Assembly: GCA_964609775.1 (NCBI GenBank)
Contig: CAZSSJ010000001.1
Span: 22,858 to 86,857, forward strand
DNA: 64,000 nt
From: an uncultured Gammaproteobacteria bacterium
Lineage (GTDB): Bacteria > Patescibacteriota > Microgenomatia > JAMCZE01
Reading direction: 5' to 3'
Shown: positions 1 to 64,000 of the stretch, piece by piece
Numbering within the stretch: position 1 is the stretch's first letter
Layout: every line of letters begins with the position of its first letter
The notes under the pieces: model-generated
Databases searched by the model: none
What the model was told of the DNA's origin: nothing
The model's input: the letters and a program-made list of their open reading frames with translations, nothing else
Program-made: the position numbers and the translations under genes

Positions 1-2
1 AA

Positions 3-581
3 AGGCAACTCGGGCGGGTGGGGGAGAAAGGCTGGGATGTGTTGCACTCGGCCATTAAGAAGTCGCAGGCGATGGTCGGGCAGGCGGAACTTGAGAGTCT
101 AGAGCAAAGAGCAAAGAGTGATTTGGAGATTAAGAAGTTTGAGGAAAAATACCAGGAGGAGATTCAATTGACGGCGAGTGAAGTCCAGCAGGCGTTTCTT
201 TCGGAAGTGGCGAAGGCGTCGGGGGTGTTTAAAGACTATTTAGGAGAGCTTAAGAAAACGTCAGAAGACGAAAGCAAGGCGCTTCGGGAAGAGATGGCGG
301 CGAGGGTGGCCAAGGTGAGTGCGGCGGTTGAGGAGCAGGTGAAATTGGAGTTAAAGACGGTGGAAGAACGGTCGGTGCTGGCGATGGAAGCGGAAGTGGG
401 GGCTATGAGAACGGCTGTTGAAGAGTATAGGAAGAAGCGTTTGGAACAAATCGACAGGGATATTGTGGAGGTGGTGGAAAAGGTGGCTAAGGAGTATTTG
501 CGCAGGGAAATTCCGGTGAAAAATCAGATGGAACTGGTTTATGAAAGCCTCGAGAGAGCTAAAGAGGAAAAGTTTTTTTAG
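3..581 (+). CDS. atpF: F-type ATP synthase subunit b, C-terminal part (5' end outside window)
   Basis: Frame is open from the window edge. Long E/K/A-rich coiled coil typical of the b stalk. Lies directly upstream of the delta-alpha-gamma-beta-epsilon genes. Confidence 0.55.
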   Translation, partial: RQLGRVGEKGWDVLHSAIKKSQAMVGQAELESLEQRAKSDLEIKKFEEKYQEEIQLTASEVQQAFLSEVAKASGVFKDYLGELKKTSEDESKALREEMAARVAKVSAAVEEQVKLELKTVEERSVLAMEAEVGAMRTAVEEYRKKRLEQIDRDIVEVVEKVAKEYLRREIPVKNQMELVYESLERAKEEKFF

Positions 582-592
582 AAAGGTGAGAT

Positions 593-1003
593 GTGACTGA
601 TATTGTTAGTTCCATTTTGAGGGATTGTTACACTCGGACCGAAGCCTTGGCGAAATTGCGGGAATTGCGGGAAGCGGCTATGGATGAGGGACGGGCGGAG
701 GCGAGGCGAAAAGACGGGGAAGGAAACATTGAGGAAGAGCTGGAAACGGCGAGAGAGGAAATTGAGAAACAGGATGTCCTGACAATTTACCTCCCGGTGG
801 AGCTGTCTTTTGCCCAGATAGAGGAGCTGGGCCAAAAGGTCCGGCAGATTGTTCAGGAGGACATCCTTTTAGATCTCAGGCGGGATGAAAGACTCATTGG
901 AGGGTGCGCGCTGGCATTTAGAGGAAAATACCGGGATTTTTCCTTACGGGTGCAATTTGAGCAAGGGAGAGAATTTCTGAGGGGATTAGTTTTGAAGGAG
1001 TGA
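593..1003 (+). CDS. atpH: ATP synthase delta (OSCP)-like subunit, short form
   Basis: Sits between b and alpha. C-terminal RLIGGCALAFRGKYRDFSLRVQFE resembles the OSCP C-terminus. GTG start. Confidence 0.5.
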   Translation: MTDIVSSILRDCYTRTEALAKLRELREAAMDEGRAEARRKDGEGNIEEELETAREEIEKQDVLTIYLPVELSFAQIEELGQKVRQIVQEDILLDLRRDERLIGGCALAFRGKYRDFSLRVQFEQGREFLRGLVLKE

Positions 1004-1015
1004 GGGGAGAAGACT

Positions 1016-2554
1016 ATGGCCGGAAGTAAAAAAAAAGTTAGTGGCGAGAGCGGGGAAATTGGCTTCGTTCGGGCGGCGAAGGGTTTTTTGATTCGACTCG
1101 ACGGGTTGCCCAGTGTCAAGATTAATGACGTGATTGTGGCGGAAAGTGGAGCTTTGGCGTATGTTTCTTCGATCCTGCCGAGCTTTGTGGAAGCCTTTGT
1201 TCTTGGGGGGCAAACGGTTTCTGTGGGCGAGGCGTTTCGGCCAACGGGGCGGAGTTTGGGCCTGGCCGTCGGAGACTTTCTTCTGGGTCGAGTGGTTGGG
1301 CCGATGGGGGAAGTGCTGGACGGCTTGGGGAAGATGGATGCGGCGGGGGCGAAGGAATTTCCCCTGGAGAAGCTGGCCGTCGGAGTGGCTTACCGGGAGT
1401 TTATTACCCGGCCCCTTCTGACAGGCATTACGGTTGTGGACACCCTGTTTCCGCTGGGGATGGGCCAGAGGGAACTGGTTATTGGGGATCCGCGGTCGGG
1501 GAAGAGTTCGTTTCTGATGGAGGTGATTTTAAACCAAGCAAAGAGTGGAGTGATTTGTGTTTATGGAGCGATCGGCCGGCCGGTGACTTTCGTGCGGGGG
1601 TTTATGGATTTGATTTTGGGAAGCGGAGAGACGGCGAAAAACACGGTTATGGTGGCGAGGTTTTCGACGGACAGTGCGCCACTTGTCTCTCTGACGCCAA
1701 AGGCGGCGATGGCCGTGGGGGAATATTTTTCGGGCATGGGAAAGGACGTCCTGGTGGTTTTGGATGACATGGGGACTCACGCCAAGGCCTATCGGGAAAT
1801 GGCCCTCCTTTCGGAACGGTTTCCCGGAAGGGAGGCCTATCCAGGAGACATTTTTCATGAGCAGGCGGCGATTTTGGAGCGGGCAGGAAACTTTAATGAC
1901 CAGGGGGGAGGAGGATCGATTACGGCCTTGCCAGTGATTGAGTTGCCGACCGATGACTTTGTCAATTATATTCCGACTAATCTCATGGGGATGACCGATG
2001 GACATCTGCTGTTTAATACCAGTTTACGGGCCCAGGGGCGGCGGCCGGCGATTGACGTTTCGCTGTCTGTGTCCCGGGTGGGGGCCCAGACGCAGAACCA
2101 GACGCAAAACCGGCTGGGAATCAAAGTCAAGGAAACCCTAGCCCGGGCGGATGAGTTGTCAACTCTTGTGGGTTTTGGCGGAGAACTGCCGCCGTCGACC
2201 CAGCTGGTTATTAACCAAGGGAGTTTACTGCGCGAGTTTTTTAGTCAGCCGGGAGGGGTCAGTTTGAGTGTGGCCGAACAGATCATCCTTTTGTCTTTGC
2301 CATTTATCAGATATCTGGGAGACAAGGACCGAACCTTTGTCGGGCGAAACAAGGCGATTTTGCTCCAGGCTTTTCGGGAAGACCCGGAGCTTGTGAAATT
2401 TAGCCAAGAGGTAACTAAGCTGGCTTTTGGTGACGTCCAGGCCGGTTTAGAGAAAATTTCCGGTCGGATCAAGGAGTGGGTGGAGAAACGGTCGGGGGTT
2501 GACAGGGAGAAAGTGGAAGTGGTCGATCGGGAGACGTGGTTACCTGACATCTAA
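1016..2554 (+). CDS. atpA: ATP synthase F1 alpha subunit
   Basis: 512 aa. Walker A GDPRSGKSS, alpha-type core (LVVLDDMGTHAKAYREMALL, EAYPGDIFHEQAAILERA), operon context. Confidence 0.95.
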   Translation: MAGSKKKVSGESGEIGFVRAAKGFLIRLDGLPSVKINDVIVAESGALAYVSSILPSFVEAFVLGGQTVSVGEAFRPTGRSLGLAVGDFLLGRVVGPMGEVLDGLGKMDAAGAKEFPLEKLAVGVAYREFITRPLLTGITVVDTLFPLGMGQRELVIGDPRSGKSSFLMEVILNQAKSGVICVYGAIGRPVTFVRGFMDLILGSGETAKNTVMVARFSTDSAPLVSLTPKAAMAVGEYFSGMGKDVLVVLDDMGTHAKAYREMALLSERFPGREAYPGDIFHEQAAILERAGNFNDQGGGGSITALPVIELPTDDFVNYIPTNLMGMTDGHLLFNTSLRAQGRRPAIDVSLSVSRVGAQTQNQTQNRLGIKVKETLARADELSTLVGFGGELPPSTQLVINQGSLLREFFSQPGGVSLSVAEQIILLSLPFIRYLGDKDRTFVGRNKAILLQAFREDPELVKFSQEVTKLAFGDVQAGLEKISGRIKEWVEKRSGVDREKVEVVDRETWLPDI

Positions 2555-2641
2555 TCATCAATCATCAATCATCAATGATCAATCATCAATCATCAATCAT
2601 CAATGATCAATCATCAATCATCAATCATCAATGATCAATCT
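2553..2641. repeat. Hierarchical heptamer tandem repeat (ATCATCA x3 + ATGATCA) x3, 28-bp super-period
   Basis: Read directly. The G variants at 2577, 2605 and 2633 are exactly 28 nt apart. Fills the atpA-atpG spacer starting at the atpA stop codon. Confidence 0.9.
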
Positions 2642-2703
2642 CAAGAGTAATTTTAGCGAGGGACTTAAGCAGTCTGGGGCGGGGATTGCTGAGGAAGTGA
2701 CAG

Positions 2704-4908
<2,205 letters not shown>

Positions 4909-4909
<1 letters not shown>

Positions 4910-5036
4910 TTTGAAATTTGAAATTTGAAATTTGAATTGAATTTTTAATTTTCTAATGGCTCAAGGTTTAAAGCATTGAAAATTGAATCATTTGATATTG
5001 ATTTCAAATTGAAAATTGTAAATTTCAAATTGAACA
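4909..5036. repeat. AT-rich spacer with TTTGAAA heptamer repeats and an inverted TTCAAAT arm (long imperfect hairpin)
   Basis: Left arm aatttgaaatttgaaatttgaaatttgaa; right arm gatttcaaattgaaaattgtaaatttcaaattgaa. A related element sits at 46182-46274. Confidence 0.8.
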
Positions 5037-5306
5037 GTGGATACTTTACAAGTTCGGATAGTCTCGCCGAAAGGTGAAGTTTTTAAGGGTGAGGCGACGG
5101 CGGTGTCGTCGAGAAATTCGGTGGGAAATTTTGACATTCTTCCCCAACATGCTAATTTTGTGACTTTGGTGAGGAGCGAGAAGATTGTGGTCAGGCTAAT
5201 TTCCGGAAAGGCAGTGGAATTTAAATATGACCTGGCAATTGTGCACGCGGGTTTGGGAAAGGTGGACATTTATACCGACGTTCCGGAGGAAATGACGGCG
5301 AAGTAG
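5037..5306 (+). CDS. atpC: ATP synthase F1 epsilon subunit, beta-sandwich domain only
   Basis: 89 aa. LQVRIVSPKGEVFKGEATAVSSRNSVGNFDILPQHANFVT matches the epsilon N-domain. No C-terminal helical hairpin is encoded. Confidence 0.8.
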   Translation: MDTLQVRIVSPKGEVFKGEATAVSSRNSVGNFDILPQHANFVTLVRSEKIVVRLISGKAVEFKYDLAIVHAGLGKVDIYTDVPEEMTAK

Positions 5307-5773
5307 GTTTTGACTTCAGACGGCAAAGAGACAAGATTTTGGCTACAGGCTTCTAGGGTGGCCGGGTGAGGAGAATTGGAGACGAGGCGAGATTCTTATG
5401 ACGAGATGAAAAGACGGTTCGAAAGGTAAGTTGGCTGATGCAAATTGAGATGGTTTGATAGATGTGATATGAGCGGTTAATTTACCTTTTGTTTGAGAAT
5501 TTGAAGATCAATCTTGGCAGGGGTTGGGGTTTAGGCAAAAGAGATTGGGAAAAAGTGGTAAGAGGTCAAAGGGCCTCATGTTTGGGCAAATTTTGGGCCA
5601 GAAAGAAGGTGTTTCTCCGAAGGATTTCTTCACTATAACTTATTCTCCAGGTTTAGGAGATGACATTAAAAATTGCCGAGGCCCGAGGGGTTTTGAGAAA
5701 AAAGGAAAGCGGATCGCATAAATTTTCATCAGTAAAGTTGGATAGGAAATGAGTTCTAAGTGAATCTAGTATC

Positions 5774-5803
5774 TTGACAAATCTGGGTAAATCTCTTTAT
5801 TCT
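5774..5803 (+). promoter_or_regulatory. Candidate sigma70-type promoter for the giant gene
   Basis: TTGACA at 5774-5779, a 17-18 nt spacer, then TTATTC/TATTCT. It would give a leader of about 135 nt. Confidence 0.3.
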
Positions 5804-5945
5804 GATTATGTGAAAAGTTTTATTAGTATGTGTCACGAATTAAATTATTTAATTTGCAGCCCCACGACGCTCATGTTTGCGCCATGCACTACGTGTATGC
5901 TCGCAAGCAATCGCTTTGCGGGGCAAGGCCTGAGAAACTGCCAGA

Positions 5946-8900
5946 GTGGATAGGAACAAAGCAAAGGGAAAGTACAAGAAGCTTTTAAAGATCGGCGAGG
6001 CTGCGGCTGTTCTTGGCGTTTCCATTGACACGCTGCGCCGGTGGGACCAGGAAGGCAAGTTGAGTTCAATTAAGACCCCCGGGGGGACGAGATATTACTC
6101 CCTGGGCGATTTGCGCAAGATTAACCCTGAAGTCGGGGAGATTATCAAAACAGAAAAGCAGGAAAGGGCGTTTGACCTGACAGCTCTTTCTGAGGAGGCG
6201 AGGCGGGAATATTTGGAAAGCCCGATTGGAAGCCGGGGTGGCCAGCTTGCTCGACCAGGTCAGTCAAAGCGCATCAGTGGGGTCAGTTACCCGAGTCAGG
6301 TGGCGAAAGAAGCAGAGGCTGGGCTTCGAGCGAGAAAGCTGGCCTTGGGGGCGGCTTTGGCTGCAGTTGTTATAGGGTTGGTAGCGACTGGGGTTGTGGC
6401 GCTTCGAGGGACAGGATTGTTTAGGGGGGATTTGGTGAAGACCGGGAGTGAGAGGGAAGGTGCGGGTGAGGTTCTAGCTATTACCGCAGGGAAGAGCTTT
6501 TTGGAGATCGGGGCGGAGACGGTGTTTAAGGATCGGGTCGACTTTGGCGGTTCGGCCGACGGCTTTTCCGTTTTTGGGGGAGACACGGTGTCGCGGCGGC
6601 TGACGGTGACGGGGGCGGATGTGGCCTTAGACCAATCTCTGACGGCATCGTCTTCGCCGACGTTTGCTTCTTTGAAGCTTAGCGGGACGAGTGATCAGAT
6701 TGTGGTTGGGGGAAACGGAACGCTGACTTGGACACCAACGGCGGCGCGGACGGTGACATTTCCCGACGCGACTGGAACGGTTGTTCTGGACACGGCCACT
6801 CAAACCCTGTCAAACAAGTCACTTTCCGGATCAAGTAACACCTTCACGAACATTCCGAATTCGGCGCTGTCGAACTCGAAGATTACCATCAATGCGGGAA
6901 CAAATCTGGGAGGCGGAGGGGATGTGTCCTTGGGATCGAGTGTAACCATTGACCTGGATGACGCTATTTCCCTGACGTCGGCGACTTTTTCCGGGACGCT
7001 GGGGGTCGGGGGAACGGCTTCGGTCGGCGGGCAGATCATTCTTGACGGAGCGACCGCGGAGATTAACGCCACGAATAACCGGCCGCTGGACTTGGGGTTT
7101 GAGAACACCGGGGCGGTGCGGTTTTTGAACTCGACCAACTATGTTGACAGCAATAATAACTTGTATATCAACGGAGTGTTGGTCGCGGGGCCGACGACAC
7201 AAGGTTATTGGCAGAGGAATTCCGGGGCTTTGGCCCCGACGAATATTACGGACTCTTTGGTCGTCGGGGGGACGGCGACGGCGTCGGGAAAGTTTCAAGT
7301 CTACGGACTGTCGGCTCTTAATCCGGTGGCGAGCATTTCGGGGAGTTCATCGAAGGCCGCGTTCATCGTAGATAACACTGTTGGGGATTTGTTTACCGCT
7401 TCCTCCTCCGGCCTCAACCGTTTTGTGATTACCCAGAATGGAAATGTGGGGATTGGGACAAGCGCTCCGGCCTATAAGCTCGATGTCAACGGGTCGACGA
7501 ATATTGCTAATGGGTTGACGATTGCGGCCGGGAACTTGACTTTGACCGGGTCGCAGTCAATTGACGCGACGGGGATTTTGTCCATCGGGACTTCTAACCA
7601 AACATCGCTTCTTATCGGCCGGGTTGGGGCGCCGACGACGATCTACGGCTCGTCGGTGACGATCAGCTCGAGCACGTTTAGCTCCAATGCGGCGACGATT
7701 TCCGGGACGCTCGGCGTCGGGGGCGAAGCTTCGTTTTCGGCCAAAATTATTCTGGATTCGCCAACCTCGGAGATTAATGCCACGAACAGGCGCTATTTGG
7801 ATCTGGGGTTCATGAACACCGGCGGCGTGCGCTTTCTTAATGACACAAACTACATCACTCCGAGCGGGGATCTGTATTTAGCCGGCAGTTTGATCAGTTC
7901 CGGGACACAGGCGGGCTTCTGGCAGCGGCCGGCGAGCACCGGAGCCCTGGCCCCGATAAATATTACTGACTCACTGCTGATCGGCGGCACGGCGACAAGT
8001 TCAGCAAAATTTCAAGTCTATGGTCTCTCAGCGTTAAATCCGGTGGCGTCAATTTCGGCTTCGTCGGCAGTCGCCGGGCTCATGGTGGACAACACCGTCG
8101 GGGATTTGTTTACGGCAAGCTCATCGGGCTTAAACCGGTTTGTGATTACCCAGAATGGAAATGTGGGGATTGGGACGACGGCTCCAGTTGGACTGCTTGA
8201 TGTCGCGGCAACGGCCCCCTTCGTTATCACTTCGGCGGGCCAGGTCGGCATCGGGACGACGAGCCCGGTGGGACTTCTTCATGTTCAGGGAGCGTGTGTC
8301 ACGGGAGACACGCTGATTCGAGTCCGGCGTAGGAAGAAGAAGAAAAATGGTGACTGGGAAGATGAATGGCTTGATTTGCCAATTAAGCAGCTTAAGGCGG
8401 GGGATGAAGTGATGACACTGGATGAAAGGACGGGGGAGTTTACTACCTCAGTGGTTCGGGAACTCATGGACAAAGGGATTAAAACGACCTTTAAACTGAT
8501 GACCGCTGACGGCAAATCCATCCGGACAACAGCGGAACATCCTTATTTGGTGCAGGAAAGTGGCAGCCCGGACAGTAATTTCCTCTCTGGACTGACTTTT
8601 GCTTCAGTGAAAAAGATCTCCCAAGATTACTATTTCACTGTCTTGTCGGGCCGGAAGGTGGCTGTTAAAGCATTGGACGGCGAGATTGTGCATTTCACTA
8701 GCGAAGGGTTCTCTCATATTACTCACGAGAAGAAGAGCGAATTTGAAATAATGACGAGACTTTTTGCTCTGTCTAAAGTTTTGACGGTTCTGGAAACAGG
8801 TGTCAAAGTTTCTCAGAAAGACAGAAAGATCGTTAACGGCAAAGTTAATGATTATTGGACTTTGGAGGAAGTTGTTGAGGGCGTTTTAACTAAAGTTGTT

Positions 8901-11900
8901 GTCAGGTCGATTGAGGACGGGCCGAAGCAATTTTTGTCAGTTGTTTGGAAGGATAAGACTCCGGAAGCCACAAAAAATGTGGGGGACGTTGCCTCTCGCA
9001 TATTGCAGCGACGTGGACGAATGGTTACGTCTCAACGTAGGGCCCACGAGAAGTTTTATACCACAATTCTGGCCGATTTGTCAAGAGGGGTCTGGGGATA
9101 TAGAGGGATTTCCTTAGCGCAAGACTTAGTTTCCAAAAAGAAATGGGTTAAAGTGCGGTTTTTGAAACCCGGCATGGAGATCGCTACTTTCGGGCCTGAT
9201 GGCCGAATTTCCTGGCAGAAGATTGAGTCCATTGAGAAAGTGGGAGAGGAGCAGGTTTATGACATCGAAGTGGAAAACACTCACAATTTTGTGGCCGGGC
9301 ACTATATAGACAACACCAACCAGAGGGCCCTAATTTCACAGGAAGGAGAGATTCTACTTCGTTATCTGTCTTTTGAACAAAAGGAAGCCGAGGAACAGGG
9401 CGATCATGACCAAAGCAAAACCAATTTGGAAACGATTGAAAAATTCTGTCAGGTCAATCATGATTTTTTGCTCCAACTGTCCAAAATAACCGCCGACAGT
9501 AGACAAATTGTAGCCGAACCAATATTGCCTGTCAACACCCAGGCGTCCTTAATGGCGAAAAGTCCCAAGAGCAGTCCGGCTGCCAAGTCGATAAATAAGG
9601 AAGAAAAAATCTTGAGAACGGAAACCCTCATCGAGGAGAGTATAGAAAAGGTGGAGAACCTTGTCAATCGTTACAGGAAAGGCGAAATTCGGTTCGGTGG
9701 CATTGTGGCGCATAACACGACGGGGAAGGCATTGGTGGATCTGAACTACACCGGGACGGATCAGGCAATTTTGACAGCTTCTGTTTCGGGGACCACGAAA
9801 TTTGTCATTAACAATTCCGGTCAAGTGGGAGTGGGAACCGGAGCAAACAACAATACTTTGCTGGCGGATGTGGATTTGCGGACGCTGACGAACACGGTTC
9901 CGGTGGCTTCAATTGCCGGAAGCACGGGAGTGGCAGCCTTGGTGGTGGACAACGTTTCCGGGGATTTATTTACAGCCAGTAGTTCGGGTTTGAGTCGTTT
10001 TGTGATAGATAGGGGAGGGAATGTGGGGATTTCCTCGACGGCGCCGTCACAGAAACTGGACGTGGTTGGGGCGGTGCGGTTGGGAGCTAACGGGGGGGCC
10101 AATGACATTTTGAACACGACGGTTGGGGGAAGTGCCCCGAGCGGGGTTTTGTATTGGGGAAACAGGACGCTGTGTGACACTTCCGGCAACTGTTCGGGAG
10201 TCGGGGGGATTGTGGCCGGGAGCGGAGTCCAATATTACATTAGCAAATGGACTGATGCTTCCGGCACGACAATCGGCGATTCACTGCTGTATGACCCGGG
10301 CACGTCGGTGGGACTCAACACCACCTCGCCGGCGGCGATTTTTGACATTCGGGGCACGCAGGGAACTTCGGCTCTCTCCGGGACTTTGCCGGTGGCCAGC
10401 ATTTCCGGGAAAACAAGTTTTGCGGCGGTGGTGGTGAACAACGATTCGACGGTCGGGGACCTCTTCACGGCTTCGGCGTCGGGGTTAAGCCGGTTTGTCA
10501 TCACCAATACGGGCAACGTGGGCATTGGCACGGCACTTCCGGCCCAGTTGCTCTCGGTCGCCGGGGCGATCCAGTTAGGGAGCGGTTTGGGAGCAAATGA
10601 TGTTCTGAATACTGCTGCTGCCGGGGGGGTGCCGTCGGGACTGCTCTATTGGGGCAGCCGGGAAGTCTGTGATGCTTCGGGCAACTGCGCCGGAGTGGGC
10701 GGGCAGGTCCAGGGGACGGGAACCCAAAACTATATTACCAAGTGGAACAATGCCGGGGGAACGGCGATCGGGGATTCGCTGCTGTATGATTCCGGCTCGG
10801 CGGTGGGTCTGGGAACAACCTCGCCTTTGGGGACACTCCATGTGGTTGGGCAGTGCGTCGTCTCTGGCACAAGGATTCGGCGGCGACGCCGTCGCCGAGG
10901 CTATGGCGCCCGAGGGGCGGAAGAGTGGGTTGAGGAGGAAGTGCCAATTGAGGAGATTGAGCCGGACGATGAAATTGTGTCATTGAACGTTGAGAAGGGG
11001 CGGTTTGAGTGGCACAAGGTGGAAAAGACCCTTAATAAGGGGCTGCTTGCCGGGATGGCCCTTTCGACTTCGACGGGGAAGAGAATCGTGACCACGGGCA
11101 AACATCCATACCTGATGATCGACAAACCGGAAATTACTCAAGGGACTTTTGAGGTTGACCAATCGATTAAAGTGGAAGATTTGGGCAAGGCGACAATTGT
11201 GGGCTTTGCTTTGGGAAAACTGGCCTTTGCGGTGAAACTTCGACAACAGGACAAAAAGTTGATCCGTAGTGGTTTTCAGAAAGCCGGTAAGGAAGATCTC
11301 TTTGCTCCTTTGACCTTTGCCAATGTAGTGGTTAATCTCTTCCGGGCGGCCCAGATCTATCCGGCTAGAATCGCGCTTGATGAAGAATACACCGGCTTTT
11401 TCGGGGAGATTAAAGATATTATTAAAAAGTCCTTCCCGGATGCAGAGGTTTTTGAGACTAATCTGAAAGATTCTTCAGCTGCTCATCAAAGGGTCTGGGC
11501 GGTCAACAAAGGGAGAGCGAAAGAGGATGTCCTCTTGGTTCTTGAGGGCGGAGAATTAAAAGAAAGGCCGGGAGTTAAATCAACTCTGAGCGGAAGACCT
11601 TTGCCCCTGAATGGTTACAGGGGGACCAGTCAACCCATCGGCCTTTACTATGGTGAATTCTATCACCGAGGGGCGAATTTGTCAACCCCTTCGACAAGCT
11701 CAGGGTTGATAGCGAGAAAGACCGAGCTATCAAGGGCTCGATGGGCCAAAGCTGGAGATATTAGGGTCGGTCAGTATGTGGCGACGGAGGATGGGTTTGA
11801 GAAAGTGACGGGGATTTCTGACGCCGGCCGGGTGCTGATGTACGACCTTTCCGTTGCTAACACCCACAACTTCCTCGCCAACGGGATTGTGGCCCATAAC

Positions 11901-14900
11901 ACCGGGACGATGGCGATCGCGACGGTTTCGGGGGCGACGTCTTTTGCGGCCCTCACCGTGGATAACTCCGGCGTCGGGGATTTGTTTACGGCCAGTTCGT
12001 CTGGCTTAAACAGGTTCGTGATTACCCAGAACGGCAACGTCGGCATCGGGACGACGGCTCCAGTTGGACTGCTTGATGTCGCGGCAACGGCCCCCTTCGT
12101 TATCACTTCGGCGGGCCAGGTCGGCATCGGGACGACCTCGCCGGTGGGACTGCTGCATGTCCAGGGGGCGTGTGTGACGGGGGACACATTGTTGAAACGA
12201 CGGCGTAAGAAATGGCGGACACGCAGGTCCGCCCCTACGGAAATGGGACCGGATCCAGAAGGGGATGCTGAATCCACCAAAAAATCCGCTTACGCGGACT
12301 TGGTAAACCAGATCGGCTTGCTAAATGGCTGGCTTGATACCCTTACGGGTAATATATCAGATGGTGATGAAATTGTCAAGGATCAGATGGGCATGGACCT
12401 GCCGGGAGTTGAACCCGGTAGGCTTGGGGTATCAAGCCAGCCTAGCAAACCTGCCAGGCCCATGCCAATGAATAGTATAGCAGACGATGGTGACTATTAC
12501 TGGGAAGATGTGCGGATTGATGAAATTGAGGCGGGGGATGAAGTGATGACCCTGGATGAAAAGAGCGGGGAGTTTGTAGCCAGCACGGTTAAACAATTGA
12601 TGGTGATGGGGAATAAAAAGATCATTAAACTGACAACCGAGAGTGGAAAGACCATTCGGACAACGGAAAAACACCCTTATCTGGTCAAGGTCAAAGGAGA
12701 AAATCAGAAAACAGCCTTCGCTTTCATTGATGAAACAGGAATTACACTTGATCCCGGCCAACACCATCTTGGGGTGGGGGCTCTTAATAAAAAGGAGGAT
12801 GGTGCCTTAAAAGACACGTTTTGTCAAGGGGGAGGGAAGGTGTTTTGGCGTCAAGTTTCAACTCTCAAACCGGGAATGTTGATCGCGACAGTTGATGGCT
12901 TTGAGAAGATTATCAGGATTGAGGAACTGCCCGAGGAGATGGTTTATGACATTGAAGTGGAAAACACCCACAATTTTGTGGCCGGGCACTATGTCGACCA
13001 GGCTTCACAGACGGCGTTAAAAGCGGAGGAGGAAAAGTTTCTCTGTCTTTATCAACAAAACACGTTAACGAGAGAGTTTTCTCTTTTCGACCTTACCGAA
13101 GAAAATCCAAGCCAGAAAAAGGGCAATAAGCCCCAATCCAACTCCTATCCAGGCAGCGATATAAAATTGATCCAAAGTGGTGATCATATGTTTTCAAATA
13201 GCCAGTCTTCTAATTTGATGGCTATCCAGCTACAGAGCGTAGCAAAGATGAGGTTTGCTGTCAAGGCCAAGATGGGGTTGGACGAAGCGAATGATGCAAA
13301 AGCACCAAATATGAACCCAGTGGATAGGTTTGAGAGTATAGATGAAACTACCTTGACTTGGCTAGGGCGAATATTAAAAGAAAACTCCATTAACTTGACT
13401 TTAGACGAAGCGCTTTGTCTTATCAATAAATATGAGTCTGGGGAAATTGTTTATGGGGGCATTGTGGCGCATAACACGACGGGGAAGGCCCTGGCGAATC
13501 TGAACTACACCGGAACCGATCAGGCAATCTTTACAGCTTCTCAGGGAGGAGTGTTGAAGTTTTCTCTTAATGGCATCGGAACAGAGCATACGGCTTCGGT
13601 GGCGGGGACAACGTCTAAGGCGGCTCTGATTGTGGACAACACAATCGGGGATTTGTTCACGGCCTCGTCATCGGGCTTGGCTCGCTTTGTGATAACACAA
13701 AGCGGCAATGTGGGGATTGGGTCCGCCGCTCCCAGCGTCGCTCTGGATGTCACCGGAGCGGGGAAGACGAGTGGGGCCTTTACGGTGGGGAATAATTTGA
13801 CGGTGACGGCCGGGGGCCTCACGGTGACGGCCGGGAACATTGCCCTGACGGGGTCGCAGACGATTGACGGGACCGGGACGCTGACAATTGGCGGCACTTC
13901 GCAGACGTCGCTGGCGTTGGGGAGGAGCGGGGCGCAGACGACGATTTCCGGCGGGCCGGTGGTCGTCAACGGCGCTTCCTTTGCCTCGGCAGGGACAACG
14001 ACATTCACCGGCGGGAATGTGGGGATCGGGACGACGACGGTGACGGATTTTGCTTTGGAGATGGGCGGGAGCATCGGGCCGGTGACGACCGATCAATATG
14101 ATTTGGGGTCGGCCGCTCTCGAATGGAATAATTTGTATGTCAAAAACATTATTTCAACGGGGACGACGGCCGGATTTTGGCAGCGGGCGTCGGGGGTGCT
14201 GGCTCCGCAGAACATTACAGACTCGCTGATTATTGGCGGGACGGCAACATCCTCCGGGAAATTCCAAGTTTACGGCCTATCGGCTCTTAATCCAGTGGCG
14301 AGCATTTCCGGGTCTTCGGCAGTGGCCGCGCTTATGGTCGATAACACAGTGGGAGATTTATTTACGGCCTCATCGTCGGGACTAAATCGGTTTGTGATTA
14401 CTCAAAATGGAAATGTGGGGATTGGGAGCACGGTTCCTGTATCACGGCTTGATACAGGAGGAGGAACAATTTCACTTAATGGTGGGTGGTTGTCGAATGA
14501 TGGTGGAGCTGAAGGTGTGTTTGTTAAAACAGACGGGAATGTGGGTATCGGGACAAGTGCACCAGCCTATAGGCTTGATGTCGTCCACACCACACCGACT
14601 GCGGCAAATGGCAGTGTGTCACCAGATCAAATAGGATTGAGGGTTAACAGGGCCCACTATGTTGGGACCCCTGGACCCTACCCTAATGCTGTTTATGGCG
14701 TTTTGGGTCAAGGCCAAGCAGGTCAGGGGAGTGCCAGTGTGTCTTATTCCAATACGGTGGGTGCTAGAGGTGTGGCTGGACAAGCAATTGTCAATGTTAC
14801 GGGTGGTGCCAGTGTTACGGGTGCAAGTTCATTGTATGCGTTGAATGCTACGATTACTGCTGGAACTTTATCTAATCAATATGGATTATATGTTGAGTCG

Positions 14901-17900
14901 TTATCCGGGGCCTCCAACAATTATGGAGTTTATGTTGCTGGTAATAATTCCTCGTATTTTGGCGGCAACGTCGGCATCGGGACGACGAGCCCGGTGGGAC
15001 TGCTGCATGTCCAGGGGGCGTGCGTGACGGGGGACACCTTGTTAAAAAGACGACGGAAGCGGAAGAGCAAATATGGTGATTGGGAGGAAGACTATTGGGA
15101 AGACATTAGAATTGATGAGATCGAGGCGGGAGACGAAATATTAACTTTTGACGAAACCACTGGCGGATTTACTGCTTCTCAGGTTAGGGAGCTTATGGAT
15201 ATGGGTAAAAAGACCACGTTTAAGTTGGTAACGGAGGGCGGAAAGGAAATTCGGACGACAGCGAACCATCCTTACTTGGTCAAGTCAGCCAATACGAGTA
15301 ATTTCTTCAATGAGACTTTTAAAGTTGTGGCAGAAATTGCCAGGGCCTATTACTTTGCCACTTTAACGTCCTGGGATCCGATTGCTCCGGCCCTGAATAA
15401 TGAGAGAATAAGTATTTCTGAGGAAGGATGGCATCATCTTCATCATAAAGCCAGAAGCAGGGGAGAAATGTTGACGAGGTATTTTGCACTTCCCAAAGCG
15501 GCCGCTCTTCTTGCCAGCAAAGAAGCTCGCGTGACTTATGAACCCGGTGGGGATGGGGTCTCCGAGTTTTGGTCCCTTTATGGAACAGTTGATGATGTTC
15601 AGGTTAAGGTGGTTGTCCGATCAGTCAATAAAGGTCCGAAGTACTTTTACTCTGTCATCTGGAAGAGCGAAGTTAAAGAAGACACTAAAAAAAGAGCTGC
15701 CTCCTGCTTGTATCCGCAGTGTGGGGGAGTGATTACCCCTCAGCTCTTTAATGAGAGGATTATAGACCAGATGAGTGACTTTGTCAAGAAACGAAAGAGA
15801 GACTACCAGCTGGGCTCGTATCTCTCTGGGGAAGATTCTACTACTAAGTGGGTGAAAGTCAAACAATTAAAGCCCGGGATGGAAATTGCCACGGTGGGCG
15901 GGGATGACCAGATTTCTTGGCAGAAGATCAAATCTATTGAAAAAATCGGGGAAGAACAAGTCTTCGACATCGAAGTGGAAAACACCCACAATTTTGTGGC
16001 CAATGGGATTGTGGCGCATAACACGACGGGGAAGGCCTTGGCGAATTTGAACTATACGGGGACGGATCAGGCGATTTTCACCGCTTCGCAGGGGGGAACG
16101 TTGAAGTTTGCTTTGAATGGGACGGGGACGGATTTTACCGCCAGCGTCGCCGGGACGACTTCGAAGGCGGCTCTCATTGTGGACAACACCGTCGGGGATT
16201 TGTTTACGGCCAGCTCCAGTGGCTTAAACAGATTCGTGATTACCCAGAATGGAAATGTGGGCATTGGAATGGCGACGCCTTCTGCTACATTGGAAGTTAG
16301 AAAAGGTCCAATTCCCTCAACATTTGATTCATCTCTTGCTCTCTATTCTGCTGGTCAGTTTGTCAACACGAACACTAACTGGTATGACACGGAATTAAAT
16401 TTACTTGATACTAGGGACCAAGCTGCAGGAGTTGGCGGAAGGCTTGCTTTCGGTGGCGTTTATAGACAAGTTGGGACTACCAATGTAACAACCTTTGCGG
16501 CGATTGGCGGTTATAAAGAGAATTCTACTAGTGGTGATTATGCTGGATATCTCTCGTTTGAAACCAGACCTAACGGTGGAATTTTTACTGAACAGATGAG
16601 AGTTTCTAGTGCTGGCAACGTCGGCATCGGGACGACGAGCCCGGTGGGACTGCTGCATGTTCAGGGGGCGTGCGTGACAGGGGATACTCTGATTCGAGTA
16701 AGACGGCGCAAGAAGAAGAAGAATGGCGAGTGGGAAGATGAATGGCTGGACGTTCCCATTAAAGATATTCAAGCTGGGGACGAAGTGGCCACTCTGGACG
16801 AAAAGACGGGAGAATTCATCGTCTCCAAGGTTAAACAATTAATGAACATGGGGAGAAAAGTGGTCTTTGAACTTTTGACTGAGTCAGGAAAAGTCGTTAA
16901 AACTACAGAAAATCATCCGTATTTGGTTGACCAATCAGGGAAACAAATGGTCTCTGATCTCAGTGCTATCCAGAAGGAAACTTATGAGTTTGCTGAGAAG
17001 TTAGGAAAGAAATACTATGTGAACAACTTGGCTGGCAGGAAGGTTAAGTCTAGGGCTTTGGGCGAATTTGTCGAGTTTAGTCATTCTGGCTGGAACCATT
17101 TTGTGGAGAAAAGCCATTCAATTAATGAACTTATTACTCGATTCTTTGCTTTGCCTCGGGTGGTTACAGTTATCAGATCTAGTCCCCATGTCACTTCATA
17201 TAACATAGTCGAGAAAAAAGACATGACGATTGAATATTGGGAGTTGCAGGAAATTATTGACCATGTTCTTGTTAAAGTTCTAGTCTGCGCTGTTGATGGT
17301 GGACCGAAGTTTTTCTTGACGTGCACTTGGCTCGGGACAAAAGAGAATGAAGGGGTCAAACCAACTAAAAAAGAGCTGTCTCTCTCGCCTAGATCCCGCG
17401 AAATGCAGGACCAGTTGGGTCGACGTCGGGAACTGGTTATCCCTCAGCTCTTTAGTAGGGTGATTATACCAAAGAAAGTCAAGTGGGTCAAGGTCAAGGA
17501 TTTGACTGTAGGTGTGACTATTGCTACCAAAGATGGCTGGGAGAAAGTAGTTTCCATTAAAAAATTGGATGAACAACAAGTTTATGACATTGAAGTGGAA
17601 AACACCCACAATTTCGTGGCCAATGGGATCGTGGCGCATAACACGACGGGCAAGGCCTTGGTGGATCTGAACACCACCGGAGATCAGGCGGTCTTTACGG
17701 CTTCAGTTTCTGGAACGACGAAATTTGTGATTAACAATTCGGGGCAGGTGGGAGTAGGGACGGGGGCAAACAACAATACCCTTTTGGCGGATGTGGATTT
17801 GCGGACGCTGACAAACACTGTACCGGTGGCTTCAATTTCCGGAAGCACCGGAGTGGCAGCATTGGTGGTGGACAATGTTTCCGGCGATGTGTTTACGGCG

Positions 17901-20900
17901 TCAACTTCGGGATTGAGCCGGTTTGTGATTGACAAGAACGGAAATGTGGGGATCGGGAGTTCGGCTCCAGGATACAAACTGGATGTTTCGGGAACGGCTC
18001 ATGTCACCGGAGCAGTCACTTTAGATACGGCCCTGACGGTGGCCAATGGGGGGACGGGAGCCCAGACATTCACAGACAACGGCGTGCTCTTTGGCAACCT
18101 GACGGCCGCCATTGGAGCGACGGCCGAAGGAGCGACCGGGCAGTGCCTCATCGGGAACACCGGGAGCGCGCCATCATGGTCAGCATGTACCACGGCCTCA
18201 GGGCAGTTGTGGCAGGAAGCTTTGGGAGTGGTCGCGCCGCTGAACATCACGGATTCCCTGATTATTGGGAAGATCGCGACACCCAGCGGGGCCATTACCT
18301 CGGGCAGCATGCAGATTTACGGGGTGAACAACCTGACCCCGGTCGCCTCTATTTCGGGGGTCAGTGCGGTGGCGGCGCTCATCGTGGACAACACCGGCGG
18401 GGATGTCTTCACGGCCAGCACTTCGGGACTGACCAGATTTGTGATTGACAAGAACGGCAACGTCGGGATTGGGACAACGAGCCCGGATTATCCACTTGTA
18501 GTAGTAGGGACAGCTTCTGACGGAACACGGACACTTGAGGTAAAAAATTCAGTTGCTGGTAGTATATCTAATTTCCAAGTAACAGGTGATGGTGTCAACG
18601 CTCGCCTTATGGCGTTGTCTAGTTCGTATTCATCATCCGGGGCTTATGCTGCTGATACAGTTGTCTTAGACGACGATCAGGGTTACGCTGCTGGCCTTAC
18701 ACTACTTGCCCGTAATTCAAGTGGGTATATCCGAATGTTTACAGGCGGTTTTGATGACGGAAATGAGCGTCTGAGAATTAACAGCACTGGCAACGTCGGC
18801 ATCGGGACGACGAGTCCGGTGGGACTGCTGCATGTTCAGGGACAATGCGTCATTGCCGGAACAAAAATTAAAAGAAGAAAGAAGAAAGAAAAAAGAAGAA
18901 AGCAAGACACTGCCGGAACGGGGCCGGATCCGGTCGGCGATTGGGACTATGAAGATGTTCCCATCGAACAGATCGAACCGGATGATGAGATTCTTTCCCT
19001 AAACCAGGAAAAGGGCCAGTTTGAGTGGCACAAGGTGGAACAAACCATGAATAAAGGACTCCTGCCGGCCTTGGCTCTGACAACTTCTACTGGAAAGAGA
19101 ATTGTCACGACGGCAAAACATCCATATTTGGCGATCGATCGGCCGGAAACTACTCAAGGGACTTTTGAGGTGGATCAATCAATCAAGATCGAGAATTTGG
19201 GGGCGGCAAGCATTATAGGGTTTGCCCTGGGGAAACTAGCTTTTGCCGTTAAGCTGCCGCAGAAGGATAAGAAGATTATTCTCGCTCGTTATCAGAAGAA
19301 GAACCAAAAAGATGTTTTTGCCCATGAGACTTTTGCCCGATGTGTGGTTGCCGCCTTTAAGATTGCCCGGATTTATCCAGCGAGAATTGCTCTCGATGAA
19401 GAATACACCAGTTACTTCCGAAGAATCGAGAGCGTTATTAAGGAAAGTTTCCCTGACAGCGAGATTTTTCAAACCAACCTTAAGGATGGTTCCGCCGCCC
19501 ACAAAAAGGTCTGGGCTGTTAATAGGGGAATTTTAAGAGAGGATGCTGTTCTAAGTTTGGAATCGGGAGAATTAAAAGAAAGGCCGGGGGTTAAATCAAC
19601 CTTCAGAATGCCTTTGCCCCTGGTTGGTTACAGGGGGACCAGTCATCCACACGGCCTTTACTATGGAGAATTCTACTCCACGGAGCGGGAATTGTCAAGA
19701 GCAAAGTGGGTTAAGGCCGCGGAGGTTAGGAAAGGGATGTGTGTGGCGACGGAGGATGGTTTTGAGAAGGTCACAGGGATTTCCGATGCGGGGCAGGTGG
19801 CGATGTATGATCTGCAAATTGCCAACACTCACAATTTTGTGGCCAATGGGATTGTGGCGCATAACACGACGGGGAAGGCCCTGGTGGATCTGAACACCAC
19901 CGGGGACCAGGCGGTGTTCACCGCCAGTGTTTCCGGAAACACCAAGTTTGTGATTAACAATTCAGGACAGGTGGGAGTGGGAACCGGAGCAAACAACAAC
20001 ACGCTGCTGGCCGATGTGGATTTGCGGACGCTGACAAACACGGTTCCGGTGGCTTCAATTGCCGGGAGCACGGGGGTGGCGGCTCTGGTTGTGGACAATA
20101 CAGCCGGGGATCTTTTCACCGCCTCGTCAAGTGGGCTATCAAGATTTGTGATTGACAAGAACGGGAATGTGGGGATTGGGACGGCGGCGCCGACGGCTCT
20201 GGTGTCTTTAGCTAACTCGAACTATACGACGCAAAACATGTTGAACGTGGCGGGGACGTCGACAGGGTTGACGACCGGGTCACTGGCGAGTTTTGACTGG
20301 AGTCCGACGGACTGGTCGACCTCGAGCGGGAATTTGGTGAATATTAATCTTGGCAGTTTGGCCGACACGACGGGAAACATCTTTAATATTTCCGATGACG
20401 GCAGCTCGATCTTCTCGGTTTCGCCGCAGCAGATTGTCAACTCGTTGCCAACGTCATTTAATGCCGCCGGAGATGTGGCGATTGCCTATGACATTAATTT
20501 CACCAATCCGACGGCATCATACATTAAATCTGCTGCACCCATGTATTTGCAGGCAGGGGAGCTATTTAATTCCTCGGATTTGACGTTGAAGACCTTTAAC
20601 AAAGGCTTGATTGTTCTGGATCCAGATGAAGCGGTCACAATTGATGGGGCGGCTTCTGTGTCGGGGCAGCTCATGGTCGGCAGTACGACAGCGGCGCCGG
20701 CGCAGTTTGGCAAGTTCTATGTGACGGACTCTAACACGGCCACTTCTTCAGCCTTCATTGAAAACACTAACACAGCTGCAGCAATTTCGGGTTTGGTCAT
20801 TAAGCTGGGGAGTACGACCCTGGACACCACCTCGCATTTTGTTAATTTTCTTGATTTGAACGGCAAGATGATTGGCAACATTCGGGCAGCTAACACGACA

Positions 20901-21923
20901 ACGGTTGCTTATCAGACAAGCGGAATTGCGGATTTTGGGGAATGGATGAAAGTTTCTTCGGATTTGACTAATTTGTCTAATTGGACCAATTTGGTTTCTC
21001 CGGGGACGATTGTTTGTCAAAGCGCGGATGGGGTGGAGCCCTGCGAGGCGAGTGAGTCGGCGAGGATGGCGGGGGTGACTTCTGACACGACGGCGTTTTT
21101 GGGAGGAGAGGAGAAAGACGGAAGCGTGGTTGTCGGAATGTTGGGACAAATTCGAGTGAAGATCGCAACGGACTCAGCGCAAATTGAGCCGGGTGACGCG
21201 ATTGGGGTGGCGATCGCCGGTTTGGGAAAGAAAATTACGTCACGGGGATATGTGGTCGGCCGGGCGATGGAATCATGGTCCTCCGGACAAGAGAAAGTCT
21301 TAGTTTATGTCAACCCCGGTTACTTTGAGGGCCCCGAGTCGCAGCTGGCGTCGAAACTCTCGGTGGATGAGATTCAGGAACAGGTGGCGTCGATCAGTGC
21401 AAATTTGACTAATTTGTCTAATTGGTCCAATTTGAACAGCGACGAATTTGCGACGGTTTCGGGAAACCTGAAAGTTTTGGGAATGACGGAGCTTTCCAAC
21501 ACGACGATTGGCGGGTCGCTCACTGTGGGACTGGTCCATGTTGATGATTTGCTGGGCGATGTTTCCGGTTTGAATGGGAGTTTGAGTTTGCAAAACGGGA
21601 TGCTGACAATTAGTCAAATTGGACAAATTGGTCAAATTGGGGTTAACGGCGATTTGACAGTTTCCGGGGAGTTGACGGCGAAGAAGATTAACGTGCCGAC
21701 GGGAGTGGCTGGGGCCTCGGCGGGCAAGGCGACGATTCTTGCTGGACAAAGCGAAATTGAGATTACGACCAGCGCGCTTAGTGCTAATTCCTTGATTTTT
21801 GCGACACCGGAAGACGTGCCGGTGGCCGTCTCGACGACCAAGACAGCGACAGACAAGTTTAAGATCAAACTGGACTCCCCTGCGGGGGCAAACATCAAAA
21901 TTAATTGGTGGATAATCAATTAG
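5946..21923 (+). CDS. Giant repetitive surface protein (5,325-aa precursor; 3,069 aa after removal of six inteins)
   Basis: Single uninterrupted ORF with a GTG start. Many ...DLFTASSSGLNRFVITQNGNVGIGT... repeats. C-terminal ...GMLGQIRVKIATDSAQIEPGDAIG... module. Confidence 0.9.
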   Translation: MDRNKAKGKYKKLLKIGEAAAVLGVSIDTLRRWDQEGKLSSIKTPGGTRYYSLGDLRKINPEVGEIIKTEKQERAFDLTALSEEARREYLESPIGSRGGQLARPGQSKRISGVSYPSQVAKEAEAGLRARKLALGAALAAVVIGLVATGVVALRGTGLFRGDLVKTGSEREGAGEVLAITAGKSFLEIGAETVFKDRVDFGGSADGFSVFGGDTVSRRLTVTGADVALDQSLTASSSPTFASLKLSGTSDQIVVGGNGTLTWTPTAARTVTFPDATGTVVLDTATQTLSNKSLSGSSNTFTNIPNSALSNSKITINAGTNLGGGGDVSLGSSVTIDLDDAISLTSATFSGTLGVGGTASVGGQIILDGATAEINATNNRPLDLGFENTGAVRFLNSTNYVDSNNNLYINGVLVAGPTTQGYWQRNSGALAPTNITDSLVVGGTATASGKFQVYGLSALNPVASISGSSSKAAFIVDNTVGDLFTASSSGLNRFVITQNGNVGIGTSAPAYKLDVNGSTNIANGLTIAAGNLTLTGSQSIDATGILSIGTSNQTSLLIGRVGAPTTIYGSSVTISSSTFSSNAATISGTLGVGGEASFSAKIILDSPTSEINATNRRYLDLGFMNTGGVRFLNDTNYITPSGDLYLAGSLISSGTQAGFWQRPASTGALAPINITDSLLIGGTATSSAKFQVYGLSALNPVASISASSAVAGLMVDNTVGDLFTASSSGLNRFVITQNGNVGIGTTAPVGLLDVAATAPFVITSAGQVGIGTTSPVGLLHVQGACVTGDTLIRVRRRKKKKNGDWEDEWLDLPIKQLKAGDEVMTLDERTGEFTTSVVRELMDKGIKTTFKLMTADGKSIRTTAEHPYLVQESGSPDSNFLSGLTFASVKKISQDYYFTVLSGRKVAVKALDGEIVHFTSEGFSHITHEKKSEFEIMTRLFALSKVLTVLETGVKVSQKDRKIVNGKVNDYWTLEEVVEGVLTKVVVRSIEDGPKQFLSVVWKDKTPEATKNVGDVASRILQRRGRMVTSQRRAHEKFYTTILADLSRGVWGYRGISLAQDLVSKKKWVKVRFLKPGMEIATFGPDGRISWQKIESIEKVGEEQVYDIEVENTHNFVAGHYIDNTNQRALISQEGEILLRYLSFEQKEAEEQGDHDQSKTNLETIEKFCQVNHDFLLQLSKITADSRQIVAEPILPVNTQASLMAKSPKSSPAAKSINKEEKILRTETLIEESIEKVENLVNRYRKGEIRFGGIVAHNTTGKALVDLNYTGTDQAILTASVSGTTKFVINNSGQVGVGTGANNNTLLADVDLRTLTNTVPVASIAGSTGVAALVVDNVSGDLFTASSSGLSRFVIDRGGNVGISSTAPSQKLDVVGAVRLGANGGANDILNTTVGGSAPSGVLYWGNRTLCDTSGNCSGVGGIVAGSGVQYYISKWTDASGTTIGDSLLYDPGTSVGLNTTSPAAIFDIRGTQGTSALSGTLPVASISGKTSFAAVVVNNDSTVGDLFTASASGLSRFVITNTGNVGIGTALPAQLLSVAGAIQLGSGLGANDVLNTAAAGGVPSGLLYWGSREVCDASGNCAGVGGQVQGTGTQNYITKWNNAGGTAIGDSLLYDSGSAVGLGTTSPLGTLHVVGQCVVSGTRIRRRRRRRGYGARGAEEWVEEEVPIEEIEPDDEIVSLNVEKGRFEWHKVEKTLNKGLLAGMALSTSTGKRIVTTGKHPYLMIDKPEITQGTFEVDQSIKVEDLGKATIVGFALGKLAFAVKLRQQDKKLIRSGFQKAGKEDLFAPLTFANVVVNLFRAAQIYPARIALDEEYTGFFGEIKDIIKKSFPDAEVFETNLKDSSAAHQRVWAVNKGRAKEDVLLVLEGGELKERPGVKSTLSGRPLPLNGYRGTSQPIGLYYGEFYHRGANLSTPSTSSGLIARKTELSRARWAKAGDIRVGQYVATEDGFEKVTGISDAGRVLMYDLSVANTHNFLANGIVAHNTGTMAIATVSGATSFAALTVDNSGVGDLFTASSSGLNRFVITQNGNVGIGTTAPVGLLDVAATAPFVITSAGQVGIGTTSPVGLLHVQGACVTGDTLLKRRRKKWRTRRSAPTEMGPDPEGDAESTKKSAYADLVNQIGLLNGWLDTLTGNISDGDEIVKDQMGMDLPGVEPGRLGVSSQPSKPARPMPMNSIADDGDYYWEDVRIDEIEAGDEVMTLDEKSGEFVASTVKQLMVMGNKKIIKLTTESGKTIRTTEKHPYLVKVKGENQKTAFAFIDETGITLDPGQHHLGVGALNKKEDGALKDTFCQGGGKVFWRQVSTLKPGMLIATVDGFEKIIRIEELPEEMVYDIEVENTHNFVAGHYVDQASQTALKAEEEKFLCLYQQNTLTREFSLFDLTEENPSQKKGNKPQSNSYPGSDIKLIQSGDHMFSNSQSSNLMAIQLQSVAKMRFAVKAKMGLDEANDAKAPNMNPVDRFESIDETTLTWLGRILKENSINLTLDEALCLINKYESGEIVYGGIVAHNTTGKALANLNYTGTDQAIFTASQGGVLKFSLNGIGTEHTASVAGTTSKAALIVDNTIGDLFTASSSGLARFVITQSGNVGIGSAAPSVALDVTGAGKTSGAFTVGNNLTVTAGGLTVTAGNIALTGSQTIDGTGTLTIGGTSQTSLALGRSGAQTTISGGPVVVNGASFASAGTTTFTGGNVGIGTTTVTDFALEMGGSIGPVTTDQYDLGSAALEWNNLYVKNIISTGTTAGFWQRASGVLAPQNITDSLIIGGTATSSGKFQVYGLSALNPVASISGSSAVAALMVDNTVGDLFTASSSGLNRFVITQNGNVGIGSTVPVSRLDTGGGTISLNGGWLSNDGGAEGVFVKTDGNVGIGTSAPAYRLDVVHTTPTAANGSVSPDQIGLRVNRAHYVGTPGPYPNAVYGVLGQGQAGQGSASVSYSNTVGARGVAGQAIVNVTGGASVTGASSLYALNATITAGTLSNQYGLYVESLSGASNNYGVYVAGNNSSYFGGNVGIGTTSPVGLLHVQGACVTGDTLLKRRRKRKSKYGDWEEDYWEDIRIDEIEAGDEILTFDETTGGFTASQVRELMDMGKKTTFKLVTEGGKEIRTTANHPYLVKSANTSNFFNETFKVVAEIARAYYFATLTSWDPIAPALNNERISISEEGWHHLHHKARSRGEMLTRYFALPKAAALLASKEARVTYEPGGDGVSEFWSLYGTVDDVQVKVVVRSVNKGPKYFYSVIWKSEVKEDTKKRAASCLYPQCGGVITPQLFNERIIDQMSDFVKKRKRDYQLGSYLSGEDSTTKWVKVKQLKPGMEIATVGGDDQISWQKIKSIEKIGEEQVFDIEVENTHNFVANGIVAHNTTGKALANLNYTGTDQAIFTASQGGTLKFALNGTGTDFTASVAGTTSKAALIVDNTVGDLFTASSSGLNRFVITQNGNVGIGMATPSATLEVRKGPIPSTFDSSLALYSAGQFVNTNTNWYDTELNLLDTRDQAAGVGGRLAFGGVYRQVGTTNVTTFAAIGGYKENSTSGDYAGYLSFETRPNGGIFTEQMRVSSAGNVGIGTTSPVGLLHVQGACVTGDTLIRVRRRKKKKNGEWEDEWLDVPIKDIQAGDEVATLDEKTGEFIVSKVKQLMNMGRKVVFELLTESGKVVKTTENHPYLVDQSGKQMVSDLSAIQKETYEFAEKLGKKYYVNNLAGRKVKSRALGEFVEFSHSGWNHFVEKSHSINELITRFFALPRVVTVIRSSPHVTSYNIVEKKDMTIEYWELQEIIDHVLVKVLVCAVDGGPKFFLTCTWLGTKENEGVKPTKKELSLSPRSREMQDQLGRRRELVIPQLFSRVIIPKKVKWVKVKDLTVGVTIATKDGWEKVVSIKKLDEQQVYDIEVENTHNFVANGIVAHNTTGKALVDLNTTGDQAVFTASVSGTTKFVINNSGQVGVGTGANNNTLLADVDLRTLTNTVPVASISGSTGVAALVVDNVSGDVFTASTSGLSRFVIDKNGNVGIGSSAPGYKLDVSGTAHVTGAVTLDTALTVANGGTGAQTFTDNGVLFGNLTAAIGATAEGATGQCLIGNTGSAPSWSACTTASGQLWQEALGVVAPLNITDSLIIGKIATPSGAITSGSMQIYGVNNLTPVASISGVSAVAALIVDNTGGDVFTASTSGLTRFVIDKNGNVGIGTTSPDYPLVVVGTASDGTRTLEVKNSVAGSISNFQVTGDGVNARLMALSSSYSSSGAYAADTVVLDDDQGYAAGLTLLARNSSGYIRMFTGGFDDGNERLRINSTGNVGIGTTSPVGLLHVQGQCVIAGTKIKRRKKKEKRRKQDTAGTGPDPVGDWDYEDVPIEQIEPDDEILSLNQEKGQFEWHKVEQTMNKGLLPALALTTSTGKRIVTTAKHPYLAIDRPETTQGTFEVDQSIKIENLGAASIIGFALGKLAFAVKLPQKDKKIILARYQKKNQKDVFAHETFARCVVAAFKIARIYPARIALDEEYTSYFRRIESVIKESFPDSEIFQTNLKDGSAAHKKVWAVNRGILREDAVLSLESGELKERPGVKSTFRMPLPLVGYRGTSHPHGLYYGEFYSTERELSRAKWVKAAEVRKGMCVATEDGFEKVTGISDAGQVAMYDLQIANTHNFVANGIVAHNTTGKALVDLNTTGDQAVFTASVSGNTKFVINNSGQVGVGTGANNNTLLADVDLRTLTNTVPVASIAGSTGVAALVVDNTAGDLFTASSSGLSRFVIDKNGNVGIGTAAPTALVSLANSNYTTQNMLNVAGTSTGLTTGSLASFDWSPTDWSTSSGNLVNINLGSLADTTGNIFNISDDGSSIFSVSPQQIVNSLPTSFNAAGDVAIAYDINFTNPTASYIKSAAPMYLQAGELFNSSDLTLKTFNKGLIVLDPDEAVTIDGAASVSGQLMVGSTTAAPAQFGKFYVTDSNTATSSAFIENTNTAAAISGLVIKLGSTTLDTTSHFVNFLDLNGKMIGNIRAANTTTVAYQTSGIADFGEWMKVSSDLTNLSNWTNLVSPGTIVCQSADGVEPCEASESARMAGVTSDTTAFLGGEEKDGSVVVGMLGQIRVKIATDSAQIEPGDAIGVAIAGLGKKITSRGYVVGRAMESWSSGQEKVLVYVNPGYFEGPESQLASKLSVDEIQEQVASISANLTNLSNWSNLNSDEFATVSGNLKVLGMTELSNTTIGGSLTVGLVHVDDLLGDVSGLNGSLSLQNGMLTISQIGQIGQIGVNGDLTVSGELTAKKINVPTGVAGASAGKATILAGQSEIEITTSALSANSLIFATPEDVPVAVSTTKTATDKFKIKLDSPAGANIKINWWIIN
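5982..6404 (+). other. N-terminal MerR/excisionase-type HTH (aa 13-58) plus a single TM helix (aa 132-153) of the giant protein
   Basis: LLKIGEAAAVLGVSIDTLRRWDQEGKLSSIKTPGGTRYY matches the HTH_17/MerR pattern. LALGAALAAVVIGLVATGVVAL is a hydrophobic span. Confidence 0.6.
8295..9716 (+). mobile_element. Intein 1 (474 aa): class-A insert plus a 133-aa insertion between blocks F and G
   Basis: Starts CVTGDTLI after LHVQGA. Block B TTAEHPYLV, block F VYDIEVENTHNFVAG, ends GGIVAHN followed by Thr. Confidence 0.85.
10854..11900 (+). mobile_element. Intein 2 (349 aa): class-B insert
   Basis: Starts CVVSGTRI after LHVVGQ. Block B TTGKHPYLM, block F MYDLSVANTHNFLA, ends NGIVAHN followed by Thr. Confidence 0.85.
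12171..13475 (+). mobile_element. Intein 3 (435 aa): about 100-aa insertion after block A and a 157-aa insertion between blocks F and G
   Basis: Starts CVTGDTLL. Block B TTEKHPYLV, block F VYDIEVENTHNFVAG, ends GGIVAHN followed by Thr. Confidence 0.85.
15021..16022 (+). mobile_element. Intein 4 (334 aa): class-A insert
   Basis: Starts CVTGDTLL. Block B TTANHPYLV, block F VFDIEVENTHNFVA, ends NGIVAHN followed by Thr. Confidence 0.85.
16671..17642 (+). mobile_element. Intein 5 (324 aa): class-A insert
   Basis: Starts CVTGDTLI. Block B TTENHPYLV, block F VYDIEVENTHNFVA, ends NGIVAHN followed by Thr. Confidence 0.85.
18846..19865 (+). mobile_element. Intein 6 (340 aa): class-B insert
   Basis: Starts CVIAGTKI after LHVQGQ. 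Block B TTAKHPYLA, block F MYDLQIANTHNFVA, ends NGIVAHN followed by Thr. Confidence 0.85.
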
Positions 21924-21971
21924 GCTGGCTTGCCCTGAGCTTGTCGAAGGGTGGATTGTGAATTAACGAAA

Positions 21972-24900
21972 ATGAAACAAATTAGACGGATTAGACTAAT
22001 TGGTCTAATTAGGCCAATTTGGGCAAAAAAATTAGGGATTTTTTTGCTCTCGGCGACGATTATCGTCGCCGGACTGCTCGTTTTCTGGGTGAACAGGAAC
22101 GGGGGGAAGGTCGAGGCGGCGTGGTTTGATGATTCCTGGGGCTACCGGCAGATTATAACTCTCACCAATAACGGGTCGACGCAGACGGATTATCAGGTGC
22201 AGGTGGTGGTGGGGACGGGCGATCTTATTGCCGCGGGGAAGATGCAATCTGACTGCAATGATTTGCGGTTTACGGATCTTTCCGGAAAGGTCCTTTCCTA
22301 TTGGACGGAATATTGCCGGTCAGGGGCGGGGAAAAATTCCTCGGTTTGGGTGACGATTCCCACCCTGACAACGACACCGGCACCTATATATATGTATTAC
22401 GGAAACCCGTCTGCGGCAACGGCGAGCACGTTTCGGTCTTTGCCGACGGGGATTAATTTGGGGGATGGGGCCGATGGGGCGGCGACTGTTTCGGGGACGG
22501 TGAACTTTAATTCGACGACGATTTCCGGACGGACGGAGGCTGATGGAGTCAATCCGGCGTCAACGGTGCTGACGGCGCTGGGGAGCACGACGATTACGGC
22601 GACGGCTGCGGCGGGGCTTTCCGTCGGGGATGAGGTTTTGATTATTAATCTTCAGGGGACGACTTCTGATTACGGAAATGTGGGAAAGTATGAAACGGCA
22701 AGGGTGACGGCGATTAATGGAGCTGTTTTAACTCTTAACCATCCTCTTGTTAATGCCTATGATGGGACGACACAAAAAATCATGGTCCAGCGGGTGCCGA
22801 ACTATTCGAGCGTGACGGTGTGCACGGGCAGCGCCGATCCGGTGGCCGGGTGTGCTTCGGCAGGAACGTTGAATCCTGCATCGTGGTCGAGCGGAAACGG
22901 GACAGGAGGGGTGGTCATGCTACGGGCCACGGGGACGGTGAATGTGGCGGCGTCGGGGAGCATTTCTGGAGCAGGTTTAGGTTATGCGGGAGGGGCGGGA
23001 GGCCCGGCGGGAGCAAAGGGCGGATATGGGGGAGACAGCTATGATGGGGATAATCCGCGAGGCGGATGTGCGGATTCAAGCTGTACGGCCGGGGTGGGTG
23101 GCGGGAAATCTGGGTCGGCGACCGGAGCTTCGCCAAATAGCGGTGGAACCCGCGGTGGAGGCGGCGGAGGGGGATCTGACGGGGCGACTAACGGGACTGG
23201 CGGCGGGGCGGCCGGAGGCGGCGGGGGTTATGGCGGAGGCGGAGGCGGAGGCGGAGCCAATGGTGATGGCTATGTGGCTCTTCCAAGCACTGCGAATGGA
23301 GGAACGGGCGGAAGTGGAGGCTCAACAGGAACTTCTGCGGGTGGTGGAGGAGGGGGTTGCCGGGACAATGATGGTGATAACACAGCCGGGGCCAACGGGG
23401 GAAATGCCGGCAGTGCCGGGTCAAATGGTAGTGCGAGCTGTTCGGGGACGGCAGGCACGGGGGGCGAAGTAGGGTCGGGAGCAACGAGCGGAAGCGGGGG
23501 CGGAGGGGCTGGAGGAGGTCTTGGTTCGGGCGGCGGGGGCGGAGGCGGAGGAACGTATGGCACGGCGGCTTTGACGACAATTTTTTTGGGAAGCGGCGGC
23601 GGGGGCGGTGGAGGGACAACAGCAGGAGTGGACTTTGCCGGAGCAGCCGGGGCGGCAGGCGGAGGAATCGTTTACATCAGTGCCGGGACAGTGACAGTCG
23701 CCGGGGCAGCTTCGGCCAACGGAGCCGATGGGACCACTCCTGACGCGCAAACTGGCAGTGGGGGGGCCGGGGCCGGAGGATCAGTTTTTATTTCAGGAGC
23801 CACAGTGACGCTGGGGAGCAGCTTAGTTTCAGCAACCGGAGGAGCTGCAGGTGCAGCTGATCAGGCAATCGCCGGATCCGGCGGAGGCGGAGTAGGACGG
23901 ATTGCGGTGAATTATTCAACGAGCACCGGTTCGACTAATCCTTCAGCTGGATCCACCTCCACATTGCCGGTCGCCGGGTCGCCATCGACGGAAGAAAAAG
24001 GCAACGGGCCGGTGGCTTTCTGGCACCTTGACGACGGCCAGGGAACAGTAGCCCAAGATTCAACGACGAATGGAAATGCTGGGACACTTTCGGGAACAAC
24101 TCTGCCCAGCTGGCAGACGGAGGACTTGTGCGTTTCGGGCAAGTGTCTCTATTTTAATGGGATTACTTCCAATGTGACGGCGGGGACAGTGAATGCGGTG
24201 CAAACCGTGTCTTTCTGGGTCAGGCCGGCGAGTGTTTCGGCCTCACTGGTGCAGTTGGCAAGCGGGGTCGATGTTAAAGCGGCTTCAGGAGTAGTCGGGA
24301 CTGACGGCTTTACTGCACCGACGATCTATGTCAACGGGGCCAAGGTGACAGGCAGCTCGGCGACGCCGTTTGCAGCCAGTCAATGGAATTTTGTGACGGT
24401 GACGACGGGGACAGGGATTACAGCAAATGCCATTACCTTGGGGAAAATGCAGACGGGAGTGTTAAACGGGTTTTTGGATGAAGTGAAACTCTATCACTAT
24501 GCCCGGAGTGCGGCGCAGGTGAAGGCAGATTATGCCAATTCGGGAATTAATAAAGGGACGGGAAGTGTTCTGGGGGCGGATCCGGATCAAGTGAATCGGA
24601 CGTTATCAAATGGGCTAGTTGGGTATTGGAAGATGGATGAAAGCGGGGCTGGTAGCTGCACAGGCGGAGCCAATGACAGCTGCGATTCATCCGGCAACGG
24701 CAATGACGGCAACTGGGTTAATCAAGCAGCGAACACGGGAGGAAAGTTCGGTAATGGAGTTATCTTTGACGGCGTCAATGACACGGTCGATGTGGCCCAA
24801 TCCAGCAGTCTTAATGGAGTAACCGATGACATTACCGTCTCGGCCTGGATCAAAACCACCGCTACAGGCGGGGGTCTGACCGACAATACATTTATCAGCA

Positions 24901-27900
24901 AAGAGACAGCGGGTTGCGGTTCAGGCTATAGCGACTGGTTTATCCATTTATTAAACGGCACCGTCAAGTTCTGGACATCCGGATCAGAGTGTACGGCCGT
25001 GGCATCCAATGCCACAGTCAATGACGGCAGTTGGCATCTCGTGACCGTGACACGAAAAAGATCAGACGGCAATCATATTATCTATATTGACGGGCAGTAT
25101 GATACTTCAAAAATCGGAAATACCGGTTCAATCGGCAACGCGGAAGATCTTTATTTCGGAACCATAAACGGAACGGCATCAGACTATACCGGTAGTCTCG
25201 ACGAAGTCCGGATCTATAACCGTGTCCTGTCTCCTGCCGAAGTCTCCATTCTTTACCAGTTTGCCGCCGGGCCGGTGGGGTATTGGAAGATGGAGGAAGG
25301 GGCGGGAACAACGGCCGCGGATTCCAGCGGCAATGGCTATACCACGGCGGCATTTACGGGAAACACCGCTTGGACAGCGGGGAAATTTGGCAAAGGGCTG
25401 ACCTTTGACGGAGACGGAGATTACGCCAGCATTACGGATGCTTCCGGAGTAAAGATTGATCTTGGGGCAACGACCGATTCATATACAGTCTCCGGGTGGG
25501 CAAAGACGTCGACCGATGGTTCGGGTAATGCCACGATCGTGGAGAAAAATGATGGATCTGGAGCCTATCCGTTTAGCTTGTATCTGAATTCTTCGGAACA
25601 TGCCTGTTTTCAGATTTCCGACGGGACCAATGCGCCTTCGGCCTGCGGATCGACGGCTTTGAGTGATGGCGCTTGGCATTATCTCACGGGCGTGCGGGAT
25701 GTTGGAGCAGACAAGGTCTATATTTATGTTGACGGGGTGCAGATCAATTCGGCGACGGATTCGACCACGGCCACAGCGGCCAATGGCGATGACACATCAA
25801 TCGGAAACGGCGGAACCTCTTATACAACGAATGATTTTACCGGACAAATTGACGAGGTGAGGATTTACAACTATTCGCGCAGCCCAAAACAAATTATAGA
25901 AGACTTAAATGTCGGGCACCCGACTGGGGGAAGTCCAATCGGCACAGCACATGGCTACTGGAAATTTGATGATGGGCGGGGAACGACAGCTTATGATTCC
26001 GGGGCCAGCCCGAATAATGGAGTTCTAACCAGTATGAACTTAGTGACCTCAGTTGGTATTTCCGGCTGGAACCCGAATGGGAAGTTTAATAAGGCATTAT
26101 CGTTTGACGGGAGCAATGATAACGTGGACTTCGGGGATCTTTCCTACACTGAAGGTGCTTCCAGTTTAAGCTGGAGTTTTTGGGTTAATCCGAATTCGGT
26201 CGCGGCGACGAAGTGTTTGTGGTGTAAATATAATAATGCGGCAACAGAGCGGTCGTGGGCGATTGAAAGCGGAACAACTAATGCTTCGGCGATTAGGGCC
26301 ACGCTGCCAACGAGCACGACGGAAGCGGATGGCACAACATACGGAGAAACACCGACCGGACAACTTAGTGTCGGAGTTTGGACCCACGTGGCAGTGGTCT
26401 ATGACGGAAATGCTTCAGGTAATTTGAACCGGCTGAAGATATATATTAATGGTGTTAAGCAGAATCTGGCTTTTGCCGGGACGATTCCGGCAACGACTCA
26501 GGCCACCACTTCCACGGCTAACGCTGGCGAAAGCTCCGATGGAGCCAGAAATTTTTCAGGCACACTTGATGAGATGAAGATCTACGGCGGGGCGCTGACA
26601 GAGGCTGAAGTGAAGTTGGATTATAACCGAGGGTCGGCAATTTCTTTGGGAGTTTTGGGAACTTCGACGGCCGACGGGAAGACCGCGTCAAGTTCGGCTG
26701 GGTCGGCTTATTGCCTGCCGGGAGATACCACAACGTGTAACCCGCCGGTGGCGGAGTGGCCTTATGAAGAAGGCCAGGGGACGAGCGTGGCTGACACGAG
26801 CGGAAACAACAACACGATGACTCTAAGCGCCGCCAGTCAATGGACGCATGGAGTCATCGGTCGCGGCATCACCTTCAACGGCACGAGCGACACGGCTGAT
26901 TACGGAGATGTGAATAATAAATTTGACAGCGTGACCAAGCTCACGGTGACGGCTTGGTTTAAGAAACCAAGCGTCGGGGGAAAAGTTTATATTGCCACGA
27001 AGGGCAGCGGCGCCAACGCGACACGTTTTGAACTGTCGGCTTTAACTGATGGTTTGATCTATTTTGTTGTCAGAAACGGGGTGTTATCGACAGCGTCCAC
27101 ATATAGCAATGACACGAATTGGCACCATGTGGCGCTGGTTTTTGATGGGACCCAAACGGGCAATGCCAATCGGTTGAAGGGGTTTATTGATGGCACGGCG
27201 CGCGCTCTGACTTTCTCAAACACTGTTCCGAGCTCGACGGGAAACTATGGCACCGCGAAGCTTTATTCCGGCTATCATGAATGGTTTAACCTGTATTCGG
27301 CCGGATATGTTGACCAGATGCGGGTTTTTGATTACCCCTTGACAGCGGCTCAAGTGGCCAACAACTATAACCGCGGCCTGCCTGCATCCTGGTGGAAGTT
27401 TGATGAGTGTCAGGGAACGGTAGCCAATGACTCAATCGCAACCATATCGGGTACGCTAAACGGTGGGACACCGGGAGACTGTAATACCGCAAGTACTGCC
27501 TGGGCCAATGGAAAAACAGGAAAGTTTAATTACTCATTAAAATTTGGCACTACACCCGATCTTACTACAGTGACTTCGACCAGTACGTATCCTTTTAGCC
27601 AAGTCAGCAGCCCTCCGGTATCATGGGGCGGATGGTTTTATCCGACTAGTTCGGTAAACAGTCAGGCATTTATCGATAAAAAGGATCAATTCCGGCTTTA
27701 CACCGACGGATCCGGAAATGCAATCTGCGGGGTGGCAACGGCTGCCGGATCCTACACCGATGCCTCATCGGTGACAGCTCCGATAACCTTAAATACCTGG
27801 AATCATGTACTTTGCACTTATGATGGTACCACTAGCTTGAAAACCTATGTAAATGGAATATTAAAAAATACTTCAACCATCTCTGTCGATATGTTTCTCA

Positions 27901-28067
27901 CGACAACCACATTGTATGTAGGCCAACTCAATGACGCTTCTAACCAGTTTACAGGCCAGGCAGATGATATAAAAATATGGGCATATTCTTTGACTGCTTA
28001 CCAGGTGCGGATGGAGTTTAACCAAAGCAGTGCTGTTAGGTTTGGGCCTAGTTCCGGGGCTCCCTGA
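21972..28067 (+). CDS. Large membrane-anchored DUF2341 / Gly-rich / multi-LamG (concanavalin-like) protein
   Basis: The ORF opens at 21951 (GTG), but the ATG at 21972 gives MKQIRR...LGIFLLSATIIVAGLLVFWV. DUF2341-like WGYRQIITL...DLRFTD...VWVTIP...IYMYYGN. Many LamG repeats ending ...DEVRIYNR.LS..EV. Confidence 0.85.
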   Translation: MKQIRRIRLIGLIRPIWAKKLGIFLLSATIIVAGLLVFWVNRNGGKVEAAWFDDSWGYRQIITLTNNGSTQTDYQVQVVVGTGDLIAAGKMQSDCNDLRFTDLSGKVLSYWTEYCRSGAGKNSSVWVTIPTLTTTPAPIYMYYGNPSAATASTFRSLPTGINLGDGADGAATVSGTVNFNSTTISGRTEADGVNPASTVLTALGSTTITATAAAGLSVGDEVLIINLQGTTSDYGNVGKYETARVTAINGAVLTLNHPLVNAYDGTTQKIMVQRVPNYSSVTVCTGSADPVAGCASAGTLNPASWSSGNGTGGVVMLRATGTVNVAASGSISGAGLGYAGGAGGPAGAKGGYGGDSYDGDNPRGGCADSSCTAGVGGGKSGSATGASPNSGGTRGGGGGGGSDGATNGTGGGAAGGGGGYGGGGGGGGANGDGYVALPSTANGGTGGSGGSTGTSAGGGGGGCRDNDGDNTAGANGGNAGSAGSNGSASCSGTAGTGGEVGSGATSGSGGGGAGGGLGSGGGGGGGGTYGTAALTTIFLGSGGGGGGGTTAGVDFAGAAGAAGGGIVYISAGTVTVAGAASANGADGTTPDAQTGSGGAGAGGSVFISGATVTLGSSLVSATGGAAGAADQAIAGSGGGGVGRIAVNYSTSTGSTNPSAGSTSTLPVAGSPSTEEKGNGPVAFWHLDDGQGTVAQDSTTNGNAGTLSGTTLPSWQTEDLCVSGKCLYFNGITSNVTAGTVNAVQTVSFWVRPASVSASLVQLASGVDVKAASGVVGTDGFTAPTIYVNGAKVTGSSATPFAASQWNFVTVTTGTGITANAITLGKMQTGVLNGFLDEVKLYHYARSAAQVKADYANSGINKGTGSVLGADPDQVNRTLSNGLVGYWKMDESGAGSCTGGANDSCDSSGNGNDGNWVNQAANTGGKFGNGVIFDGVNDTVDVAQSSSLNGVTDDITVSAWIKTTATGGGLTDNTFISKETAGCGSGYSDWFIHLLNGTVKFWTSGSECTAVASNATVNDGSWHLVTVTRKRSDGNHIIYIDGQYDTSKIGNTGSIGNAEDLYFGTINGTASDYTGSLDEVRIYNRVLSPAEVSILYQFAAGPVGYWKMEEGAGTTAADSSGNGYTTAAFTGNTAWTAGKFGKGLTFDGDGDYASITDASGVKIDLGATTDSYTVSGWAKTSTDGSGNATIVEKNDGSGAYPFSLYLNSSEHACFQISDGTNAPSACGSTALSDGAWHYLTGVRDVGADKVYIYVDGVQINSATDSTTATAANGDDTSIGNGGTSYTTNDFTGQIDEVRIYNYSRSPKQIIEDLNVGHPTGGSPIGTAHGYWKFDDGRGTTAYDSGASPNNGVLTSMNLVTSVGISGWNPNGKFNKALSFDGSNDNVDFGDLSYTEGASSLSWSFWVNPNSVAATKCLWCKYNNAATERSWAIESGTTNASAIRATLPTSTTEADGTTYGETPTGQLSVGVWTHVAVVYDGNASGNLNRLKIYINGVKQNLAFAGTIPATTQATTSTANAGESSDGARNFSGTLDEMKIYGGALTEAEVKLDYNRGSAISLGVLGTSTADGKTASSSAGSAYCLPGDTTTCNPPVAEWPYEEGQGTSVADTSGNNNTMTLSAASQWTHGVIGRGITFNGTSDTADYGDVNNKFDSVTKLTVTAWFKKPSVGGKVYIATKGSGANATRFELSALTDGLIYFVVRNGVLSTASTYSNDTNWHHVALVFDGTQTGNANRLKGFIDGTARALTFSNTVPSSTGNYGTAKLYSGYHEWFNLYSAGYVDQMRVFDYPLTAAQVANNYNRGLPASWWKFDECQGTVANDSIATISGTLNGGTPGDCNTASTAWANGKTGKFNYSLKFGTTPDLTTVTSTSTYPFSQVSSPPVSWGGWFYPTSSVNSQAFIDKKDQFRLYTDGSGNAICGVATAAGSYTDASSVTAPITLNTWNHVLCTYDGTTSLKTYVNGILKNTSTISVDMFLTTTTLYVGQLNDASNQFTGQADDIKIWAYSLTAYQVRMEFNQSSAVRFGPSSGAP

Positions 28068-28151
28068 CCATAGTGAAAGCGAGCTTTGGTTGCGGTCCTC
28101 GCACGCTCGACAGCTGAGGGTGAATGTTGTTTTCAGCTCGCGGCTGCGGGC

Positions 28152-28202
28152 CTAAACCAAGGAAGCGCAGTTAGATTTGGACCCAATACGGGGGCGCCTT
28201 AA
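28152..28202 (+). pseudogene. Orphan 3' remnant of a LamG-type gene (LNQGSAVRFGPNTGAP-stop)
   Basis: Translates to the same tail as the true C-terminus at 28020-28067 (FNQSSAVRFGPSSGAP), with mostly synonymous differences and a TAA stop. Confidence 0.6.
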
Positions 28203-29320
28203 GTTAGAAATTCAGAAAAGTTTTCTTTGGTGACCGGGGTCCAGGTGGAGTTAGGATAGGTTTGACGCCAGGTCACTGGAGGAGAGTTTCTGCTCTTTTG
28301 CCATTTGATTTCAAAGGCGTTAAGAGTTCCTTGGGATTCTTCAATATAGTCGATTTCTTGTTTAGACCAGGTTCTCCAGAAATAAGTGTTTGGGGTTAAA
28401 CCGAGATTGCCGTTTCTTTTGAATCTTTCGGTGATAAGGAAATTTTCCCAGAGGGCGCCAGTATCGGAGCGCAGTGCAAGAGGGTTAAAGTTGTTGATGA
28501 TTGCATTTCTGATGCCGGTGTCCCAGAAGTATATCTTCCGAGATTTGTTAATTTCTTTTCTTAGGTTCCTTGAGAGTGGAGGAAGACGGAATATCACAAA
28601 AGCCAACTCAAGAAGTCTCGTGTAGGAAGAGATAGTTTCCTTGTCTACCTCGAGAAGGTTGGCCAGCTCGGTGAAATGGACCTCGCTGCCAATTTGGAGA
28701 GCGAGGGCTTGCAGAAGCTTTTCTAAAAGCTCTGGTGCTTTTAGTTGACGGTATTCTAAGGAATCTTTATAAAGGTAGTTTTTGTAGATCGATTTGATGG
28801 TTTCCTCGGCGGACTGCCCTCCCAGGCTGACAATTTCCGGGTAGGAACCATAGATCATTCTTGTTTCTAGAAGTCTAGCTGTTTCGATTTGGTCAGGATA
28901 GATTTCGGCCAGTGAGAGCGGGCTGAGGATAAACTCATAAGTGCGGCCGGTTAAGGGCTCCTTAATTTTATTGGAAAGATCGAAAGAGCTGCTACCCGTG
29001 GCAATTACTTGCAGCTTGGGGGCGTTATCGACAAGGAGTTTGAGGGTTAGTCCGATGTTTAGCACTCTTTGGGCTTCGTCGATGATGACGAGTTTGTTTT
29101 TGCCGATTAAGCTTTTGAGTTCAGAGGAGGTTTTGTCCGTGAGAGCTCTTCTTACATCTGGTTCGTCACAGTTTAAATAAGAACTTTCTTCGGGGAATTT
29201 CTTCTTAATCTCTTGGACTAGAGTGGTTTTGCCCACCCGTCGCGGGCCGTAAATTATGATTACCTTTCCTCTAAAGAGGTGGTCTTCAATTCGTGGCTGG
29301 ATTGATCTCTTAAATAGCAT
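28199..29320 (-). CDS. AAA_14/DUF4143-family ATPase
   Basis: 373 aa. Walker A GPRRVGKTT, Walker B LVIIDEAQ, C-terminal DUF4143-like region. Confidence 0.75.
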   Translation of the reverse strand: MLFKRSIQPRIEDHLFRGKVIIIYGPRRVGKTTLVQEIKKKFPEESSYLNCDEPDVRRALTDKTSSELKSLIGKNKLVIIDEAQRVLNIGLTLKLLVDNAPKLQVIATGSSSFDLSNKIKEPLTGRTYEFILSPLSLAEIYPDQIETARLLETRMIYGSYPEIVSLGGQSAEETIKSIYKNYLYKDSLEYRQLKAPELLEKLLQALALQIGSEVHFTELANLLEVDKETISSYTRLLELAFVIFRLPPLSRNLRKEINKSRKIYFWDTGIRNAIINNFNPLALRSDTGALWENFLITERFKRNGNLGLTPNTYFWRTWSKQEIDYIEESQGTLNAFEIKWQKSRNSPPVTWRQTYPNSTWTPVTKENFSEFLT

Positions 29321-29343
29321 GATTTCGGTGGTTTTACTCTCCT

Positions 29344-29372
29344 AAATTACTATAATTTAGGCGGTTTGTCAA
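29344..29372 (-). promoter_or_regulatory. Candidate promoter of the ATPase gene
   Basis: Minus strand reads TTGACA-N17-TAATTT, followed by AGGAGAG and then the ATG at 29320. Confidence 0.4.
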
Positions 29373-29393
29373 GGACCAAGAAAGTCTCGCCTT

Positions 29394-29507
29394 GGTCCTG
29401 CTCCAGAGGTGAAGGTGTGGAACTATGCCTTGACCCCATATCAAGTGAGGACTGAATATAACCAATCGGGTGCAGTGAGATTTGGCCCAACAACTGGTGC
29501 TCCCTAG
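29394..29507 (+). pseudogene. Orphan 3' remnant of a LamG-type gene (GPAPEVKVWNYALTPYQVRTEYNQSGAVRFGPTTGAP-stop)
   Basis: Aligns with GQADDIKIWAYSLTAYQVRMEFNQSSAVRFGPSSGAP at the end of the 2,038-aa gene. TAG stop and no upstream gene body. Confidence 0.7.
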
Positions 29508-29521
29508 ATTGTTGGGATGCC

Positions 29522-29555
29522 TTTCCTGAGGGGTGGTCTCGGGAAGAAATTTTTC
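29522..29555 (+). terminator. Hairpin plus T-run downstream of the LamG remnant
   Basis: TTCCTGAG-gggtggt-CTCGGGAA stem-loop followed by gaaattttt. A homologous hairpin is at 49114-49140. Confidence 0.5.
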
Positions 29556-29618
29556 TCTCTTGACAGGGCTAGTTGGGCCTGTCATTCTTAATTAAATAAG
29601 CAGCCTGGAGTTGTTCTC

Positions 29619-32600
29619 TTGAAAAAACATCTAAGCTTAATCATCTTCTTTGTCTTCATCTTTTCAGGCTTTTTCGTGTTTGCGCCGGCGCCGCTTTGGG
29701 CTTCCGGGGCGACCTATTATGTGGCGACTTCCGGCAGTGACACTAATTCCGGCACGCAAAGTGCGCCCTGGGCCACGCTCCAAAAAGCCCTCGGGAGCAT
29801 TTCCTCCGGCGACATGGTCATCATCCGCGGAGGCATCTATCGTCAGCCCGGCAGCATGATTGGCTACCCCTACAAATCCTTCGGCCCAGCCGGAACGGCG
29901 GGCAATTTGACCACCTTCAAATCTTATCCCGGAGAACGAGTTATCATCACCGGTCCAAACAACGACCTTATCCAAATTGCCGTTGCCGACTATGTTCGGA
30001 TTGACAGCCTCTGGTTTGGCGGGGATTATGTCACCGGTATCAAAGGTCCGGTGTTTCAAATTTCCGGCGTCGGCAAAGAAATTGTCAACAACACCTTTTT
30101 CAATTGGCCCTCGGGCCCGCTGATGGGTTGGGGAGAAAACGTCCTTTTTCAAGGAAATCGGCTCGTCAACACCGGCCGGGATGTGCACACCGCGGGAACC
30201 TATTTCTCTTCGGGATATGCGACTGACGGAAAGTTGTCTAATCACATCATTGCTGACCACAACATCTACATTGGCAACAACATTTCCGCCGGTTATGGCT
30301 TCCAGTTTTGGCATGGCGGCAAGTCCATGATCGCGACCCGAAACTTTGTGGCCGGTCATTCCTGGGGGAGCGCCATAGACGGAGACAGCCAGCTGTGGGC
30401 TAATAATTTTTATTGGAAGCAAACCGGAAAAGATTCAGACATTGACACCGTCATTAATCCCTATGGTCCTCTGTCCGGTGGTTCTAATCAAAAGTATATC
30501 AATAATATCTTTGGGCCCTCCGCCTGGTTTTATTATGCTAACGCCTGGAAAGCCACTCAGGCAGAAATCGATACCAAACTATCTAATAATGCTTTCACTG
30601 ACGATCCCTCCTATCTGCCGGGATCCGGTGGTCCCACCTGTAAAAAGCCCTGCGGAGTAAGTCCATACGTCTTTCATCAAGGGCAAGAAAGTGCGGAAAT
30701 TGGTATCAGTGCGGCAGCTCTGGATAAGGCAGTTGGGACAATCAGTCAGGCTTTTCTAAACCCGCTGGACACTATCTATAGCGACACCACGGTTGAATCA
30801 AGTTTTCAACAGATTCGCTCGGCGCAAGTTCCAACCACGAGCCCCCTATACCGTAAAGGACTGCCTTGGTTCGGACAAGCCATCGACATTGGCTGGAACG
30901 TTCCGGCGCCAGCCTCCGTTTGCGACTATTGGGCCGCTTTCACCAAGCTTGGTCTCAAGCACTATGATAAATACGGTAGTGTTCTTCCTGACTATTCCTG
31001 CACTAGTCCTACACCACCTCCGCCGCCACCGCCACCACCGCCGCCGTCGACAGTGACGGGCGACGTTAATGGTGACGGCAAGGTTGATTTTGCCGACCTC
31101 CAAGCCCTGCTCTTAAACATCCTGGGGACAGTCACGGCGCAACTTGATCTCATTGTCGATGGCAAAATTAATTCGTTGGACTTTGCCGTTTCCTCGGGAG
31201 AAATCATTAATGCTAATCCGCCGCCGCCCGGCGACACTCAAGCTCCAGTCACTGTCATCACCGCGCCAGCTGGTGGTCAAACGGTCAGTGGGACTTTTTC
31301 CGTCGTGGCGAGCGCGACGGATAACGTCGGGGTGACAAAAGTGGAGTTCTATATTGACGGGGCGATTAAAAACACTGACACGGGTGTTCCCTACGGATTT
31401 AATCTGGACACGACCCAACTGACTAATGCCGCGCACACGGTTTATTCCAAGGCCTATGACGCTGCCGGCAACGTAGGGAGCTCATCAAGCATCACTTTCA
31501 CGGTCAGCAACACCGCCCCGCCGCCCCAAACCATGACTTTGAATTTGTCCTCGTATTTTGGCGGCTCGGGTGAAGACAGTGCTCGCGACGTGGTCACCGA
31601 TTCCCAAGGCAATGCCTACGTGGTGGGCGGCCTGGGATCAGCAACGATCCAGACAACCCAAACTTTTAAAAAAACCGGTACCTGCGCTGTTTCCTGGACG
31701 GGTAACGGCGGCAAGGACATGGACGCCTATGTCATGAAAATCAGCCCGACTAACCAGCTTGTCTGGTCAACCAGGATCGGCGGGCCGTGCTATGACCGGT
31801 CGTATGGCGTGGAGCTCGATTCCTCGGGAAACATCTACTTGACCGGCCGGGCCGGGCCGAATTTCCCCACGACCAGCGGGACTTTCCAGCCGGGTTTCTA
31901 CGGCTTTAATTCCGGCAGCGCCTATGGTGAGCAGAACGCTTTTGTGGCCAAAGTTTCCCCAACGGGAGCTCTTGTTTGGGCGAGCTACGTCGGCTCGACA
32001 GACGGCAACCGGGACATCGCCGTTGACGGCAGTGGGGATGTCTATATTGGCACCGGCTTTAATTCGGCGACGCAAAAGCCACTAAGCGGGCTTGCCTGGT
32101 TTAGCTCGGCCATTAGCAAGGCTTTTCAAGTGGTGAACAATCGCGGTTTTGAGGGCTTGATTGTCAAAATTAAGTCTGACGGGTCGCAGGTGGTGTGGGC
32201 CAGTTTCTACGGCGGCACGGGTAATGAGGGAGCCACGCCGTCAATCAGAGTGGATAGGAACGGCTACGTTTATTACCTCACCAACACAACTTCGACTAAT
32301 CTGCCCGTAAAAAACGCTTTCAAATCGACTCTCGGGGGGACGATCGACATGGCCCTCGTTAAATTCCATTTTGACTCGGGGGTGGGGAAACTGGTCACCG
32401 ACTATTCGACCTATTTTGGCGGCAGTGATGTCGAGTTTACCGAAACCCACGGTCTGGCCGTGGACGTATCGGGAAACGCCTATATAGCCGCGACCACCAA
32501 ATCTACGAACCTGACGACGACCACGGGGGCTTACCAACGAACCTATGGCGGCTCAGGGGGAAGCGGAAACTATCCGGGGGACGGCTTTGTGGCGAAATTT

Positions 32601-32993
32601 TCCCCCACGGGGACACTTCTTTCGGCCACCTATCTGGGGGGGTCCTCAGGGGAGGGCCTGGAGGGCACGGCCCTTGATTCTTCGGGTAATGTCTTTGTCT
32701 CGGGGGCGACCTATTCAACAAACTTCCCGACGAGTTCCGGAGCCTTTCAAACAAGTAATAAGGGCAGAGCTGACGTTTTTGCGGCGAAACTTTCGCCGGA
32801 TCTCAAAAGTCTTCTTTTCAGCACCTACCTGGGCGGCACGGGCGATGACCTGGGTCGGTCAGCAACGGTCGATTCTGCGGGCAACTTCCTGGTGGTGGGA
32901 CTCGAATATTCTTCCAATTTGCCGACGAAAAGTGCTTTCCAGATAACCTATGGGGGAGCCGGGGATGAGTTAATTTCTAAATTTGGTCCTTAA
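29619..32993 (+). CDS. Secreted multidomain protein: right-handed beta-helix, poly-Pro linker, dockerin-like module, Ig-like domain, SBBP beta-propeller repeats
   Basis: TTG start after GGAG, then a signal peptide. YYVATSGSDTNSGTQSAPWATLQKA is a beta-helix N-cap. DVNGDGKVDFAD and DLIVDGKINSLD are dockerin-like. Repeats of the DSSGN.Y..G....NFPT..GAFQ type. Confidence 0.75.
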   Translation: MKKHLSLIIFFVFIFSGFFVFAPAPLWASGATYYVATSGSDTNSGTQSAPWATLQKALGSISSGDMVIIRGGIYRQPGSMIGYPYKSFGPAGTAGNLTTFKSYPGERVIITGPNNDLIQIAVADYVRIDSLWFGGDYVTGIKGPVFQISGVGKEIVNNTFFNWPSGPLMGWGENVLFQGNRLVNTGRDVHTAGTYFSSGYATDGKLSNHIIADHNIYIGNNISAGYGFQFWHGGKSMIATRNFVAGHSWGSAIDGDSQLWANNFYWKQTGKDSDIDTVINPYGPLSGGSNQKYINNIFGPSAWFYYANAWKATQAEIDTKLSNNAFTDDPSYLPGSGGPTCKKPCGVSPYVFHQGQESAEIGISAAALDKAVGTISQAFLNPLDTIYSDTTVESSFQQIRSAQVPTTSPLYRKGLPWFGQAIDIGWNVPAPASVCDYWAAFTKLGLKHYDKYGSVLPDYSCTSPTPPPPPPPPPPPSTVTGDVNGDGKVDFADLQALLLNILGTVTAQLDLIVDGKINSLDFAVSSGEIINANPPPPGDTQAPVTVITAPAGGQTVSGTFSVVASATDNVGVTKVEFYIDGAIKNTDTGVPYGFNLDTTQLTNAAHTVYSKAYDAAGNVGSSSSITFTVSNTAPPPQTMTLNLSSYFGGSGEDSARDVVTDSQGNAYVVGGLGSATIQTTQTFKKTGTCAVSWTGNGGKDMDAYVMKISPTNQLVWSTRIGGPCYDRSYGVELDSSGNIYLTGRAGPNFPTTSGTFQPGFYGFNSGSAYGEQNAFVAKVSPTGALVWASYVGSTDGNRDIAVDGSGDVYIGTGFNSATQKPLSGLAWFSSAISKAFQVVNNRGFEGLIVKIKSDGSQVVWASFYGGTGNEGATPSIRVDRNGYVYYLTNTTSTNLPVKNAFKSTLGGTIDMALVKFHFDSGVGKLVTDYSTYFGGSDVEFTETHGLAVDVSGNAYIAATTKSTNLTTTTGAYQRTYGGSGGSGNYPGDGFVAKFSPTGTLLSATYLGGSSGEGLEGTALDSSGNVFVSGATYSTNFPTSSGAFQTSNKGRADVFAAKLSPDLKSLLFSTYLGGTGDDLGRSATVDSAGNFLVVGLEYSSNLPTKSAFQITYGGAGDELISKFGP

Positions 32994-32997
32994 ATCT

Positions 32998-34257
32998 ATG
33001 ATAAATTTAACTATGCCACAAATGCCAGAGCGCTTTTCCAGGTCCGGAGTTATTCCGATTAAACTTGTTATTCTCCTTTTATTGCTGGCGCTGCCGCTGC
33101 TGCTTCTGGCGTTGAACTCGAAGACGAATCTTTTAGGCCTGGCTGGAGCTTCGGCCAACCTGGCAGTCTATCCGGCCACCCAAGCTAATGTGGTCGTCGG
33201 GGACCCCGTCTCTTTCACTGTTTCGCTGACGACCGGTGGGGCCAGCGTCCGGGGAGCGGACGTGATCATTAACTACGACAAGACAAAGTTGGCTCTGGTG
33301 GACATTACGCCCAATGACGCTTCCTTTAAAACCTTTGGCCCGCAAACCGCCGGGGGAGTCTTCGATGCTTCTCGGGTTATCAGTGTGGCCAGTCAAAGCG
33401 GCCGGATTGAGTTTAGCTCTTTGGCCTTTGATCCGTCGCAATCAGGTAACGGTCAGCAAGGCTTGACGGCGCTTTTTAACGGCACGACGACGCTAGTCAA
33501 TCTCAAGTTCCTGGCGCTCTCCGCCGGCAGCAATATTCCCCTGACTTTTGGCTACACCGCCAGCAGCACGACCGATTCGAATGTGGCTCTGGACGGCGGC
33601 CAGGACGTCTTGGGCTCGGTCACAAACGCCGCGATTACGATTGTCAATCCCACGGTCCAAGATAGCCAGGCTCCAACAACAGCGGTGACGACGCCAACGG
33701 CCGACCAAACAGTGGCCGGGACGGTGATCCTTGCCGCCACAGCCACAGACAACGTGGGGGTGACAAAAGTGGAGTTTGTCCTGGACGGAGCGGTCAGGGG
33801 TTCGGACACCACTTCTCCCTACACTCTTTCCTGGGACTCAAAGACGGTTTCGGACGGCAGCCACTCCGTCCTGACCAAAGCCTATGACGCGGCCGGCAAT
33901 GTGGGCACTTCGCCAGCTATTAGCTTTAAAGTGGTTAACACGGTTGTGAGCAAGACGATGAGAGTGAGCCAGATTGTTTATGAAGTCCGCGGCCAAAAGC
34001 TTGATGATGGGGTTCTGGTTGTCGATGCGGCCGGCAAGGGGCTGGGCGGAGCCCTGGTTTCCCGAACGGTGACTAACGAGGCCCAGACTCTGACCTATAA
34101 ACTCTCTTCCAAAACGGCGACTAACGGTTGGACCGGCTCAACCATCACCAAAAAAGCCGCCCCGGGGTGCTATTCGGAGAAAATCACCGCCGTCACTCTC
34201 TCCGGCTACACCTTTGATGGTGTTACTCCGCAAAACCAATATTGCACCAAGAGGTAG
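32998..34257 (+). CDS. Secreted cohesin-like plus Ig-like domain protein
   Basis: The ORF opens at 32983; ATGs occur at 32998 and 33013. TM/signal IKLVILLLLLALPLLLLAL. VVVGDPVSFTVSL..GASVRGADVIINYDKTKLALVDI resembles a cohesin. The Ig-like DNVGVTKVEFVLDG is shared with neighbouring genes. Confidence 0.6.
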   Translation: MINLTMPQMPERFSRSGVIPIKLVILLLLLALPLLLLALNSKTNLLGLAGASANLAVYPATQANVVVGDPVSFTVSLTTGGASVRGADVIINYDKTKLALVDITPNDASFKTFGPQTAGGVFDASRVISVASQSGRIEFSSLAFDPSQSGNGQQGLTALFNGTTTLVNLKFLALSAGSNIPLTFGYTASSTTDSNVALDGGQDVLGSVTNAAITIVNPTVQDSQAPTTAVTTPTADQTVAGTVILAATATDNVGVTKVEFVLDGAVRGSDTTSPYTLSWDSKTVSDGSHSVLTKAYDAAGNVGTSPAISFKVVNTVVSKTMRVSQIVYEVRGQKLDDGVLVVDAAGKGLGGALVSRTVTNEAQTLTYKLSSKTATNGWTGSTITKKAAPGCYSEKITAVTLSGYTFDGVTPQNQYCTKR

Positions 34258-34273
34258 AAAGTTAGCCTATGAT

Positions 34274-36073
34274 ATGAGGCAAGAGAGAGCCTTTAGAAAG
34301 AGATTGTTTTGGAGGCGGGGTTTGACTTCAGTTCTGGCGCCGGTGGCTCTTTTTTTGGTTTTGATTCTGGGAGTGGTGGCGATTAATTTCGGGCTGAATT
34401 CATCAACGAGTCCGGAGCCACGAGCCGACGGAGGGACAAATGTCGTTGTGACCGGAACAGTGCAGCGGTCGCCATGGCTGCGGCTGCGGAAACCGGACTA
34501 TCGGCTGGTCAAGACGGATAATGGCAAGGACTACTATTTGACCACGACCAGCACGGGAATTAATCTCCGGACCTATGAGGGGAAAAAAGTCGTTGTGACA
34601 GGGACGGAGACAACGACGGCTAAGTGGGGGCTGACGCTGTTTGTCAAGGACATTAAGGTGTTTGTGGCCCCGCCGCCACCATATCCGGCGCAGAAGAAGG
34701 TGGACACCTCAAAGACGGTGATGTATCAAGTGTGGTTGAATTATTACGCCCAGAATGTCTCCGAGGATCAGCCGTCGATGGTGGTGTTTGAGAATGCGGC
34801 CCGGAGGTTGCCGGACCTGGCGAAGATGGGCGTGACCACAATTCAGCTTTCGCCGGTGCACCCGTTTTTGTCAGGGACGACCATTGGGTCGCCATATGGT
34901 TCACGGGACTACTATGACGTCAATCCGGGTTATGCCGGGTTCACAAATCCACAAACCGATCCGGGAACGAAAAGTGAGCGGATCGCCGCCTTTAAAAAAT
35001 ATGTTGAGGCGGCCCACGGTCAGGGGATGAAGGTGATCATGGACTGTGTCTATCACAGCACCGATGCCCGCAATGTTCTGGTGGCGGCGTATCCGGAATA
35101 TTACAAACATAATGCCGACGGCCGTTTTGTCCAGAATCAATACGGGTTTTATGTTTTGGACTACGCTCAATCCGAGCTTGTCGACTATATGATTTCGATG
35201 GTGAAATACTGGAAACAGACGGTGGGAGTGGACGGGTGTCGGGCGGACGTGGCGACGATGGTGCCGCTTGCTTTCTGGGCAGCCTTAAATAACGAGATGA
35301 AAAAGATTGATCCCGGGTGGCTCATGATTGCGGAAACGACAGCAAATCTGGTTTCGTATAGCGGGCCGTACAGCGGTCCGGGATATAAGGGGGAAACGTA
35401 TGACAAGATCTATGGTTTTGACGGGATATATGGGGTGACTTATATGCTGGCTTCACGGGCGATTCTTAACGGAAGTCGCATGGCTGATGTCCTGGAGACG
35501 GCCTGGGAGTTTCCGCAAAACGGCACGGCAGCGGTTCCGGGAGGAATTTTTTACCGGTCGGTGGACAATCATGATCAGCGGCCAAGAGCAACGCTTCTGG
35601 CTGGAGGGAATGCCGGGATGGTGGCTTCGGTGGCGGTCAACTTGACGCTTGACGGGATTCCGTTTATTTTTAATGGCCAGGAGATCGGGGATGTGGCGCC
35701 GACGAGCATTGCGGTTCAAAGATTTATTTCCTGGAGTCATCCGCTTGCACCCCAGAATGGAGAGGCTTTTGAGAAACTGATTTCACTTCGACGAAATCGT
35801 CCGGCTTTAAACAGCGGGACGACAGTTTGGCTTGATAATTCAAATCCGGCAGGAGTTGTGTCGTATGTCAGGCAGAGCGGGAGTGACCGGGTGTTGGTGG
35901 TGGCGAATCTTTCGGGGACAGACTGGAGCGGAACGGTGAGCGGAACAACGGGAGCAAGCCTTAGTGGCCAGGGAAAAGATCTCATCTCCGGTCTGAGCGT
36001 GTCTTCGGCGGTTAACAACGTGATGACGCTTTCACTCCCGGCCTATTCTTATGTTGTTATCCAAATTCAGTAG
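34274..36073 (+). CDS. Alpha-amylase family (GH13) glycosidase with N-terminal TM anchor
   Basis: GVDGCRADVATMVP (region II), IAETT, DNHDQ. The ORF opens at 34214, but the ATG at 34274 precedes the TM helix. Confidence 0.8.
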   Translation: MRQERAFRKRLFWRRGLTSVLAPVALFLVLILGVVAINFGLNSSTSPEPRADGGTNVVVTGTVQRSPWLRLRKPDYRLVKTDNGKDYYLTTTSTGINLRTYEGKKVVVTGTETTTAKWGLTLFVKDIKVFVAPPPPYPAQKKVDTSKTVMYQVWLNYYAQNVSEDQPSMVVFENAARRLPDLAKMGVTTIQLSPVHPFLSGTTIGSPYGSRDYYDVNPGYAGFTNPQTDPGTKSERIAAFKKYVEAAHGQGMKVIMDCVYHSTDARNVLVAAYPEYYKHNADGRFVQNQYGFYVLDYAQSELVDYMISMVKYWKQTVGVDGCRADVATMVPLAFWAALNNEMKKIDPGWLMIAETTANLVSYSGPYSGPGYKGETYDKIYGFDGIYGVTYMLASRAILNGSRMADVLETAWEFPQNGTAAVPGGIFYRSVDNHDQRPRATLLAGGNAGMVASVAVNLTLDGIPFIFNGQEIGDVAPTSIAVQRFISWSHPLAPQNGEAFEKLISLRRNRPALNSGTTVWLDNSNPAGVVSYVRQSGSDRVLVVANLSGTDWSGTVSGTTGASLSGQGKDLISGLSVSSAVNNVMTLSLPAYSYVVIQIQ

Positions 36074-36306
36074 AATTTTTCGGGTTCAGACGGGATGGCA
36101 AAAGTTGAATTTGAGTTTAAACAATTAAATTTCCTTTATTCTTCTGCCTCTGCTCCTTTAAGATATGTTTGGTTTTTTGATTCCTCTGCTGACGCTGCTG
36201 TTTGTTTTGACCGCACGTTCTGGGCGAGACGGACAGATTGTGAAGACGGTGACGCCGGCGGTGGTGATGATTTTTCTTTTGGCTTCGGGAGGTGAGAGCG
36301 GGAAAC

Positions 36307-36335
36307 TTGACTCCATCCAAATTTTTTGCTAATAT
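36307..36335 (+). promoter_or_regulatory. Candidate promoter of the second ATPase gene
   Basis: TTGACT-N17-TAATAT, then a 22-nt leader containing TTGACtgtgGTCAA before the ATG at 36358. Confidence 0.45.
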
Positions 36336-36357
36336 TCCTTGACTGTGGTCAAAACAG

Positions 36358-37566
36358 ATGCAAGCCTTAATTGAAACCTACCATCGTTTACTTTCGGAAA
36401 TAGTACCGTCCTACTGGCGCCGGTTCTATGACGAGTTTGTCATGGATAGCCGGATGGTCGGCATTGTTGGGGCAAGAGGGGTGGGAAAGACCACGTTTCT
36501 TGTTAGCTATCTGCGGGAACACTACGGCGGTTCGGACAGGTCACTCTACGTCTCGGCGGACAACCTCTATTTTGTGGAGCATACTTTGATTGAAGTGGCG
36601 GATCAATTTGTCAAGGACTTCGCCGGGGAGATTTTGTGCATTGACGAGATTCACCGCTATAGGAATTGGAATCAGGAACTGAAAAATATTTACGACTCCT
36701 ACCCTAAACTGTCAGTAATATTTTCAGGGAGTTCGAGTGTTGATCTGGTGAAAGGGAAGTATGATCTATCCCGCCGGGCTAACTTGAAAACGATGTATGG
36801 CTTTTCCTTCCGGGAATATCTGGAGGTTTGGGAGAAAGCTAAATACCCGATTCTGACGCTGGCGGAAATTCGCACTAATCACACGATGTATGCTCAGGAA
36901 TTAATGAAGACGCCAAAAATCCTTGGTTATCTGAAACAGTATCTTAAGGGAGGTTACTACCCGACGTTTTTGGAAATGGGGAGCTACGGCGCCTATCAAA
37001 GCAGCCTGCGGGGGATTATTGACAAGATTATCTTTGAAGATATCAGTAGTTTTTATTCTTTAAATACCTCTAATTTGGACACTCTTAAGAAGATAATTTA
37101 TTTCTTTGGGACTGCCCAGCCCGGGACTGTTAACATCAACCGCCTGGCCGGAAGTTTAAAGAAGGACTATACCACAATTGCGGAGTATGTGCAGATTTTA
37201 AGAGATACCGGACTTCTTCGTTTTCTCCGGCGGAACAAACAAGGCCATGCTTTAGTGCGGGATGCAGAAAAGATTTATCTGGACAATCCGAATCTCCTTT
37301 ACGCTGTTAATCAGGAGGTAGGGAAGGAGCCACTGGTTGGAGTTTCGCGGGAGCTCTTTGTGATTGGCAGTTTGGAAAACGCAGACTACCACGTGTTTTT
37401 TTCTGAGGCGGCGGACGTTGAATGCGACGGGCACCTTTTTGAGATTGGGGGGAAGAACAAAACCGCCTCGCAGTTGAAAGGGAAAGAAGGATATTTAATT
37501 AGTGATGATGTCCTTGTTGGCGACTCCAGAACCATTCCCCTTTATTTGTTTGGGTTTTTGTCTTAA
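36358..37566 (+). CDS. AAA_14/DUF4143-family ATPase (second copy)
   Basis: 402 aa. Walker A GARGVGKTT, Walker B ILCIDEIH, DUF4143-like C-terminus. Confidence 0.75.
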   Translation: MQALIETYHRLLSEIVPSYWRRFYDEFVMDSRMVGIVGARGVGKTTFLVSYLREHYGGSDRSLYVSADNLYFVEHTLIEVADQFVKDFAGEILCIDEIHRYRNWNQELKNIYDSYPKLSVIFSGSSSVDLVKGKYDLSRRANLKTMYGFSFREYLEVWEKAKYPILTLAEIRTNHTMYAQELMKTPKILGYLKQYLKGGYYPTFLEMGSYGAYQSSLRGIIDKIIFEDISSFYSLNTSNLDTLKKIIYFFGTAQPGTVNINRLAGSLKKDYTTIAEYVQILRDTGLLRFLRRNKQGHALVRDAEKIYLDNPNLLYAVNQEVGKEPLVGVSRELFVIGSLENADYHVFFSEAADVECDGHLFEIGGKNKTASQLKGKEGYLISDDVLVGDSRTIPLYLFGFLS

Positions 37567-37621
37567 TCGGTGGTTGATTTTTCAACTGGGGGTTTTTGTT
37601 TGGCCTCGAAAGATGAGGATT

Positions 37622-37670
37622 GGGAAATGAAAATGTTCCATGAGTTGCGATCGCGTTTTATGGAACAAAA
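37622..37670. repeat. Palindromic element copy 1 (GGGAAATG..ATGTTCCATG..GCGATCGC..TTATGGAACA)
   Basis: The 8-bp arms TGTTCCAT and ATGGAACA flank a central GCGATCGC. Lies between two convergent gene ends. Confidence 0.8.
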
Positions 37671-37736
37671 ATGCAAGATACAGAGTGGGGAAGTTGAGGA
37701 AAAAATTACCTTGTTGGCACTAGTGTGCAAGTTGGG

Positions 37737-38414
37737 TTATTTTAGGATTTGGGGTCTTAAGCTTCGGGCGAGGGATTCATAGAATTTCTCCATGGCTTTT
37801 TGGTCAAAGGGGACGAGCATTTTGGGAAGATTCGTTATTTCCGCGGCCTTGAGGAAGCTTTGGGCCGTTTTAATAGTGTCTGTGGTGACGACGAATTTTT
37901 GGTCAGCACTGGTGAGGAGATCGGCTGCTGTCCAGTTTGTTTCTTTGATAATTAAGTAGAGGTCGACGTAATCTCGTTCACGGGCTTTGGTGCGGATCGT
38001 GTGGATCTTGTTGACGGCAATGTCGTAGAGGCTATCAATTTCGAGGCCGCGCCACCTGATTCCCGGTTTTAGACGGTTGAAGGAGTAGTGGTTAAAGTCG
38101 ACCTTGAAACGGCTGTTGTCAGGGTAGCGGAAGAAATATGTGTAGAAACCAAGGTCGTCATCGACGCTAACGTGACGGTATTCGAGGATACTTTGATTCC
38201 TTTTGATCCATTCAGTAACACGGTCGCCATTAAAGGAGCGATCGGTGAAGAAATCCAAATCGTAGGATTCCCGGTGGTGGAGGTACCAGCTGGCCAGACC
38301 GGTGCCGCCGCTTAAGTAGAAGTTATCGAGGAGATATTTTTCCTGAAGTACCAGGTCCAGAAATTGCTTCTGTCGAAGGCTAAGTCCTTCTCCTTGCGCC
38401 AGGGTTTGTTCCAT
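37737..38414 (-). CDS. Nucleotidyltransferase AbiEii/AbiGii-toxin-like protein (copy 1)
   Basis: FYLSGGTGLASWYLHHRESYDLDFF NTase motif. Paralog of 39317-39991. Confidence 0.6.
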   Translation of the reverse strand: MEQTLAQGEGLSLRQKQFLDLVLQEKYLLDNFYLSGGTGLASWYLHHRESYDLDFFTDRSFNGDRVTEWIKRNQSILEYRHVSVDDDLGFYTYFFRYPDNSRFKVDFNHYSFNRLKPGIRWRGLEIDSLYDIAVNKIHTIRTKARERDYVDLYLIIKETNWTAADLLTSADQKFVVTTDTIKTAQSFLKAAEITNLPKMLVPFDQKAMEKFYESLARSLRPQILK

Positions 38415-38608
38415 AGGTAGAATTCTAGCACCTTTTTCTTGTCAGGATTGAGACGATCTTTGATTTTGAACCAGGCTTTCCGGAGCTCCTTTTCCTCGAT
38501 TTTTTCGCCCTCAAGGCCATAGTTTATACGCTGGACCAAGCGCCAGAGTTTATATTCTTTAGGATGGTTTTTTTTTAAGGCTTCCTCGTCAGTGTTCCAA
38601 TTGATCAT
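38312..38608 (-). CDS. Small partner protein of AbiEii-like copy 1 (possible antitoxin)
   Basis: MINWNTDEEALKK..YKLWRLVQRINYGLEGEK is a paralog of 39123-39389. Overlaps the NTase ORF by 103 nt. TATAAT-N7-ATG. Confidence 0.55.
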   Translation of the reverse strand: MINWNTDEEALKKNHPKEYKLWRLVQRINYGLEGEKIEEKELRKAWFKIKDRLNPDKKKVLEFYLWNKPWRKEKDLAFDRSNFWTWYFRKNISSITST

Positions 38609-38719
38609 TAAATAGATTATACCTCTTAAGGAAAAGCGGGGAGGGAGGGGCGGATTTGGCAGGAAGGTTGTCGCAGCAATCTGCCGTGTGGCAGTCTGTC
38701 GGCCCAGGGAAAGAGAGCT

Positions 38720-39004
38720 TCAGGTTGCTATGATGGTTGATTTGCGACCAAAGTCGTCTTGCCAGATTTTGAGTTTTTGCCCTTTCGGATAGTGTGTCGT
38801 CACATCATTTCTTGAGTCTGGATATAGTTGGCTGACATTAAATCCTTCGCCTGGTGCCAGGGAAATGATTTCAAGTGGACTTTGTGCATCGGAAGATAAT
38901 TCCCACTTTTTTTCTCCTTGAGACAGTTCCCGGGGAAAACGGAATTTGGGTAACAGGCCTCCTTCTGGATGCCAAAAATTGTCATACTCTATCTTACAGG
39001 TCAT
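38720..39004 (-). CDS. Small hypothetical protein A (94 aa) behind the shared promoter module
   Basis: ATG lies 6 nt after the GAGAAT of the module. No family recognised. Confidence 0.5.
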   Translation of the reverse strand: MTCKIEYDNFWHPEGGLLPKFRFPRELSQGEKKWELSSDAQSPLEIISLAPGEGFNVSQLYPDSRNDVTTHYPKGQKLKIWQDDFGRKSTIIAT

Positions 39005-39039
39005 AGCCTTATTCTCTCTCTCTCTGCTTAATTTGTCAA
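39005..39039 (-). promoter_or_regulatory. Shared promoter module, copy A: TTGACA-N17[(GA)n]-GAGAAT-N6-ATG
   Basis: Minus strand reads TTGACAAATTAAGCAGAGAGAGAGAGAATAAGGCTATG. Confidence 0.6.
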
Positions 39040-39122
39040 GCTACGCTTGACAAAACCAGCCCCGGCGTTTTTTGTCGAGTTTGGGAGGGGCGGGTGAGCC
39101 TGATTTATGGTAAAATATGCTT

Positions 39123-39389
39123 ATGCTTAACTGGTCCACTGACGAAAAAGCCTTCAAGAAAAAAGACCCTAAGGGCTACAAATTGTGGAGGTTAACTCAG
39201 CTCATAAACTTCGGTCTTGACGGGGAAAAACTGTCGGAAAAAGAAGTCAGAAAAGCCTGGCCGAAGATCAAGGACAGGCTCGATCCCTACAAGGGCCGTT
39301 TGCTGGAGTTTCTTATATGGGGAAAACAATACTCACTCCCAAACAATATCAGTTTCTGGAACTGGCCGCTGCCGACCCAAAAATCGTAG
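39123..39389 (+). CDS. Small partner protein of AbiEii-like copy 2
   Basis: MLNWSTDEKAFKK..YKLWRLTQLINFGLDGEK. TAAAAT (39111-39116)-N6-ATG at 39123; the track ORF starts at 39117. Confidence 0.55.
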   Translation: MLNWSTDEKAFKKKDPKGYKLWRLTQLINFGLDGEKLSEKEVRKAWPKIKDRLDPYKGRLLEFLIWGKQYSLPNNISFWNWPLPTQKS

Positions 39390-39991
39390 CGAATTTCTAT
39401 CTCACTGGCGGCACGGCTCTGTCAGAATTTTATCTCCACCACCGCCTCTCTGAAGACATCGATCTTTTTTGCCCGAAAGAAGAAGTCGATCAAAAATTCG
39501 TAGAAATTTTCCTCAAAAAAATCTCACCAAAGATGGCAATCCAATATCTCCGCCCGACCGTATTCTTGGGTCTTGTCAGTTACAAATTGGTCTTCACGGA
39601 CAAAACAGAATTGAAAGTAGATTTTAACTATTACCCTTTCCTCCAAATCGATAGTGGTACCAAATTTAATAATCTGAGTGTCGACAGCCTTTATGATATT
39701 GCGGCAAACAAACTGCACACTCTTTTTATGAGACCACGATCGCGCGATTACGTGGATCTTTATTTTATTCTCCAGCAAGAAAATTATCCGTTAGAAAAGC
39801 TGATAATCGACGCCAAAATCAAGTTCGACTGGCACATTGATAACACGACTCTCGCCAGTCAATTCTCAAGAGTGCAAGATTTAGTTTCAACCGATTTACC
39901 AAAAATGCTCGTTCCTTTTGATCAAGAAAAGATGGAAAAATTTTTTCTTGATCTGGCGAAATCGCTCAAAGGAAAGATATTTAAAGAGTGA
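39317..39991 (+). CDS. Nucleotidyltransferase AbiEii/AbiGii-toxin-like protein (copy 2)
   Basis: FYLTGGTALSEFYLHHRLSEDIDLF. Overlaps the partner ORF by 73 nt. Confidence 0.6.
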   Translation: MGKTILTPKQYQFLELAAADPKIVANFYLTGGTALSEFYLHHRLSEDIDLFCPKEEVDQKFVEIFLKKISPKMAIQYLRPTVFLGLVSYKLVFTDKTELKVDFNYYPFLQIDSGTKFNNLSVDSLYDIAANKLHTLFMRPRSRDYVDLYFILQQENYPLEKLIIDAKIKFDWHIDNTTLASQFSRVQDLVSTDLPKMLVPFDQEKMEKFFLDLAKSLKGKIFKE

Positions 39992-40045
39992 GCAGGGTTG
40001 GGGCAAATTGCTTCGGAAAGCAGGGGCAGGTGGCTGACAGACACC

Positions 40046-40291
40046 TTAATAATTATCAAGAATTTTTTTGGCCTTTATTTTTCGTTTTTCTGCTTCTGGA
40101 CTGATTTTTAATTTTTGGTCGAATGGCGCTTTTTGGTAGTAGGGATGGCTGTATTTTGGAGTTTTGCTAAATTTCTCTGGCACGTTCTTCCAGCCACATG
40201 TAAGAAGTACTCTCGTCGCTGGACGCGGTTTGATTGGTTTTATTAAGTGAAGAGATTGTTCAGACACCCCTTCAGACACCCCTTCAGACAC
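40046..40291 (-). CDS. Small hypothetical protein B (81 aa), GTG start, N-terminal (SEGV)n from a 12-bp tandem repeat
   Basis: GAGAAT-N6-GTG. An ATG 2 nt upstream opens only a 16-codon frame. No family recognised. Confidence 0.35.
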   Translation of the reverse strand: MSEGVSEGVSEQSLHLIKPIKPRPATRVLLTCGWKNVPEKFSKTPKYSHPYYQKAPFDQKLKISPEAEKRKIKAKKILDNY

Positions 40292-40336
40292 ATGTTTATT
40301 CTCTCTCTCTCTCTCTCTCTCTGCTTAATTTGTCAA
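40292..40336 (-). promoter_or_regulatory. Shared promoter module, copy B: spacer 27 nt, (TC)11 on the plus strand
   Basis: TTGACAAATTAAGC + long (AG)n + GAGAAT. Confidence 0.5.
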
Positions 40337-40375
40337 GTTGGGACTGGCTGGGAATCGGAGGAAGGAAATCGCATC

Positions 40376-40404
40376 TTGACATCATTGCATCTTGATGAGA
40401 AAAT
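40376..40404 (+). promoter_or_regulatory. vapBC promoter giving a leaderless mRNA
   Basis: TTGACA-N17-GAAAAT-N6-ATG(40411). Confidence 0.55.
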
Positions 40405-40410
40405 GTGGGT

Positions 40411-40665
40411 ATGAACACAGTCAGAACGACGATTTCGCTGGAGGCGGATTTACACCGGCAAGTTTTGGCACAGGCCAACAACCTGGGCTTGTCCATGAGC
40501 GAAGTTGTTAACAAGCGACTGATGAATCCTAACTTCGGGAAGAGCCGGGCCCAGATTGAGGAAAAAATTGCTGAGGACCGGCGCTTTTTCAGGCAGTTGT
40601 CTCACAAGGGAAGAAAAGTTGATTTAGTTAAGGCTTTGAGAGAGGACCGGGACCGTGACAGTTGA
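40411..40665 (+). CDS. vapB: RHH/CopG-type antitoxin
   Basis: MNTVRTTISLEADLHRQVLAQANNLGLSMSEVVNKRL. Directly precedes and overlaps a PIN gene. The track ORF starts at 40405. Confidence 0.7.
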   Translation: MNTVRTTISLEADLHRQVLAQANNLGLSMSEVVNKRLMNPNFGKSRAQIEEKIAEDRRFFRQLSHKGRKVDLVKALREDRDRDS

Positions 40666-41074
40666 CAGGTTTGTCATTGACGCCAGCGTGGTTTTGGAAT
40701 GGGTGGAAACGAAAGAGTCGCCTCAAAAACAGAGGGCGCTTGGTCTCTATGAGCGGCTGGTGAAAGGTGAGGTGGCTTTTTCGGCGCCTTCATTTCTTCT
40801 GGTTGAGGTCATTAATGTGCTTTATTGGAAGAAAAGAAACACGGTTGAGGAGATCAGAGACTTTGTTGACCGGGTCAAGACTTCGGGGATTAATTTTGTT
40901 GACGGCGCGTTTTCAGCTGACGCCAGTGATGAGCTTCTGGATGCAGTTGGAAAGCATGAGATTACAGCCTATGACGCACAGTATGTGATTCTGGCAAAGA
41001 AGCTGGGAGTGAAGCTCCTGACGTTTGATGAGAAGTTGTTGGGGATTAAAGAAGTGGGTGCGGGGGAATGGTAG
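40655..41074 (+). CDS. vapC: PIN-domain toxin
   Basis: FVIDASVVLEW ... ITAYDAQYVILAKKLGVKLLTFDEKL. Confidence 0.8.
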   Translation: MTVDRFVIDASVVLEWVETKESPQKQRALGLYERLVKGEVAFSAPSFLLVEVINVLYWKKRNTVEEIRDFVDRVKTSGINFVDGAFSADASDELLDAVGKHEITAYDAQYVILAKKLGVKLLTFDEKLLGIKEVGAGEW

Positions 41075-41080
41075 AGAGAC

Positions 41081-41473
41081 CTACCATATTTCCTGTGGTC
41101 CATATTCCTGGTCGAAATCTTTTTGAGCTAAGCGAACATATTTCTCTTCGGTAATCTGCCAAGAGGTGCCGTCTCCCTTTGGATCCCATTCGGTGCGTAA
41201 TAGAACAGTGTTTGGTGTGCGGGTTTTCCAGCGAGATTCGCGAATGTCCGGCCTTTTTGTTCGAACCGCTTCATCATATTCATCGTATTTTCGACCCGTT
41301 AGTCCTATTCTTTCTTGAGCTAATCGACGGCCTTCTTCAGTCCAAGGACGAAATTCAATTCTCCTTCCTTGTTGGCCAGGTCCAAAACCAAGATTTGGAT
41401 GGAGAAAATAATCAAGTTCTATTTTATCCTGCTCAAATAGAGCTTGTGTCTCCGGCGATTGATTTACGGACAT
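41081..41473 (-). CDS. Small hypothetical protein C (130 aa), intact paralog of G
   Basis: Shares EGRRLAQERIGLTGRKY and TPNTVLLRTEWDPKGD with 48494-48877. Its stop is 6 nt from the vapC stop. Confidence 0.6.
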   Translation of the reverse strand: MSVNQSPETQALFEQDKIELDYFLHPNLGFGPGQQGRRIEFRPWTEEGRRLAQERIGLTGRKYDEYDEAVRTKRPDIRESRWKTRTPNTVLLRTEWDPKGDGTSWQITEEKYVRLAQKDFDQEYGPQEIW

Positions 41474-41508
41474 GGCCTTATTCTCTCTCTCTCTTCCTAA
41501 AAAGTCAA
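41474..41508 (-). promoter_or_regulatory. Shared promoter module, copy C (TTGACT variant): spacer 17, N6, ATG
   Basis: TTGACTTTTTAGGAAGAGAGAGAGAGAATAAGGCCATG. Confidence 0.6.
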
Positions 41509-41597
41509 ATTTGGTTGGGCCGGAAAAGTGGTCGTGTCTTATTTATGCGATCGCATTTTTAAGAAGTCAGTTGGTTGATAAGAGAAGATAGGATAAA

Positions 41598-41626
41598 TTG
41601 ACATTATTAATTGATTCGACTATAAT
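41598..41626 (+). promoter_or_regulatory. Consensus promoter of the wHTH/NTase pair
   Basis: TTGACA-N17-TATAAT, then a leader with AAGAGG before the ATG at 41647. Confidence 0.6.
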
Positions 41627-41646
41627 CGAAAAGAGGCATAAAACAT

Positions 41647-42234
41647 ATGAAGAAAATCGAACTCATTTGGCGGGAGATTCTAGAGAACGGACAGAAAGAT
41701 CCCGTTTTTGAACAGAAGGAGCTGGCGTCAAGACTGGGATTGTCCACGAGCACGGTTTTTGCGGCGCTTGAGCCATTGAGAGCAATTGGAGCGGTAACGG
41801 TTGGCGGCCGGGGGTTTCGGTTGACTAATTTTTCCAAAGTGCTCTTCTTTTGGGCGACGCATCGAAATTTGGCCAAAGATATCGTTTACAAAACGAGGGT
41901 TGATCTGCCAATGGTCGAAATTGAGGGCCTGGTTGACAACGAAACGATTTACGGGGCATATAGTGCCGGCCGCAGGCTTCTGGGGCAGGCTCCGGCTGAC
42001 TATGACAAAGTCTATCTTTATGCCTCAAAAACAGACAATTTGATCAGGAGATTTCCGAGGGCGGGGGGGGCAGCCAACGTTTTTGTCCTGCAGGCTGATC
42101 CGGGCTTGCCGGCTTTTGGCAAAATGACCCCGGTGTCGCAGACGTTTGTTGATTTGTGGAATTTGCCGGACTGGTTTGCGCAGGATTTTTTGGAGGCTTT
42201 AAAGGAGAAATTTTATGGCGGATTATTATCATGA
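41647..42234 (+). CDS. Winged-HTH protein (AbiEi/MarR-like; candidate antitoxin or regulator)
   Basis: QKELASRLGLSTSTVFAALEPLRAIGAV HTH. Overlaps the downstream NTase-fold gene by 20 nt. Confidence 0.5.
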   Translation: MKKIELIWREILENGQKDPVFEQKELASRLGLSTSTVFAALEPLRAIGAVTVGGRGFRLTNFSKVLFFWATHRNLAKDIVYKTRVDLPMVEIEGLVDNETIYGAYSAGRRLLGQAPADYDKVYLYASKTDNLIRRFPRAGGAANVFVLQADPGLPAFGKMTPVSQTFVDLWNLPDWFAQDFLEALKEKFYGGLLS

Positions 42235-42826
42235 TTTAGTGACTGACAAGAGTTGGAAGACTTTGCAGGAACTTAAGAGCCAGGTGGATTTTGTGCTCAT
42301 CGGCGGGTGGGCGGTTTATTTATATACAAAAGCTTTGAAGTCGAAAGACATTGACATTATTGTCAATTTTGACCAACTGGACAGATTAAGGAGTCAATTT
42401 GAGGTCGTCAAAAATGAGCGGTTGAAGAAATATGAAGCGAGGCGCGAGGAAGTCCAGATTGATGTCTATTTGCCGCACTTCAGCGAAATTGGAGTGCCCA
42501 TTGAGGAGGTTGTCAAAAGGGTCGTTTCCCGGGAGACGTTTGTGGTTCCGGTGCCGGAGGCGCTTCTCATTTTGAAGCAGTTTATTTTGGGGCAGAGGGG
42601 GCTGTCGGCCAAGGGCCAAAAAGACCGACTGGACATCTTGTCGATCCTCCTTTCGGTTGAGGTGAACTTTAGGGAATATCGCAAATTAACGCAGGCGTGG
42701 GGCTTGACTTCTTTTCCTTCGGAGCTGGCGGAACTTGTTTCGACAACGGTCAGAATTCCGGAGCTATCGGTTGATGAGTATCAATGGTCGAAGGTGAAAA
42801 AGAAGGTTTTGAACTTGGTGGCTTAG
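42215..42826 (+). CDS. Nucleotidyltransferase-fold protein (candidate toxin partner)
   Basis: LIGGWAVYLY...SKDIDIIV matches the G[GS]-x-D.D minimal NTase motif. Confidence 0.5.
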   Translation: MADYYHDLVTDKSWKTLQELKSQVDFVLIGGWAVYLYTKALKSKDIDIIVNFDQLDRLRSQFEVVKNERLKKYEARREEVQIDVYLPHFSEIGVPIEEVVKRVVSRETFVVPVPEALLILKQFILGQRGLSAKGQKDRLDILSILLSVEVNFREYRKLTQAWGLTSFPSELAELVSTTVRIPELSVDEYQWSKVKKKVLNLVA

Positions 42827-42888
42827 CGTCGGGTTTTTAGTTGTCTCCCGTGTTTAGATTTGTGGTCCGAGAGCTTGAGAATATGACA

Positions 42889-43344
42889 TTAGTTTTGAGG
42901 TTGGAGCATTTTGATGAGACTGCCTAGTCTTGCTGCTTGATCTTCGCCGATCGTTGATGCAGTCTGGGCTGCACCGAGGAATTCTTCACGTAGAAATTGT
43001 CTTTCAGGGTTCCTTCCTAGGGCTACTGCGTCCTTTCCCTCTGCTGAGGCCGCGCTTTCGAGCCATTTTGCCTGGTCTATTTTCAGATAATTTATTGCTT
43101 TTTGCCTGGCAGCCGGGTCGTTGTTTTTTAATCCCGTGGCAATCTGTTCGATTACTGCGCGGCCAGCTTCGTACATGGCCCGGATTTCCCCTTGATCATC
43201 GCCCCAACCCTCGCCTGCTTTTTCAGCCGCCTCAAGCTCATGCTCAAAGTAGGTTATCGGATTAGCGTAGATTTCGTTCGATTCGGCTTCGTACCAATGA
43301 GGGAATCTGCCAGTTTGAGTTGTTTTTTCTGTTCTGTCAGCCAT
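42889..43344 (-). CDS. Small hypothetical protein D (151 aa from the ATG at 43344)
   Basis: GGAGGT lies 7 nt upstream of the ATG. The track ORF starts at a TTG at 43359. No family recognised. Confidence 0.5.
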   Translation of the reverse strand: MADRTEKTTQTGRFPHWYEAESNEIYANPITYFEHELEAAEKAGEGWGDDQGEIRAMYEAGRAVIEQIATGLKNNDPAARQKAINYLKIDQAKWLESAASAEGKDAVALGRNPERQFLREEFLGAAQTASTIGEDQAARLGSLIKMLQPQN

Positions 43345-43395
43345 TTGAATTACCTCCAAGGTCTATTGTCTCTCTCTCTCTTCCTAAAAAGTCAA
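43345..43395 (-). promoter_or_regulatory. Shared promoter module, copy D (TTGACT variant): spacer 19, -10 GACAAT, SD-containing leader
   Basis: TTGACTTTTTAGGAAGAGAGAGAGAGACAATAGACCTTGGAGGTAATTCAAATG. Confidence 0.55.
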
Positions 43396-43440
43396 ATTTT
43401 GGCTTTGCGTTTTGGCTACGAAGTTGATATACTCTGAGAA

Positions 43441-43716
43441 ATGCAAACTACGCTTCTTAACTACCGAATCATTGTTGAGCCCGACAGCCAAACTGGAACA
43501 GGCAAGCTTGGATACACAGCCTATGCACCCACCTTGGGAGTGGCTGATGATGGAAAGACAATTGAAGAGGCAATTAAAAATGTTCGGGGCGCAATTGAAG
43601 CATTTGTGGAAAGTTTGATCGTTGATGGGCAACCAGTGCCAACAGACCGAGTGGAGCAAGATCTTGTGGCGACGGCACAAATTTCGGTTAACGGCCCGGT
43701 TCAATTCGCTTTTTAA
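43441..43716 (+). CDS. hicB: HicB-family antitoxin
   Basis: YRIIVEPDSQTGTGKLGYTAYAPTLGVADDGKTIEEAIKNVRGAIEAFVESL. TATACT-N7-ATG. Confidence 0.75.
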   Translation: MQTTLLNYRIIVEPDSQTGTGKLGYTAYAPTLGVADDGKTIEEAIKNVRGAIEAFVESLIVDGQPVPTDRVEQDLVATAQISVNGPVQFAF

Positions 43717-43937
43717 TGCCTGAGATTCCTCAAATTAAACCTCGGAATGTGGAAAAAGTGCTACTGAAAAGAGGTTTTGTCGGCCGGACAACAAAAAGCA
43801 GTCATGTTGTTTTTGTTCATAAGGATGGCAGGCGCACAGTTGTTCCGGTTCACAATAAACCGGTGAGCACAGGAACTCTTCGGGCAATCCTTCGCCAGGC
43901 AAAGATTTCCGTGGAGGAGTTTTTGGAGGAAGTTTAA
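43716..43937 (+). CDS. hicA: HicA-family mRNA interferase toxin
   Basis: KPRNVEKVLLKRGFVGRTTKSSHVVFVHKDGRRTVVPVHNKPVSTGTLRAILRQAKI. Confidence 0.8.
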   Translation: MPEIPQIKPRNVEKVLLKRGFVGRTTKSSHVVFVHKDGRRTVVPVHNKPVSTGTLRAILRQAKISVEEFLEEV

Positions 43938-44374
43938 TTGGGAGATGGGGTTTCTGGTGGACTTGAGAACTTTTCTAGTTGTTTTGCTAGAGCCCTGAAA
44001 CCTGACAAAAACCATGTCTCGCCTTCATCCTCACTTTTTTTTGGTTCGAGACCGTACTCTTCAGACATTGCGTTGACAACTCCTGAGAAGTCGTTCAGGG
44101 TCTGAGCAGTTCTGAGGGCGTCTTGCCACAACTGTATACCTTGTTCCGCTGCCGCATACATTGCTGGGTCGTCTTGTGGATCTACACGGTTCCTGATTAT
44201 TAGCTCATTATTGAGTCTTGTTTGGGCGAGCAGAATTGCATCCTGCCGAGCTTTTCGGTCGGATACCGATTTTCCAACATATCTGTTTCTAAACTCAGCT
44301 GGTAGTCTGTTTTCCAGAACTGCCCAAGCTTTCCTGGGATTAAAGTTCTCTTCAACATTATTTTTTTCTGACAT
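43934..44374 (-). CDS. Small hypothetical protein E (146 aa)
   Basis: The ATG follows GAGAAT-N7. Its 3' end overlaps the hicA stop by 4 nt. No family recognised. Confidence 0.5.
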   Translation of the reverse strand: MSEKNNVEENFNPRKAWAVLENRLPAEFRNRYVGKSVSDRKARQDAILLAQTRLNNELIIRNRVDPQDDPAMYAAAEQGIQLWQDALRTAQTLNDFSGVVNAMSEEYGLEPKKSEDEGETWFLSGFRALAKQLEKFSSPPETPSPN

Positions 44375-44420
44375 TTGTTTTATTCTCTCTCTCTCTCTCT
44401 CTCTCTGCTTAATTTGTCAA
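44375..44420 (-). promoter_or_regulatory. Shared promoter module, copy E: spacer 27 nt, (TC)11
   Basis: TTGACAAATTAAGC + (AG)n + GAGAATAAAACAAATG. Confidence 0.5.
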
Positions 44421-44455
44421 GCTTGGACAATCCAGAATGGCCCAGGAGAATTTTA

Positions 44456-44496
44456 GGGAAAATGTTCGATGTTTTGTGATCGCGTTTTATGGAACA
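44456..44496. repeat. Palindromic element copy 2 (left arm and core each degenerate by one base)
   Basis: GGGAAAATGTTCGATGTTTTGTGATCGCGTTTTATGGAACA. Sits between the ruvB stop and module E. Confidence 0.75.
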
Positions 44497-44577
44497 AAAT
44501 GTTGGGTGGGAGAACGGCGTGGATTTTGTGTCAATCTGGACGAGAGGTTTCTTGGGGCAGTAGCAGTGGTGGGGATG

Positions 44578-45612
44578 TCAGAGAAGTTTTTCCTGGCCGG
44601 CACTGACTGGCGGGGTTTTGCCGAGGTGGAAATAGGCAGCCGGAGTGGTCATCCGGCCGCGGGGGGTACGTTTGACAAAACCGATCTGCATCAGATAGGG
44701 TTCGACAACTTCTTGAAGGGTGCCGATGTCTTCAGAAAGAGTGGCGGCAAGGGTTTCCAGGCCAACCGGGCCGCCACCGAATTTGTCGATGATGGCCAGG
44801 AGAAAGCGGCGGTCGGAGTCGTCGAGGCCCAGAGGATCAACTTCCAGAATGTCCAAAGCCCTGGTGAGCATTTCGGAGGTGACGGTGCCGGTGCCATGGA
44901 CTTGAGAATAGTCGCGGACCCGTTTCAGGAGCTTGAGGGCAATTCGGGGAGTGCCCCGGGCGCGCTTGGCCAGCTCCAGAGCAGCCCCTTGGGCAATGGG
45001 CAGATCAAGCTTCACCGCGGCTTTCTTAGCAATTTCCGTCAAGTCTTCCGGACTATAAAAAGAGAGCCGGTGGGTGATGCCGAAACGGTCGCGAAGAGGG
45101 GCGGAGATTAAGCCAATGCGGGTCGTGGCGCCGACGATGGTGATGTGGGGAAGTTCCAGGCGAAGGGTTCGGGCGGAGGGACCCTTACCCACGACAATGT
45201 CGAGGGCGAAGTCCTCCATGGCCGGATAGAGCGTCTCTTCAACAACTTTGCTCAGGCGGTGAATTTCGTCAATGAAAAGAATGTCGCCCGGTTCGAGATT
45301 GGTGAGGATTGAGGCCAGATCACCGGCCCGTTCGATGGCCGGTCCGGAGGTGACGCGAATGTTGGTGCCCATTTCCCGGGCAATTAAATGGGAAAGGGTG
45401 GTTTTTCCCAAGCCCGGAGGTCCGTAGAGCAGAGTGTGCTCCATGGGTTCGGAGCGTTTTTTGGCGGCGGAAAGGCCGATTTGAAGAGATTGCTTGACTT
45501 TCTCCTGGCCGATGAATTCATCCCAGGCGGCAGCCCGAAGGGAGTTGAAAAGTTTTTCCTCGTCGGGACTTTTTTCGCTGAGGTCTTTAGATCCTGGATC
45601 GGCTTTTTTCAT
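44578..45612 (-). CDS. ruvB: Holliday junction branch-migration ATPase RuvB
   Basis: [23 protein letters not shown], full-length RuvB-like sequence. Confidence 0.95.
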
Positions 45613-46181
45613 TTGAGTTTAGAGAGAGATTTTAAAGCAAAACGGATCTGGTCTTCAATGGCGATTGTTTCCGGGGGAAGGTTTTTGGTTGCTTGCCGGG
45701 CTTCGGAAGGTGAATAGCCCATGGATTCTAAAGCGTCGAGAAGTTCGGAAGTGGCGGAACCGCCCGTGAGATCGAGGTCGGAAAGGCTGCCCAGTTTGGA
45801 TTTTAATTCAATGATGATTTTCTGAGCGTTTTTTTTGCCCAGGCGGGGGACAAGGGTGAAGAAAGTCTCATCGGCTTTAATGATGGCCTGTTTAACCGGA
45901 TCAACACCTTTGTCCAGGACAAGGAGAGCGGTCCGTGGGCCAATCCCGGAGACACTAAGAAGCATTTTAAAGAGGTTTAAACCTTCGGTGTTTGGGAAGC
46001 CAAAGAGGTCAAGGGCGTCTTCGCGGACGTGGGTGTGAATGTGCAGGTCAAGCGGCTCGCCAAGGGAAAGCCTTGAGAGAATTGAGGAGGGAAGAAAGAC
46101 ATGATAGCCCACGCCGCCAACCAGAAGAGTGACAGAATCAAAGTTTTTTTGTTTAACCGAGCCTTGAAGAAAACTGATCAT
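45609..46181 (-). CDS. ruvA: Holliday junction DNA helicase subunit RuvA
   Basis: MISFLQGSV...GVGYHVF...[10 protein letters not shown]. Overlaps ruvB by 4 nt. Confidence 0.9.
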
Positions 46182-46274
46182 TGATTAATTTGAAATTTGA
46201 AATTTTAAATTTGAAATCAATTTTCAATTTAAAATGTTTCAATTTCAAAACCAGACATTTTTAAAACCCGTACA
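46182..46274. repeat. AT-rich TTTGAAA/TTCAAAT palindromic spacer (same family as 4909-5036)
   Basis: aatttgaaatttgaaattttaaatttgaaat faces attttcaatttaaaatgtttcaatttcaaaa. Confidence 0.8.
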
Positions 46275-46763
46275 TTATTTTTGAGCGAGGCGCATTTTGT
46301 AACTAAATGAATGAGTGATGGCGACGGCCAGAGCGTCGGCGGCGTCGTCGGGCCTCGGAACGGTCTTTAAATTCAGAACTGATTTTACCATCATTTGGAT
46401 CTGATATTTATCGGCCCGGCCGTAGCCTGTCAGAGCCTGTTTAATTTGAAGAGGGGTGTAGGAATGGAGAGACAGACTTTTGAGTTGGGCGCAGAGGAGA
46501 ACAATGCCGCGAGACTGGCCGACAGCCAGAGCGGTTTTGGCGTTGGCGGCAAAAAATAGCTCCTCGACAGCCAGGGTGTGGGGGTGATGGGTGGTGATGA
46601 GTTTTTCCAGAAAGCGAAAAATGATTTCCAGACGCTCCTCTTCGGGGAGGTGGGCGGCGGTTTCCTGACAGCCGAAATCGATGAGATCAAGCCTGCCTTG
46701 ATCATCTTTAATGAGCCCCCAACCGAGGCGGGCAAAACCGGGATCAATGCCCAAAATTTTCAT
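46275..46763 (-). CDS. ruvC: Crossover junction endodeoxyribonuclease RuvC
   Basis: MKILGIDPGFARLGWGLI..., RuvC length and motifs. Confidence 0.9.
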   Translation of the reverse strand: MKILGIDPGFARLGWGLIKDDQGRLDLIDFGCQETAAHLPEEERLEIIFRFLEKLITTHHPHTLAVEELFFAANAKTALAVGQSRGIVLLCAQLKSLSLHSYTPLQIKQALTGYGRADKYQIQMMVKSVLNLKTVPRPDDAADALAVAITHSFSYKMRLAQK

Positions 46764-46775
46764 AGGGCTATTATA
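46764..46775 (-). promoter_or_regulatory. Perfect -10 box placing the ruvC ATG at the predicted transcription start (leaderless)
   Basis: Minus strand reads TATAAT-agccct-ATG. No SD is possible in 6 nt. Confidence 0.45.
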
Positions 46776-46825
46776 TGTCAGTTTGCAGGAAAGACCGGGC
46801 GACGGGATGAAGCAGAAGAAGTGGC

Positions 46826-47104
46826 TTAAGTTTTTAAGCAGTTGGCGTTTTGCTGGAGGGTCCTCTCACTTATTCTTGAGATTGAAGATAGGCTAGCTCC
46901 CCCTTCCGTGCTGCCGAATCCCCCACAAGAGATTGCTTCAGGACTGGTTTCCTTAAATAGGGGGCAGCTTAGGCAGTATCTTCGGAACAGCTCTGACGGA
47001 CCGAAGAATTCAGGGTCTTCATAGGACACTATTAGCAGAAAGCCGGCATAGTCACTGGTCGGGGAGTATCGTATTGTTGCTTCAGGCTGCTCGACTTCTA
47101 ACAT
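46826..47104 (-). CDS. Small hypothetical protein F (92 aa)
   Basis: The ATG follows GAGAAT-N7 of the module. No family recognised. Confidence 0.45.
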   Translation of the reverse strand: MLEVEQPEATIRYSPTSDYAGFLLIVSYEDPEFFGPSELFRRYCLSCPLFKETSPEAISCGGFGSTEGGASLSSISRISERTLQQNANCLKT

Positions 47105-47140
47105 GGCCTTTATTCTCTCTCTCTCTGCTTAATTTGTCAA
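47105..47140 (-). promoter_or_regulatory. Shared promoter module, copy F: spacer 17, N7, ATG
   Basis: TTGACAAATTAAGCAGAGAGAGAGAGAATAAAGGCCATG. Confidence 0.6.
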
Positions 47141-47164
47141 GTTGGGACAGTTCAATGAGTCTTT

Positions 47165-47205
47165 GGGGAAATGTTCCATGGAATGCGATCGCGTTTTATG
47201 GAACA
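47165..47205. repeat. Palindromic element copy 3 (best-preserved)
   Basis: GGGGAAATGTTCCATGGAATGCGATCGCGTTTTATGGAACA, in the divergent region between gene F and fic. Confidence 0.8.
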
Positions 47206-47291
47206 GGGGGTTGATTTTTGACGGCAGTCAAAATTTGTATTGGGAACAAAATCTTATATAATCTAATATAGTCGCTATATGAGATTTAACT

Positions 47292-48365
47292 ATGGCTGAT
47301 ATTAATCGATTTGACCAGCGGCTGGAGAATTTGCCGTCAGGAATTTGGGCTAGGGTTGCCCGGATTGATGAGCTGAAGGGGAGGTTTGTGGCGGGAGCAG
47401 AGCTTGGGCCGCAAGCTTTAAAGGGGCTCCGAAGATCGGTTCTGGTGACTTCTTCCGGAGCCTCGACCCGGATTGAGGGAGCCAAACTTTCTGATGAGGA
47501 CGTGGAGAAAATGATGCGGGGCATTGATATTGTGAAGTTTGCTAACCGGGACAAACAAGAGGTCCAAGGCTACTTTGAGCTGTTACAAAATGTGTTTGCT
47601 TCCTGGGAGGATTTGAGTCTTTCAGAAGGAACGATCAAACATTTTCACCAAGAGCTTCTGAAGTACGTGGAGAAGGACAAGTTACATCGGGGAGAGTATA
47701 AGCACGACGAGAACAAAGTGGAAATGATCAACGAGGCAGGGGAGTCGGTTGGATTGTTGTTTGATACGACTCCAGCTTACCTTACACCAAAAGAAATGCT
47801 CGAGCTCGTGGAGTGGACACAAGGGGCACTTGAAGAGAAAAGATTCCACACCCTGCTCATTATTGGAAATTTCCTGGTGGAGTTTCTCAATATTCACCCG
47901 TTTACTGACGGAAACGGCCGTTTGTCACGGATCTTAACCAATGTGCTTCTTGTTAAGGCAGGCTACGCATTTATGCCTTATGTTTCACACGAGAAGCTTG
48001 TTGAGGGCAATAAGCCAGATTACTATCTGGCCTTAAGAAGTAGCCAGCGAACTTTTAAGGCACCCGGGGAGACGGTTGTTCCTTGGCTGGATTTCTTTCT
48101 CGCAGTTCTTCTTAAACAGGCGCAGACGGCAGTCGATTTACTCTCGGCGGCCACTATTGAACGGACGCTGTCAACAAAACAAATAGTTGTTTGGCAATAC
48201 CTTCAATCGAAGGAGGAGGCTACTCCGGGAGAGGTTGCCAGTCAAACGGGAGTGCCCCGGCCAACAGTTAATCAGGCCTTGGGTAAACTGGTGCGGCTCA
48301 AAATGGTTGAAAAGATTGGTTTGGGCCGGGCGACGAGATACCGGAAGCAAAGGCGAGAAATATAA
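47292..48365 (+). CDS. fic: Fic/DOC family protein with C-terminal wHTH
   Basis: Fic motif HPFTDGNGRLSR. C-terminal ...EVASQTGVPRPTVNQALGKLV. Confidence 0.85.
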   Translation: MADINRFDQRLENLPSGIWARVARIDELKGRFVAGAELGPQALKGLRRSVLVTSSGASTRIEGAKLSDEDVEKMMRGIDIVKFANRDKQEVQGYFELLQNVFASWEDLSLSEGTIKHFHQELLKYVEKDKLHRGEYKHDENKVEMINEAGESVGLLFDTTPAYLTPKEMLELVEWTQGALEEKRFHTLLIIGNFLVEFLNIHPFTDGNGRLSRILTNVLLVKAGYAFMPYVSHEKLVEGNKPDYYLALRSSQRTFKAPGETVVPWLDFFLAVLLKQAQTAVDLLSAATIERTLSTKQIVVWQYLQSKEEATPGEVASQTGVPRPTVNQALGKLVRLKMVEKIGLGRATRYRKQRREI

Positions 48366-48493
48366 TCCCCTCGTGTTAGACTGATTGGGGTTCGAGTTTT
48401 GAATGAAAGCTTGGGGTGAGGCTTCTGATTTTTGATGAGAAGTTGTTGGGGATTAGGGATGTGACTGTGGAGAAGCTCCCGGATTGATCAGAG

Positions 48494-48877
48494 CTATTTA
48501 GGTTCGTGGCGGGAATATTCTTCCTCGAAGTCTTCAGGTGGGAGCCGGACATATCTTTCTTCTTTCGTCGGCCAAGTGTCGTCTCCTTTTGGATCCCATT
48601 CTGTCCGTCGCAGGACCACGTTTGGGGTGCAGGTTTCCAGAACAGACTTGCGGGCGAGGCCAAATTCTTGGTCAAAAGTTACTTCCTGGTATTTTCGGCC
48701 GGTTAGACCTATTCTTTCTTGGGCAAGTTGACGCCCTTCCGAAGTGTGAGGAGTAAAGTCCACCCACTTGCCTGCTTGGGTAGGTCCAAGTCCTAGCTCG
48801 GCGGTTAGGAACTATTCCAGGCGACCTTTGTCGTCTTTAATTTGTTGTTCATTTCTTTCTTGAGAGATTGCAGACAT
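48494..48877 (-). pseudogene. Small gene G, paralog of C, interrupted by an in-frame TAG at 48812-48814
   Basis: From the ATG at 48877: MSAISQERNEQQIKDDKGRLE-stop-FLTAELGLGPTQAGKWVDFTPHTSEGRQLAQERIGLTGRKY... The stop aligns with the Tyr of ...IELDYFLHPNLGFGP in C. Confidence 0.6.
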
Positions 48878-48912
48878 GGCTTTATTCTCTCCCTCTCTTC
48901 CTAAAAAGTCAA
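48878..48912 (-). promoter_or_regulatory. Shared promoter module, copy G (TTGACT variant, interrupted GA tract): spacer 17, N6
   Basis: TTGACTTTTTAGGAAGAGAGGGAGAGAATAAAGCCATG. Confidence 0.55.
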
Positions 48913-48936
48913 ATTTGGACAGTCCGGGAGGGTTCT

Positions 48937-48976
48937 GGGGAAATGTTCAATGAAACGCGATCGCGAGTGTGGAACG
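48937..48976. repeat. Palindromic element copy 4 (degenerate)
   Basis: GGGGAAATGTTCAATGAAACGCGATCGCGAGTGTGGAACG. Confidence 0.7.
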
Positions 48977-49044
48977 ACTGTCGAACTTGGGTGGAGAGAT
49001 GAGAAAAGTGACACAAATTGCGCTAGTGTGAATTTTGTGTCAAT

Positions 49045-49140
49045 TTGGAGTGAGTTAATTTAACCGTATTGGGGTACGGATCTGGAGGGCCATCAGGTAG
49101 GTTGCTGCGACGACCTTCCTGAGGAGTGGTCTCAGGAGGG
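49045..49140 (+). pseudogene. Decayed LamG 3' remnant plus conserved hairpin
   Basis: About 80% identity by eye between 49098-49140 and 29505-29546, including tag-(a/g)ttg.tg...TTCCTGAGG.GTGGTCTC.GGA. The upstream gagttaatttaacc resembles gagtttaacc of the true gene end. Confidence 0.45.
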
Positions 49141-49194
49141 CTGCTGGTACTGGCAGTTGGGTTTGCAAGGCGAGGGTGTAGAGTCTCTGTTTTA

Positions 49195-50262
49195 TTATTT
49201 GAGAAGACTCTCTTGATAGAGAGGGCTTTCTACAACCTGCTTCCAGGCGGCAACAGCGTTTGGTGATGATTGGAGACGATAATCGCGGCCGGAACCATCC
49301 CTTGAGTTAAACCAGACAGCTACTTTAACCTTCGGGAGCTTTTCAGGGATCGTTGTGAGAAATCCCTGTTTTATCCAATTCGCCTGAGCCATCGGATCAT
49401 CGGGATTTGCCATTGCACCAACTTCCCAAAGAATCATCGGACGAGAAGAAAAGCCAGTAACAAAGTCATAGGTGGATTTGAACTCATCTTCGAGCGACCG
49501 CCAATTATTTTGAGCATTGCTGTAGCCGTCTAAGGCGACCCAGTCAACATAGTTGTCGCCGGGATAGAGCTCTTTAAAGATGCCTCCATACGTATTCAAG
49601 TTGTCATCGCTAAGGACACTGGCGCACCAAACAAACTGGACATTAGTGGCTTTTTCCCGGCGAAAAATGTCGACAATGTGCTTCCAGGCGGCGACAAAAT
49701 CTGCCGGATTGGTGTTGCCATTGACACTATAGCCCCACGGATACCAAGTGCCATCCATTTCGTGGAGAAAACGAAGAATGAAGGGATAATGGTAGGCGGC
49801 CGCGTCTTTGGCAAATTGAGTAATATATTGGTCATGTCGGCCGGAGGCAATTGCCTTCCAAGAATAATCTGTTTGGTTAATGGCTTGTTGCCGATCTGGA
49901 TAGGCCTCTATTGACCCTTTTGACGGACTCCAGGTTATTCCGGGCATAATACCCCGGGTTCGGAATTCATCGAGCATCGGAGGGTAAAATGGAATGTAGC
50001 TTCCGTCTAAGCGTTTCCACGTGGTTGGCTGCCAGGCAAAAGCGGGTTTTCTGCCAGCCTCTTTAATGTACCTGTCGATATTATCTCCCGAAGTATCTTT
50101 TTGGGGTTGATAGATTCCTAGGGCTATCCCCGAGGAAGGAATGATCGGAGACTGATCATTACGAAGTTCCGACAAATTGGGGGAGCGAAAAAGCCTCGGC
50201 AGCTGTGAAAGGACCAGAATACCGGCGACCGTGATTATGGCAACCAATAAGTATTTGTGCAT
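49195..50262 (-). CDS. Secreted GH26-like glycoside hydrolase
   Basis: N-terminal TM/signal. YPFILRFLHEMDGTWYPWGY, YPGDNYVDWVALDGYS, ILWEVGA. Confidence 0.6.
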   Translation of the reverse strand: MHKYLLVAIITVAGILVLSQLPRLFRSPNLSELRNDQSPIIPSSGIALGIYQPQKDTSGDNIDRYIKEAGRKPAFAWQPTTWKRLDGSYIPFYPPMLDEFRTRGIMPGITWSPSKGSIEAYPDRQQAINQTDYSWKAIASGRHDQYITQFAKDAAAYHYPFILRFLHEMDGTWYPWGYSVNGNTNPADFVAAWKHIVDIFRREKATNVQFVWCASVLSDDNLNTYGGIFKELYPGDNYVDWVALDGYSNAQNNWRSLEDEFKSTYDFVTGFSSRPMILWEVGAMANPDDPMAQANWIKQGFLTTIPEKLPKVKVAVWFNSRDGSGRDYRLQSSPNAVAAWKQVVESPLYQESLLK

Positions 50263-50299
50263 GTTTTAGTTATTGAGTGTTTATATTAAAATAATTGGT

Positions 50300-53257
50300 T
50301 TAATTGACAAAGACGGTGATGGAGTTGGTGGCAGATTTACCTGAGGAGTCAGTGACCTTGGCGGTGACGAGGTATTGGCCGCTCGGGACGGATGAGCCGA
50401 GAGTGACAGAACAGGAGTAGGGAAAAGTGGTGTCGGTGCATTTCAGACTATCTTTAACATAGAACTCAACTTTGGTCACAGGAAGGCTGCTTTCAACCTG
50501 GGTAGTGGCAGTGGTGTTTTTCTTGACGAGACTGCCGTTTGTGGGCGAGTTGATCTTGATGGTCAGGATCGAAGCGGTCGGGTCGAGTGAGGTGGCGGGA
50601 CTTCTGGTTGGGCTTTCGGATGGAGGAGTTGGTGCGGGGTTTGATGAGAGCGCCACAACGGGAGTGGGAGCCGAGGCGGTGGGGGCGAGGGAGTTAAAAA
50701 GATTTCCTTGATAGAGAGGGCTGGCGACCACCTGTTTCCAGGCGTTAAGAGAATTTTGGGAAGAATCAACTGCATAGTTCACTGTTTTTCTGTCATTAAT
50801 GGAGTTGAACCAGTTGACCATCTTAACATCGGGAAATAGTTGCGGAATAGTAGTTAAAAATCCCTGGGTAATCCAGTTGGCTTTAGCCATCGAGTCTTTG
50901 GGATCTTCCGACGCTCCAACTTCATAAAAAGCCATCCGCCGGTGGGTAAAAGTTTTTAAGAATTGGTAAGCAGGTTGAAAGTCATCCTGAAGAGAACGCT
51001 TGGTCGATGCCGGATTGCTATAACCATCCAGAGCGATCCAATCAACATAGTCGTCTCCGGGATAAAGTTGCTTAAGAACGTCTTTGTATTGATCAATCCG
51101 GCTGGGAGTCAGGACACTGGCAGCCCAGCACCAGGCAAACTGGACATTAGTGGCTCCTTCTTTCCTGAAGATATCTACGACGTGTTTCCAGGCGGCAACA
51201 AAATCAGCGGGATTTGTGTTTCCATTGACTGAATATCCCCACGGGTACCAATTGCCATCCATTTCCGCAAACACTCGTACAATAAAAGGATAGTGATAGG
51301 CGGCAGCATCTTTGGCAACCTGGGTGATATACGCATCATGCATCCCTGAGTTGATTGCTTGCCAAGAAAAATCCGGCTGATTTTCATTCAGTGCCGATCC
51401 CTTTGATGCATCCCAGTTTAAGCCGGGCATAATTCCCCTTGTCCGGAACTGGTCCAGGAGACGAGGATCAAATTGCTGATAGGCGCCGGTATTGGGGTTC
51501 TGCCATTTAACCGAAAACCAGGCAAAAGCAGGCTTCCTGCCAACCTCTTTAGTGTATTGGTCTACGGCAGTGCCGTGACCGAAGGGGTCTGCGGCCGGTT
51601 GATAGACACCGAGGGATATGCCATTGGAGCCGGTTGGAGAGGGGCGGCACCAGCCTTCGGCTGGTTCGGGCAGAAGACAGGCGGGCTTGGAATCAAGGCA
51701 AGCGGGGCGGGGTTTACAAGTTGTTGGAGGTGGTGGGAGGGGATTTGTCTGTTGAGGTTCGACAAAGACGGGTGATTTGGTCAGTTGGATAGTATTGGTG
51801 CTGATAGTGCTTTCTTTGCCGGTCACATCGGTGACTTGGGCACCGGTGAAGGGCAGGGTGACGGTGGCATTATCGCTTTCAGACCAGAGAATGTAGATGT
51901 CCTTGCCATGATTAGAGAATTCATAGGCCCGGACATTGCTTCCCAAAGAAAGTTTTTGCTGGAAAGAACCGTCCGTGAGCTTATCTGAGATGACTTTAAA
52001 GGCGGCGGCGGCGGGGCGGGGGGTGCCGGAATTGTCAATTAAGCCGACGTGGGCTTCACTGATGGCGAAATCGGTCATGGTCCAGTAGACAAACCGGTCA
52101 ACTTTTCCAGCAAAGCCAATGACCATTTTCCGGACCAGTTCCCGGGCGTGCTCGTCTGGGTCGTAGCCCTTTCCCGGGGCGCCGCGCCAGCCGTACCAGG
52201 CTTCCCACCAGGAAATCGGCTTGTCGTCGCCGACGCCTTTAAGGCTGGTGTGCAGATATTCCAGGACTTTTTCCAGGTTCTGCCAGGGAGCGCCGTTGTG
52301 GATTTGGAGCTTGTCAATATATTTATGATTGGCAAAAATGTTGTTTTCCCAGGCAATGGTGTCCTGAACACCCGGGGCAGCGAGGGTTTGTTTAAGCTCG
52401 TCGATGGTATTAAAGTGAACTGTTTGGCCGGCTTTCTCCTGATGAGCGGTATAGGAGTTGGCGAAGTCGAGGGCTTCCTGGTTGCGGCCTTCGTTCACAA
52501 GCCAGTTGGCCGTTAAATAGCCCAGACCTTCATAGGACATGCCGGCGTCGGTGACGACGGCGTTGGGGTCGGCGGCGTGGACAGCTTTGGAGGCATTTTG
52601 CAACAGTTTGGTATAGTCTTCCCGGCTGGCGCCCCAATTGCCTGGCCAGTGAGCCTCGTTTTCGACGGAATAGTGGGTGATTTTGCCTTTATAGTGTTTG
52701 GTCACTTCGTAGACAAATTTATAGTAGTCGTCCCAGTTTTTTGGGGGCATGGAGTGATTGCCGGAGAGCTTGATGTCCGGCGGGAAGGGCTGAGTGGCCC
52801 AGGAGGCATTGGAAACAAGGTGGACCATGATTTCCTGGCCGCAACTTTCGTAGCTGTCGACCCAATTGTCAAACTGTTTCCAGACCCACTGATTACGGTT
52901 AACGGGTTGAATGCGGGCCCAGGAGAGGACGAGCCAGTTGACAGTCGAACCGTTGGTTGTGAGAGTTTCACAAAATTTGTCTTTTTGACTGCCGAGGGCT
53001 TGATCGATGGGGGCTCCAGTGCCTATCAGGAGGCCGGTCCTTGGCGGCTGGCTTTTGCCCACTCCGGGTTTAGTCGGAAAGATAGAGTTAGATCTAATAG
53101 CTTCCTCAACGTTTGAGGCGAGGTTTTTAGCTGCTTGGGTTATTTTAGTGACTTCCTGGCGGATCTGGGGACTTTGTTTGTAGGCAGTGAGACCCAGCAG
53201 GGTGGTGGCGGCAAGGATTATTGGTATGAAGATGAAGGCGAAGCCAGATTGTTTCAT
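50300..53257 (-). CDS. Secreted multidomain glycosidase: TIM-barrel GH (GH5/39-like), GH26-like domain, Pro/Ser linker, Ig-like domain
   Basis: HYSVENEAHWPGNW is a NE acid/base-like motif. The second half is a paralog of 49195-50262 (YPFIVRVFAEMDGNWYPWGY). C-terminal VEFYVKD...VTAKVTDSSGKSATNSITVFV. Confidence 0.65.
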   Translation of the reverse strand: MKQSGFAFIFIPIILAATTLLGLTAYKQSPQIRQEVTKITQAAKNLASNVEEAIRSNSIFPTKPGVGKSQPPRTGLLIGTGAPIDQALGSQKDKFCETLTTNGSTVNWLVLSWARIQPVNRNQWVWKQFDNWVDSYESCGQEIMVHLVSNASWATQPFPPDIKLSGNHSMPPKNWDDYYKFVYEVTKHYKGKITHYSVENEAHWPGNWGASREDYTKLLQNASKAVHAADPNAVVTDAGMSYEGLGYLTANWLVNEGRNQEALDFANSYTAHQEKAGQTVHFNTIDELKQTLAAPGVQDTIAWENNIFANHKYIDKLQIHNGAPWQNLEKVLEYLHTSLKGVGDDKPISWWEAWYGWRGAPGKGYDPDEHARELVRKMVIGFAGKVDRFVYWTMTDFAISEAHVGLIDNSGTPRPAAAAFKVISDKLTDGSFQQKLSLGSNVRAYEFSNHGKDIYILWSESDNATVTLPFTGAQVTDVTGKESTISTNTIQLTKSPVFVEPQQTNPLPPPPTTCKPRPACLDSKPACLLPEPAEGWCRPSPTGSNGISLGVYQPAADPFGHGTAVDQYTKEVGRKPAFAWFSVKWQNPNTGAYQQFDPRLLDQFRTRGIMPGLNWDASKGSALNENQPDFSWQAINSGMHDAYITQVAKDAAAYHYPFIVRVFAEMDGNWYPWGYSVNGNTNPADFVAAWKHVVDIFRKEGATNVQFAWCWAASVLTPSRIDQYKDVLKQLYPGDDYVDWIALDGYSNPASTKRSLQDDFQPAYQFLKTFTHRRMAFYEVGASEDPKDSMAKANWITQGFLTTIPQLFPDVKMVNWFNSINDRKTVNYAVDSSQNSLNAWKQVVASPLYQGNLFNSLAPTASAPTPVVALSSNPAPTPPSESPTRSPATSLDPTASILTIKINSPTNGSLVKKNTTATTQVESSLPVTKVEFYVKDSLKCTDTTFPYSCSVTLGSSVPSGQYLVTAKVTDSSGKSATNSITVFVN

Positions 53258-53301
53258 TGGGGATTAATGTCAGTCGAGTTTAAGGCAGAAAGCCTTGGTT
53301 G

Positions 53302-54333
53302 TCAATCTAAGATTTCTTCATCCGGTTCGTTAGCCTGTTTTTGGAGTAGAGGGAAATCGACAGTGGTGACGGCGTTTTTCGTGATGGGAAAGAGACCGGG
53401 ACTCACAGCAATGAAACCCTTGGGGGCCGAGGGGGACCACTTCTTCAAAAGTAGCTGCTTCCCACTTTTGCAGTAGAAATAGTTATTGCCAGTGGGGATT
53501 TTGACCGGGCGGTTGATGCCGGCACAGGTCTCAAATTTAAAGCCTGCCGGGATGAGCGGTTTTTTAATTTTATAGTCGCCGGTAGGAATTTCCCCAAAAG
53601 AGTAGTTTTCTTTGCCGGTGTTTTTTCCGGAATCAAGGATGGCGACTAGTGTGTTTGCGCCAGAGTCGACTTTAGTCAGAGTTAAACTGGCTTTTTTGAC
53701 CGAGGGTTCGACGGACTCGGCGTTTTTTCTGGCGTTGTGGTCGGTTTCGTCGTCATGCCAGATGTAGCCTGTCAGGGGGCCTTTGTCCGAGGCGGTTTGG
53801 ATTTTTTCGACCTGGATTTCGCAGGTGGAGTTGTTTTGAGCGGAGGGGTACCAGAGACTCGCGTTAGTGCCGCAGGTAGTTTTAGAGACCTTCCAATTCG
53901 AGGGAAGGTTAGTGCTGCCGGTTTCAGGGCAACTCGTACAAAGAGTGATTTGGTAGCCGGCGCCAGTTGTTGAGTCAGACCAGGTGGCACAGCCGGCGCC
54001 GTTGCAGGCGGAAGGACTGTAGGTTTGGACACGGCCTTTTTGGCAGACCGGGTCGGAGCAGGAGGCGTTGCAGCCGGTTGGACAAGCGGACATGAAGGTG
54101 GCGCGGACACTCACTTGGCTGGGGTATTTCTGGCCAGTGGCCCGGTCTTTTATTTTAATCGTCAGCGGGTTTCCGAAGGGTGGTGGCGGGGGGGGCGGGG
54201 GGGGGGGGGGGGGGCGGGCTTTGCTCGTAGCCGGAACAAAGCAAGGGAGCCGTGTTGCTGCAGTAGGAGTTGTAGTCCGAATAGGCAGGCTTGATGAGTC
54301 CGGAAGTGAGGCAAGTTTTGACGTCCGGAACAC
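53302..54333 (-). CDS. Cys-rich / SdrD-B (CnaB-like) domain region; probably the C-terminal part of the upstream M64-like gene
   Basis: Its first 40 residues are low-complexity and read the alternate frame of 54155-55594. Real-looking sequence starts after the shared poly-Pro (FGNPLTIKIKDRATG...). GYIWHDDETDHN...YSFGEIPTGDYKIK. Confidence 0.5.
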   Translation of the reverse strand: MFRTSKLASLPDSSSLPIRTTTPTAATRLPCFVPATSKARPPPPPPPPPPPPFGNPLTIKIKDRATGQKYPSQVSVRATFMSACPTGCNASCSDPVCQKGRVQTYSPSACNGAGCATWSDSTTGAGYQITLCTSCPETGSTNLPSNWKVSKTTCGTNASLWYPSAQNNSTCEIQVEKIQTASDKGPLTGYIWHDDETDHNARKNAESVEPSVKKASLTLTKVDSGANTLVAILDSGKNTGKENYSFGEIPTGDYKIKKPLIPAGFKFETCAGINRPVKIPTGNNYFYCKSGKQLLLKKWSPSAPKGFIAVSPGLFPITKNAVTTVDFPLLQKQANEPDEEILD

Positions 54334-55594
54334 ACCAGTTGGTGGTCCAGACGTAAGAGGAATCTCCGATCATGGGAGTCCCCGAGGGAATTGGGGCGAA
54401 GAGATTGATGGCGCCACGCATGGCGGGCTCGTCAACGGGGTCAAGGTGATAACCGGATTCTGACCAGAGTGTCTCCATAATGCAGCTGCCAGAGGTGGAT
54501 TTGTAACGGTTGGTGTAGGTGCAGATGGTGTAGCAGTTTGTTCCGGGGATTCCTGACCATTTGCCACAAGCAGAAGAGGTATCACAGTTTGCGTGAATGT
54601 TTCGGTTGGGGTTGGTTTCAATTTTGTTGTAATCATATTCATCATTTAAGTTTCCGATGCCATGACCTAATTCATGATAGAGGGTAAGTCCGGGAAAAGG
54701 CAGATTTGATTGTGATCGTGACATGAGGGCATACTTGATTGGCGGATAATAGGACCAGCCAATCTTGTCGTCGATGCCTTCAAGAATAACAATGAAGTCG
54801 TAGTTGGTTTGGGAAGCGATGTTGTAGATTAAAGCACTGTCGCAATCAAGATTTTCAGCGTTATTAAAACTGTTACACAAGATTTGATCGTTGTGGATTT
54901 TCGCGAATCTGATTTTTGATCGATATTCGTTCCAAGGTGACTGAGCCAGGAGGAAGTTAGTCATACTGCTAACGTCCGCATCAAATAGGTCAAAGTCGGA
55001 ATAGCGGTCGCTTATAAAGGTAAGGTCAAGGTAACCGTCAGAGGAAAGACCCGACTGGGGAGCCGGAGTGTTAGATGACTTGACAACATAACTTTTTTTA
55101 AGGATTGCCGATTGAATCTTTAGGCTGTCTAAGACTTGGGTCTTTTTTGGCTGGCTATGGCGAATTTGGATTGTAGCGCCCGTTTGGTAAGGGAAAGAGA
55201 TTACCACTCGGGGCTCGGAAAAAATCTTATCCTGTCTATTGATTTGTTTTTTTTCAGAAGCGAAAGTTTCGATGGCGAGACTGTCAGTAAATTTAATGCT
55301 TGCTTTCCAGGTGGTTTTTCCGTTTAAAACTTGTTCGATTTCATCAGTTTCACTGTCAGTTTTTTGGTTTGGCAAGTAGGGGGTATAGCCATTGTTGGCG
55401 AGGGCTTTTTGAATGGAGATTTTGCCGGTGGTGGGGTTTTTGGTTAAGACGAGGATGAGGTTGGTGTCTGCTTTGAGGCCAGTAGCTTTGTCTTGGAGAC
55501 GGGTTTGTTGGGTGACAATAAATAGAGTTGCACCTAGGAGGGGGAGGAGGAGAAGGACGAGAGTGAGGCTGAGGGTGGCGGCACCTTTTTTCAT
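54155..55594 (-). CDS. Secreted M64 (IgA-peptidase-like) zinc metalloprotease, truncated by a frame change in the poly-C tract
   Basis: Signal peptide. HELGHGIGNLNDEYDY matches the M64-type HExxHxxxxLxDEY. Ends 15 codons after the poly-Pro. Confidence 0.65.
   Translation of the reverse strand: MKKGAATLSLTLVLLLLPLLGATLFIVTQQTRLQDKATGLKADTNLILVLTKNPTTGKISIQKALANNGYTPYLPNQKTDSETDEIEQVLNGKTTWKASIKFTDSLAIETFASEKKQINRQDKIFSEPRVVISFPYQTGATIQIRHSQPKKTQVLDSLKIQSAILKKSYVVKSSNTPAPQSGLSSDGYLDLTFISDRYSDFDLFDADVSSMTNFLLAQSPWNEYRSKIRFAKIHNDQILCNSFNNAENLDCDSALIYNIASQTNYDFIVILEGIDDKIGWSYYPPIKYALMSRSQSNLPFPGLTLYHELGHGIGNLNDEYDYNKIETNPNRNIHANCDTSSACGKWSGIPGTNCYTICTYTNRYKSTSGSCIMETLWSESGYHLDPVDEPAMRGAINLFAPIPSGTPMIGDSSYVWTTNWCVPDVKTCLTSGLIKPAYSDYNSYCSNTAPLLCSGYEQSPPPPPPPAPPATTLRKPADD
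54188..54218. repeat. G8-C-G18-C-G3 homopolymer tract (poly-Pro codons on the minus strand)
   Basis: Read directly: G run 54188-54195 and G run 54197-54214. Confidence 0.95.
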
Positions 55595-55651
55595 GGGTAT
55601 AGTTATAGTATTTAGATTATTACTCCCACAAGGCCTGTCAAGGGTTCAGGA

Positions 55652-55794
55652 TTGACAGTAAGATGGCCGACTAGTAAGATTAGACCGTATGAATGGTCGT
55701 GTTTTGCTTTTGGCTCTCCTTCAAAGCTCGCAATAGCGGGGAAGGTTTGTTGGCAAAACACATCTTAATCCCGCAAAAGGCGGGATTTTTTGTT
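55652..55794 (+). promoter_or_regulatory. Promoter plus structured ~110-nt transcript ending in an intrinsic terminator (cis-leader of the 4HB-leuS operon, or a small RNA)
   Basis: TTGACA(55652)-N17-TAAGAT(55675). 9-bp stem GTGTTTTGC(55699)/GCAAAACAC(55753). Inner CTCGC-aata-GCGGG hairpin. No plus-strand gene lies upstream. Confidence 0.45.
55767..55794 (+). terminator. Rho-independent terminator
   Basis: AATCCCGC-aaaag-GCGGGATT followed by TTTTGTT, 12 nt before the ATG at 55806. Confidence 0.7.
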
Positions 55795-55805
55795 AGGATT
55801 AGCCT

Positions 55806-56408
55806 ATGGATCAGGAAAATTGGGGGAATCAGGGAGATCAGTTTAAGAAAGCGGGCTACCAGTATCTGTTGGCTTGGAAAATAACTGTTCCCATTTATGA
55901 TTACACTGTCATTTTTTGCAGGAAGTATCGCAGATTGCTCTCTTCTGAGCGGACTTATGACCAGATGGTGCAGGCGGCCAGAAGCGGGACACAAAATGTT
56001 CCGGAGGGAAATCAACAGGCAAGTCTTGAAGGCTACATCAAATTGACTGGTGTTAACAAAGCCTCATTGGAGGAACTATTGAGGGATTTCCTGGCGTTTG
56101 CCAGACAGAATCAGATTCCAATTTGGTCAAAGGAAAGGTGTGTCAGGGAAATTAGGGAAATTGGGGAGATCTGGGGGATTCTTAAAAATAATAAAACGCT
56201 CCCTGACGATCCCAATTTCCCGAATTTCCCTGACAAATTGGAGATCGGCGTCAATTTAATGATAACATTGGTCCATCAAGCAATTTTTCTTCAAGGGAAA
56301 TTAAAGGAGTCTTTGGAGAAAAAGTTCATCGAGGAAGGTGGTTTTAGAGAGAACTTGTTTAGAAAGAGAATGGACTGGCGAAGGAGGCAGAATGGACAGG
56401 AAGTATGA
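55806..56408 (+). CDS. Four-helix-bundle protein (23S rRNA IVS / Avd-like family) with C-terminal suffix domain
   Basis: YQYLLAWKITVPIYDYTVIFCRKY...TYDQMVQAARSGTQNVPEG...ASLEELLRDF matches the family pattern from memory. Confidence 0.55.
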   Translation: MDQENWGNQGDQFKKAGYQYLLAWKITVPIYDYTVIFCRKYRRLLSSERTYDQMVQAARSGTQNVPEGNQQASLEGYIKLTGVNKASLEELLRDFLAFARQNQIPIWSKERCVREIREIGEIWGILKNNKTLPDDPNFPNFPDKLEIGVNLMITLVHQAIFLQGKLKESLEKKFIEEGGFRENLFRKRMDWRRRQNGQEV

Positions 56409-58977
56409 ACCGGCAGAGATAGAGAAGAAGTGGCCCTCCTTCGCCAAGGCTTCGGACGGGCAAGCAGGACGTTATAACCATCGGGAGATTGAGCATAAGT
56501 GGCAGGAGGTGTGGGAAAAAGAGAAACTATATCTAACTCCAAAACCTGATGCCGAGCATCCGAAGAGATACATTTTGGATATGTTTCCCTACCCGTCGGG
56601 GGCGGGACTTCATGTTGGGCATATGGAAGGCTACGTGGCCACGGATGTTATTGTCAGATACCTGCGGATGAAGGGGCTTTCGGTTCTTCACCCGATGGGC
56701 TGGGACGCGTTTGGCCTGCCGGCCGAGAATTATGCGATTAAAGAAGGAATTGCCCCTGATAAGTCGACGCACGAGAATATCAAGAATTTTAAGTATCAGC
56801 TTCAACTTTTGGGACTGTCTTATGATTGGTCCAAAGAAATAGATACATCTAGCCCGAAGTATTACAAATGGACACAGTGGTTGTTTACGCTGCTGTTTAA
56901 AAAGGGCTTAGCCTATAAAAAGAAAGCGCCGGCGAATTGGTGCCCCAAGGACGAAACGGTGCTGGCCAACGAGCAGGTGGTTGATGGGAAATGCGAACGG
57001 TGCGGGACGGCGGTAGTGCAAAAGGAATTGGAGCAGTGGTTTTTTAAGATTACGGATTATGCGGATAAGCTGATTTCCGGTCTGGACAAAGTCGATTGGC
57101 CGGAATCGACCAAGACGCAGCAGGTTAACTGGATTGGGAAGAAAGAGGGCATCGAAATTACTTATGAGGTGGTAGGTGTTCCTGACGAAATTACTGTTTT
57201 TACGACTGCTCCGGTTAACTTTGGGATGACCTTTTTGGTTTTAGGACCAGAACACCATTTCGTCCAGAAAATTATTTCTGGTGAAATTAAGATTTCTTCT
57301 GAGACTCAAAAAGAAGTTAAGGATTATGTTGAGGCGGCGGGTAAAAAGACAGAACTGGAGAGGATCGCTGCGGGTAGGGAGAAGACAGGGGTGTTTACCA
57401 CTTTATATGCAATTAACTCCATTAATGGTAAAAAAGTGCCGATTTATGTGACTGATTTTGTTTTAGGGCATGTGGGTACTGGTGCGGTTCAAGGTTGCCC
57501 GGCGCATGATCTTAAAGACTTTCAGTTTGCAAAGAAGTTTAACTTGCCGATCGTTAGAGTTGTTGAGGGTCCCGATGGTGATGCTGGACCGGTAGAGAGA
57601 GAAGATCAGATTATTGAAAAGGGAATGCGGGGTACATTTATTAATTCAGAGTTTTTGAACGGCTTGAGTTTTGAGGGAGGACTGCAAAAGACGATGGACT
57701 ATTTTGTTGAAAAAGGCGTTGGTAGGAGGGTGGTGACCTATCACATTCGGGATTGGCTGATTTCGAGGCAGAGATATTGGGGGTGCCCGATCCCGATGGT
57801 GTTTTGCGAAAAAGACAGCTGGCAGCCTGTTCCTGATTCAGAACTACCTATTTTGTTACCAACTGATATAGATTTTCGACCGACCGGGGAATCACCGATT
57901 GCCAGATCAGGGTCTTTCCAAAAAGGGGTAAGGTGCCCGGTTTGCGGGGAGGCAGCCAAGCGGGAGGTAGACACCATGGACACTTACGTCGACTCCTCAT
58001 GGTATTTTTACCGCTTTGTAGATCCGGATAATAACAAAAAATTCGCTTCGAAGAAGGCTCTCGAAACATGGATGCCGGTGGACATTTATGTTGGCGGCGG
58101 GCATGTGGTCCAGCACCTGCTGTTTGCCCGATTCTTCCACAAAGTTCTCGTCGATGCAGGATATATTAAGGGTGATGGCGCTGGTGAGCCTTTCCTAAAG
58201 CTTAGAGCGCCGGGATGGATTTTGGGCCCGGACTCTCGCAAGATGAGCAAGCGCTGGGCGAACGTTATCACTCCGGAGGAAGTGGTTGCCAAACATGGAG
58301 CGGACACGATGCGGATGTATGAGATGTTTATGGCGCCGTTTGAAGTCGATAAACCGTGGAATGTCAACTCGGTGGCTGGGGTGCAGCGCTTTTTGAGCCG
58401 AATTTACGGTTTGTTTGAAAGATCTTATCAGTTGAAGGACGCAGTTGCTGGCGAAGCAATGGCTCGTGAGATTAATAAATTGGTTTTTAAGGTCGGCAAA
58501 GATATTGAGGGTTTCAAGTTCAATACGGCAGTGGCTGCCATGATGGAGTTTGTGAATCAGGTACAGGCAGGATTGAAGACGAAGGAGCAGGGTGAAGGAA
58601 GCTACACCTGGAGAGTGGTTTGGGAGAAGTTTCTGACCGTTTTGGCGCCGTTTGCGCCGCATTTGGCGGAGGAGCTGTGGTCCCACTTCGCCAAGGCTTC
58701 GCGGGACAAGCATGGATATGTTTCTGTCCATCAGCAGTCGTGGCCGGAGGTTGATGAGAAATATCTGGGCCAGGAAAGCAGGACGATCGTGGTGTCGATT
58801 AATGGCAAGGCGAGAGCGACATTGAAAATGAGCAATGGGCAATCCTCAATGAGCAATAGCCAGGAGGAGGTTGAGAAGTTGGCGAGAGGAGATCAGAATG
58901 TGGCGAAGTGGCTGGAAGGGAAAGAGGTTAAGAAAGTGGTCTACGTACCAGGCAAGATTGTCAACTTCGTCGTTTAA
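56392..58977 (+). CDS. leuS: Leucine--tRNA ligase
   Basis: FPYPSGAGLHVGHMEGY (HIGH region), KMSKRW (KMSKS). ATG at 56392 after GAAGGAGG; the track ORF opens at 56338. Confidence 0.95.
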   Translation: MDRKYEPAEIEKKWPSFAKASDGQAGRYNHREIEHKWQEVWEKEKLYLTPKPDAEHPKRYILDMFPYPSGAGLHVGHMEGYVATDVIVRYLRMKGLSVLHPMGWDAFGLPAENYAIKEGIAPDKSTHENIKNFKYQLQLLGLSYDWSKEIDTSSPKYYKWTQWLFTLLFKKGLAYKKKAPANWCPKDETVLANEQVVDGKCERCGTAVVQKELEQWFFKITDYADKLISGLDKVDWPESTKTQQVNWIGKKEGIEITYEVVGVPDEITVFTTAPVNFGMTFLVLGPEHHFVQKIISGEIKISSETQKEVKDYVEAAGKKTELERIAAGREKTGVFTTLYAINSINGKKVPIYVTDFVLGHVGTGAVQGCPAHDLKDFQFAKKFNLPIVRVVEGPDGDAGPVEREDQIIEKGMRGTFINSEFLNGLSFEGGLQKTMDYFVEKGVGRRVVTYHIRDWLISRQRYWGCPIPMVFCEKDSWQPVPDSELPILLPTDIDFRPTGESPIARSGSFQKGVRCPVCGEAAKREVDTMDTYVDSSWYFYRFVDPDNNKKFASKKALETWMPVDIYVGGGHVVQHLLFARFFHKVLVDAGYIKGDGAGEPFLKLRAPGWILGPDSRKMSKRWANVITPEEVVAKHGADTMRMYEMFMAPFEVDKPWNVNSVAGVQRFLSRIYGLFERSYQLKDAVAGEAMAREINKLVFKVGKDIEGFKFNTAVAAMMEFVNQVQAGLKTKEQGEGSYTWRVVWEKFLTVLAPFAPHLAEELWSHFAKASRDKHGYVSVHQQSWPEVDEKYLGQESRTIVVSINGKARATLKMSNGQSSMSNSQEEVEKLARGDQNVAKWLEGKEVKKVVYVPGKIVNFVV

Positions 58978-59026
58978 CCGTTTTTATCTGTGTAAAATGA
59001 ATTCAGAAGATAATGAGTTAAGATCT

Positions 59027-59344
59027 TTATCCCTTAGGTTTTATTTTGGGCTTCAGATTTGTATCTAAGTTGAGCTTTGAGAGAATTTCGTTTATGCCTT
59101 CGTCTCCTGGATGAAAATGTTTCCAACCATCATCTCGAGTGTATCCTCTCTCAGACCCGGTTCCGCGGCTTGCGAGTCTGATATAGAATACCGTTTCACT
59201 GTTGTCGTATAAAGTTAAACTGCCAGACCAGATTCCATCGCCACCGGCAAAAGCACGACTAGGATCAAGAGCAATCATATCTGCGTGGTTTAAAGAAACA
59301 GTTCTCACGATAGTTGGACGATCTTTTTGGTCTGGATCTTTCAT
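59027..59344 (-). CDS. Small hypothetical protein H (105 aa)
   Basis: The ATG follows GAGAAT-N7 of the module. Divergent from phd-relE. No family recognised. Confidence 0.5.
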   Translation of the reverse strand: MKDPDQKDRPTIVRTVSLNHADMIALDPSRAFAGGDGIWSGSLTLYDNSETVFYIRLASRGTGSERGYTRDDGWKHFHPGDEGINEILSKLNLDTNLKPKIKPKG

Positions 59345-59378
59345 TTCGCCTATTCTCTCTCTCTGCTTCTTTTGTCAA
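59345..59378 (-). promoter_or_regulatory. Shared promoter module, copy H: spacer 15, N7, ATG
   Basis: TTGACAAAAGAAGCAGAGAGAGAGAATAGGCGAAATG. Like copy A, it is followed upstream by the palindrome TTGTCAAGC-nnn-GCTTGACAA. Confidence 0.55.
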
Positions 59379-59468
59379 GCCCAGCTTGACAAAACTAGCC
59401 CTGGCGTTATTTGTCAAGTCCGGGCGGGCTGGAGATGGAGTGGCTGGAGATGGAGAGTAAATGCAATA

Positions 59469-59497
59469 TTGACAAAGCGTACGGTTTGACGTACGAT
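59469..59497 (+). promoter_or_regulatory. phd-relE promoter giving a leaderless mRNA
   Basis: TTGACA-N17-TACGAT-N6-ATG(59504). Confidence 0.55.
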
Positions 59498-59503
59498 TGT
59501 GGT

Positions 59504-59788
59504 ATGAATACGACGACTTTACCCCAAAATTTGACCGTGAGTCAGGCTCGTGCGAATCTTTATGATTTGATTGAAGAAGTGGGTTCGAAGTTGCGTCGAT
59601 TTGTCATTTCTCACAAGGGAAGGCCGACGGCGGTGGTGATGCCTGTGGAGGATTTGGAAAGTTGGGACGAAACGTTGGAGATTATGGCGAACAAGAAGTT
59701 GATGAGGTCTATTAAAAAGGCTCAAAGGGAATATGGGCGCGGTGAGGCAATTAGTTTTGAGGAAGTCAAGAAAAAATTGGGTATATGA
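59504..59788 (+). CDS. phd: Phd/YefM-family antitoxin
   Basis: LTVSQARANLYDLIEEVGSKLRRFVISHKGRPTAVVMPVEDLESWDETLEI. The track ORF opens at 59411. Confidence 0.8.
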   Translation: MNTTTLPQNLTVSQARANLYDLIEEVGSKLRRFVISHKGRPTAVVMPVEDLESWDETLEIMANKKLMRSIKKAQREYGRGEAISFEEVKKKLGI

Positions 59789-60036
59789 GACTTCAGTTTT
59801 CAAAAGATGCCCTAAAACAACTGGAAAAGATATCCCGAAACGAGGCTAAAAAGATTACCAGGAAACTGGAACAACTCGAAACTGAGCCCCTCGTTGGCAA
59901 GAAACTGGCTGGGGAGCTAGCCGATCAGTTTTCACTGCGAGCCTGGCCTTACAGAATCATTTATCAGGTTTATCCGAAAGCACAGACTGTGTTGATAATA
60001 CACATTGAGCATCGGCAGGGAGTTTACAAAAATTGA
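59785..60036 (+). CDS. relE: RelE/ParE-family toxin
   Basis: 83 aa. ...LRAWPYRIIYQVYPKAQTVLIIHIEHRQGVY. 4-nt overlap with phd. Confidence 0.8.
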   Translation: MRLQFSKDALKQLEKISRNEAKKITRKLEQLETEPLVGKKLAGELADQFSLRAWPYRIIYQVYPKAQTVLIIHIEHRQGVYKN

Positions 60037-60796
60037 GCTGTTTTGCGATCTTGTGAGGGGGTTGATTTTCTTACATCGGGGTGTTACTTCTAATTTGGTG
60101 ACTAATCCACAAGATGTTCACAAGTCCGGGGATGCGGGAAATGTTTCGCCCTTGCAATTTACGACGCAGTTGCCGCGGTTAATGCCGCTTGGAGTGGCGG
60201 CTCTGGGAATTTTGCTGATCGGCGTAGGGATTTTTTGGGAATACTTCAAAACGCATCAGAATCCATCAAGTAAAAATAGCAGTCAAAAGTTAGTTGTTGG
60301 GGAGGAAGGAATGGTGGCAAGTGTGGCGGGAGTGAAAAACCAAGTGAAAGGAAGAACAATCTTTGTTGATGTCTCTGGGGCTGTGGAAAAACCTCAAGTT
60401 GTGGAAGTGCCATATGATTCCCGCGTAAAGGATGTGCTTATTGCCGCAGGTGGTTTGACCCCGAAAGCTGACCGAAATTATGTATCTAAGTCAATCAATT
60501 TAGCTCAGAAGGTTCAAGATGGCACGAAGATCTATGTTCCGGCTCAGGGCGAGATGGTCTCTGTTTCAGCGCCTCAAGTCTCAGGGAATTCAGGGCAATT
60601 AGGGATACAGGGAAATTTAATAAACATTAATGAAGCAAGTGAGTCAGAACTCGATTCATTGCCGGGAGTGGGGCCGGTGACGGCGCAGAAGATAATTTCA
60701 GGCAGGCCCTATCAGGAGGTGTCGGAACTGGTGAGTAAGAAGATTGTTAATCAGTCGGTTTTTGACAAAATCAGGGATAAGGTCGCAGCCTATTAG
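60005..60796 (+). CDS. comEA: ComEA-like DNA-binding competence protein (TM, SLBB-like domain, tandem HhH)
   Basis: INEASESELDSLPGVGPVTAQKIISGRPYQEVSELV. The start is uncertain: the track ORF overlaps relE, and internal GTG/ATG candidates lie at 60099-60182. Confidence 0.75.
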   Translation: MSIGREFTKIELFCDLVRGLIFLHRGVTSNLVTNPQDVHKSGDAGNVSPLQFTTQLPRLMPLGVAALGILLIGVGIFWEYFKTHQNPSSKNSSQKLVVGEEGMVASVAGVKNQVKGRTIFVDVSGAVEKPQVVEVPYDSRVKDVLIAAGGLTPKADRNYVSKSINLAQKVQDGTKIYVPAQGEMVSVSAPQVSGNSGQLGIQGNLININEASESELDSLPGVGPVTAQKIISGRPYQEVSELVSKKIVNQSVFDKIRDKVAAY

Positions 60797-60801
60797 CTTT
60801 C

Positions 60802-62037
60802 ATGAATATTAAGAAGACTTGGATAGGACTTCTTCTCGTTCTCGGGCTGCGGTTTGGCCAGTATTATTATCAGCTGCCGGAAAGGGTCGGCGGGGAAGTA
60901 GTGACGATCCGAGGAGTGTTAGGAAGTGAGCCGGCCCAGGCGAATGGGCGGCAAACCTTGAGCCTGGATGGGCTGTATGTTTCCGTGCGGACGCCGCCGG
61001 AATTTCATTATGGTGACGAGGTGATGGTCGAAGGCAAACTGTTGTGTTACGATACCTTCAGATGTATTAGAGGACGGATTGAGCGAGCAAGAGTGAGTTT
61101 AGTGGCACAAGATCAAGGCGGGCTTTTGGGGAGGTGGGGCTACCTGGCGAGGATGAAGTTTCAGGACGTCTACTTTGGCTCTTTGAAAAGAGAAGAAGCC
61201 AATCTTTTATCCGGGGTCCTTGTGGGGAGCATCGGTTTAGACAGGACCTTTAAAGAGAAGCTGGCGAATGTGGGTTTGACTCACGTCGTGGCGGCCTCAG
61301 GAATGAATTTGACATTGTTTGTAGGGTTTTTGATCGGTTTTTTCAAGTATTTTCACTGGAGTAGACCTTTGTCGGCGGTATTTTCGATCGGAGCTGTTGT
61401 CTTGTATGCGATAATTGCCGGATTTGCTCCGGCGATTGTCCGAGCCGGACTGATGGTGGGAGGGGTTTTGATCGGGTTGAGTCTGGGGAGAAAAGGAGGG
61501 GGTTGGTGGGGGTTGGTAATGGCTGGGTATTTAATGCTATGGGTTGATCCGAGACTAATAGTCGACTTCAGTTTTTTGTTGTCCTTTGCCTCAATGATGG
61601 GCCAGATTGTTCTTAGCACTTGGAAGATTCATTTGCCAAATGTTTTTAAGTGGCTGGCTGAGAATATTTTGCAAAGTGTTATGGCGATTGTGTTCACTCT
61701 GCCGATAATCATCATCGGGTTTGCCCGATTTTCACTCATTTCCATGATTTCGAACCTCCTGGTTTTGTGGACAATTGAACCACTGATGATTCTGGGGGGT
61801 CTGGCTGGAATCGTTGGTCTGGTTTTGCCGGAACTTGCTAAACTCATTTTAATTCCCGCAGGAGTTCTTCTTGATTACTTCCTTTCTGTCGTAAAAATTC
61901 TCGGAACGGGTGAAAATTTCCTTTTAAGGGTCTCCGGGTTCAACGGGCTTATGGCCGTCGGTTACTATTTAATCCTTGCTGGTGTGTATTACTACTTAAT
62001 GTACTATAAAACCCCAAAGCATACCAATAAGGTGTAA
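60802..62037 (+). CDS. comEC: ComEC/Rec2-family competence channel (membrane domain only)
   Basis: Polytopic membrane protein. GLTHVVAASGMNLTLF motif. Confidence 0.8.
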   Translation: MNIKKTWIGLLLVLGLRFGQYYYQLPERVGGEVVTIRGVLGSEPAQANGRQTLSLDGLYVSVRTPPEFHYGDEVMVEGKLLCYDTFRCIRGRIERARVSLVAQDQGGLLGRWGYLARMKFQDVYFGSLKREEANLLSGVLVGSIGLDRTFKEKLANVGLTHVVAASGMNLTLFVGFLIGFFKYFHWSRPLSAVFSIGAVVLYAIIAGFAPAIVRAGLMVGGVLIGLSLGRKGGGWWGLVMAGYLMLWVDPRLIVDFSFLLSFASMMGQIVLSTWKIHLPNVFKWLAENILQSVMAIVFTLPIIIIGFARFSLISMISNLLVLWTIEPLMILGGLAGIVGLVLPELAKLILIPAGVLLDYFLSVVKILGTGENFLLRVSGFNGLMAVGYYLILAGVYYYLMYYKTPKHTNKV

Positions 62038-62134
62038 TGTTCTATCCTTGGCGTCGGAACAGGAGTCTGGCGCTGCCGAGAGAAATCCCCGGCACTTGGG
62101 CAGGAAGTCATGTAAAAAGGCACTGCTGGTCAGG

Positions 62135-62163
62135 TTGGATTAGAGAGAAAGGAGTTATATAAT
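62135..62163 (+). promoter_or_regulatory. Candidate promoter upstream of the YerC-like gene
   Basis: TTGGAT-N17-TATAAT. 7 nt downstream is an ATG opening a 6-codon mini-ORF (MNKVQV). Confidence 0.45.
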
Positions 62164-62249
62164 CGAAACGATGAACAAAGTTCAAGTTTAAGGCCAGCTC
62201 GTCGAGCCGCATGATTAAAGTTGCGAAGTAGTGTGTTACACTTATAGAT

Positions 62250-62265
62250 GATGAATCGATTGATC
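62250..62265. promoter_or_regulatory. Operator-like palindrome, copy 1 (one mismatch)
   Basis: GATGAATCGATTGATC, 24 nt upstream of the TTG at 62289. Confidence 0.45.
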
Positions 62266-62288
62266 GTCGGTTTCTGTATCACTAGCAT

Positions 62289-62753
62289 TTGAAAAGTATG
62301 CCCCAGGTTAGCAGAAGGTTGATTTCGAATTTATTACAGCAAAAGATGAATCAGGTTTTGTGGAACGGCCTGACGAAACTTGACAGCAAGGATTTTGTAG
62401 CTGAGTTTTTGAATGACATTTTGACTTCGACTGAAAGGGTCATGATGACTAAGAGGCTGGCAATGGCGGTGCTTTTGCTTCGAGGTTGGGACCAGGAGGC
62501 GATTAGCTCATATCTTAAAGTTTCAACCTCGACGGTGAGGGGAGTCAAGAAGGTTTTGAAACACGGTGGTGATGGTTACCGGAAGATTGTAGCCAGAATT
62601 GAGAGAGATAAGGAGTGGGAGAAGATAAAATTGGACCTTGGTCAGGCACTGGAGGAAATCGTTGCCGGAAGGGTTGGGGCTAATTGGAAAACGAGTAAAT
62701 CAGCAGTGGCTCGCAAGTATCGGGAACTGAGGGAAAAGAAGAAAGTTTTGTAG
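62289..62753 (+). CDS. TrpR-like YerC/YecD-family regulator
   Basis: FLNDILTSTERVMMTKRLAMAVLLLRGWDQEAISSYLKVSTSTVRGV. TTG start, or the ATG at 62298. Confidence 0.6.
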   Translation: MKSMPQVSRRLISNLLQQKMNQVLWNGLTKLDSKDFVAEFLNDILTSTERVMMTKRLAMAVLLLRGWDQEAISSYLKVSTSTVRGVKKVLKHGGDGYRKIVARIERDKEWEKIKLDLGQALEEIVAGRVGANWKTSKSAVARKYRELREKKKVL

Positions 62754-62780
62754 GTGATTCTTTTTGATCTACATAACGCT

Positions 62781-62796
62781 GATGAATCGATTCATC
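62781..62796. promoter_or_regulatory. Operator-like perfect 16-bp palindrome, copy 2
   Basis: GATGAATCGATTCATC, 9 nt upstream of the cupin ATG at 62805. Confidence 0.5.
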
Positions 62797-62804
62797 ATTC
62801 ATTA

Positions 62805-63140
62805 ATGTATCAGATTACATCTGTGAAGCAAGTAAAAAGATCGGAAGCTAAGGTGAGTAAAGTTACTGATGCTTGTTTTGCCGTTGAGTATCCGTTGATG
62901 GATAAGCCAATCCATGGGGCGGTAATTGAGATTTCGGGACGATATCCTGACATTGGATTCAGCCGGAATGAGGTGTGTATTGAGCTGGCTTACGTCATTT
63001 CCGGTAGGGGAAAACTGGGTTGACGTGGCGGGGCAATTGAGTTTAACGCGGGAGACCAACTGGTGATTGAGCCGGGGGAGGACTTTAAAGAACCCGTCGA
63101 TCGAAATATTTTTGTGATGATTATATGGCAGAAATGGTAA
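62805..63140 (+). pseudogene. Cupin-fold protein gene with an in-frame TGA at 63021-63023
   Basis: ...IELAYVISGRGKLG-TGA-RGGAIEFNAGDQLVIEPGEDF... The same frame continues 38 codons to the TAA at 63138. Confidence 0.5.
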
Positions 63141-64000
63141 AAAAGATAGAAGTTTCTTATCACTTGAAAGAGGAGATTGCTAAGGCGGCGAATGGTTTAT
63201 TTGAGGGCCTGAACCTCACTCCTGAGCAGGTTTTTTTGGAGCATCCCGGGAGCGAAGACCACGGTGACTATTCAACAAATGTGGCGTTGCAGCTGGCTAA
63301 AACGATAGGGGCTAGGGGCGAGGGGCTAGCAGCTAGTCGTTTTTCATCGAGGGAGATGGCGGAGAAAATTGTCGGGGTTTTCAAACAAAGTGTATCAGAG
63401 AGTGCATCAAAGGATGTCAAAAAAGAAGGAGAGCCCCACTCTGCTAAAGCTTCGTTAGGGGCGCTCTTTGAGCGATTTGAGGTTGCAGGACCTGGGTTTA
63501 TTAATTTTTGGTTGACGAAAGAGTTTTTGGTTGGGGAAGTTGGGGAGATCCATGAGAAAAATGAGGGATATGGGGGAAATGAGGAATATGGGGGGAAGCG
63601 GATTATGGTCGAGTTTGCCCACCCGAACACGCATAAGGAAATGCACATTGGCCACATGCGGACACTCATTACTGGTGAAGCATTGTCGAGAATTCTTCAG
63701 GCGTCGGGTGCCAAAATCTTTCGGGCGAACTATCAAGGAGACATTGGTCCGCACGTAGCTAAGGCAATCTGGGGAACAAAGCTCGTTTTGGCTGAAAGGA
63801 AGATGAACTTCGATCAGGCTGAAAAACTGTCTCTTAAAGAAAAGGCTCATCTTCTGGGTCAGGGGTATGTTCGGGGCAATCAGGAGTACGAAACCCATAA
63901 GGAAGAAATTGATCAGTTAAACAGCAAAATCTATCATAAGGATCCTGAAATCGTGCCAGTTTATGAAAGAACAAGAAAATGGAGTTTAGACTATTATAAG
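63125..64000 (+). CDS. argS: Arginine--tRNA ligase, N-terminal 292 codons (continues past the window)
   Basis: My own translation of frame 2; absent from the track because no stop is reached. ...FEVAGPGFINFWL...MVEFAHPNTHKEMHIGHMRTLITGEAL...ANYQGDIGPHVAKAIWG. Confidence 0.85.
   Translation, partial: MAEMVKKIEVSYHLKEEIAKAANGLFEGLNLTPEQVFLEHPGSEDHGDYSTNVALQLAKTIGARGEGLAASRFSSREMAEKIVGVFKQSVSESASKDVKKEGEPHSAKASLGALFERFEVAGPGFINFWLTKEFLVGEVGEIHEKNEGYGGNEEYGGKRIMVEFAHPNTHKEMHIGHMRTLITGEALSRILQASGAKIFRANYQGDIGPHVAKAIWGTKLVLAERKMNFDQAEKLSLKEKAHLLGQGYVRGNQEYETHKEEIDQLNSKIYHKDPEIVPVYERTRKWSLDYYK

What the first reader, a model, noticed from the sequence alone, without database searches (positions are those of the whole stretch)
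47165..47205. Dispersed palindromic element (ATGTTCCAT..GCGATCGC..ATGGAACA) upstream of the shared promoters
There are four clear copies (37622-37670, 44456-44496, 47165-47205, 48937-48976) and a degenerate one around TGCGATCGCA at 41546-41555. The consensus is GGGGAAATGTTCCATGnnnTGCGATCGCGTTTTATGGAACA, with 8-bp inverted arms around a self-complementary GCGATCGC. Four lie 14-35 nt beyond the -35 box of a small-gene module. On the minus strand the hairpin is followed by TTTCCCC, so it could terminate upstream transcription from ruvB, the AbiEii-like gene and the GH26 gene. But copy 3 sits in a purely divergent region with nothing to terminate, which favours an operator or mobile-element role. 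Conservation continues further out: E and G share TTGGGTGG(G)AGA and (G/A)ATTTTGTGTCAAT(C/T)TGGA at 44512-44530 and 49031-49049.
Basis: seen in the sequence. Interest (0 to 1): 0.55.

Follow-up and report, generated by a model that had tools for sequence, protein, structure and literature searches.

The report
Small palindromic DNA repeat, GCGATCGC core
A 34-base palindromic repeat built around GCGATCGC occurs four to five times in a 12-kb accessory island of an uncultivated groundwater bacterium; it looks like a REP-type repeat copied along with a shared promoter, not a terminator or proven operator, and similar palindromes sit in frame inside genes of another candidate-phyla bacterium.

Summary
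There are four co-oriented copies of GGGRAAA-TGTTCnAT-N5-GCGATCGC-N4-5-ATGGAACA, plus a fifth 28-nt palindrome with the same core. All lie within 37.6-49.0 kb, with none elsewhere in about 75 kb of the contig. The host is a Microgenomates (CPR) bacterium from the Rifle aquifer.

Three clear copies and the degenerate one sit 28-42 nt upstream of the -35 box of a repeated leaderless promoter cassette and share its flanks. Copy 1 is a true solo copy between convergent genes.

- **Terminator reading: not supported.** There is no U-tract, and the two copies placed to terminate ruvB and GH26 do not fold better than shuffled sequence.
- **Operator reading: weakened.** Half of the eight promoter modules lack the element. 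Fic homologues carry a different conserved palindrome and never this one. RuvB relatives at 79-83% identity lack the element.
- **Related palindromes elsewhere.** In Gribaldobacteria and other Parcubacteria, GCGATCGC-centred palindromes lie between genes and in frame inside thiI and miaB. Their arms change in a compensatory way.

Best reading: an untagged, REP-like hairpin or cruciform repeat, mostly co-duplicated with a mobile promoter cassette. How it spreads is unknown. Interest is moderate.

The parts
37622..37670 (+). Copy c1. Tag GGGAAATGAAAA, arms TGTTCCAT / ATGGAACA, core GCGATCGC. A solo copy centred in the 170-nt gap between convergent genes: an AAA_14 ATPase (36358-37566, +) and an AbiEii gene (37737-38414, -).
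   Evidence: Genes. Flanks are not similar to those of other copies. Hairpin energy is -16.8 kcal/mol on the + strand and -10.5 on the - strand.
44456..44496 (+). Copy c2, degraded: left arm TGTTCGAT and core GTGATCGC. It lies 81 nt past the ruvB stop, and 42 nt separate it from the -35 box of the promoter module for the 146-aa ORF 43934-44374 (-).
   Evidence: It folds no better than shuffles on either strand. Flanks on both sides are shared with c4.
47165..47205 (+). Copy c3, the reported locus. Arms are perfect. It lies between divergent genes: 31 nt separate it from the -35 box (47140-47135) of the orf92-ruvCAB promoter, and it ends 87 nt before the Fic ATG (47292).
   Evidence: Hairpin energy is -20.2 kcal/mol on the + strand and -11.1 on the - strand. 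It lies outside the Fic promoter region conserved in other lineages.
48937..48976 (+). Copy c4, degraded: arms TGTTCAAT / GTGGAACG, with a 1-nt deletion in the right spacer. It lies 218 nt past the GH26 stop, and 31 nt separate it from the -35 box (48912-48907) of the module in front of a frameshifted copy of the 130-aa ORF.
   Evidence: (D4, D6, D10, D12).
41537..41564 (.). Copy c5: a 28-nt palindrome TCTTATTTATGCGATCGCATTTTTAAGA with the same core and different arms. It lies between divergent -35 boxes, 41508 (-) and 41598 (+), the latter serving an AbiEi-like wHTH gene.
   Evidence: (I19). The promoter-side flank is homologous to that of c4.
47102..47171 (-). Shared promoter cassette next to c3: GGACAGT block, TTGACA, 17-nt spacer containing the (AG)n tract, GAGAAT, then ATG 7 nt later (a leaderless layout). 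Paralogous cassettes adjoin c2 (44372-44462), c4 (48875-48943) and c5 (41471-41536). Cassettes without the palindrome lie at about 39004-39039, 40291-40336, 43359-43395 and 59378.
   Evidence: (D2, D3, D6).
44497..44540 (-). Far-side shared block of the composite repeat (TCTCCCACCCAA and TCCAGATTGACACAAAATCC on the minus strand). The paralogue next to c4 is at 48977-49049 and carries a roughly 30-nt insertion.
   Evidence: The c2-c4 far-side similarity has p<0.001.

Best explanation
The element is a low-copy palindromic DNA repeat of the REP type: a short dyad that can form a hairpin or cruciform.

**Form.** I infer that its ancestral form was a near-perfect 34-bp palindrome, TGTTCCAT-(G/A)AAAC-GCGATCGC-GTTTT-ATGGAACA, with a one-sided tag GGGGAAA.

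**How it reached its present places.**
- Shown: it belongs to a wider set of GCGATCGC-centred palindromes present in CPR genomes.
- Shown: in this window, copies c2-c5 are the upstream end of a repeated 110-170-nt intergenic cassette. That cassette also carries a leaderless promoter, TTGACA-17-GAGAAT. The shared flanks imply that these copies spread by duplication of the cassette.
- Shown: c1 is an independent solo copy.
- Inferred: the sequence acts, if at all, through its dyad symmetry, as a single-strand hairpin or cruciform used during copying or recombination.
- Inferred: at its present sites it is largely neutral. At most it may have side effects, such as absorbing supercoiling between divergent promoters or weakly impeding read-through.

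**Decay.** The copies are decaying under this replicon's strong G+T strand bias and are not being maintained by compensatory change. The enzyme that spreads the element is unknown.
For: **Repeat status and distribution**
- Four copies have nhmmer E-values of 1e-13 to 1e-15.
- All copies lie within 37.6-49.0 kb. None was found in the rest of the window or in about 11.5 kb of added contig.

**Relation to the promoter cassette**
- Promoter-side flanks of c2-c5 are all significantly similar (p<0.001).
- c2 and c4 also share the far side (p<0.001).
- c1 shares neither side (p = 0.07-0.6).

**Lineage specificity**
- Relatives with 79-83% identical RuvB keep ruvCAB. They have no element, no GCGATCGC, no promoter module and no orf92.
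- The six population contigs aligned to the window carry identical copies.

**Decay pattern**
- c2 and c4 have non-compensated arm changes.
- Taking the conserved right half as the ancestral state, 15 of 16 left-half differences replace A or C with G or T (sequences).
- This matches the window's GC skew of about +0.2 and its T>A bias in this region.

**The wider set of palindromes**
- A Gribaldobacteria (Parcubacteria) genome carries TGTTCCATTTTGCTGCGATCGCAGCGAAATGGAACA at four loci. One lies between divergent genes, one between convergent genes, and two lie in frame inside miaB and thiI.
- The thiI insert is absent from 106 of 121 homologues. In the lineages that share it, the arms changed on both sides: TGTTCCAT/ATGGAACA became TGTAACAA/TTGTTACA.
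- Every GCGATCGC in the Parcubacteria loci sits in a palindrome of 10-13 pairs out of 14.
- Over 12 distinct copies, 80.9% of cells pair against 61.0 +/- 2.6% in shuffles, and 14 of 17 pairs show two-sided changes.

**Agreement with known REPs**
- Published REP features match: 20-40 bp, families of fewer than 20 up to thousands of units, and known intragenic units (PMC3733652).
Against: - No transposase, RAYT or recombinase is present in the window.
- There are no target-site duplications.
- No empty site was seen in any population contig, so mobility in this lineage is inferred, not shown.
- Copy number is very low and local.
- REPs usually carry a GTAG or CGTC tag, which is absent here.
- The identical arms in the window and in Gribaldobacteria could partly reflect ascertainment, because the search pattern required them. 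The spacers differ completely.
- The regular placement needs explanation: 31 nt separate both c3 and c4 from their -35 boxes, and c3 and c5 sit midway between divergent -35 boxes. Duplication explains this, but so would a regulatory role.
- In Gribaldobacteria, one copy abuts the extended -10 of a PaaX-like wHTH gene. That looks like an operator.
Confidence: 0.5

Rival explanations
1. Operator or activator site. A dimeric or tetrameric HTH regulator binds the two outer half-sites (TGTTCC...GGAACA) and perhaps the central GCGATCGC. From about -84 it controls the shared small-gene promoters, and the divergent neighbours as well.
For: - The position is fixed. 31 nt separate both c3 and c4 from their -35 boxes, and their centres lie at -84.5 and -83.5 from the ATG, which is also the likely transcript start.
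- c3 and c5 lie about midway between two divergent -35 boxes.
- The symmetry is tripartite, and the spacer is variable while arms and core are conserved.
- In Gribaldobacteria, one copy ends 3-7 nt before the extended -10 (TGaTATAAT) of a PaaX-like wHTH gene, and a second copy follows its stop codon.
- From memory only: PaaX operators are 6-bp inverted repeats with a spacer of about 26 bp.
Against: - 4 of 8 promoter modules lack the element.
- c1 has no promoter.
- The promoter-linked copies c2 and c4 are the degraded ones.
- No PaaX-like gene is in the window.
- Fic homologues in three other lineages conserve a different palindrome (ATCTTATATAG..CTATAAGAT) and never have this element.
- ruvCAB relatives lack it.
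- Related copies lie inside thiI and miaB coding sequences.
- The distance between half-sites differs by 2 bp between the two lineages.
Confidence: 0.2
2. Minus-strand intrinsic terminator or insulator. The hairpin plus UUUCCCC would stop read-through from AbiEii, ruvB and GH26 before the next promoter.
For: - c1, c2 and c4 lie 69, 81 and 218 nt past the stop of a minus-strand gene.
- A short T-rich tail follows the hairpin on the minus strand.
- c1 and c3 fold at -10.5 and -11.1 kcal/mol on that strand (z = -2.4 and -3.7).
Against: - The terminator scan calls none of the copies.
- Tails have only 3-4 T.
- c2 (-1.8 kcal/mol) and c4 (-7.5 kcal/mol) fold no better than shuffles. These are the two copies behind real operons.
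- c3 and c5 have nothing upstream to terminate.
- The hairpin is stronger on the + strand (-16.8 and -20.2 kcal/mol).
- Relatives of the element sit inside open reading frames, where a terminator would be harmful.
Confidence: 0.08
3. Site-specific or structure-specific recombination site, in the manner of attC or dif. It would mark the borders of cassettes that were slotted around ruvCAB.
For: - All four copies point the same way and cut the island into blocks: Fic plus a pseudogene, orf92-ruvCAB, and a 12-gene toxin-antitoxin block.
- In Gribaldobacteria, two co-oriented copies bracket a single gene.
- The better-folding strand is the G-rich one, which is presumably the lagging-strand template.
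- The flanks are mosaic: c3 shares only the promoter-side flank with the other copies, while c2 and c4 share both sides.
Against: - No integrase or Xer-type recombinase is in the window.
- The arms do not match the attC R''/R' cores (RYYYAAC/GTTRRRY).
- No excised or empty variants occur in the population contigs that were aligned.
- A core housekeeping operon lies between two copies.
Confidence: 0.12

Closest known systems
REP elements (repetitive extragenic palindromes), including the short Rickettsia elements RPE-4 and RPE-6
   Same: - A 20-40-bp imperfect palindrome forming a stem-loop.
- Mostly intergenic, often after genes or between convergent genes.
- Families can be small.
- Related copies can sit in frame inside genes.
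- One-sided unpaired tag.

Source: PMC3733652.
   Different: - There is no GTAG or CGTC tag. The tag here is GGGGAAA.
- No RAYT transposase was seen.
- Only 4-5 copies were found, clustered in 12 kb.
- The core is the octamer GCGATCGC.
- Most copies are tied to a promoter cassette.
HIP1 (highly iterated palindrome 1, GCGATCGC) of cyanobacteria
   Same: The octamer is identical and is over-represented relative to chance: 6 observed against 0.92 expected in the window.
   Different: - The host is a Microgenomates (CPR) bacterium, not a cyanobacterium.
- Density is about 1 per 10 kb, not about 1 per gene.
- Here the octamer is the centre of a 28-36-nt palindrome. That is not part of the HIP1 description (PMC5861425, PMC4390886).
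Putative mobile promoters ('promoter propagation in prokaryotes', PMC3488235)
   Same: A near-identical promoter and start-codon region stands in front of unrelated small ORFs at eight places. The palindrome travels with it in four of them.
   Different: - The palindrome is separable from the cassette: c1 is a solo copy.
- The cassette carries a length-variable (AG)n tract in its spacer.
Correia and other MITE-like elements that carry promoters or terminators
   Same: A short non-coding repeat with inverted symmetry that places regulatory signals next to genes.
   Different: - There are no terminal inverted repeats enclosing the cassette.
- There is no target-site duplication.
- The palindrome is only 34 nt.
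Integron attC sites
   Same: Co-oriented imperfect palindromes between small cassettes, many of them toxin-antitoxin genes. One strand folds better than the other.
   Different: - There are no R''/R' core motifs.
- No IntI gene is present.
- The cassettes have their own promoters and mixed orientations.
- A housekeeping operon lies inside the array.

Membership tests
REP (repetitive extragenic palindrome) | 20-40-bp imperfect palindrome able to form a stem-loop | tested here: met
   The dyad is 34 nt. c1 and c3 fold at -16.8 and -20.2 kcal/mol on the + strand, z about -3.2 to -3.6.
REP (repetitive extragenic palindrome) | GTAG or CGTC tag at one end (PMC3733652) | tested here: not met
   The ends read GGGRAAA-TGTTCC...GGAACA-(A/G)n. 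No GTAG, CTAC, CGTC or GACG adjoins any copy.
REP (repetitive extragenic palindrome) | Dispersed multi-copy family, mainly downstream of genes or between convergent and unidirectional ORFs | tested here: inconclusive
   4-5 copies in about 75 kb, all within 12 kb. Three of five lie downstream of a gene and two lie in divergent gaps. The rest of the genome could not be reached.
REP (repetitive extragenic palindrome) | Associated RAYT (Y1 transposase) gene | tested here: inconclusive
   None of the window proteins scanned with Pfam is one. The whole genome is not available here.
HIP1 of cyanobacteria | Octamer GCGATCGC | tested here: met
   Exact in c1, c3, c4 and c5. c2 has GTGATCGC.
HIP1 of cyanobacteria | Genome-wide hyper-abundance (15- to 300-fold over-representation, up to more than one per gene; PMC5861425 abstract) | tested here: not met
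   6 per 64 kb, about 6.5-fold over expectation, and four of the six belong to this repeat.
HIP1 of cyanobacteria | Cyanobacterial host with DmtA and DmtC methyltransferases | tested here: not met
   The host is a Microgenomates group bacterium. No methyltransferase was found among the scanned window proteins. The rest of the genome was not tested.
Intrinsic (Rho-independent) terminator | G+C-rich stem-loop followed at once by a U-run | tested here: not met
   No copy is called by the scan. The tails have 3-4 T.
Intrinsic (Rho-independent) terminator | Stable hairpin kept at every copy that follows a gene | tested here: not met
   On the minus strand c2 folds at -1.8 and c4 at -7.5 kcal/mol, within the shuffle range. 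The arm changes are not compensatory.
Transcription-factor operator of the shared promoters | Dyad site at a fixed position relative to the promoter | tested here: met
   The gap between the -35 box and the element is 31 nt (c3), 31 nt (c4), 42 nt (c2) and 28 nt (c5).
Transcription-factor operator of the shared promoters | Present at all promoters of the set, and only there | tested here: not met
   It is absent from the modules at about 39039, 40336, 43395 and 59378. c1 has no promoter.
Transcription-factor operator of the shared promoters | Site conserved together with a candidate regulator gene in other genomes | tested here: not met
   Fic-wHTH homologues in L094-L099 lack it and conserve another palindrome. 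No PaaX-like gene is in the window. Binding itself cannot be tested here.
Integron attC | R'' (RYYYAAC) and R' (GTTRRRY) core sites, and an adjacent intI gene | tested here: not met
   The arms ATGGAAC and GTTCCAT do not fit these cores. No integrase is in the window.
MITE | Terminal inverted repeats with target-site duplication | tested here: not met
   No consistent direct repeat flanks the copies.
In-frame palindromic insertions of the RPE type | Palindromic repeat inserted in frame in protein-coding genes | tested here: not met
   All window copies are intergenic. The feature is met only by the related Parcubacteria copies in thiI and miaB.
parS (ParB binding site) | Contiguous 16-bp palindrome TGTTNCACGTGAAACA | tested here: not met
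   The arms resemble parS half-sites but are 18 nt apart. There is no canonical parS in the window: 1 hit at 3 mismatches against 2.35 expected.

The most novel reading that the evidence does not exclude
GCGATCGC-centred palindromes are a CPR-wide class of self-propagating hairpin elements. Alternatively, they are products of an enzyme that acts on that octamer. They colonise intergenic DNA and, in frame, essential genes such as thiI and miaB. Their dyad symmetry is kept by compensatory change. The window's copies would be the Microgenomates branch of this class. Because the octamer is the same as cyanobacterial HIP1, the two phenomena would share a driver such as a methyltransferase, a nuclease or DNA uptake. 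That would give an independent second system for the unsolved question of what HIP1 does.
Probability: 0.2. Interest if true: 0.7.

Novelty: new variant of a known kind. Interest (0 to 1): 0.4.

Why it matters
For this window, it means the palindromes should not be annotated as terminators or as a shown operator. They mark a recently assembled accessory island, built from repeated promoter cassettes around ruvCAB.

More broadly, short palindromes built on the cyanobacterial HIP1 octamer turn up in two CPR superphyla. Some are translated as part of housekeeping enzymes. If that holds up in a systematic census, it adds a repeat class to genomes thought to be streamlined. It also offers a comparative handle on why GCGATCGC is favoured.

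Tried and rejected
- **Species-representative genomes.** The scan gave only 32 single hits in unrelated phyla, about the number I estimate for chance. The source genome is not in that collection, so no genome-wide census was possible.
- **Viral contigs.** One chance hit.
- **Rfam, 36-51 kb at E<=1.** Nothing.
- **Canonical parS.** Absent, so the parS-like half-site idea was dropped.
- **LexA/SOS box.** Considered because c3 precedes ruvCAB. The Patescibacteria LexA paper is not held, relatives' ruvCAB lack the element, and GTTC...GAAC is in the wrong order for a Cheo box. Not pursued.
- **Fic C-terminal wHTH as the binder.** Fic homologues keep a different promoter palindrome and lack this element.
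- **PaaX-like regulator.** No homologue in the window.
- **c1 as a relic of a promoter cassette.** The apparent similarity is not significant.
- **GGAAAT tag as a + strand -10 box.** It lacks the key A at position 2, so I rejected it.
- **Target-site duplications.** None are consistent.
- **Small ORFs behind the shared promoters.** No hit in Pfam, NCBIfam or PADLOC.
- **Literature.** Searches for the arm motifs and for CPR palindromic insertions found nothing relevant.

Full report
**1. What is in the sequence**

The reported motif is present at all four stated places, always on the + strand.

| Copy | Span | Sequence of the dyad |
|---|---|---|
| c1 | 37634-37667 | TGTTCCATGAGTTGCGATCGCGTTTTATGGAACA |
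| c2 | 44463-44496 | TGTTCGATGTTTTGTGATCGCGTTTTATGGAACA |
| c3 | 47172-47205 | TGTTCCATGGAATGCGATCGCGTTTTATGGAACA |
| c4 | 48944-48976 | TGTTCAATGAAACGCGATCGCGAGTGTGGAACG |

Each copy is preceded by GGGRAAA.

- The consensus with up to 3 mismatches has 3 hits against 0.00 expected.
- A profile built from the four copies recovers them at E = 1e-13 to 1e-15, and nothing else in 64 kb scores below E = 0.5.
- GCGATCGC occurs 6 times against 0.92 expected.
- The 'degenerate' copy at 41546 is a 28-nt palindrome of its own, TCTTATTTATGCGATCGCATTTTTAAGA (41537-41564). It has the same core but different arms.

**2. Host and setting**

The window is part of contig MFJK01000007.1 of GCA_001780905.1, a Microgenomates (CPR) bacterium from the Rifle aquifer. 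GC skew is strongly positive along nearly the whole window.

The copies lie in a 12-kb stretch of AbiE-like, HicAB, PIN and Fic genes and orphan small ORFs that surrounds a ruvC-ruvA-ruvB operon. There is no recombinase, transposase, ParB or methyltransferase among the window proteins scanned.

Eight near-identical promoter modules, all on the minus strand, precede unrelated orphan ORFs. Each reads TTGAC(A/T), a spacer containing an (AG)n tract, GAGAAT, then ATG about 7 nt later, which implies leaderless transcripts.

| Copy | Position relative to promoters and genes |
|---|---|
| c3 | 31 nt separate it from a module's -35 box |
| c4 | 31 nt separate it from a module's -35 box |
| c2 | 42 nt separate it from a module's -35 box |
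| c5 | 28 nt separate it from a module's -35 box |
| c1 | Middle of the gap between two convergent genes; no promoter |

Four modules have no palindrome. Local-alignment tests against shuffles show:
- the promoter-side flanks of c2-c5 are homologous (p<0.001);
- c2 and c4 also share the far side (p<0.001);
- c1 shares neither side (p = 0.07-0.6).

So the palindrome is usually one end of a 110-170-nt repeated cassette, but it also exists alone.

**3. Structure**

| Copy | + strand (kcal/mol) | - strand (kcal/mol) | Note |
|---|---|---|---|
| c1 | -16.8 | -10.5 | z on the + strand about -3.2 |
| c3 | -20.2 | -11.1 | z on the + strand about -3.6 |
| c2 | -9.2 | -1.8 | No better than shuffles on either strand |
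| c4 | -10.1 | -7.5 | No better than shuffles on either strand |

None of the copies meets a stem-plus-T-run terminator definition.

The right half, GCGTTTTATGGAACA, is identical in c1-c3. Its reverse complement predicts a left half, TGTTCCATAAAACGC. The observed left halves differ from this at 16 positions. In 15 of these, A or C has been replaced by G or T, which creates G.T pairs on the + strand.

This matches the strand bias of the replicon. It therefore does not by itself show selection for a hairpin. This step is inference. The arm changes in c2 and c4 are not compensated.

**4. Comparison with relatives of the host**

The six population contigs aligned to the window carry identical copies. 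The nearest other lineages, with RuvB 79-83% identical, keep ruvCAB. They have no palindrome, no GCGATCGC, no promoter module and no orf92. The island and its repeats are therefore specific to this lineage.

**5. Related elements elsewhere**

A scan of species-representative genomes found only single hits, about the number I estimate for chance. A scan of metagenome contigs found a multi-copy relative in Candidatus Gribaldobacteria (Parcubacteria, Crystal Geyser): TGTTCCATTTTGCTGCGATCGCAGCGAAATGGAACA. This is a nearly perfect 36-nt palindrome, with hairpin energies of -29 to -31.5 kcal/mol and z about -8.
- Two co-oriented copies bracket a PaaX-like wHTH gene next to yebC, a few kb from dnaA-dnaN.
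- The upstream copy ends just before that gene's extended -10 box.
- Two further copies lie in frame inside miaB and thiI.

In thiI the element is part of a 60-nt insert that 106 of 121 homologues lack. Two other lineages have an insert at the same codon. Their arms have changed on both sides, and one has a decayed core:
- TGTAACAAATCGCTGCGATCGCATCAAATTGTTACA
- CTAACAAATTACCGCGATGGTGTTAATTTGTTAG

The same thiI gene holds a second GCGATCGC-cored palindrome, TTAACAAATTAGTGCGATCGCACAAATTTGTTAA.

Every GCGATCGC in the Parcubacteria loci I hold is embedded in a palindrome of 10-13 pairs out of 14. The chance of 9 or more pairs at a random position is 0.2-0.8%.

Over 12 distinct copies:
- 80.9% of cells pair, against 61.0 +/- 2.6% in shuffles and 31-44% when the partners are slid;
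- 14 of 17 pairs show two-sided changes.

Caveat: the search pattern required the window's arms. The exact arm identity between Microgenomates and Gribaldobacteria may therefore be partly ascertainment. What is solid is the shared architecture, a dyad centred on GCGATCGC.

**6. Testing the regulatory reading**

Fic homologues (about 70% identical) from three other CPR lineages share a conserved promoter and a palindrome, ATCTTATATAG-N-CTATAAGAT, between the -10 box and the ATG. The window equivalent is at about 47258-47284. None of them has GCGATCGC or the element within 4 kb.

Copy 3 therefore lies outside the Fic cassette, and the Fic wHTH is an unlikely binder. No PaaX-like gene is in the window. 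Rfam finds nothing in the region.

**7. Interpretation**

- **Best reading (about 0.5).** An untagged REP-like palindromic repeat with a GCGATCGC core. It was mostly copied together with a mobile promoter cassette, exists once as a solo copy, and is now decaying. It works, if at all, through dyad symmetry at the DNA or single-strand level. The spreading enzyme is unknown.
- **Operator or activator site (about 0.2).** Supported by the regular spacing and by the Gribaldobacteria promoter overlap. Weakened by the missing copies, the solo copy, the degraded promoter-linked copies and the intragenic relatives.
- **Recombination site (about 0.12).** Co-orientation and block structure fit, but no recombinase and no variants were seen.
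- **Terminator (about 0.08).** Contradicted by folding and by the lack of a U-run.

**8. Relation to known systems**

The element works like a REP. It fails the REP tag test (PMC3733652), and no RAYT is seen, so I do not file it as a member of a described REP family.

It shares the octamer of cyanobacterial HIP1 but not its abundance or its host. Papers on HIP1 that I checked do not mention hairpins or non-cyanobacterial occurrences.

The promoter cassette fits 'putative mobile promoters' (PMC3488235).

Overall this is a new variant of a known kind. Interest is moderate for the window itself. It would be higher if the CPR-wide class and its link to HIP1 are confirmed.

Noticed in passing
window 44384-44407, and the paralogous tracts at about 39011-39030, 40300-40325, 41480-41500, 43365-43385, 47112-47130, 48884-48905 and 59350-59378: The shared promoter modules carry an (AG)n tract, (CT)n on the + strand, between TTGACA and GAGAAT. 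Its length ranges from about 5 to 11 units, so the spacer is 17 nt in some modules and about 27 nt in others. The tract upstream of ORF 43934-44374 is one unit longer in two other samples (L003, L006). These are candidate slipped-strand, phase-variable, leaderless promoters. All eight lie on the minus strand.
   Followed up: partly
L042 23-1279, L089 7172-8455 and L090 6757-7989 (thiI); L045 6184-7494 (miaB): Parcubacteria housekeeping genes carry several short in-frame palindromic inserts of different families. Examples are L042 26-69 (GGAATTTGGGGACGTTTCCCCGTTGGGAAACGTCCCCAAATTCC) and L089 7279-7306 (GGGACAGTCCCCATTTGGGGACAGTCCC). One loop of ThiI has received different inserts in 15 of 121 homologues.
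   Followed up: partly
window 47240-47291; L094 about 3940-4000; L096 about 3925-4000; L098 about 3940-4000: The Fic-wHTH gene travels with a conserved promoter and a palindrome, ATCT(T/A)ATATAG-N3-5-CTATA(A/T)GAGAT, between the -10 box and the ATG in four CPR lineages. The proteins are about 70% identical across Microgenomates, Parcubacteria and Buchananbacteria. It is probably an autoregulated, horizontally moving cassette. In L098 it sits just after tRNA-like sequence.
   Followed up: partly
window 40969-41473 versus 48376-48877: This is a segmental duplication: the 3' end of the PIN gene, the 130-aa orphan ORF, the promoter and the palindrome. In the second copy the PIN gene is truncated and the ORF is frameshifted (D4, D10, D12).
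   Followed up: partly
window 1-64000: GC skew is unusually strong and almost uniformly positive (about +0.1 to +0.38 per 2 kb), whatever the gene orientation.
   Followed up: no
window 46826-47104: A 92-aa orphan ORF with the shared promoter sits directly upstream of ruvC. Relatives with 79-83% identical RuvB lack it. Its protein cluster has a single member.
   Followed up: partly
window 5946-21923 and 21951-28067: Two giant ORFs of 5325 and 2038 aa. The gene call on a sister contig lists Hint and intein-splicing domains for the first. Two GCGATCGC sites without palindromic arms lie inside the first ORF (11913 and 21210).
   Followed up: no
window 60005-62037: Adjacent ComEA-like (SLBB + HHH_3) and ComEC genes. 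This may matter because HIP1 has been linked to natural transformation in cyanobacteria. No link was tested.
   Followed up: no
L048 8618-8670: Just after the second Gribaldobacteria copy there is a tandem repeat, three units of TTGTTAAAATCCTC.
   Followed up: no

What the first reader, a model, noticed from the sequence alone, without database searches (positions are those of the whole stretch)
54155..54333. G18 homopolymer splits an M64-like peptidase from its CnaB-like C-terminal half
ORFs 54155-55594 and 53302-54333 overlap by 179 nt, and both translate the C-rich tract (minus strand) as poly-Pro in frames one nucleotide apart. The first 40 residues of the downstream ORF are just the alternate frame of the upstream gene. 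Losing one C (C18 to C17) or gaining two would fuse them into one secreted protein of about 750 aa: peptidase, poly-Pro linker, then Cys-rich and SdrD-B-like domains. An 18-nt homopolymer is highly slippage-prone, so this is either a phase-variable ON/OFF switch for a surface protease or a homopolymer sequencing error.
Basis: partly seen in the sequence, partly recalled or inferred. Interest (0 to 1): 0.5.

Follow-up and report, generated by a model that had tools for sequence, protein, structure and literature searches.

The report
Spurious G-run splits one peptidase gene
The G18 run that cuts this secreted zinc-peptidase gene in two is almost certainly a sequencing and assembly artefact at a G-rich proline-linker, because every other assembly of the same organism that spans the site has one intact gene, and all but one show no homopolymer there.

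Summary
G18 lies at 54197-54214, two ORFs overlap by 179 nt, and removing one C or adding two gives one ORF of 763 or 764 aa. The homopolymer itself is probably not real.

- **Sibling assemblies.** At least 13 independent contigs of the same Candidatus Gottesmanbacteria population match the window exactly over about 27 kb around the site. At the tract they read AGCCCGCCCCCACCGCCTCCCCCGCCACCACCC: ten mixed Pro codons, no run longer than 5, one 760-aa ORF.
- **What differs.** The window differs from them only inside the tract, by A>C, T>C and 10 extra C.
- **Other assemblies disagree.** One has a 12-nt deletion, one has C17-T-C5, and at least eight contigs end or join chimerically at this spot.
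- **Direct sign of read failure.** One contig ends in C31 followed by 89 nt of C-smeared junk. That junk lines up with the true downstream sequence at the canonical allele's length plus 1.
- **Likely trigger.** The canonical G-rich strand fits a G-quadruplex motif, a context with raised Illumina error rates.
- **Distant orthologs.** Proteins at 38-41% identity are single ORFs of 762-768 aa with no run longer than 6.

The gene is an ordinary secreted M64-like metallopeptidase with a Pro linker, a Cys-rich region and an SdrD_B-like domain. Phase variation is not supported, but cannot be fully excluded without raw reads.

The parts
54197..54214 (-). C18 run on the gene strand (G18 on +). This is the frameshifting element, and is judged artefactual.
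   Evidence: Searches show the run. At the same place, canonical sibling contigs read CCCCCACC instead.
54188..54195 (-). C8 run (G8 on +). The canonical allele has CCTCCCCC here; position 54193 is T in the siblings.
54178..54220 (-). The whole Pro-linker coding tract: 43 nt in the window and 33 nt in the canonical allele (AGC CCG CCC CCA CCG CCT CCC CCG CCA CCA CCC). The canonical + strand fits a G-quadruplex motif.
53302..55594 (-). The true single gene. It is 760 aa in sibling assemblies (OGG19390.1) and would be 763 or 764 aa in the window if its frame were repaired.
54155..55594 (-). Upstream ORF of 479 aa: N-terminal hydrophobic segment plus M64-like peptidase domain. Codons after the C18 run (54155-54196) are out of frame.
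53302..54333 (-). Downstream ORF of 343 aa. Only 53302-54196 is in the gene's true reading frame (the C8 at 54188-54195 within it is itself altered; canonical CCTCCCCC). 54197-54333 is the alternate frame of the upstream gene.
54662..54676 (-). HELGH zinc-binding motif (residues 307-311), followed by NLNDEY.
   Evidence: Read directly. H307, E308 and H311 are nearly invariant in 48 homologs.
53530..53766 (-). SdrD_B-like (CnaB-type) domain.
   Evidence: The window protein scores only E=0.18. The homologous stretch of orthologs scores better: P0007 E=3.3e-5 and P0009 29.8 bits against a cut-off of 29.7.
55505..55594 (-). N-terminal hydrophobic segment (MKKGAATLSLTLVLLLLPLLGATLFIV), read as a signal peptide or membrane anchor.
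   Evidence: Read directly from the sequence; no predictor was run.

Best explanation
The G18/C18 run is not part of the organism's genome.

**True sequence (shown by sibling assemblies).** The real sequence is a 33-nt linker of ten mixed proline codons inside one 760-aa gene. The gene encodes a secreted M64-like zinc metallopeptidase with a Pro linker, a Cys-rich region and an SdrD_B-like domain.

**How the artefact arose (inferred).**
- The G-rich complement of the linker, GGGTGGTGGCGGGGGAGGCGGTGGGGGCGGG, is a G-quadruplex-type motif.
- Illumina reads crossing it are systematically degraded. The interrupting A, G and T are called as C on the gene strand (G on the + strand), and reads lose register.
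- Assemblers then either break contigs here or join error-smeared read ends.
- In the window's assembly, such a join produced C18-G-C8, which is 10 nt too long. That shifts the frame and splits the gene into 479-aa and 343-aa ORFs.
For: 1. **Same strain, difference confined to the tract.** The window is 100.000% identical to MFJK01000007.1 over 31647-52234 (20,588 nt). It is also identical to it over 50302-58594 except for 2 substitutions and a 10-nt insertion, all within 54193-54209.
2. **The canonical allele dominates.** The 760-aa product is carried by 13 contigs from ENA, NCBI and Logan, and a JGI contig (L016) also has the canonical tract and a 760-aa gene. All copies read have the interrupted 33-nt tract.
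3. **The window's product is not reproduced.** The 479-aa product is listed on one NCBI contig only (100,526 nt, presumably the window's own record), and the gene index holds no copy of it.
4. **The poly-C versions disagree with each other.** The window has C18-G-C8-G. L017/L027 have C17-T-C5-G. L004/L015/L025 have a 12-nt deletion.
5. **Contigs fail at this exact spot.**
   - Contig ends: L021, L022, L030, L031, L032, L033.
   - Chimeric joins: L005, L006, L007.
   - The UY21 MAG carries the gene on two different contigs.
6. **One contig shows the read failure directly.** L030 ends with AGCCCG + C31 + GG, then 89 nt that match the true downstream sequence best at offset +1 relative to the canonical allele (-9 relative to the window allele). 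Its errors are A>C 10, G>C 15 and T>C 9. Smeared reads of a canonical-length allele therefore do generate a pseudo-homopolymer.
7. **The same project's own contigs fit canonical block lengths.** The two MEGAHIT contigs from SRR1658343 (PRJNA268031, the Rifle project whose other assemblies also show poly-C here) end in exactly C17 and begin with exactly C8-G-C8-G. Those are the lengths of the canonical blocks with A, G and T replaced by C.
8. **A plausible trigger exists.** The canonical + strand fits the G4 motif, and this is the most G-rich 40-mer in the window (35/40 G as assembled). A G4 is predicted when quadruplexes are allowed in folding. G4 motifs show 2-3.6-fold more mismatches and 7-9-fold more insertion errors in Illumina data (PMC10519405).
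9. **Distant orthologs are intact.** P0007 (41% identity, 762 aa) and P0008 (38%, 768 aa) are single ORFs spanning both halves, and their genes have no run longer than 6.
Against: - No raw reads could be examined, so the error mechanism is inferred from assembled contigs.
- Poly-C versions appear in at least three assemblies made with different assemblers, so the runs are present in reads and are not an assembler invention.
- L021 is error-free immediately downstream of its C8-G-C8-G start.
- Substitution-type Illumina errors do not by themselves explain 6-10 extra bases. The mis-join explanation for the extra length is an inference.
- A genuine long homopolymer would also dephase reads, break contigs and leave junk tails.
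- The poly-C alleles I could trace (SRR1658343, BioProject PRJNA268031, the 2011 Rifle time series by my own recollection) point to one project. I assume, but could not confirm, that SAMN03202994 and the window's own record belong to it too. That pattern fits a batch artefact, but equally a transient subpopulation.
Confidence: 0.8

Rival explanations
1. The poly-C run is a real, hypermutable tract in a subpopulation. Loss of the A, G or T interruptions created a run that expands and contracts by slippage. This would switch the C-terminal Cys-rich and SdrD_B-like half of the peptidase ON (C17-T allele, 762 aa) and OFF (C18-G-C8 allele), as in classical phase variation.
For: - Long C runs of 17-18 occur in assemblies from at least two data sets: SAMN03202994 (L017) and SRR1658343 (L021 and L031, consistent with the window).
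- One of these alleles is in frame and one is out of frame.
- Contig breaks and a dephased tail are also what a real long homopolymer would cause.
- From my own knowledge, misalignment ('dislocation') mutagenesis can convert bases next to a run into the run's base.
Against: - The alleles differ by complex changes, with different interruptions lost in each, rather than by unit steps.
- There are no other differences in about 27 kb.
- At least 13 contigs have no run longer than 5.
- The window's allele is not reproduced by any other assembly in the collection.
- L030's junk tail has the canonical length, not that of a long-run allele.
- The window holds no other long homopolymer that would suggest a contingency-locus repertoire.
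- Orthologs lack a tract.
Confidence: 0.14
2. The frameshift is real and fixed in this genome. Either the gene is a pseudogene or two separate products, or full-length protein is recovered by transcriptional slippage or ribosomal frameshifting on the C run.
For: The sequence as deposited has the frameshift. From my own knowledge, long homopolymers promote RNA-polymerase slippage.
Against: - This needs the run to be real, and the same objections apply as for the phase-variation rival.
- The downstream ORF has no plausible start of its own. Its first ~45 codons are the alternate frame of the conserved upstream sequence, and annotators called 263-270-aa fragments from internal ATGs.
- Orthologs show no conserved slippery site.
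Confidence: 0.03

Closest known systems
Systematic Illumina errors and assembly breaks at G-quadruplex or G-rich motifs (non-B DNA sequencing bias; PMC10519405)
   Same: - The canonical + strand fits G3+N1-7 x4.
- Errors convert the interrupting bases to the dominant base.
- There are insertion-like length errors.
- Contig ends cluster at the motif, and one contig carries a dephased tail.
   Different: No read-level qualities were seen here. The size of the length error (+6 to +10 nt) is larger than typical per-read insertion errors and probably needs an assembly mis-join as well.
Homopolymer phase variation (contingency loci with poly-G or poly-C tracts, as in Neisseria, Haemophilus, Campylobacter and Helicobacter surface-protein genes; my own knowledge)
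   Same: A long G/C run inside the coding region of a secreted or surface protein, where a change of one base toggles the frame.
   Different: - The tract is absent from most assemblies of the same strain and from orthologs.
- The variants are not unit-step length variants.
- No other such tract occurs in the 64 kb.
Peptidase family M64 (IgA peptidase-like zinc metallopeptidases, Pfam PF09471) with C-terminal SdrD_B/CnaB-type domains
   Same: - A HELGH...NDEY motif is present.
- 40 of 48 homologs hit PF09471.
- The closest orthologs pass its cut-off, and orthologs hit SdrD_B in the homologous C-terminal stretch.
   Different: - The window protein itself is below both Pfam cut-offs (19.5 vs 26 bits for PF09471; E=0.18 for SdrD_B).
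- There is no PDB or NCBIfam sequence match.
- The substrate is unknown.

Membership tests
Phase-variable contingency locus (homopolymer slippage switch) | A homopolymer or simple repeat in the coding region or promoter whose length sets the reading frame | tested here: met
   In the window as deposited, C18 sets the frame: -1 or +2 nt fuses the ORFs.
Phase-variable contingency locus (homopolymer slippage switch) | Sibling genomes or populations differ by unit-step changes in the length of the same tract | tested here: not met
   Four alleles were seen: the interrupted 33 nt, a 12-nt deletion, C17-T-C5 and C18-G-C8. They differ by substitutions plus 6-12-nt changes.
Phase-variable contingency locus (homopolymer slippage switch) | The tract is maintained in related strains or orthologs | tested here: not met
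   At least 13 contigs of the same strain have no run longer than 5. Orthologs P0007 and P0008 have no run longer than 6 in the gene.
Phase-variable contingency locus (homopolymer slippage switch) | Within-sample length heterogeneity in accurate reads | not testable with these tools
   No raw reads are available.
Sequencing or assembly artefact at a G4/G-rich motif | The variant is not reproducible across independent assemblies of the same population | tested here: met
   The 479-aa product is seen only on one NCBI contig. Other assemblies give the canonical allele, other alleles, or break at the site.
Sequencing or assembly artefact at a G4/G-rich motif | Direct signs of read degradation starting at the motif | tested here: met
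   L030 has a C31 run plus a C-smeared tail in register with the canonical allele at offset +1. At least eight contig ends or chimeric joins fall at the site.
Sequencing or assembly artefact at a G4/G-rich motif | Strand-specific low-quality miscalls in raw reads | not testable with these tools
   No raw reads are available.
Peptidase M64 (PF09471) | Match to the family profile above the gathering score | tested here: inconclusive
   The window protein scores 19.5 bits against a cut-off of 26. Orthologs P0007 (45.6 bits) and P0009 (54.2 bits) pass. 40 of 48 homologs hit at E<=0.001.
Peptidase M64 (PF09471) | HEXXH zinc-binding motif conserved | tested here: met
   HELGH is at residues 307-311. 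H307, E308 and H311 are nearly invariant in 48 homologs.
SdrD_B / CnaB-type domain (PF17210) | Match to the family profile | tested here: inconclusive
   The window protein scores E=0.18. In the homologous stretch, P0009 scores 29.8 bits (cut-off 29.7) and P0007 scores E=3.3e-5. No structure was predicted.

The most novel reading that the evidence does not exclude
A subpopulation of this CPR bacterium (Candidatus Gottesmanbacteria) in the 2011 Rifle samples really carried an expanding poly-C tract, born from a mixed-codon proline linker. It would toggle the C-terminal anchoring or adhesion half of a secreted M64-like protease. That would be an instance of homopolymer phase variation arising de novo in an uncultivated ultra-small bacterium.
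Probability: 0.13. Interest if true: 0.5.

Novelty: not a real feature. Interest (0 to 1): 0.1.

Why it matters
Mainly as a caution. A deposited MAG contig carries a false frameshift that splits a 760-aa secreted peptidase into two 'genes'. The first 461 nt of another MAG's contig are unrelated sequence that joins the gene 34 nt downstream of the tract (L007), and several public assemblies break there. G4-type proline-linker sequences in strongly GC-skewed genomes can produce pseudo-homopolymers that mimic phase-variation switches. Scans for contingency loci in metagenome-assembled genomes should therefore check sibling assemblies or reads before calling them. Biologically the gene is ordinary: one more secreted hydrolase in a cluster of glycanases.

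Tried and rejected
- **Word-indexed search with the repaired 763-aa protein.** It returned only its own cluster, probably because poly-Pro words swamped the 8000 candidates.
- **Same tool with the C-terminal half alone.** It returned nothing, although exact copies exist, so this was a tool-sensitivity failure.
- **Pattern scans of metagenome contigs and genome contigs.** Two patterns in each collection found 0 matches; these collections do not hold this organism.
- **PDB sequence search and NCBIfam.** No matches.
- **Look-up of the 479-aa product's contig.** It is not on record, so the window's own record and sample could not be named.
- **Diversity-generating retroelement mutagenesis.** I considered and rejected this, because the changes are A>C, T>C and G>C towards one base rather than adenine-specific.
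- **A k-mer loop as the sole cause.** I rejected this because MEGAHIT k127 contigs also carry C17 and C8 runs, so the runs are in the reads.
- **Structure prediction.** Not run.

Full report
**1. The observation**

On the + strand the window reads GGGTGGTGGC-G8-C-G18-CGGGCTTTGC. G18 is at 54197-54214 and G8 at 54188-54195. It is the only homopolymer longer than 9 in the 64 kb.

On the minus strand, ORF 54155-55594 (479 aa) and ORF 53302-54333 (343 aa) overlap by 179 nt. Both read the tract as poly-Pro in adjacent frames. Removing one C gives a 763-aa ORF, and adding two gives 764 aa.

**2. The two ORFs are one gene**

- The repaired protein matches a 760-aa protein at 99% identity over its full length.
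- That protein's cluster holds OGG19390.1, a Candidatus Gottesmanbacteria hypothetical protein of 760 aa. It also holds a 756-aa variant, the window's 479-aa fragment, and 263-270-aa C-terminal fragments including KKU92035.1 of the UY21 MAG.
- The 760-aa product is encoded on 13 contigs from ENA, NCBI and Logan assemblies; a JGI contig (L016) carries the same canonical tract and a 760-aa gene.
- An exhaustive HMMER search found distant relatives that span both halves in a single stretch: P0007 (762 aa, 41% identity, query 8-751) and P0008 (768 aa, 38%).
- The C-terminal module also occurs behind other N-terminal domains (P0020, P0024, P0036).

**3. What the gene encodes**

- The window protein hits Peptidase_M64 only weakly: 19.5 bits against a cut-off of 26. 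It hits SdrD_B at E=0.18.
- 40 of 48 homologs hit Peptidase_M64 (best E=2.5e-17). The closest orthologs pass the cut-off, at 45.6 and 54.2 bits.
- In those orthologs the stretch homologous to window residues ~598-670 hits SdrD_B, with P0009 at 29.8 bits against a cut-off of 29.7.
- HELGH (residues 307-311) and several cysteines are nearly invariant across the 48 homologs.
- The N-terminus is a hydrophobic segment, read directly from the sequence.
- Neighbouring genes encode two GH26 enzymes, a Pel9A-like beta-helix protein with dockerin, and an alpha-amylase.
- The product is therefore a secreted or anchored M64-like zinc peptidase with a Pro linker, a Cys-rich region and a CnaB/SdrD_B-type domain. 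Its substrate is unknown.

**4. The tract in sibling assemblies**

The window is 100.000% identical to MFJK01000007.1 (GCA_001780905.1) over 31647-52234 (20,588 nt). It is also identical over 50302-58594 except at the tract, where the differences are two substitutions and a 10-nt insertion confined to 54193-54209.

| Allele | Sequence between GAGCAA and TTCGG | Product | Where seen |
|---|---|---|---|
| Canonical | AGC CCG CCC CCA CCG CCT CCC CCG CCA CCA CCC (33 nt, no run longer than 5) | 760 aa | L001-L003, L016, L018-L020, L023, L024, L026, L028, L029 |
| 12-nt in-frame deletion | AGGCCTCCCCCGCCACCACCC | 756 aa | L004/L015/L025 |
| C17-T | AGCCCG-C17-T-C5-G..., 6 nt longer than canonical | 762 aa, in frame | L017/L027 (SAMN03202994) |
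| Window | AGCCCG-C18-G-C8-G..., 10 nt longer than canonical | frameshifted | this window only |

The window's 479-aa product is listed on a single NCBI contig and is absent from the gene index. No other assembly in the collection reproduces it.

**5. The site wrecks assemblies**

- *Contigs ending at the tract from the left:*
  - L031 (SRR1658343, k127) ends at AGCCCG+C17.
  - L032 (JGI 3300025015) ends at AGCCCG+C10.
  - L033 ends at AGCCCGCCCCC.
  - L030 also ends here, with a junk tail (see section 6).
- *Contigs starting at the tract from the right:*
  - L021 (SRR1658343) starts with C8-G-C8-G-CCACCACCC.
  - L022 starts with GCCTCCCCCG.
- *Unrelated sequence joined at or just after the tract:* L005, L006 and L007.
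- *The UY21 MAG* carries the two sides of the gene on different contigs, C0031 and C0006.

In ERZ27254763, both contig ends (L033 and L022) are error-free canonical sequence that was simply not joined. The canonical allele itself is therefore hard to read through.

**6. Direct sign of read degradation**

L030 (ERZ4903137, k141) continues past AGCCCG with C31, then GG, then 89 nt that are a degraded copy of the true downstream sequence.

- The best register is offset +1 relative to the canonical allele. It would be -9 relative to the window allele and -5 relative to the C17-T allele.
- 61% of positions match in that register.
- The errors run overwhelmingly towards C: A>C 10, G>C 15, T>C 9.
- The tail is 68% C, against 42% in the true sequence.

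So molecules of essentially canonical length yield, reproducibly enough to be assembled, a pseudo-homopolymer followed by C-smeared sequence.

The two SRR1658343 contigs fit the same picture. C17 is exactly the length of CCCCCACCGCCTCCCCC with A, G and T called as C. C8-G-C8-G is exactly CCCCCACC-G-CCTCCCCC-G with A and T called as C.

Joining such ends through their C runs with the wrong overlap gives the window's C18-G-C8 (17+8-7). A blunt join of C17 to TCCCCCG gives the L017 allele (+6). This last step is my inference, not a shown fact.

**7. Why this motif**

- The canonical + strand, GGGTGGTGGCGGGGGAGGCGGTGGGGGCGGG, fits the G3+N1-7 x4 quadruplex pattern. As assembled in the window, it is the most G-rich 40-mer there (35/40).
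- With quadruplexes allowed, ViennaRNA predicts G4 elements on the G-rich strand: -41.4 against -6.8 kcal/mol. This is qualitative only, since the G4 parameters are RNA-derived. Nothing comparable is predicted on the C-rich strand.
- Weissensteiner et al. 2023 (PMC10519405) report 2.0-3.6-fold more mismatch errors and 7-9-fold more insertion errors at G4 motifs in Illumina data.
- SRR1658343, the one poly-C source I could trace, belongs to PRJNA268031, a Rifle aquifer series sampled at six time points with 150-nt reads (its 2011 date is my own recollection). I assume that SAMN03202994 and the window's record come from the same project. That would fit a batch or chemistry effect, but it also leaves room for a transient subpopulation.

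**8. Rivals**

*A real hypermutable poly-C tract (phase variation)* is not excluded, for three reasons:
- the runs are in the reads;
- one allele is in frame and one is out of frame;
- a true long homopolymer would also dephase reads.

Against it:
- the complex, mutually inconsistent alleles on a background of zero other differences in 27 kb;
- the absence of any run in most assemblies and in orthologs;
- the canonical length of L030's tail;
- the lack of other long tracts in the window.

I give it about 0.14.

*A fixed real frameshift*, whether a pseudogene or a gene rescued by slippage, gets about 0.03.

**9. Verdict**

However, the homopolymer itself is most likely an artefact rather than a miscounted real run, and the phase-variation reading is not supported. 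The underlying gene is an ordinary member of a known peptidase family. Interest is low.

**10. What led nowhere**

- The poly-Pro stretch swamped the first word-indexed search.
- The C-terminal query returned nothing.
- Four collection scans found nothing.
- PDB and NCBIfam gave no matches.
- The window's own record could not be retrieved.

Noticed in passing
window 1-64000: There is a strong positive GC skew on the + strand along the whole window (+0.03 to +0.38 in all but one 2-kb bin; 30001-32000 is -0.04; G 18961 vs C 13052), whatever the gene orientation. Pro codon choice follows it: CCC dominates in minus-strand genes and CCG in plus-strand genes.
   Followed up: partly
window 5946-21923 and 21951-28067 (+): Two giant adjacent ORFs of 5325 aa and 2038 aa. 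Not examined.
   Followed up: no
window 50544-50602, within the 985-aa GH26 gene (50300-53257) (not located further): A ~57-nt stretch is missing in L007 (the GH26 product is 964 aa instead of 985 aa), and contig L005 ends at 50602. This is a second place where assemblies of the same strain disagree.
   Followed up: partly
window ~49607-49608 and 49923-49968 (GH26 paralog 49195-50262): More assembly trouble: an N-run in L019, contig ends of L023 and L024 at 49608, and an alignment gap in L017. It may be caused by the two GH26 paralogs.
   Followed up: no
window ~37700-44000: A cluster of toxin-antitoxin or abortive-infection-type genes, seen in identical sibling loci: AbiEii twice, a PIN domain protein and a HicA toxin.
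   Followed up: no
window 29619-36073 and 49195-53257: A run of secreted polysaccharide-degrading enzymes around the peptidase: Pel9A-like beta-helix with dockerin and Big_7, alpha-amylase, and two GH26 enzymes.
   Followed up: no
window 34879-34979, 42247-42602, 46628-46643, 47396-47420: Patches of dense SNPs in contigs L010 and L013, against otherwise identical sequence. These look like co-existing strain variants or recombined segments.
   Followed up: no
window 54177-54188 and 53201-53212 (-): The 12-nt CGCCACCACCCT is shared by the 3' end of the Pro tract and the signal-peptide region of the next gene (GH26). Contig L005 starts with a chimeric join through it.
   Followed up: partly
L007 1-461 (GCA_001003415.1 LCPD01000006.1): The first 461 nt of this deposited MAG contig are unrelated sequence joined 34 nt downstream of the tract. 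This is probably a chimeric contig start in a public genome.
   Followed up: partly

What the first reader, a model, noticed from the sequence alone, without database searches (positions are those of the whole stretch)
55652..55794. Promoter, structured RNA of about 110 nt, and strong intrinsic terminator immediately upstream of the four-helix-bundle/leuS operon
No plus-strand gene precedes this region, yet it ends with a textbook terminator (8-bp GC-rich stem plus TTTTGTT) only 12 nt before the ATG at 55806. A TTGACA-N17-TAAGAT promoter lies about 110 nt upstream. The transcript can form a 9-bp closing stem (55699-55707 with 55753-55761) around inner hairpins. GCGGG(GAAG) at 55736-55744 can alternatively pair with (CTTaat)CCCGC, the 5' half of the terminator, which is the logic of an antiterminator. 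This fits a riboswitch or attenuator controlling leuS, or an independent small RNA. I recognise no known riboswitch consensus.
Basis: partly seen in the sequence, partly recalled or inferred. Interest (0 to 1): 0.5.

Follow-up and report, generated by a model that had tools for sequence, protein, structure and literature searches.

The report
Leucine leader-peptide attenuator before leuS
Just upstream of the leucyl-tRNA synthetase operon of an uncultivated groundwater bacterium (Candidatus Gottesmanbacteria) lies what looks like a classic "leader peptide" transcription attenuator: a 15-codon mini-gene with five leucine codons, wrapped in mutually exclusive RNA hairpins ending in a terminator. 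This is a known kind of switch, not previously noted in this bacterial group, and the closest sampled relative uses a T-box riboswitch at the same place.

Summary
The promoter TTGACA-N17-TAAGAT, a long hairpin (55695-55764), an intrinsic terminator (55767-55787 plus T-run) and an alternative antiterminator (55736-55774) are all present and exceed chance (z about -4.3 to -4.4).

Its ATG lies 8 nt after the -10 box, the geometry of leaderless genes in this clade. Five of seven consecutive codons are Leu and lie in the 5' arm of the big hairpin. The stop codon abuts the antiterminator's 5' strand.

Folding with ribosome footprints reproduces classical attenuation. No ribosome, or a ribosome at the stop codon, gives the terminator. 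A ribosome stalled on the Leu codons gives the antiterminator.

The nearest LeuS relative (73% identity) has a Leu T-box with terminator upstream of ridA-leuS. Streptomyces leuS has a published leaderless Leu leader-peptide attenuator.

Weaknesses:
- The leader is invariant in one population and absent elsewhere, so there is no covariation.
- The transcription start is unknown.
- TGTTAGGAT-N6-ATG may be a separate promoter for the 4HB-leuS genes.

Verdict: probably a new member of a known kind. Confidence is about 0.45 for the leader-peptide mechanism and about 0.65 for some regulated terminator.

The parts
55635..55658 (.). Inverted repeat CTGTCAA-N10-TTGACAG. It supplies a TTGACA -35 hexamer on each strand: plus strand 55652-55657, minus strand 55641-55636. 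This is a back-to-back divergent promoter region.
   Evidence: Read directly from the sequence. The plus-strand hexamer is called. The minus-strand promoter is my inference only.
55652..55680 (+). Promoter P1: TTGACA (55652-57), 17 nt, TAAGAT (55675-80). AGTAAGAT is directly repeated at 55657-64 and 55673-80.
   Evidence: 10 of 12 matches; direct repeat. One search shows the same promoter style elsewhere in the window, for example a 12/12 match before gene 41647.
55689..55736 (+). Candidate leaderless leader-peptide ORF: ATG AAT GGT CGT GTT TTG CTT TTG GCT CTC CTT CAA AGC TCG CAA TAG = MNGRVLLLALLQSSQ*. The Leu codons are at 55704-55712 and 55716-55721.
   Evidence: Sequence. At least 5 Leu in 7 codons occurs in 5 of 698 ATG mini-ORFs of the window and in 0.025% of leader shuffles. 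The ATG is 8 nt after the -10 box, as for leaderless leuS genes of relatives, which show 6-8 nt.
55695..55764 (+). Segment 1:2 hairpin (anti-antiterminator and possible pause hairpin). The 5' arm contains the Leu codons. The inner hairpin CTCGC-AATA-GCGGG carries the stop codon at its top.
   Evidence: -26.7 kcal/mol in isolation; perfect 9-bp core.
55736..55774 (+). Segment 2:3 antiterminator hairpin: GCGGGG/UCCCGC, AAGGU/AUCUU and UGUU/AACA. It consumes the 5' half of the terminator.
   Evidence: -16.8 kcal/mol, z -4.33, 0/200 shuffles; it forms in the nascent RNA whenever 55689-55716 up to 55689-55731 is masked.
55767..55794 (+). Segment 3:4 intrinsic terminator: AATCCCGC-AAAAG-GCGGGATT followed by the run TTTTGTT.
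55791..55805 (+). TGTTAGGAT TAGCCT. This is either a Shine-Dalgarno AGGA (55796-99) 6 nt before the 4HB ATG, or an extended -10 promoter (P2) for a leaderless 4HB-leuS mRNA.
   Evidence: The pattern is comparable with TGCTAGAAT-N7-ATG of window gene 37737-38414. Neither reading was tested.
55806..56408 (+). Four-helix-bundle protein with suffix domain (200 aa), first gene of the operon.
   Evidence: TIGR04258 scores 45.7 bits against a cutoff of 40; TIGR02436 scores 22.5 against 24. PF05635 is weak.
56392..58977 (+). leuS (861 aa). It overlaps the 4HB stop by 17 nt.
   Evidence: gene call 3587-6172 in L081.

Best explanation
The region is a classical, ribosome-mediated (leader-peptide) transcription attenuator. 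It makes expression of the 4HB-leuS operon respond to the supply of charged tRNA-Leu.

Proposed mechanism:
1. RNA polymerase starts at promoter P1, at about 55687-55689. This produces an mRNA whose 5'-terminal AUG (55689) is translated without a leader.
2. The 15-codon ORF carries five Leu codons (55704-55721) inside the 5' arm of a large hairpin (segments 1:2).
3. If Leu-tRNA is plentiful, the ribosome runs to the UAG at 55734-36. There it covers the GCGGGGAAGG strand (segment 2), or it falls off so that 1:2 re-forms. In either case the antiterminator cannot form, the 3:4 terminator forms, and transcription stops about 12 nt before the 4HB start codon.
4. If Leu-tRNA is scarce, the ribosome stalls on the Leu codons. 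This holds segment 1 open, so segment 2 (55736-) pairs with segment 3 (-55774). The antiterminator pre-empts the terminator and polymerase reads into 4HB-leuS.

Shown here: the sequence elements, their mutual exclusivity and their statistical unusualness.

Inferred, not shown: the transcription start, translation of the mini-ORF, and Leu-dependent read-through.
For: - Anatomy: the promoter, the 1:2 hairpin and the terminator are verified. The first 8 nt, including the AUG, are unpaired in the minimum-free-energy fold.
- Cognate codons: MNGRVLLLALLQSSQ* has 5 Leu in 7 codons, directly upstream of an operon containing leuS. The base rate for at least 5 Leu in 7 codons is 0.7% of ATG mini-ORFs in the window and 0.025% of dinucleotide shuffles of the leader. 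A Leu-rich mini-ORF followed within 90 nt by a terminator occurs only twice, weakly and not upstream of leuS, in 1.16 Mb of other leuS loci.
- Switching logic: unmasked RNA folds as 1:2 plus terminator (-40.1 kcal/mol). Masking a ribosome footprint on any of the Leu codons makes the nascent RNA (up to 55779) fold into the antiterminator (-16.6). Masking a footprint at the stop codon (55719-55749) restores the terminator. The antiterminator alone scores z = -4.33, with 0 of 200 shuffles folding as well.
- Leaderless geometry: relatives' leuS genes have a TAnnnT box 6-8 nt before the ATG (L174, L175, L179, L180, L129). Several genes of the window have the same arrangement. Here it is TAAGAT-N8-ATG.
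- Same regulatory need next door: the closest LeuS relative (73% identity, L171/L172) has, upstream of ridA-leuS, a T-box (RF00230, 49 bits, E 8e-10) with a terminator and a CUA/CUC-containing specifier loop. T-boxes above the Rfam threshold precede leuS in L111, L138 and L164.
- Precedent: Streptomyces leuS has a predicted classical attenuator (PMC1262725). It has a leaderless 12-aa Leu leader peptide followed by a hairpin and U-stretch (PMC8079986).
- Rfam's best sub-threshold matches are whole-model alignments to Phe_leader and Trp_leader. This reflects shared architecture only.
Against: - No comparative support. The intergenic region is 100% identical in the 10 retrieved contigs (of the 23 read that carry the 4HB protein). 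All cluster members are at least 99.5% identical. Neither blastn nor a covariance model finds the leader in about 180 other loci.
- The transcription start is unknown and the mini-ORF has no Shine-Dalgarno sequence. The model depends on leaderless initiation.
- The U/C-rich 5' arm of a hairpin yields Leu, Phe or Ser codons easily, and 1 of its 3 frames is Leu-rich.
- The Leu codons used (TTG, CTT, CTC) are common codons.
- On the full transcript the terminator fold stays thermodynamically favoured even with a stalled ribosome. Antitermination would therefore have to be kinetic, as it is in known attenuators.
- TGTTAGGAT-N6-ATG in front of the 4HB gene looks like an extended -10 leaderless promoter. 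In that case leuS would not depend on read-through.
- The first regulated gene is a mobile 4HB gene, not leuS. The 4HB homologues in the other retrieved loci are never next to leuS.
Confidence: 0.45

Rival explanations
1. The region is a regulated terminator/antiterminator leader that senses something other than a translating ribosome. Candidates are a small ligand (a new riboswitch), uncharged tRNA-Leu by a non-T-box mode, or a protein (LeuS itself or the co-encoded 4HB protein) that stabilises or opens the 1:2 hairpin. On this view the Leu-rich mini-ORF is a coincidence.
For: The three mutually exclusive helices exist regardless of the ORF. The sister lineage uses an RNA sensor (T-box) at the same place. 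The 5' arm is U-rich, so a Leu-rich frame can arise by chance.
Against: No Rfam family matches and no T-box core is present. The element is a plain long hairpin with small internal loops. It has no multi-helix junction or conserved pocket, and it is not conserved anywhere. The only UGGN-like tetranucleotide (UGGC, 55749-55752) is mostly paired and would match a G73 discriminator, not the A73 of tRNA-Leu (my reading of the sequence plus general knowledge). The ORF's start, Leu cluster and stop sit exactly where the ribosome model needs them.
Confidence: 0.15
2. P1 plus the terminator form an independent, roughly 105-nt transcription unit, either a small RNA or a 15-aa micro-protein gene. The 4HB-leuS operon is transcribed from its own extended -10 promoter P2 (TGTTAGGAT, 55791-55799) as a leaderless mRNA. 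The terminator merely insulates the two units.
For: TG-N-TAnnnT followed by 6-7 nt and an ATG is the arrangement of other leaderless genes here and in relatives. The terminator is strong and sits only 12 nt from the ATG. The sub-threshold Rfam hits include Hfq-type sRNAs with the same hairpin-plus-terminator shape.
Against: P2 has no -35 element, and its -10 hexamer doubles as a well-spaced AGGA Shine-Dalgarno sequence. The very stable antiterminator, which competes specifically with the terminator, has no role in a constitutively terminated sRNA. There is no second copy and no homologue of the RNA anywhere. The Leu-codon cluster next to leuS would be unexplained.
Confidence: 0.2
3. The region has no dedicated function. 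The hairpins and terminator are debris or by-products of the lineage-specific rearrangement that replaced the T-box and ridA by the mobile 4HB gene, sitting in a divergent promoter region.
For: The element is absent from all retrieved relatives. The upstream side of leuS is highly variable in Microgenomates. The 4HB gene occurs in unrelated contexts elsewhere.
Against: The joint occurrence is very improbable by chance. It comprises a near-consensus promoter, an ATG at the leaderless position, 5 Leu in 7 codons, two z of about -4.3 structures and the cleanest terminator in 64 kb. The sequence is also invariant across all 10 retrieved assemblies.
Confidence: 0.15

Closest known systems
Streptomyces leuS attenuator (leader peptide LeuL2, MRAVRLLLSEPR*)
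   Same: It is a leaderless short ORF with a run of Leu codons, followed by a hairpin and U-stretch, directly upstream of leuS (PMC1262725; PMC8079986). Sensor, output and regulated gene are the same.
   Different: There is no sequence relationship and the phylum differs (Actinobacteria versus Patescibacteria/Microgenomates). Here a 4HB gene lies between the leader and leuS. The leader peptide has 5 Leu in 15 residues rather than 3 in 12.
E. coli pheM-pheST attenuator and the amino-acid operon leaders (Rfam Leu_leader, Phe_leader RF01859, Trp_leader RF00513)
   Same: The architecture is the same: four segments (1:2, 2:3, 3:4) with regulatory codons in segment 1 and a stop codon just before segment 2. 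pheST is the textbook case of a tRNA synthetase operon controlled this way (general knowledge; mentioned in PMC1262725).
   Different: The Rfam matches are far below threshold: Phe_leader 20.6 bits against 55, Trp_leader 19.2 against 41. The element is therefore not a sequence member of these families. The E. coli leaders use Shine-Dalgarno-led ORFs rather than leaderless ones (general knowledge).
T-box leader (RF00230) upstream of leuS
   Same: It has the same position, the same output (terminator versus antiterminator) and the same physiological signal (tRNA-Leu charging). It is present in the nearest relative L171 and in L111, L138 and L164.
   Different: The window's leader has no T-box core (GGUGGNACC), no Stem I or specifier loop and no Rfam T-box hit even at E <= 10. 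It is roughly half the length. The proposed sensor is a ribosome, not direct tRNA binding.

Membership tests
Classical leader-peptide transcription attenuator | Short promoter-proximal ORF enriched in codons of the cognate amino acid | tested here: met
   55689-55736 encodes MNGRVLLLALLQSSQ*, with 5 Leu in 7 codons. The base rate is 0.7% of mini-ORFs and 0.025% of shuffles. The downstream operon contains leuS.
Classical leader-peptide transcription attenuator | Intrinsic terminator between the leader ORF and the structural genes | tested here: met
   An 8-bp stem with 5 G-C pairs plus TTTTTTGTT at 55767-55794.
Classical leader-peptide transcription attenuator | Antiterminator (2:3) mutually exclusive with the terminator, and anti-antiterminator (1:2) overlapping the regulatory codons | tested here: met
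   The antiterminator at 55736-55774 scores z -4.33. The 1:2 hairpin at 55695-55764 contains the Leu codons. Footprint-masked folding gives the expected outcomes.
Classical leader-peptide transcription attenuator | The leader ORF is translated, and read-through rises when the cognate charged tRNA is scarce | not testable with these tools
   This needs transcription-start and 3'-end mapping plus coupled transcription-translation assays. The only indirect support is that the -10-N8-ATG geometry equals that of leaderless genes in the clade.
Classical leader-peptide transcription attenuator | Conservation of the ORF and helices (covariation) in related genomes | tested here: inconclusive
   Only one near-clonal population carries it, and the leader is 100% identical in the 10 retrieved contigs. 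The nearest relative (73% LeuS identity) has a T-box instead. The covariance model and blastn find no other copy.
T-box riboswitch (RF00230) | Conserved T-box sequence (AGGGUGGNACCGCG) in an antiterminator bulge, and Stem I with a specifier codon | tested here: not met
   There is no RF00230 hit at E <= 10 in 55550-55850, none in the window at E <= 0.05, and no GGTGGNACC(R)CG motif in the window. The same tests are positive for L171.
Rfam amino-acid leader families (Phe_leader RF01859, Trp_leader RF00513) | Score at or above the family's gathering threshold | tested here: not met
   20.6 bits against 55, and 19.2 bits against 41.
Independent small RNA gene | Own promoter and terminator, conserved as a unit independently of the downstream gene | tested here: inconclusive
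   A promoter and a terminator are present. No homologue or second copy exists anywhere searched.

The most novel reading that the evidence does not exclude
The leader is not ribosome-sensed. Instead it is a previously undescribed, ribosome-independent attenuator that replaced a T-box. One possibility is a hairpin recognised by LeuS or by the co-transcribed four-helix-bundle protein. That would give this widespread, function-unknown 4HB family (relatives of 23S-rRNA intervening-sequence proteins) a first role as an RNA-binding antitermination or termination factor. Another possibility is a minimal new leucine or tRNA-Leu riboswitch.
Probability: 0.1. Interest if true: 0.75.

Novelty: new member of a known kind. 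Interest (0 to 1): 0.42.

Why it matters
Bacteria of the Candidate Phyla Radiation (CPR, Patescibacteria) are uncultivated, have tiny genomes and are thought to have little regulation. Almost nothing is known about their RNA-based control.

If the prediction holds, three things follow:
- Coupled transcription-translation attenuation on leaderless mRNAs operates in this group.
- An essential tRNA synthetase is tuned to charged tRNA-Leu in an organism that must import its amino acids.
- Two close lineages (73% LeuS identity) solve the same sensing problem with different devices, a T-box versus a leader peptide. This would be a compact example of non-orthologous replacement of a regulatory RNA.

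It also gives a concrete, short construct (about 120 nt) that can be tested in vitro without culturing the organism.

Tried and rejected
- Rfam: the whole window at gathering threshold and at E <= 0.05 gave nothing. The local scan at E <= 10 gave only sub-threshold matches that reflect architecture.
- tRNA/tmRNA scan: none in the window.
- The RNA travels with the 4HB gene: rejected. Eighty 4HB loci (59-75% identity for the 15 best) lie in unrelated contexts, none next to leuS and none with the leader.
- The RNA is conserved upstream of leuS: rejected for the available data. I checked 80 metagenomic leuS loci (42-50% identity, one at 63%) and 9 closer ones (55-73%). blastn and a covariance model R1 gave no hit. 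The L115 hit is just the terminator of the upstream gene.
- Strain-level covariation: impossible. The leader is identical in the 10 retrieved contigs and the protein clusters are at least 99.5% identical.
- Phage origin: an exact 24-mer is absent from viral contigs.
- Degenerate T-box: rejected.
- SRP, 6S or other housekeeping RNA: considered because of the long-hairpin shape, but no Rfam support.
- Leu-rich mini-ORFs upstream of other leuS genes: none convincing.
- The second ATG (55693, 63-codon frame) runs through the terminator and into the 4HB gene out of frame. I judged it spurious.

Full report
**Source and setting.** The window comes from an uncultivated groundwater CPR bacterium. The exact 4HB and LeuS proteins are those of Candidatus Gottesmanbacteria RIFCSPHIGHO2_01_FULL_47_48 and of Microgenomates bacterium GW2011_GWA1_48_10. 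The finding lies in the 211-nt gap between two genes. On the minus strand is a secreted M64-like peptidase gene starting at 55594. On the plus strand is an operon of a 200-aa four-helix-bundle (4HB) protein (55806-56408; TIGR04258 suffix domain above cutoff, TIGR02436 borderline) and leuS (56392-58977, overlapping the 4HB stop by 17 nt).

**Observation check.**
- Promoter: TTGACA-17-TAAGAT at 55652-55680 is the best promoter-like site in the surrounding 2.2 kb (10 of 12 matches). It has the same form as promoters before other genes of the window.
- Repeats: the 9-bp perfect inverted repeat 55699-55707/55753-55761 and the 8-bp terminator stem 55767-55774/55780-55787 are confirmed. The terminator is followed by TTTTTTGTT.
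- Fold: the predicted fold of 55686-55796 is one long hairpin plus the terminator, at -40.1 kcal/mol and z = -4.37.
- Rarity: with a simple terminator scan, clean hairpin-plus-T-run sites are rare in this 64-kb window and almost never follow genes. This one is the cleanest.

Eight nucleotides after the -10 box an ATG (55689) opens a 15-codon frame: ATG AAT GGT CGT GTT TTG CTT TTG GCT CTC CTT CAA AGC TCG CAA TAG, encoding MNGRVLLLALLQSSQ*.
- Five of seven consecutive codons are Leu, and the operon downstream contains leuS.
- At least 5 Leu in 7 codons occurs in 5 of 698 ATG mini-ORFs of the window (0.7%) and in 0.025% of dinucleotide shuffles of the leader.
- A Leu-rich mini-ORF followed within 90 nt by a terminator occurs only twice in 1.16 Mb (both strands) of other leuS loci. 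Both cases are weak and neither is upstream of leuS.

**Mechanistic anatomy.**
- The Leu codons (55704-55721) lie in the 5' arm (segment 1) of the big hairpin.
- The UAG (55734-36) sits at the top of the hairpin and abuts GCGGGGAAGG, which is the 5' strand of the antiterminator (segment 2).
- Segment 3 (UCCCGC, up to 55774) is shared by the antiterminator and the terminator.

I folded the RNA with positions masked to imitate ribosome footprints.

| State | Masked positions | Predicted fold |
|---|---|---|
| No ribosome | none | 1:2 hairpin plus terminator |
| Ribosome at the stop codon | 55719-55749 | terminator |
| Ribosome stalled on any Leu codon | 55689-55716 up to 55689-55731 | antiterminator in the nascent RNA (to 55779), -16.6 kcal/mol |

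On the complete transcript the terminator-containing fold remains somewhat more stable even with a stalled ribosome. Antitermination would therefore be kinetic, as in the trp paradigm (established knowledge). In isolation the helices score -26.7 (1:2), -15.1 (2:3) and -12.0 (3:4) kcal/mol. The first 8 nt, including the AUG, are unpaired.

**Is a leaderless leader peptide plausible here?** Yes.
- In related Microgenomates the leuS gene itself has a TAnnnT box 6-8 nt before its ATG (L174, L175, L179, L180, L129).
- In the window, TGCTAGAAT-N7-ATG (gene 37737-38414), TATAAT-N6-ATG (gene 46275-46763) and the GAGAAT-N4-7-ATG cassettes show the same geometry.
- TAAGAT-N8-ATG(55689) fits this pattern.

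**Comparative evidence.** Direct conservation cannot be tested.
- The intergenic region is 100% identical in the 10 retrieved contigs (of the 23 read that carry the exact 4HB protein). All cluster members are at least 99.5% identical.
- The next LeuS relative is only 73% identical.
- That relative (L171/L172) has, upstream of ridA-leuS, a T-box: AAGGUGGUACCACGG plus a long terminator and T7. It scores RF00230 49 bits, E 8e-10, below Rfam's threshold of 93. Its Stem I is very short and its 11-nt loop AGCUAAACUCG contains the Leu codons CUA and CUC.
- T-boxes above threshold precede leuS in L111, L138 and L164.
- Other relatives have no leader, with only 37-60 nt to a divergent gene.
- So the need for a regulated terminator responding to tRNA-Leu charging upstream of leuS exists in the sister lineage, but the device differs.
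- The 4HB gene is a mobile addition. Its homologues (59-75% identity for the 15 closest) occur in many CPR lineages in unrelated contexts, never next to leuS.

**Comparison with known systems.**
- Streptomyces leuS has a predicted classical attenuator (PMC1262725). In S. lividans this is a leaderless 12-aa peptide MRAVRLLLSEPR* followed by a hairpin and U-stretch (PMC8079986). This is the closest analogue.
- E. coli pheM-pheST is the textbook synthetase case (general knowledge; cited).
- Rfam's best local matches are full-length but far sub-threshold alignments to Phe_leader and Trp_leader. The element shares their architecture but is not a sequence member.
- T-box membership was tested and not met.
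- A literature search found no paper combining T-box or riboswitch terms with Candidate Phyla Radiation, and none among the 10 top-ranked papers of a T-box/Patescibacteria search. The library is incomplete.

**Caveats and rivals.**
1. The 4HB ATG is preceded by TG-T-TAGGAT plus 6 nt (55791-55805). This is either an AGGA Shine-Dalgarno sequence or an extended -10 promoter for a leaderless 4HB-leuS mRNA. If P2 is real, leuS does not depend on read-through. The P1 unit could then be an independent roughly 105-nt RNA or micro-ORF, or P1 plus the attenuator could act as a Leu-responsive booster on top of basal P2.
2. A U-rich hairpin arm easily encodes Leu in one frame.
3. The transcription start is not known.
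4. A ribosome-independent sensor (ligand, tRNA or protein) cannot be excluded.

**Confidence.**

| Reading | Weight |
|---|---|
| Leader-peptide attenuator | about 0.45 |
| Another kind of regulated terminator | about 0.15 |
| Independent small transcript | about 0.2 |
| No function | about 0.15 |

**Verdict.** This is a real, statistically unusual leader with the full anatomy of a classical Leu leader-peptide attenuator in front of a leuS operon. It is a new member of a known kind, in a phylum where this has not been described, and it sits opposite a T-box in the sister lineage. Interest is moderate (0.42). The prediction is specific and testable in vitro, but it rests on a single invariant sequence.

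Noticed in passing
window minus strand, (GA)n tracts at 59363-59354, 47125-47114, 44405-44384, 43380-43369, 41493-41482, 40321-40300, 39024-39013: There are seven copies of a conserved promoter-like cassette, CTTGACA-AATTAAGCA-(GA)n-GAGAAT-N4-7-ATG, in front of small non-homologous genes of 105-156 aa. The repeat number n ranges from 5 to 11, so the spacer between the -35 and -10 boxes would be 15, 17 or 27 nt. This looks like dinucleotide-repeat (phase-variable) leaderless promoters. The one copy covered by strain contigs (59363) did not vary.
   Followed up: partly
L171 2380-2592 (Logan SRR21358226 contig; same in L172): The nearest relative's ridA-leuS operon is preceded by a T-box with an unusually short Stem I, whose specifier sits in an 11-nt terminal loop (AGCUAAACUCG). 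It scores only 49 bits against Rfam's threshold of 93, so it is missed at the gathering threshold. CPR T-boxes may be systematically under-called.
   Followed up: partly
window 54170-54215: A long G-rich homopolymeric tract (GGCGGGGGGGGCGGGGGGGGGGGGGGGGGGCGGG) encodes poly-Pro in the minus-strand peptidase-like gene. Its length differs between strain contigs (gene 756, 760 or 762 aa). In the window it splits the gene into 479-aa and 343-aa ORFs. This is either an assembly error or slippage-driven variation.
   Followed up: partly
window 55806-55850 and L001-L015 around the 4HB start codons: The 5' ends of this 4HB-plus-suffix gene family carry short, variable, G/A-rich near-repeats (TCAGGGA, GGGAAG). 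These give low-complexity N-termini such as QENWGNQGDQ, SKGSWGSKG and ESQGNDQGKYRG. The genes are scattered across Microgenomates, Saccharibacteria and Parcubacteria in unrelated contexts, which suggests mobility.
   Followed up: no
window 55635-55658: A perfect 7-bp inverted repeat, CTGTCAA-N10-TTGACAG, places a TTGACA on each strand between the divergent genes. It could also be a regulator binding site. AGTAAGAT is directly repeated 16 nt apart at 55657 and 55673.
   Followed up: no
L174, L175, L179, L180, L129 (leuS start codons); window genes 37737-38414(-) and 46275-46763(-): A -10 box (TAnnnT, often with an upstream TG) lies only 6-8 nt before the ATG, and there is no Shine-Dalgarno sequence. 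Leaderless mRNAs appear to be the rule for leuS and common in general in these Microgenomates.
   Followed up: partly
window 5946-21923 and 21951-28067 (+): Two giant ORFs of 5325 and 2038 aa lie in tandem. They are followed by genes for dockerin/cohesin/Big_7/beta-propeller proteins and an amylase (29619-36073). This points to a cellulosome-like surface apparatus in a CPR genome.
   Followed up: no
window 29400-29546 (+): A stretch that translates like the C-terminal end of a LamG-type protein (..VWNYALTPYQVRTEYNQSGAVRFGP) has no full ORF. It is followed by a terminator-like hairpin and then a TTGACA promoter. It is probably a gene remnant.
   Followed up: no
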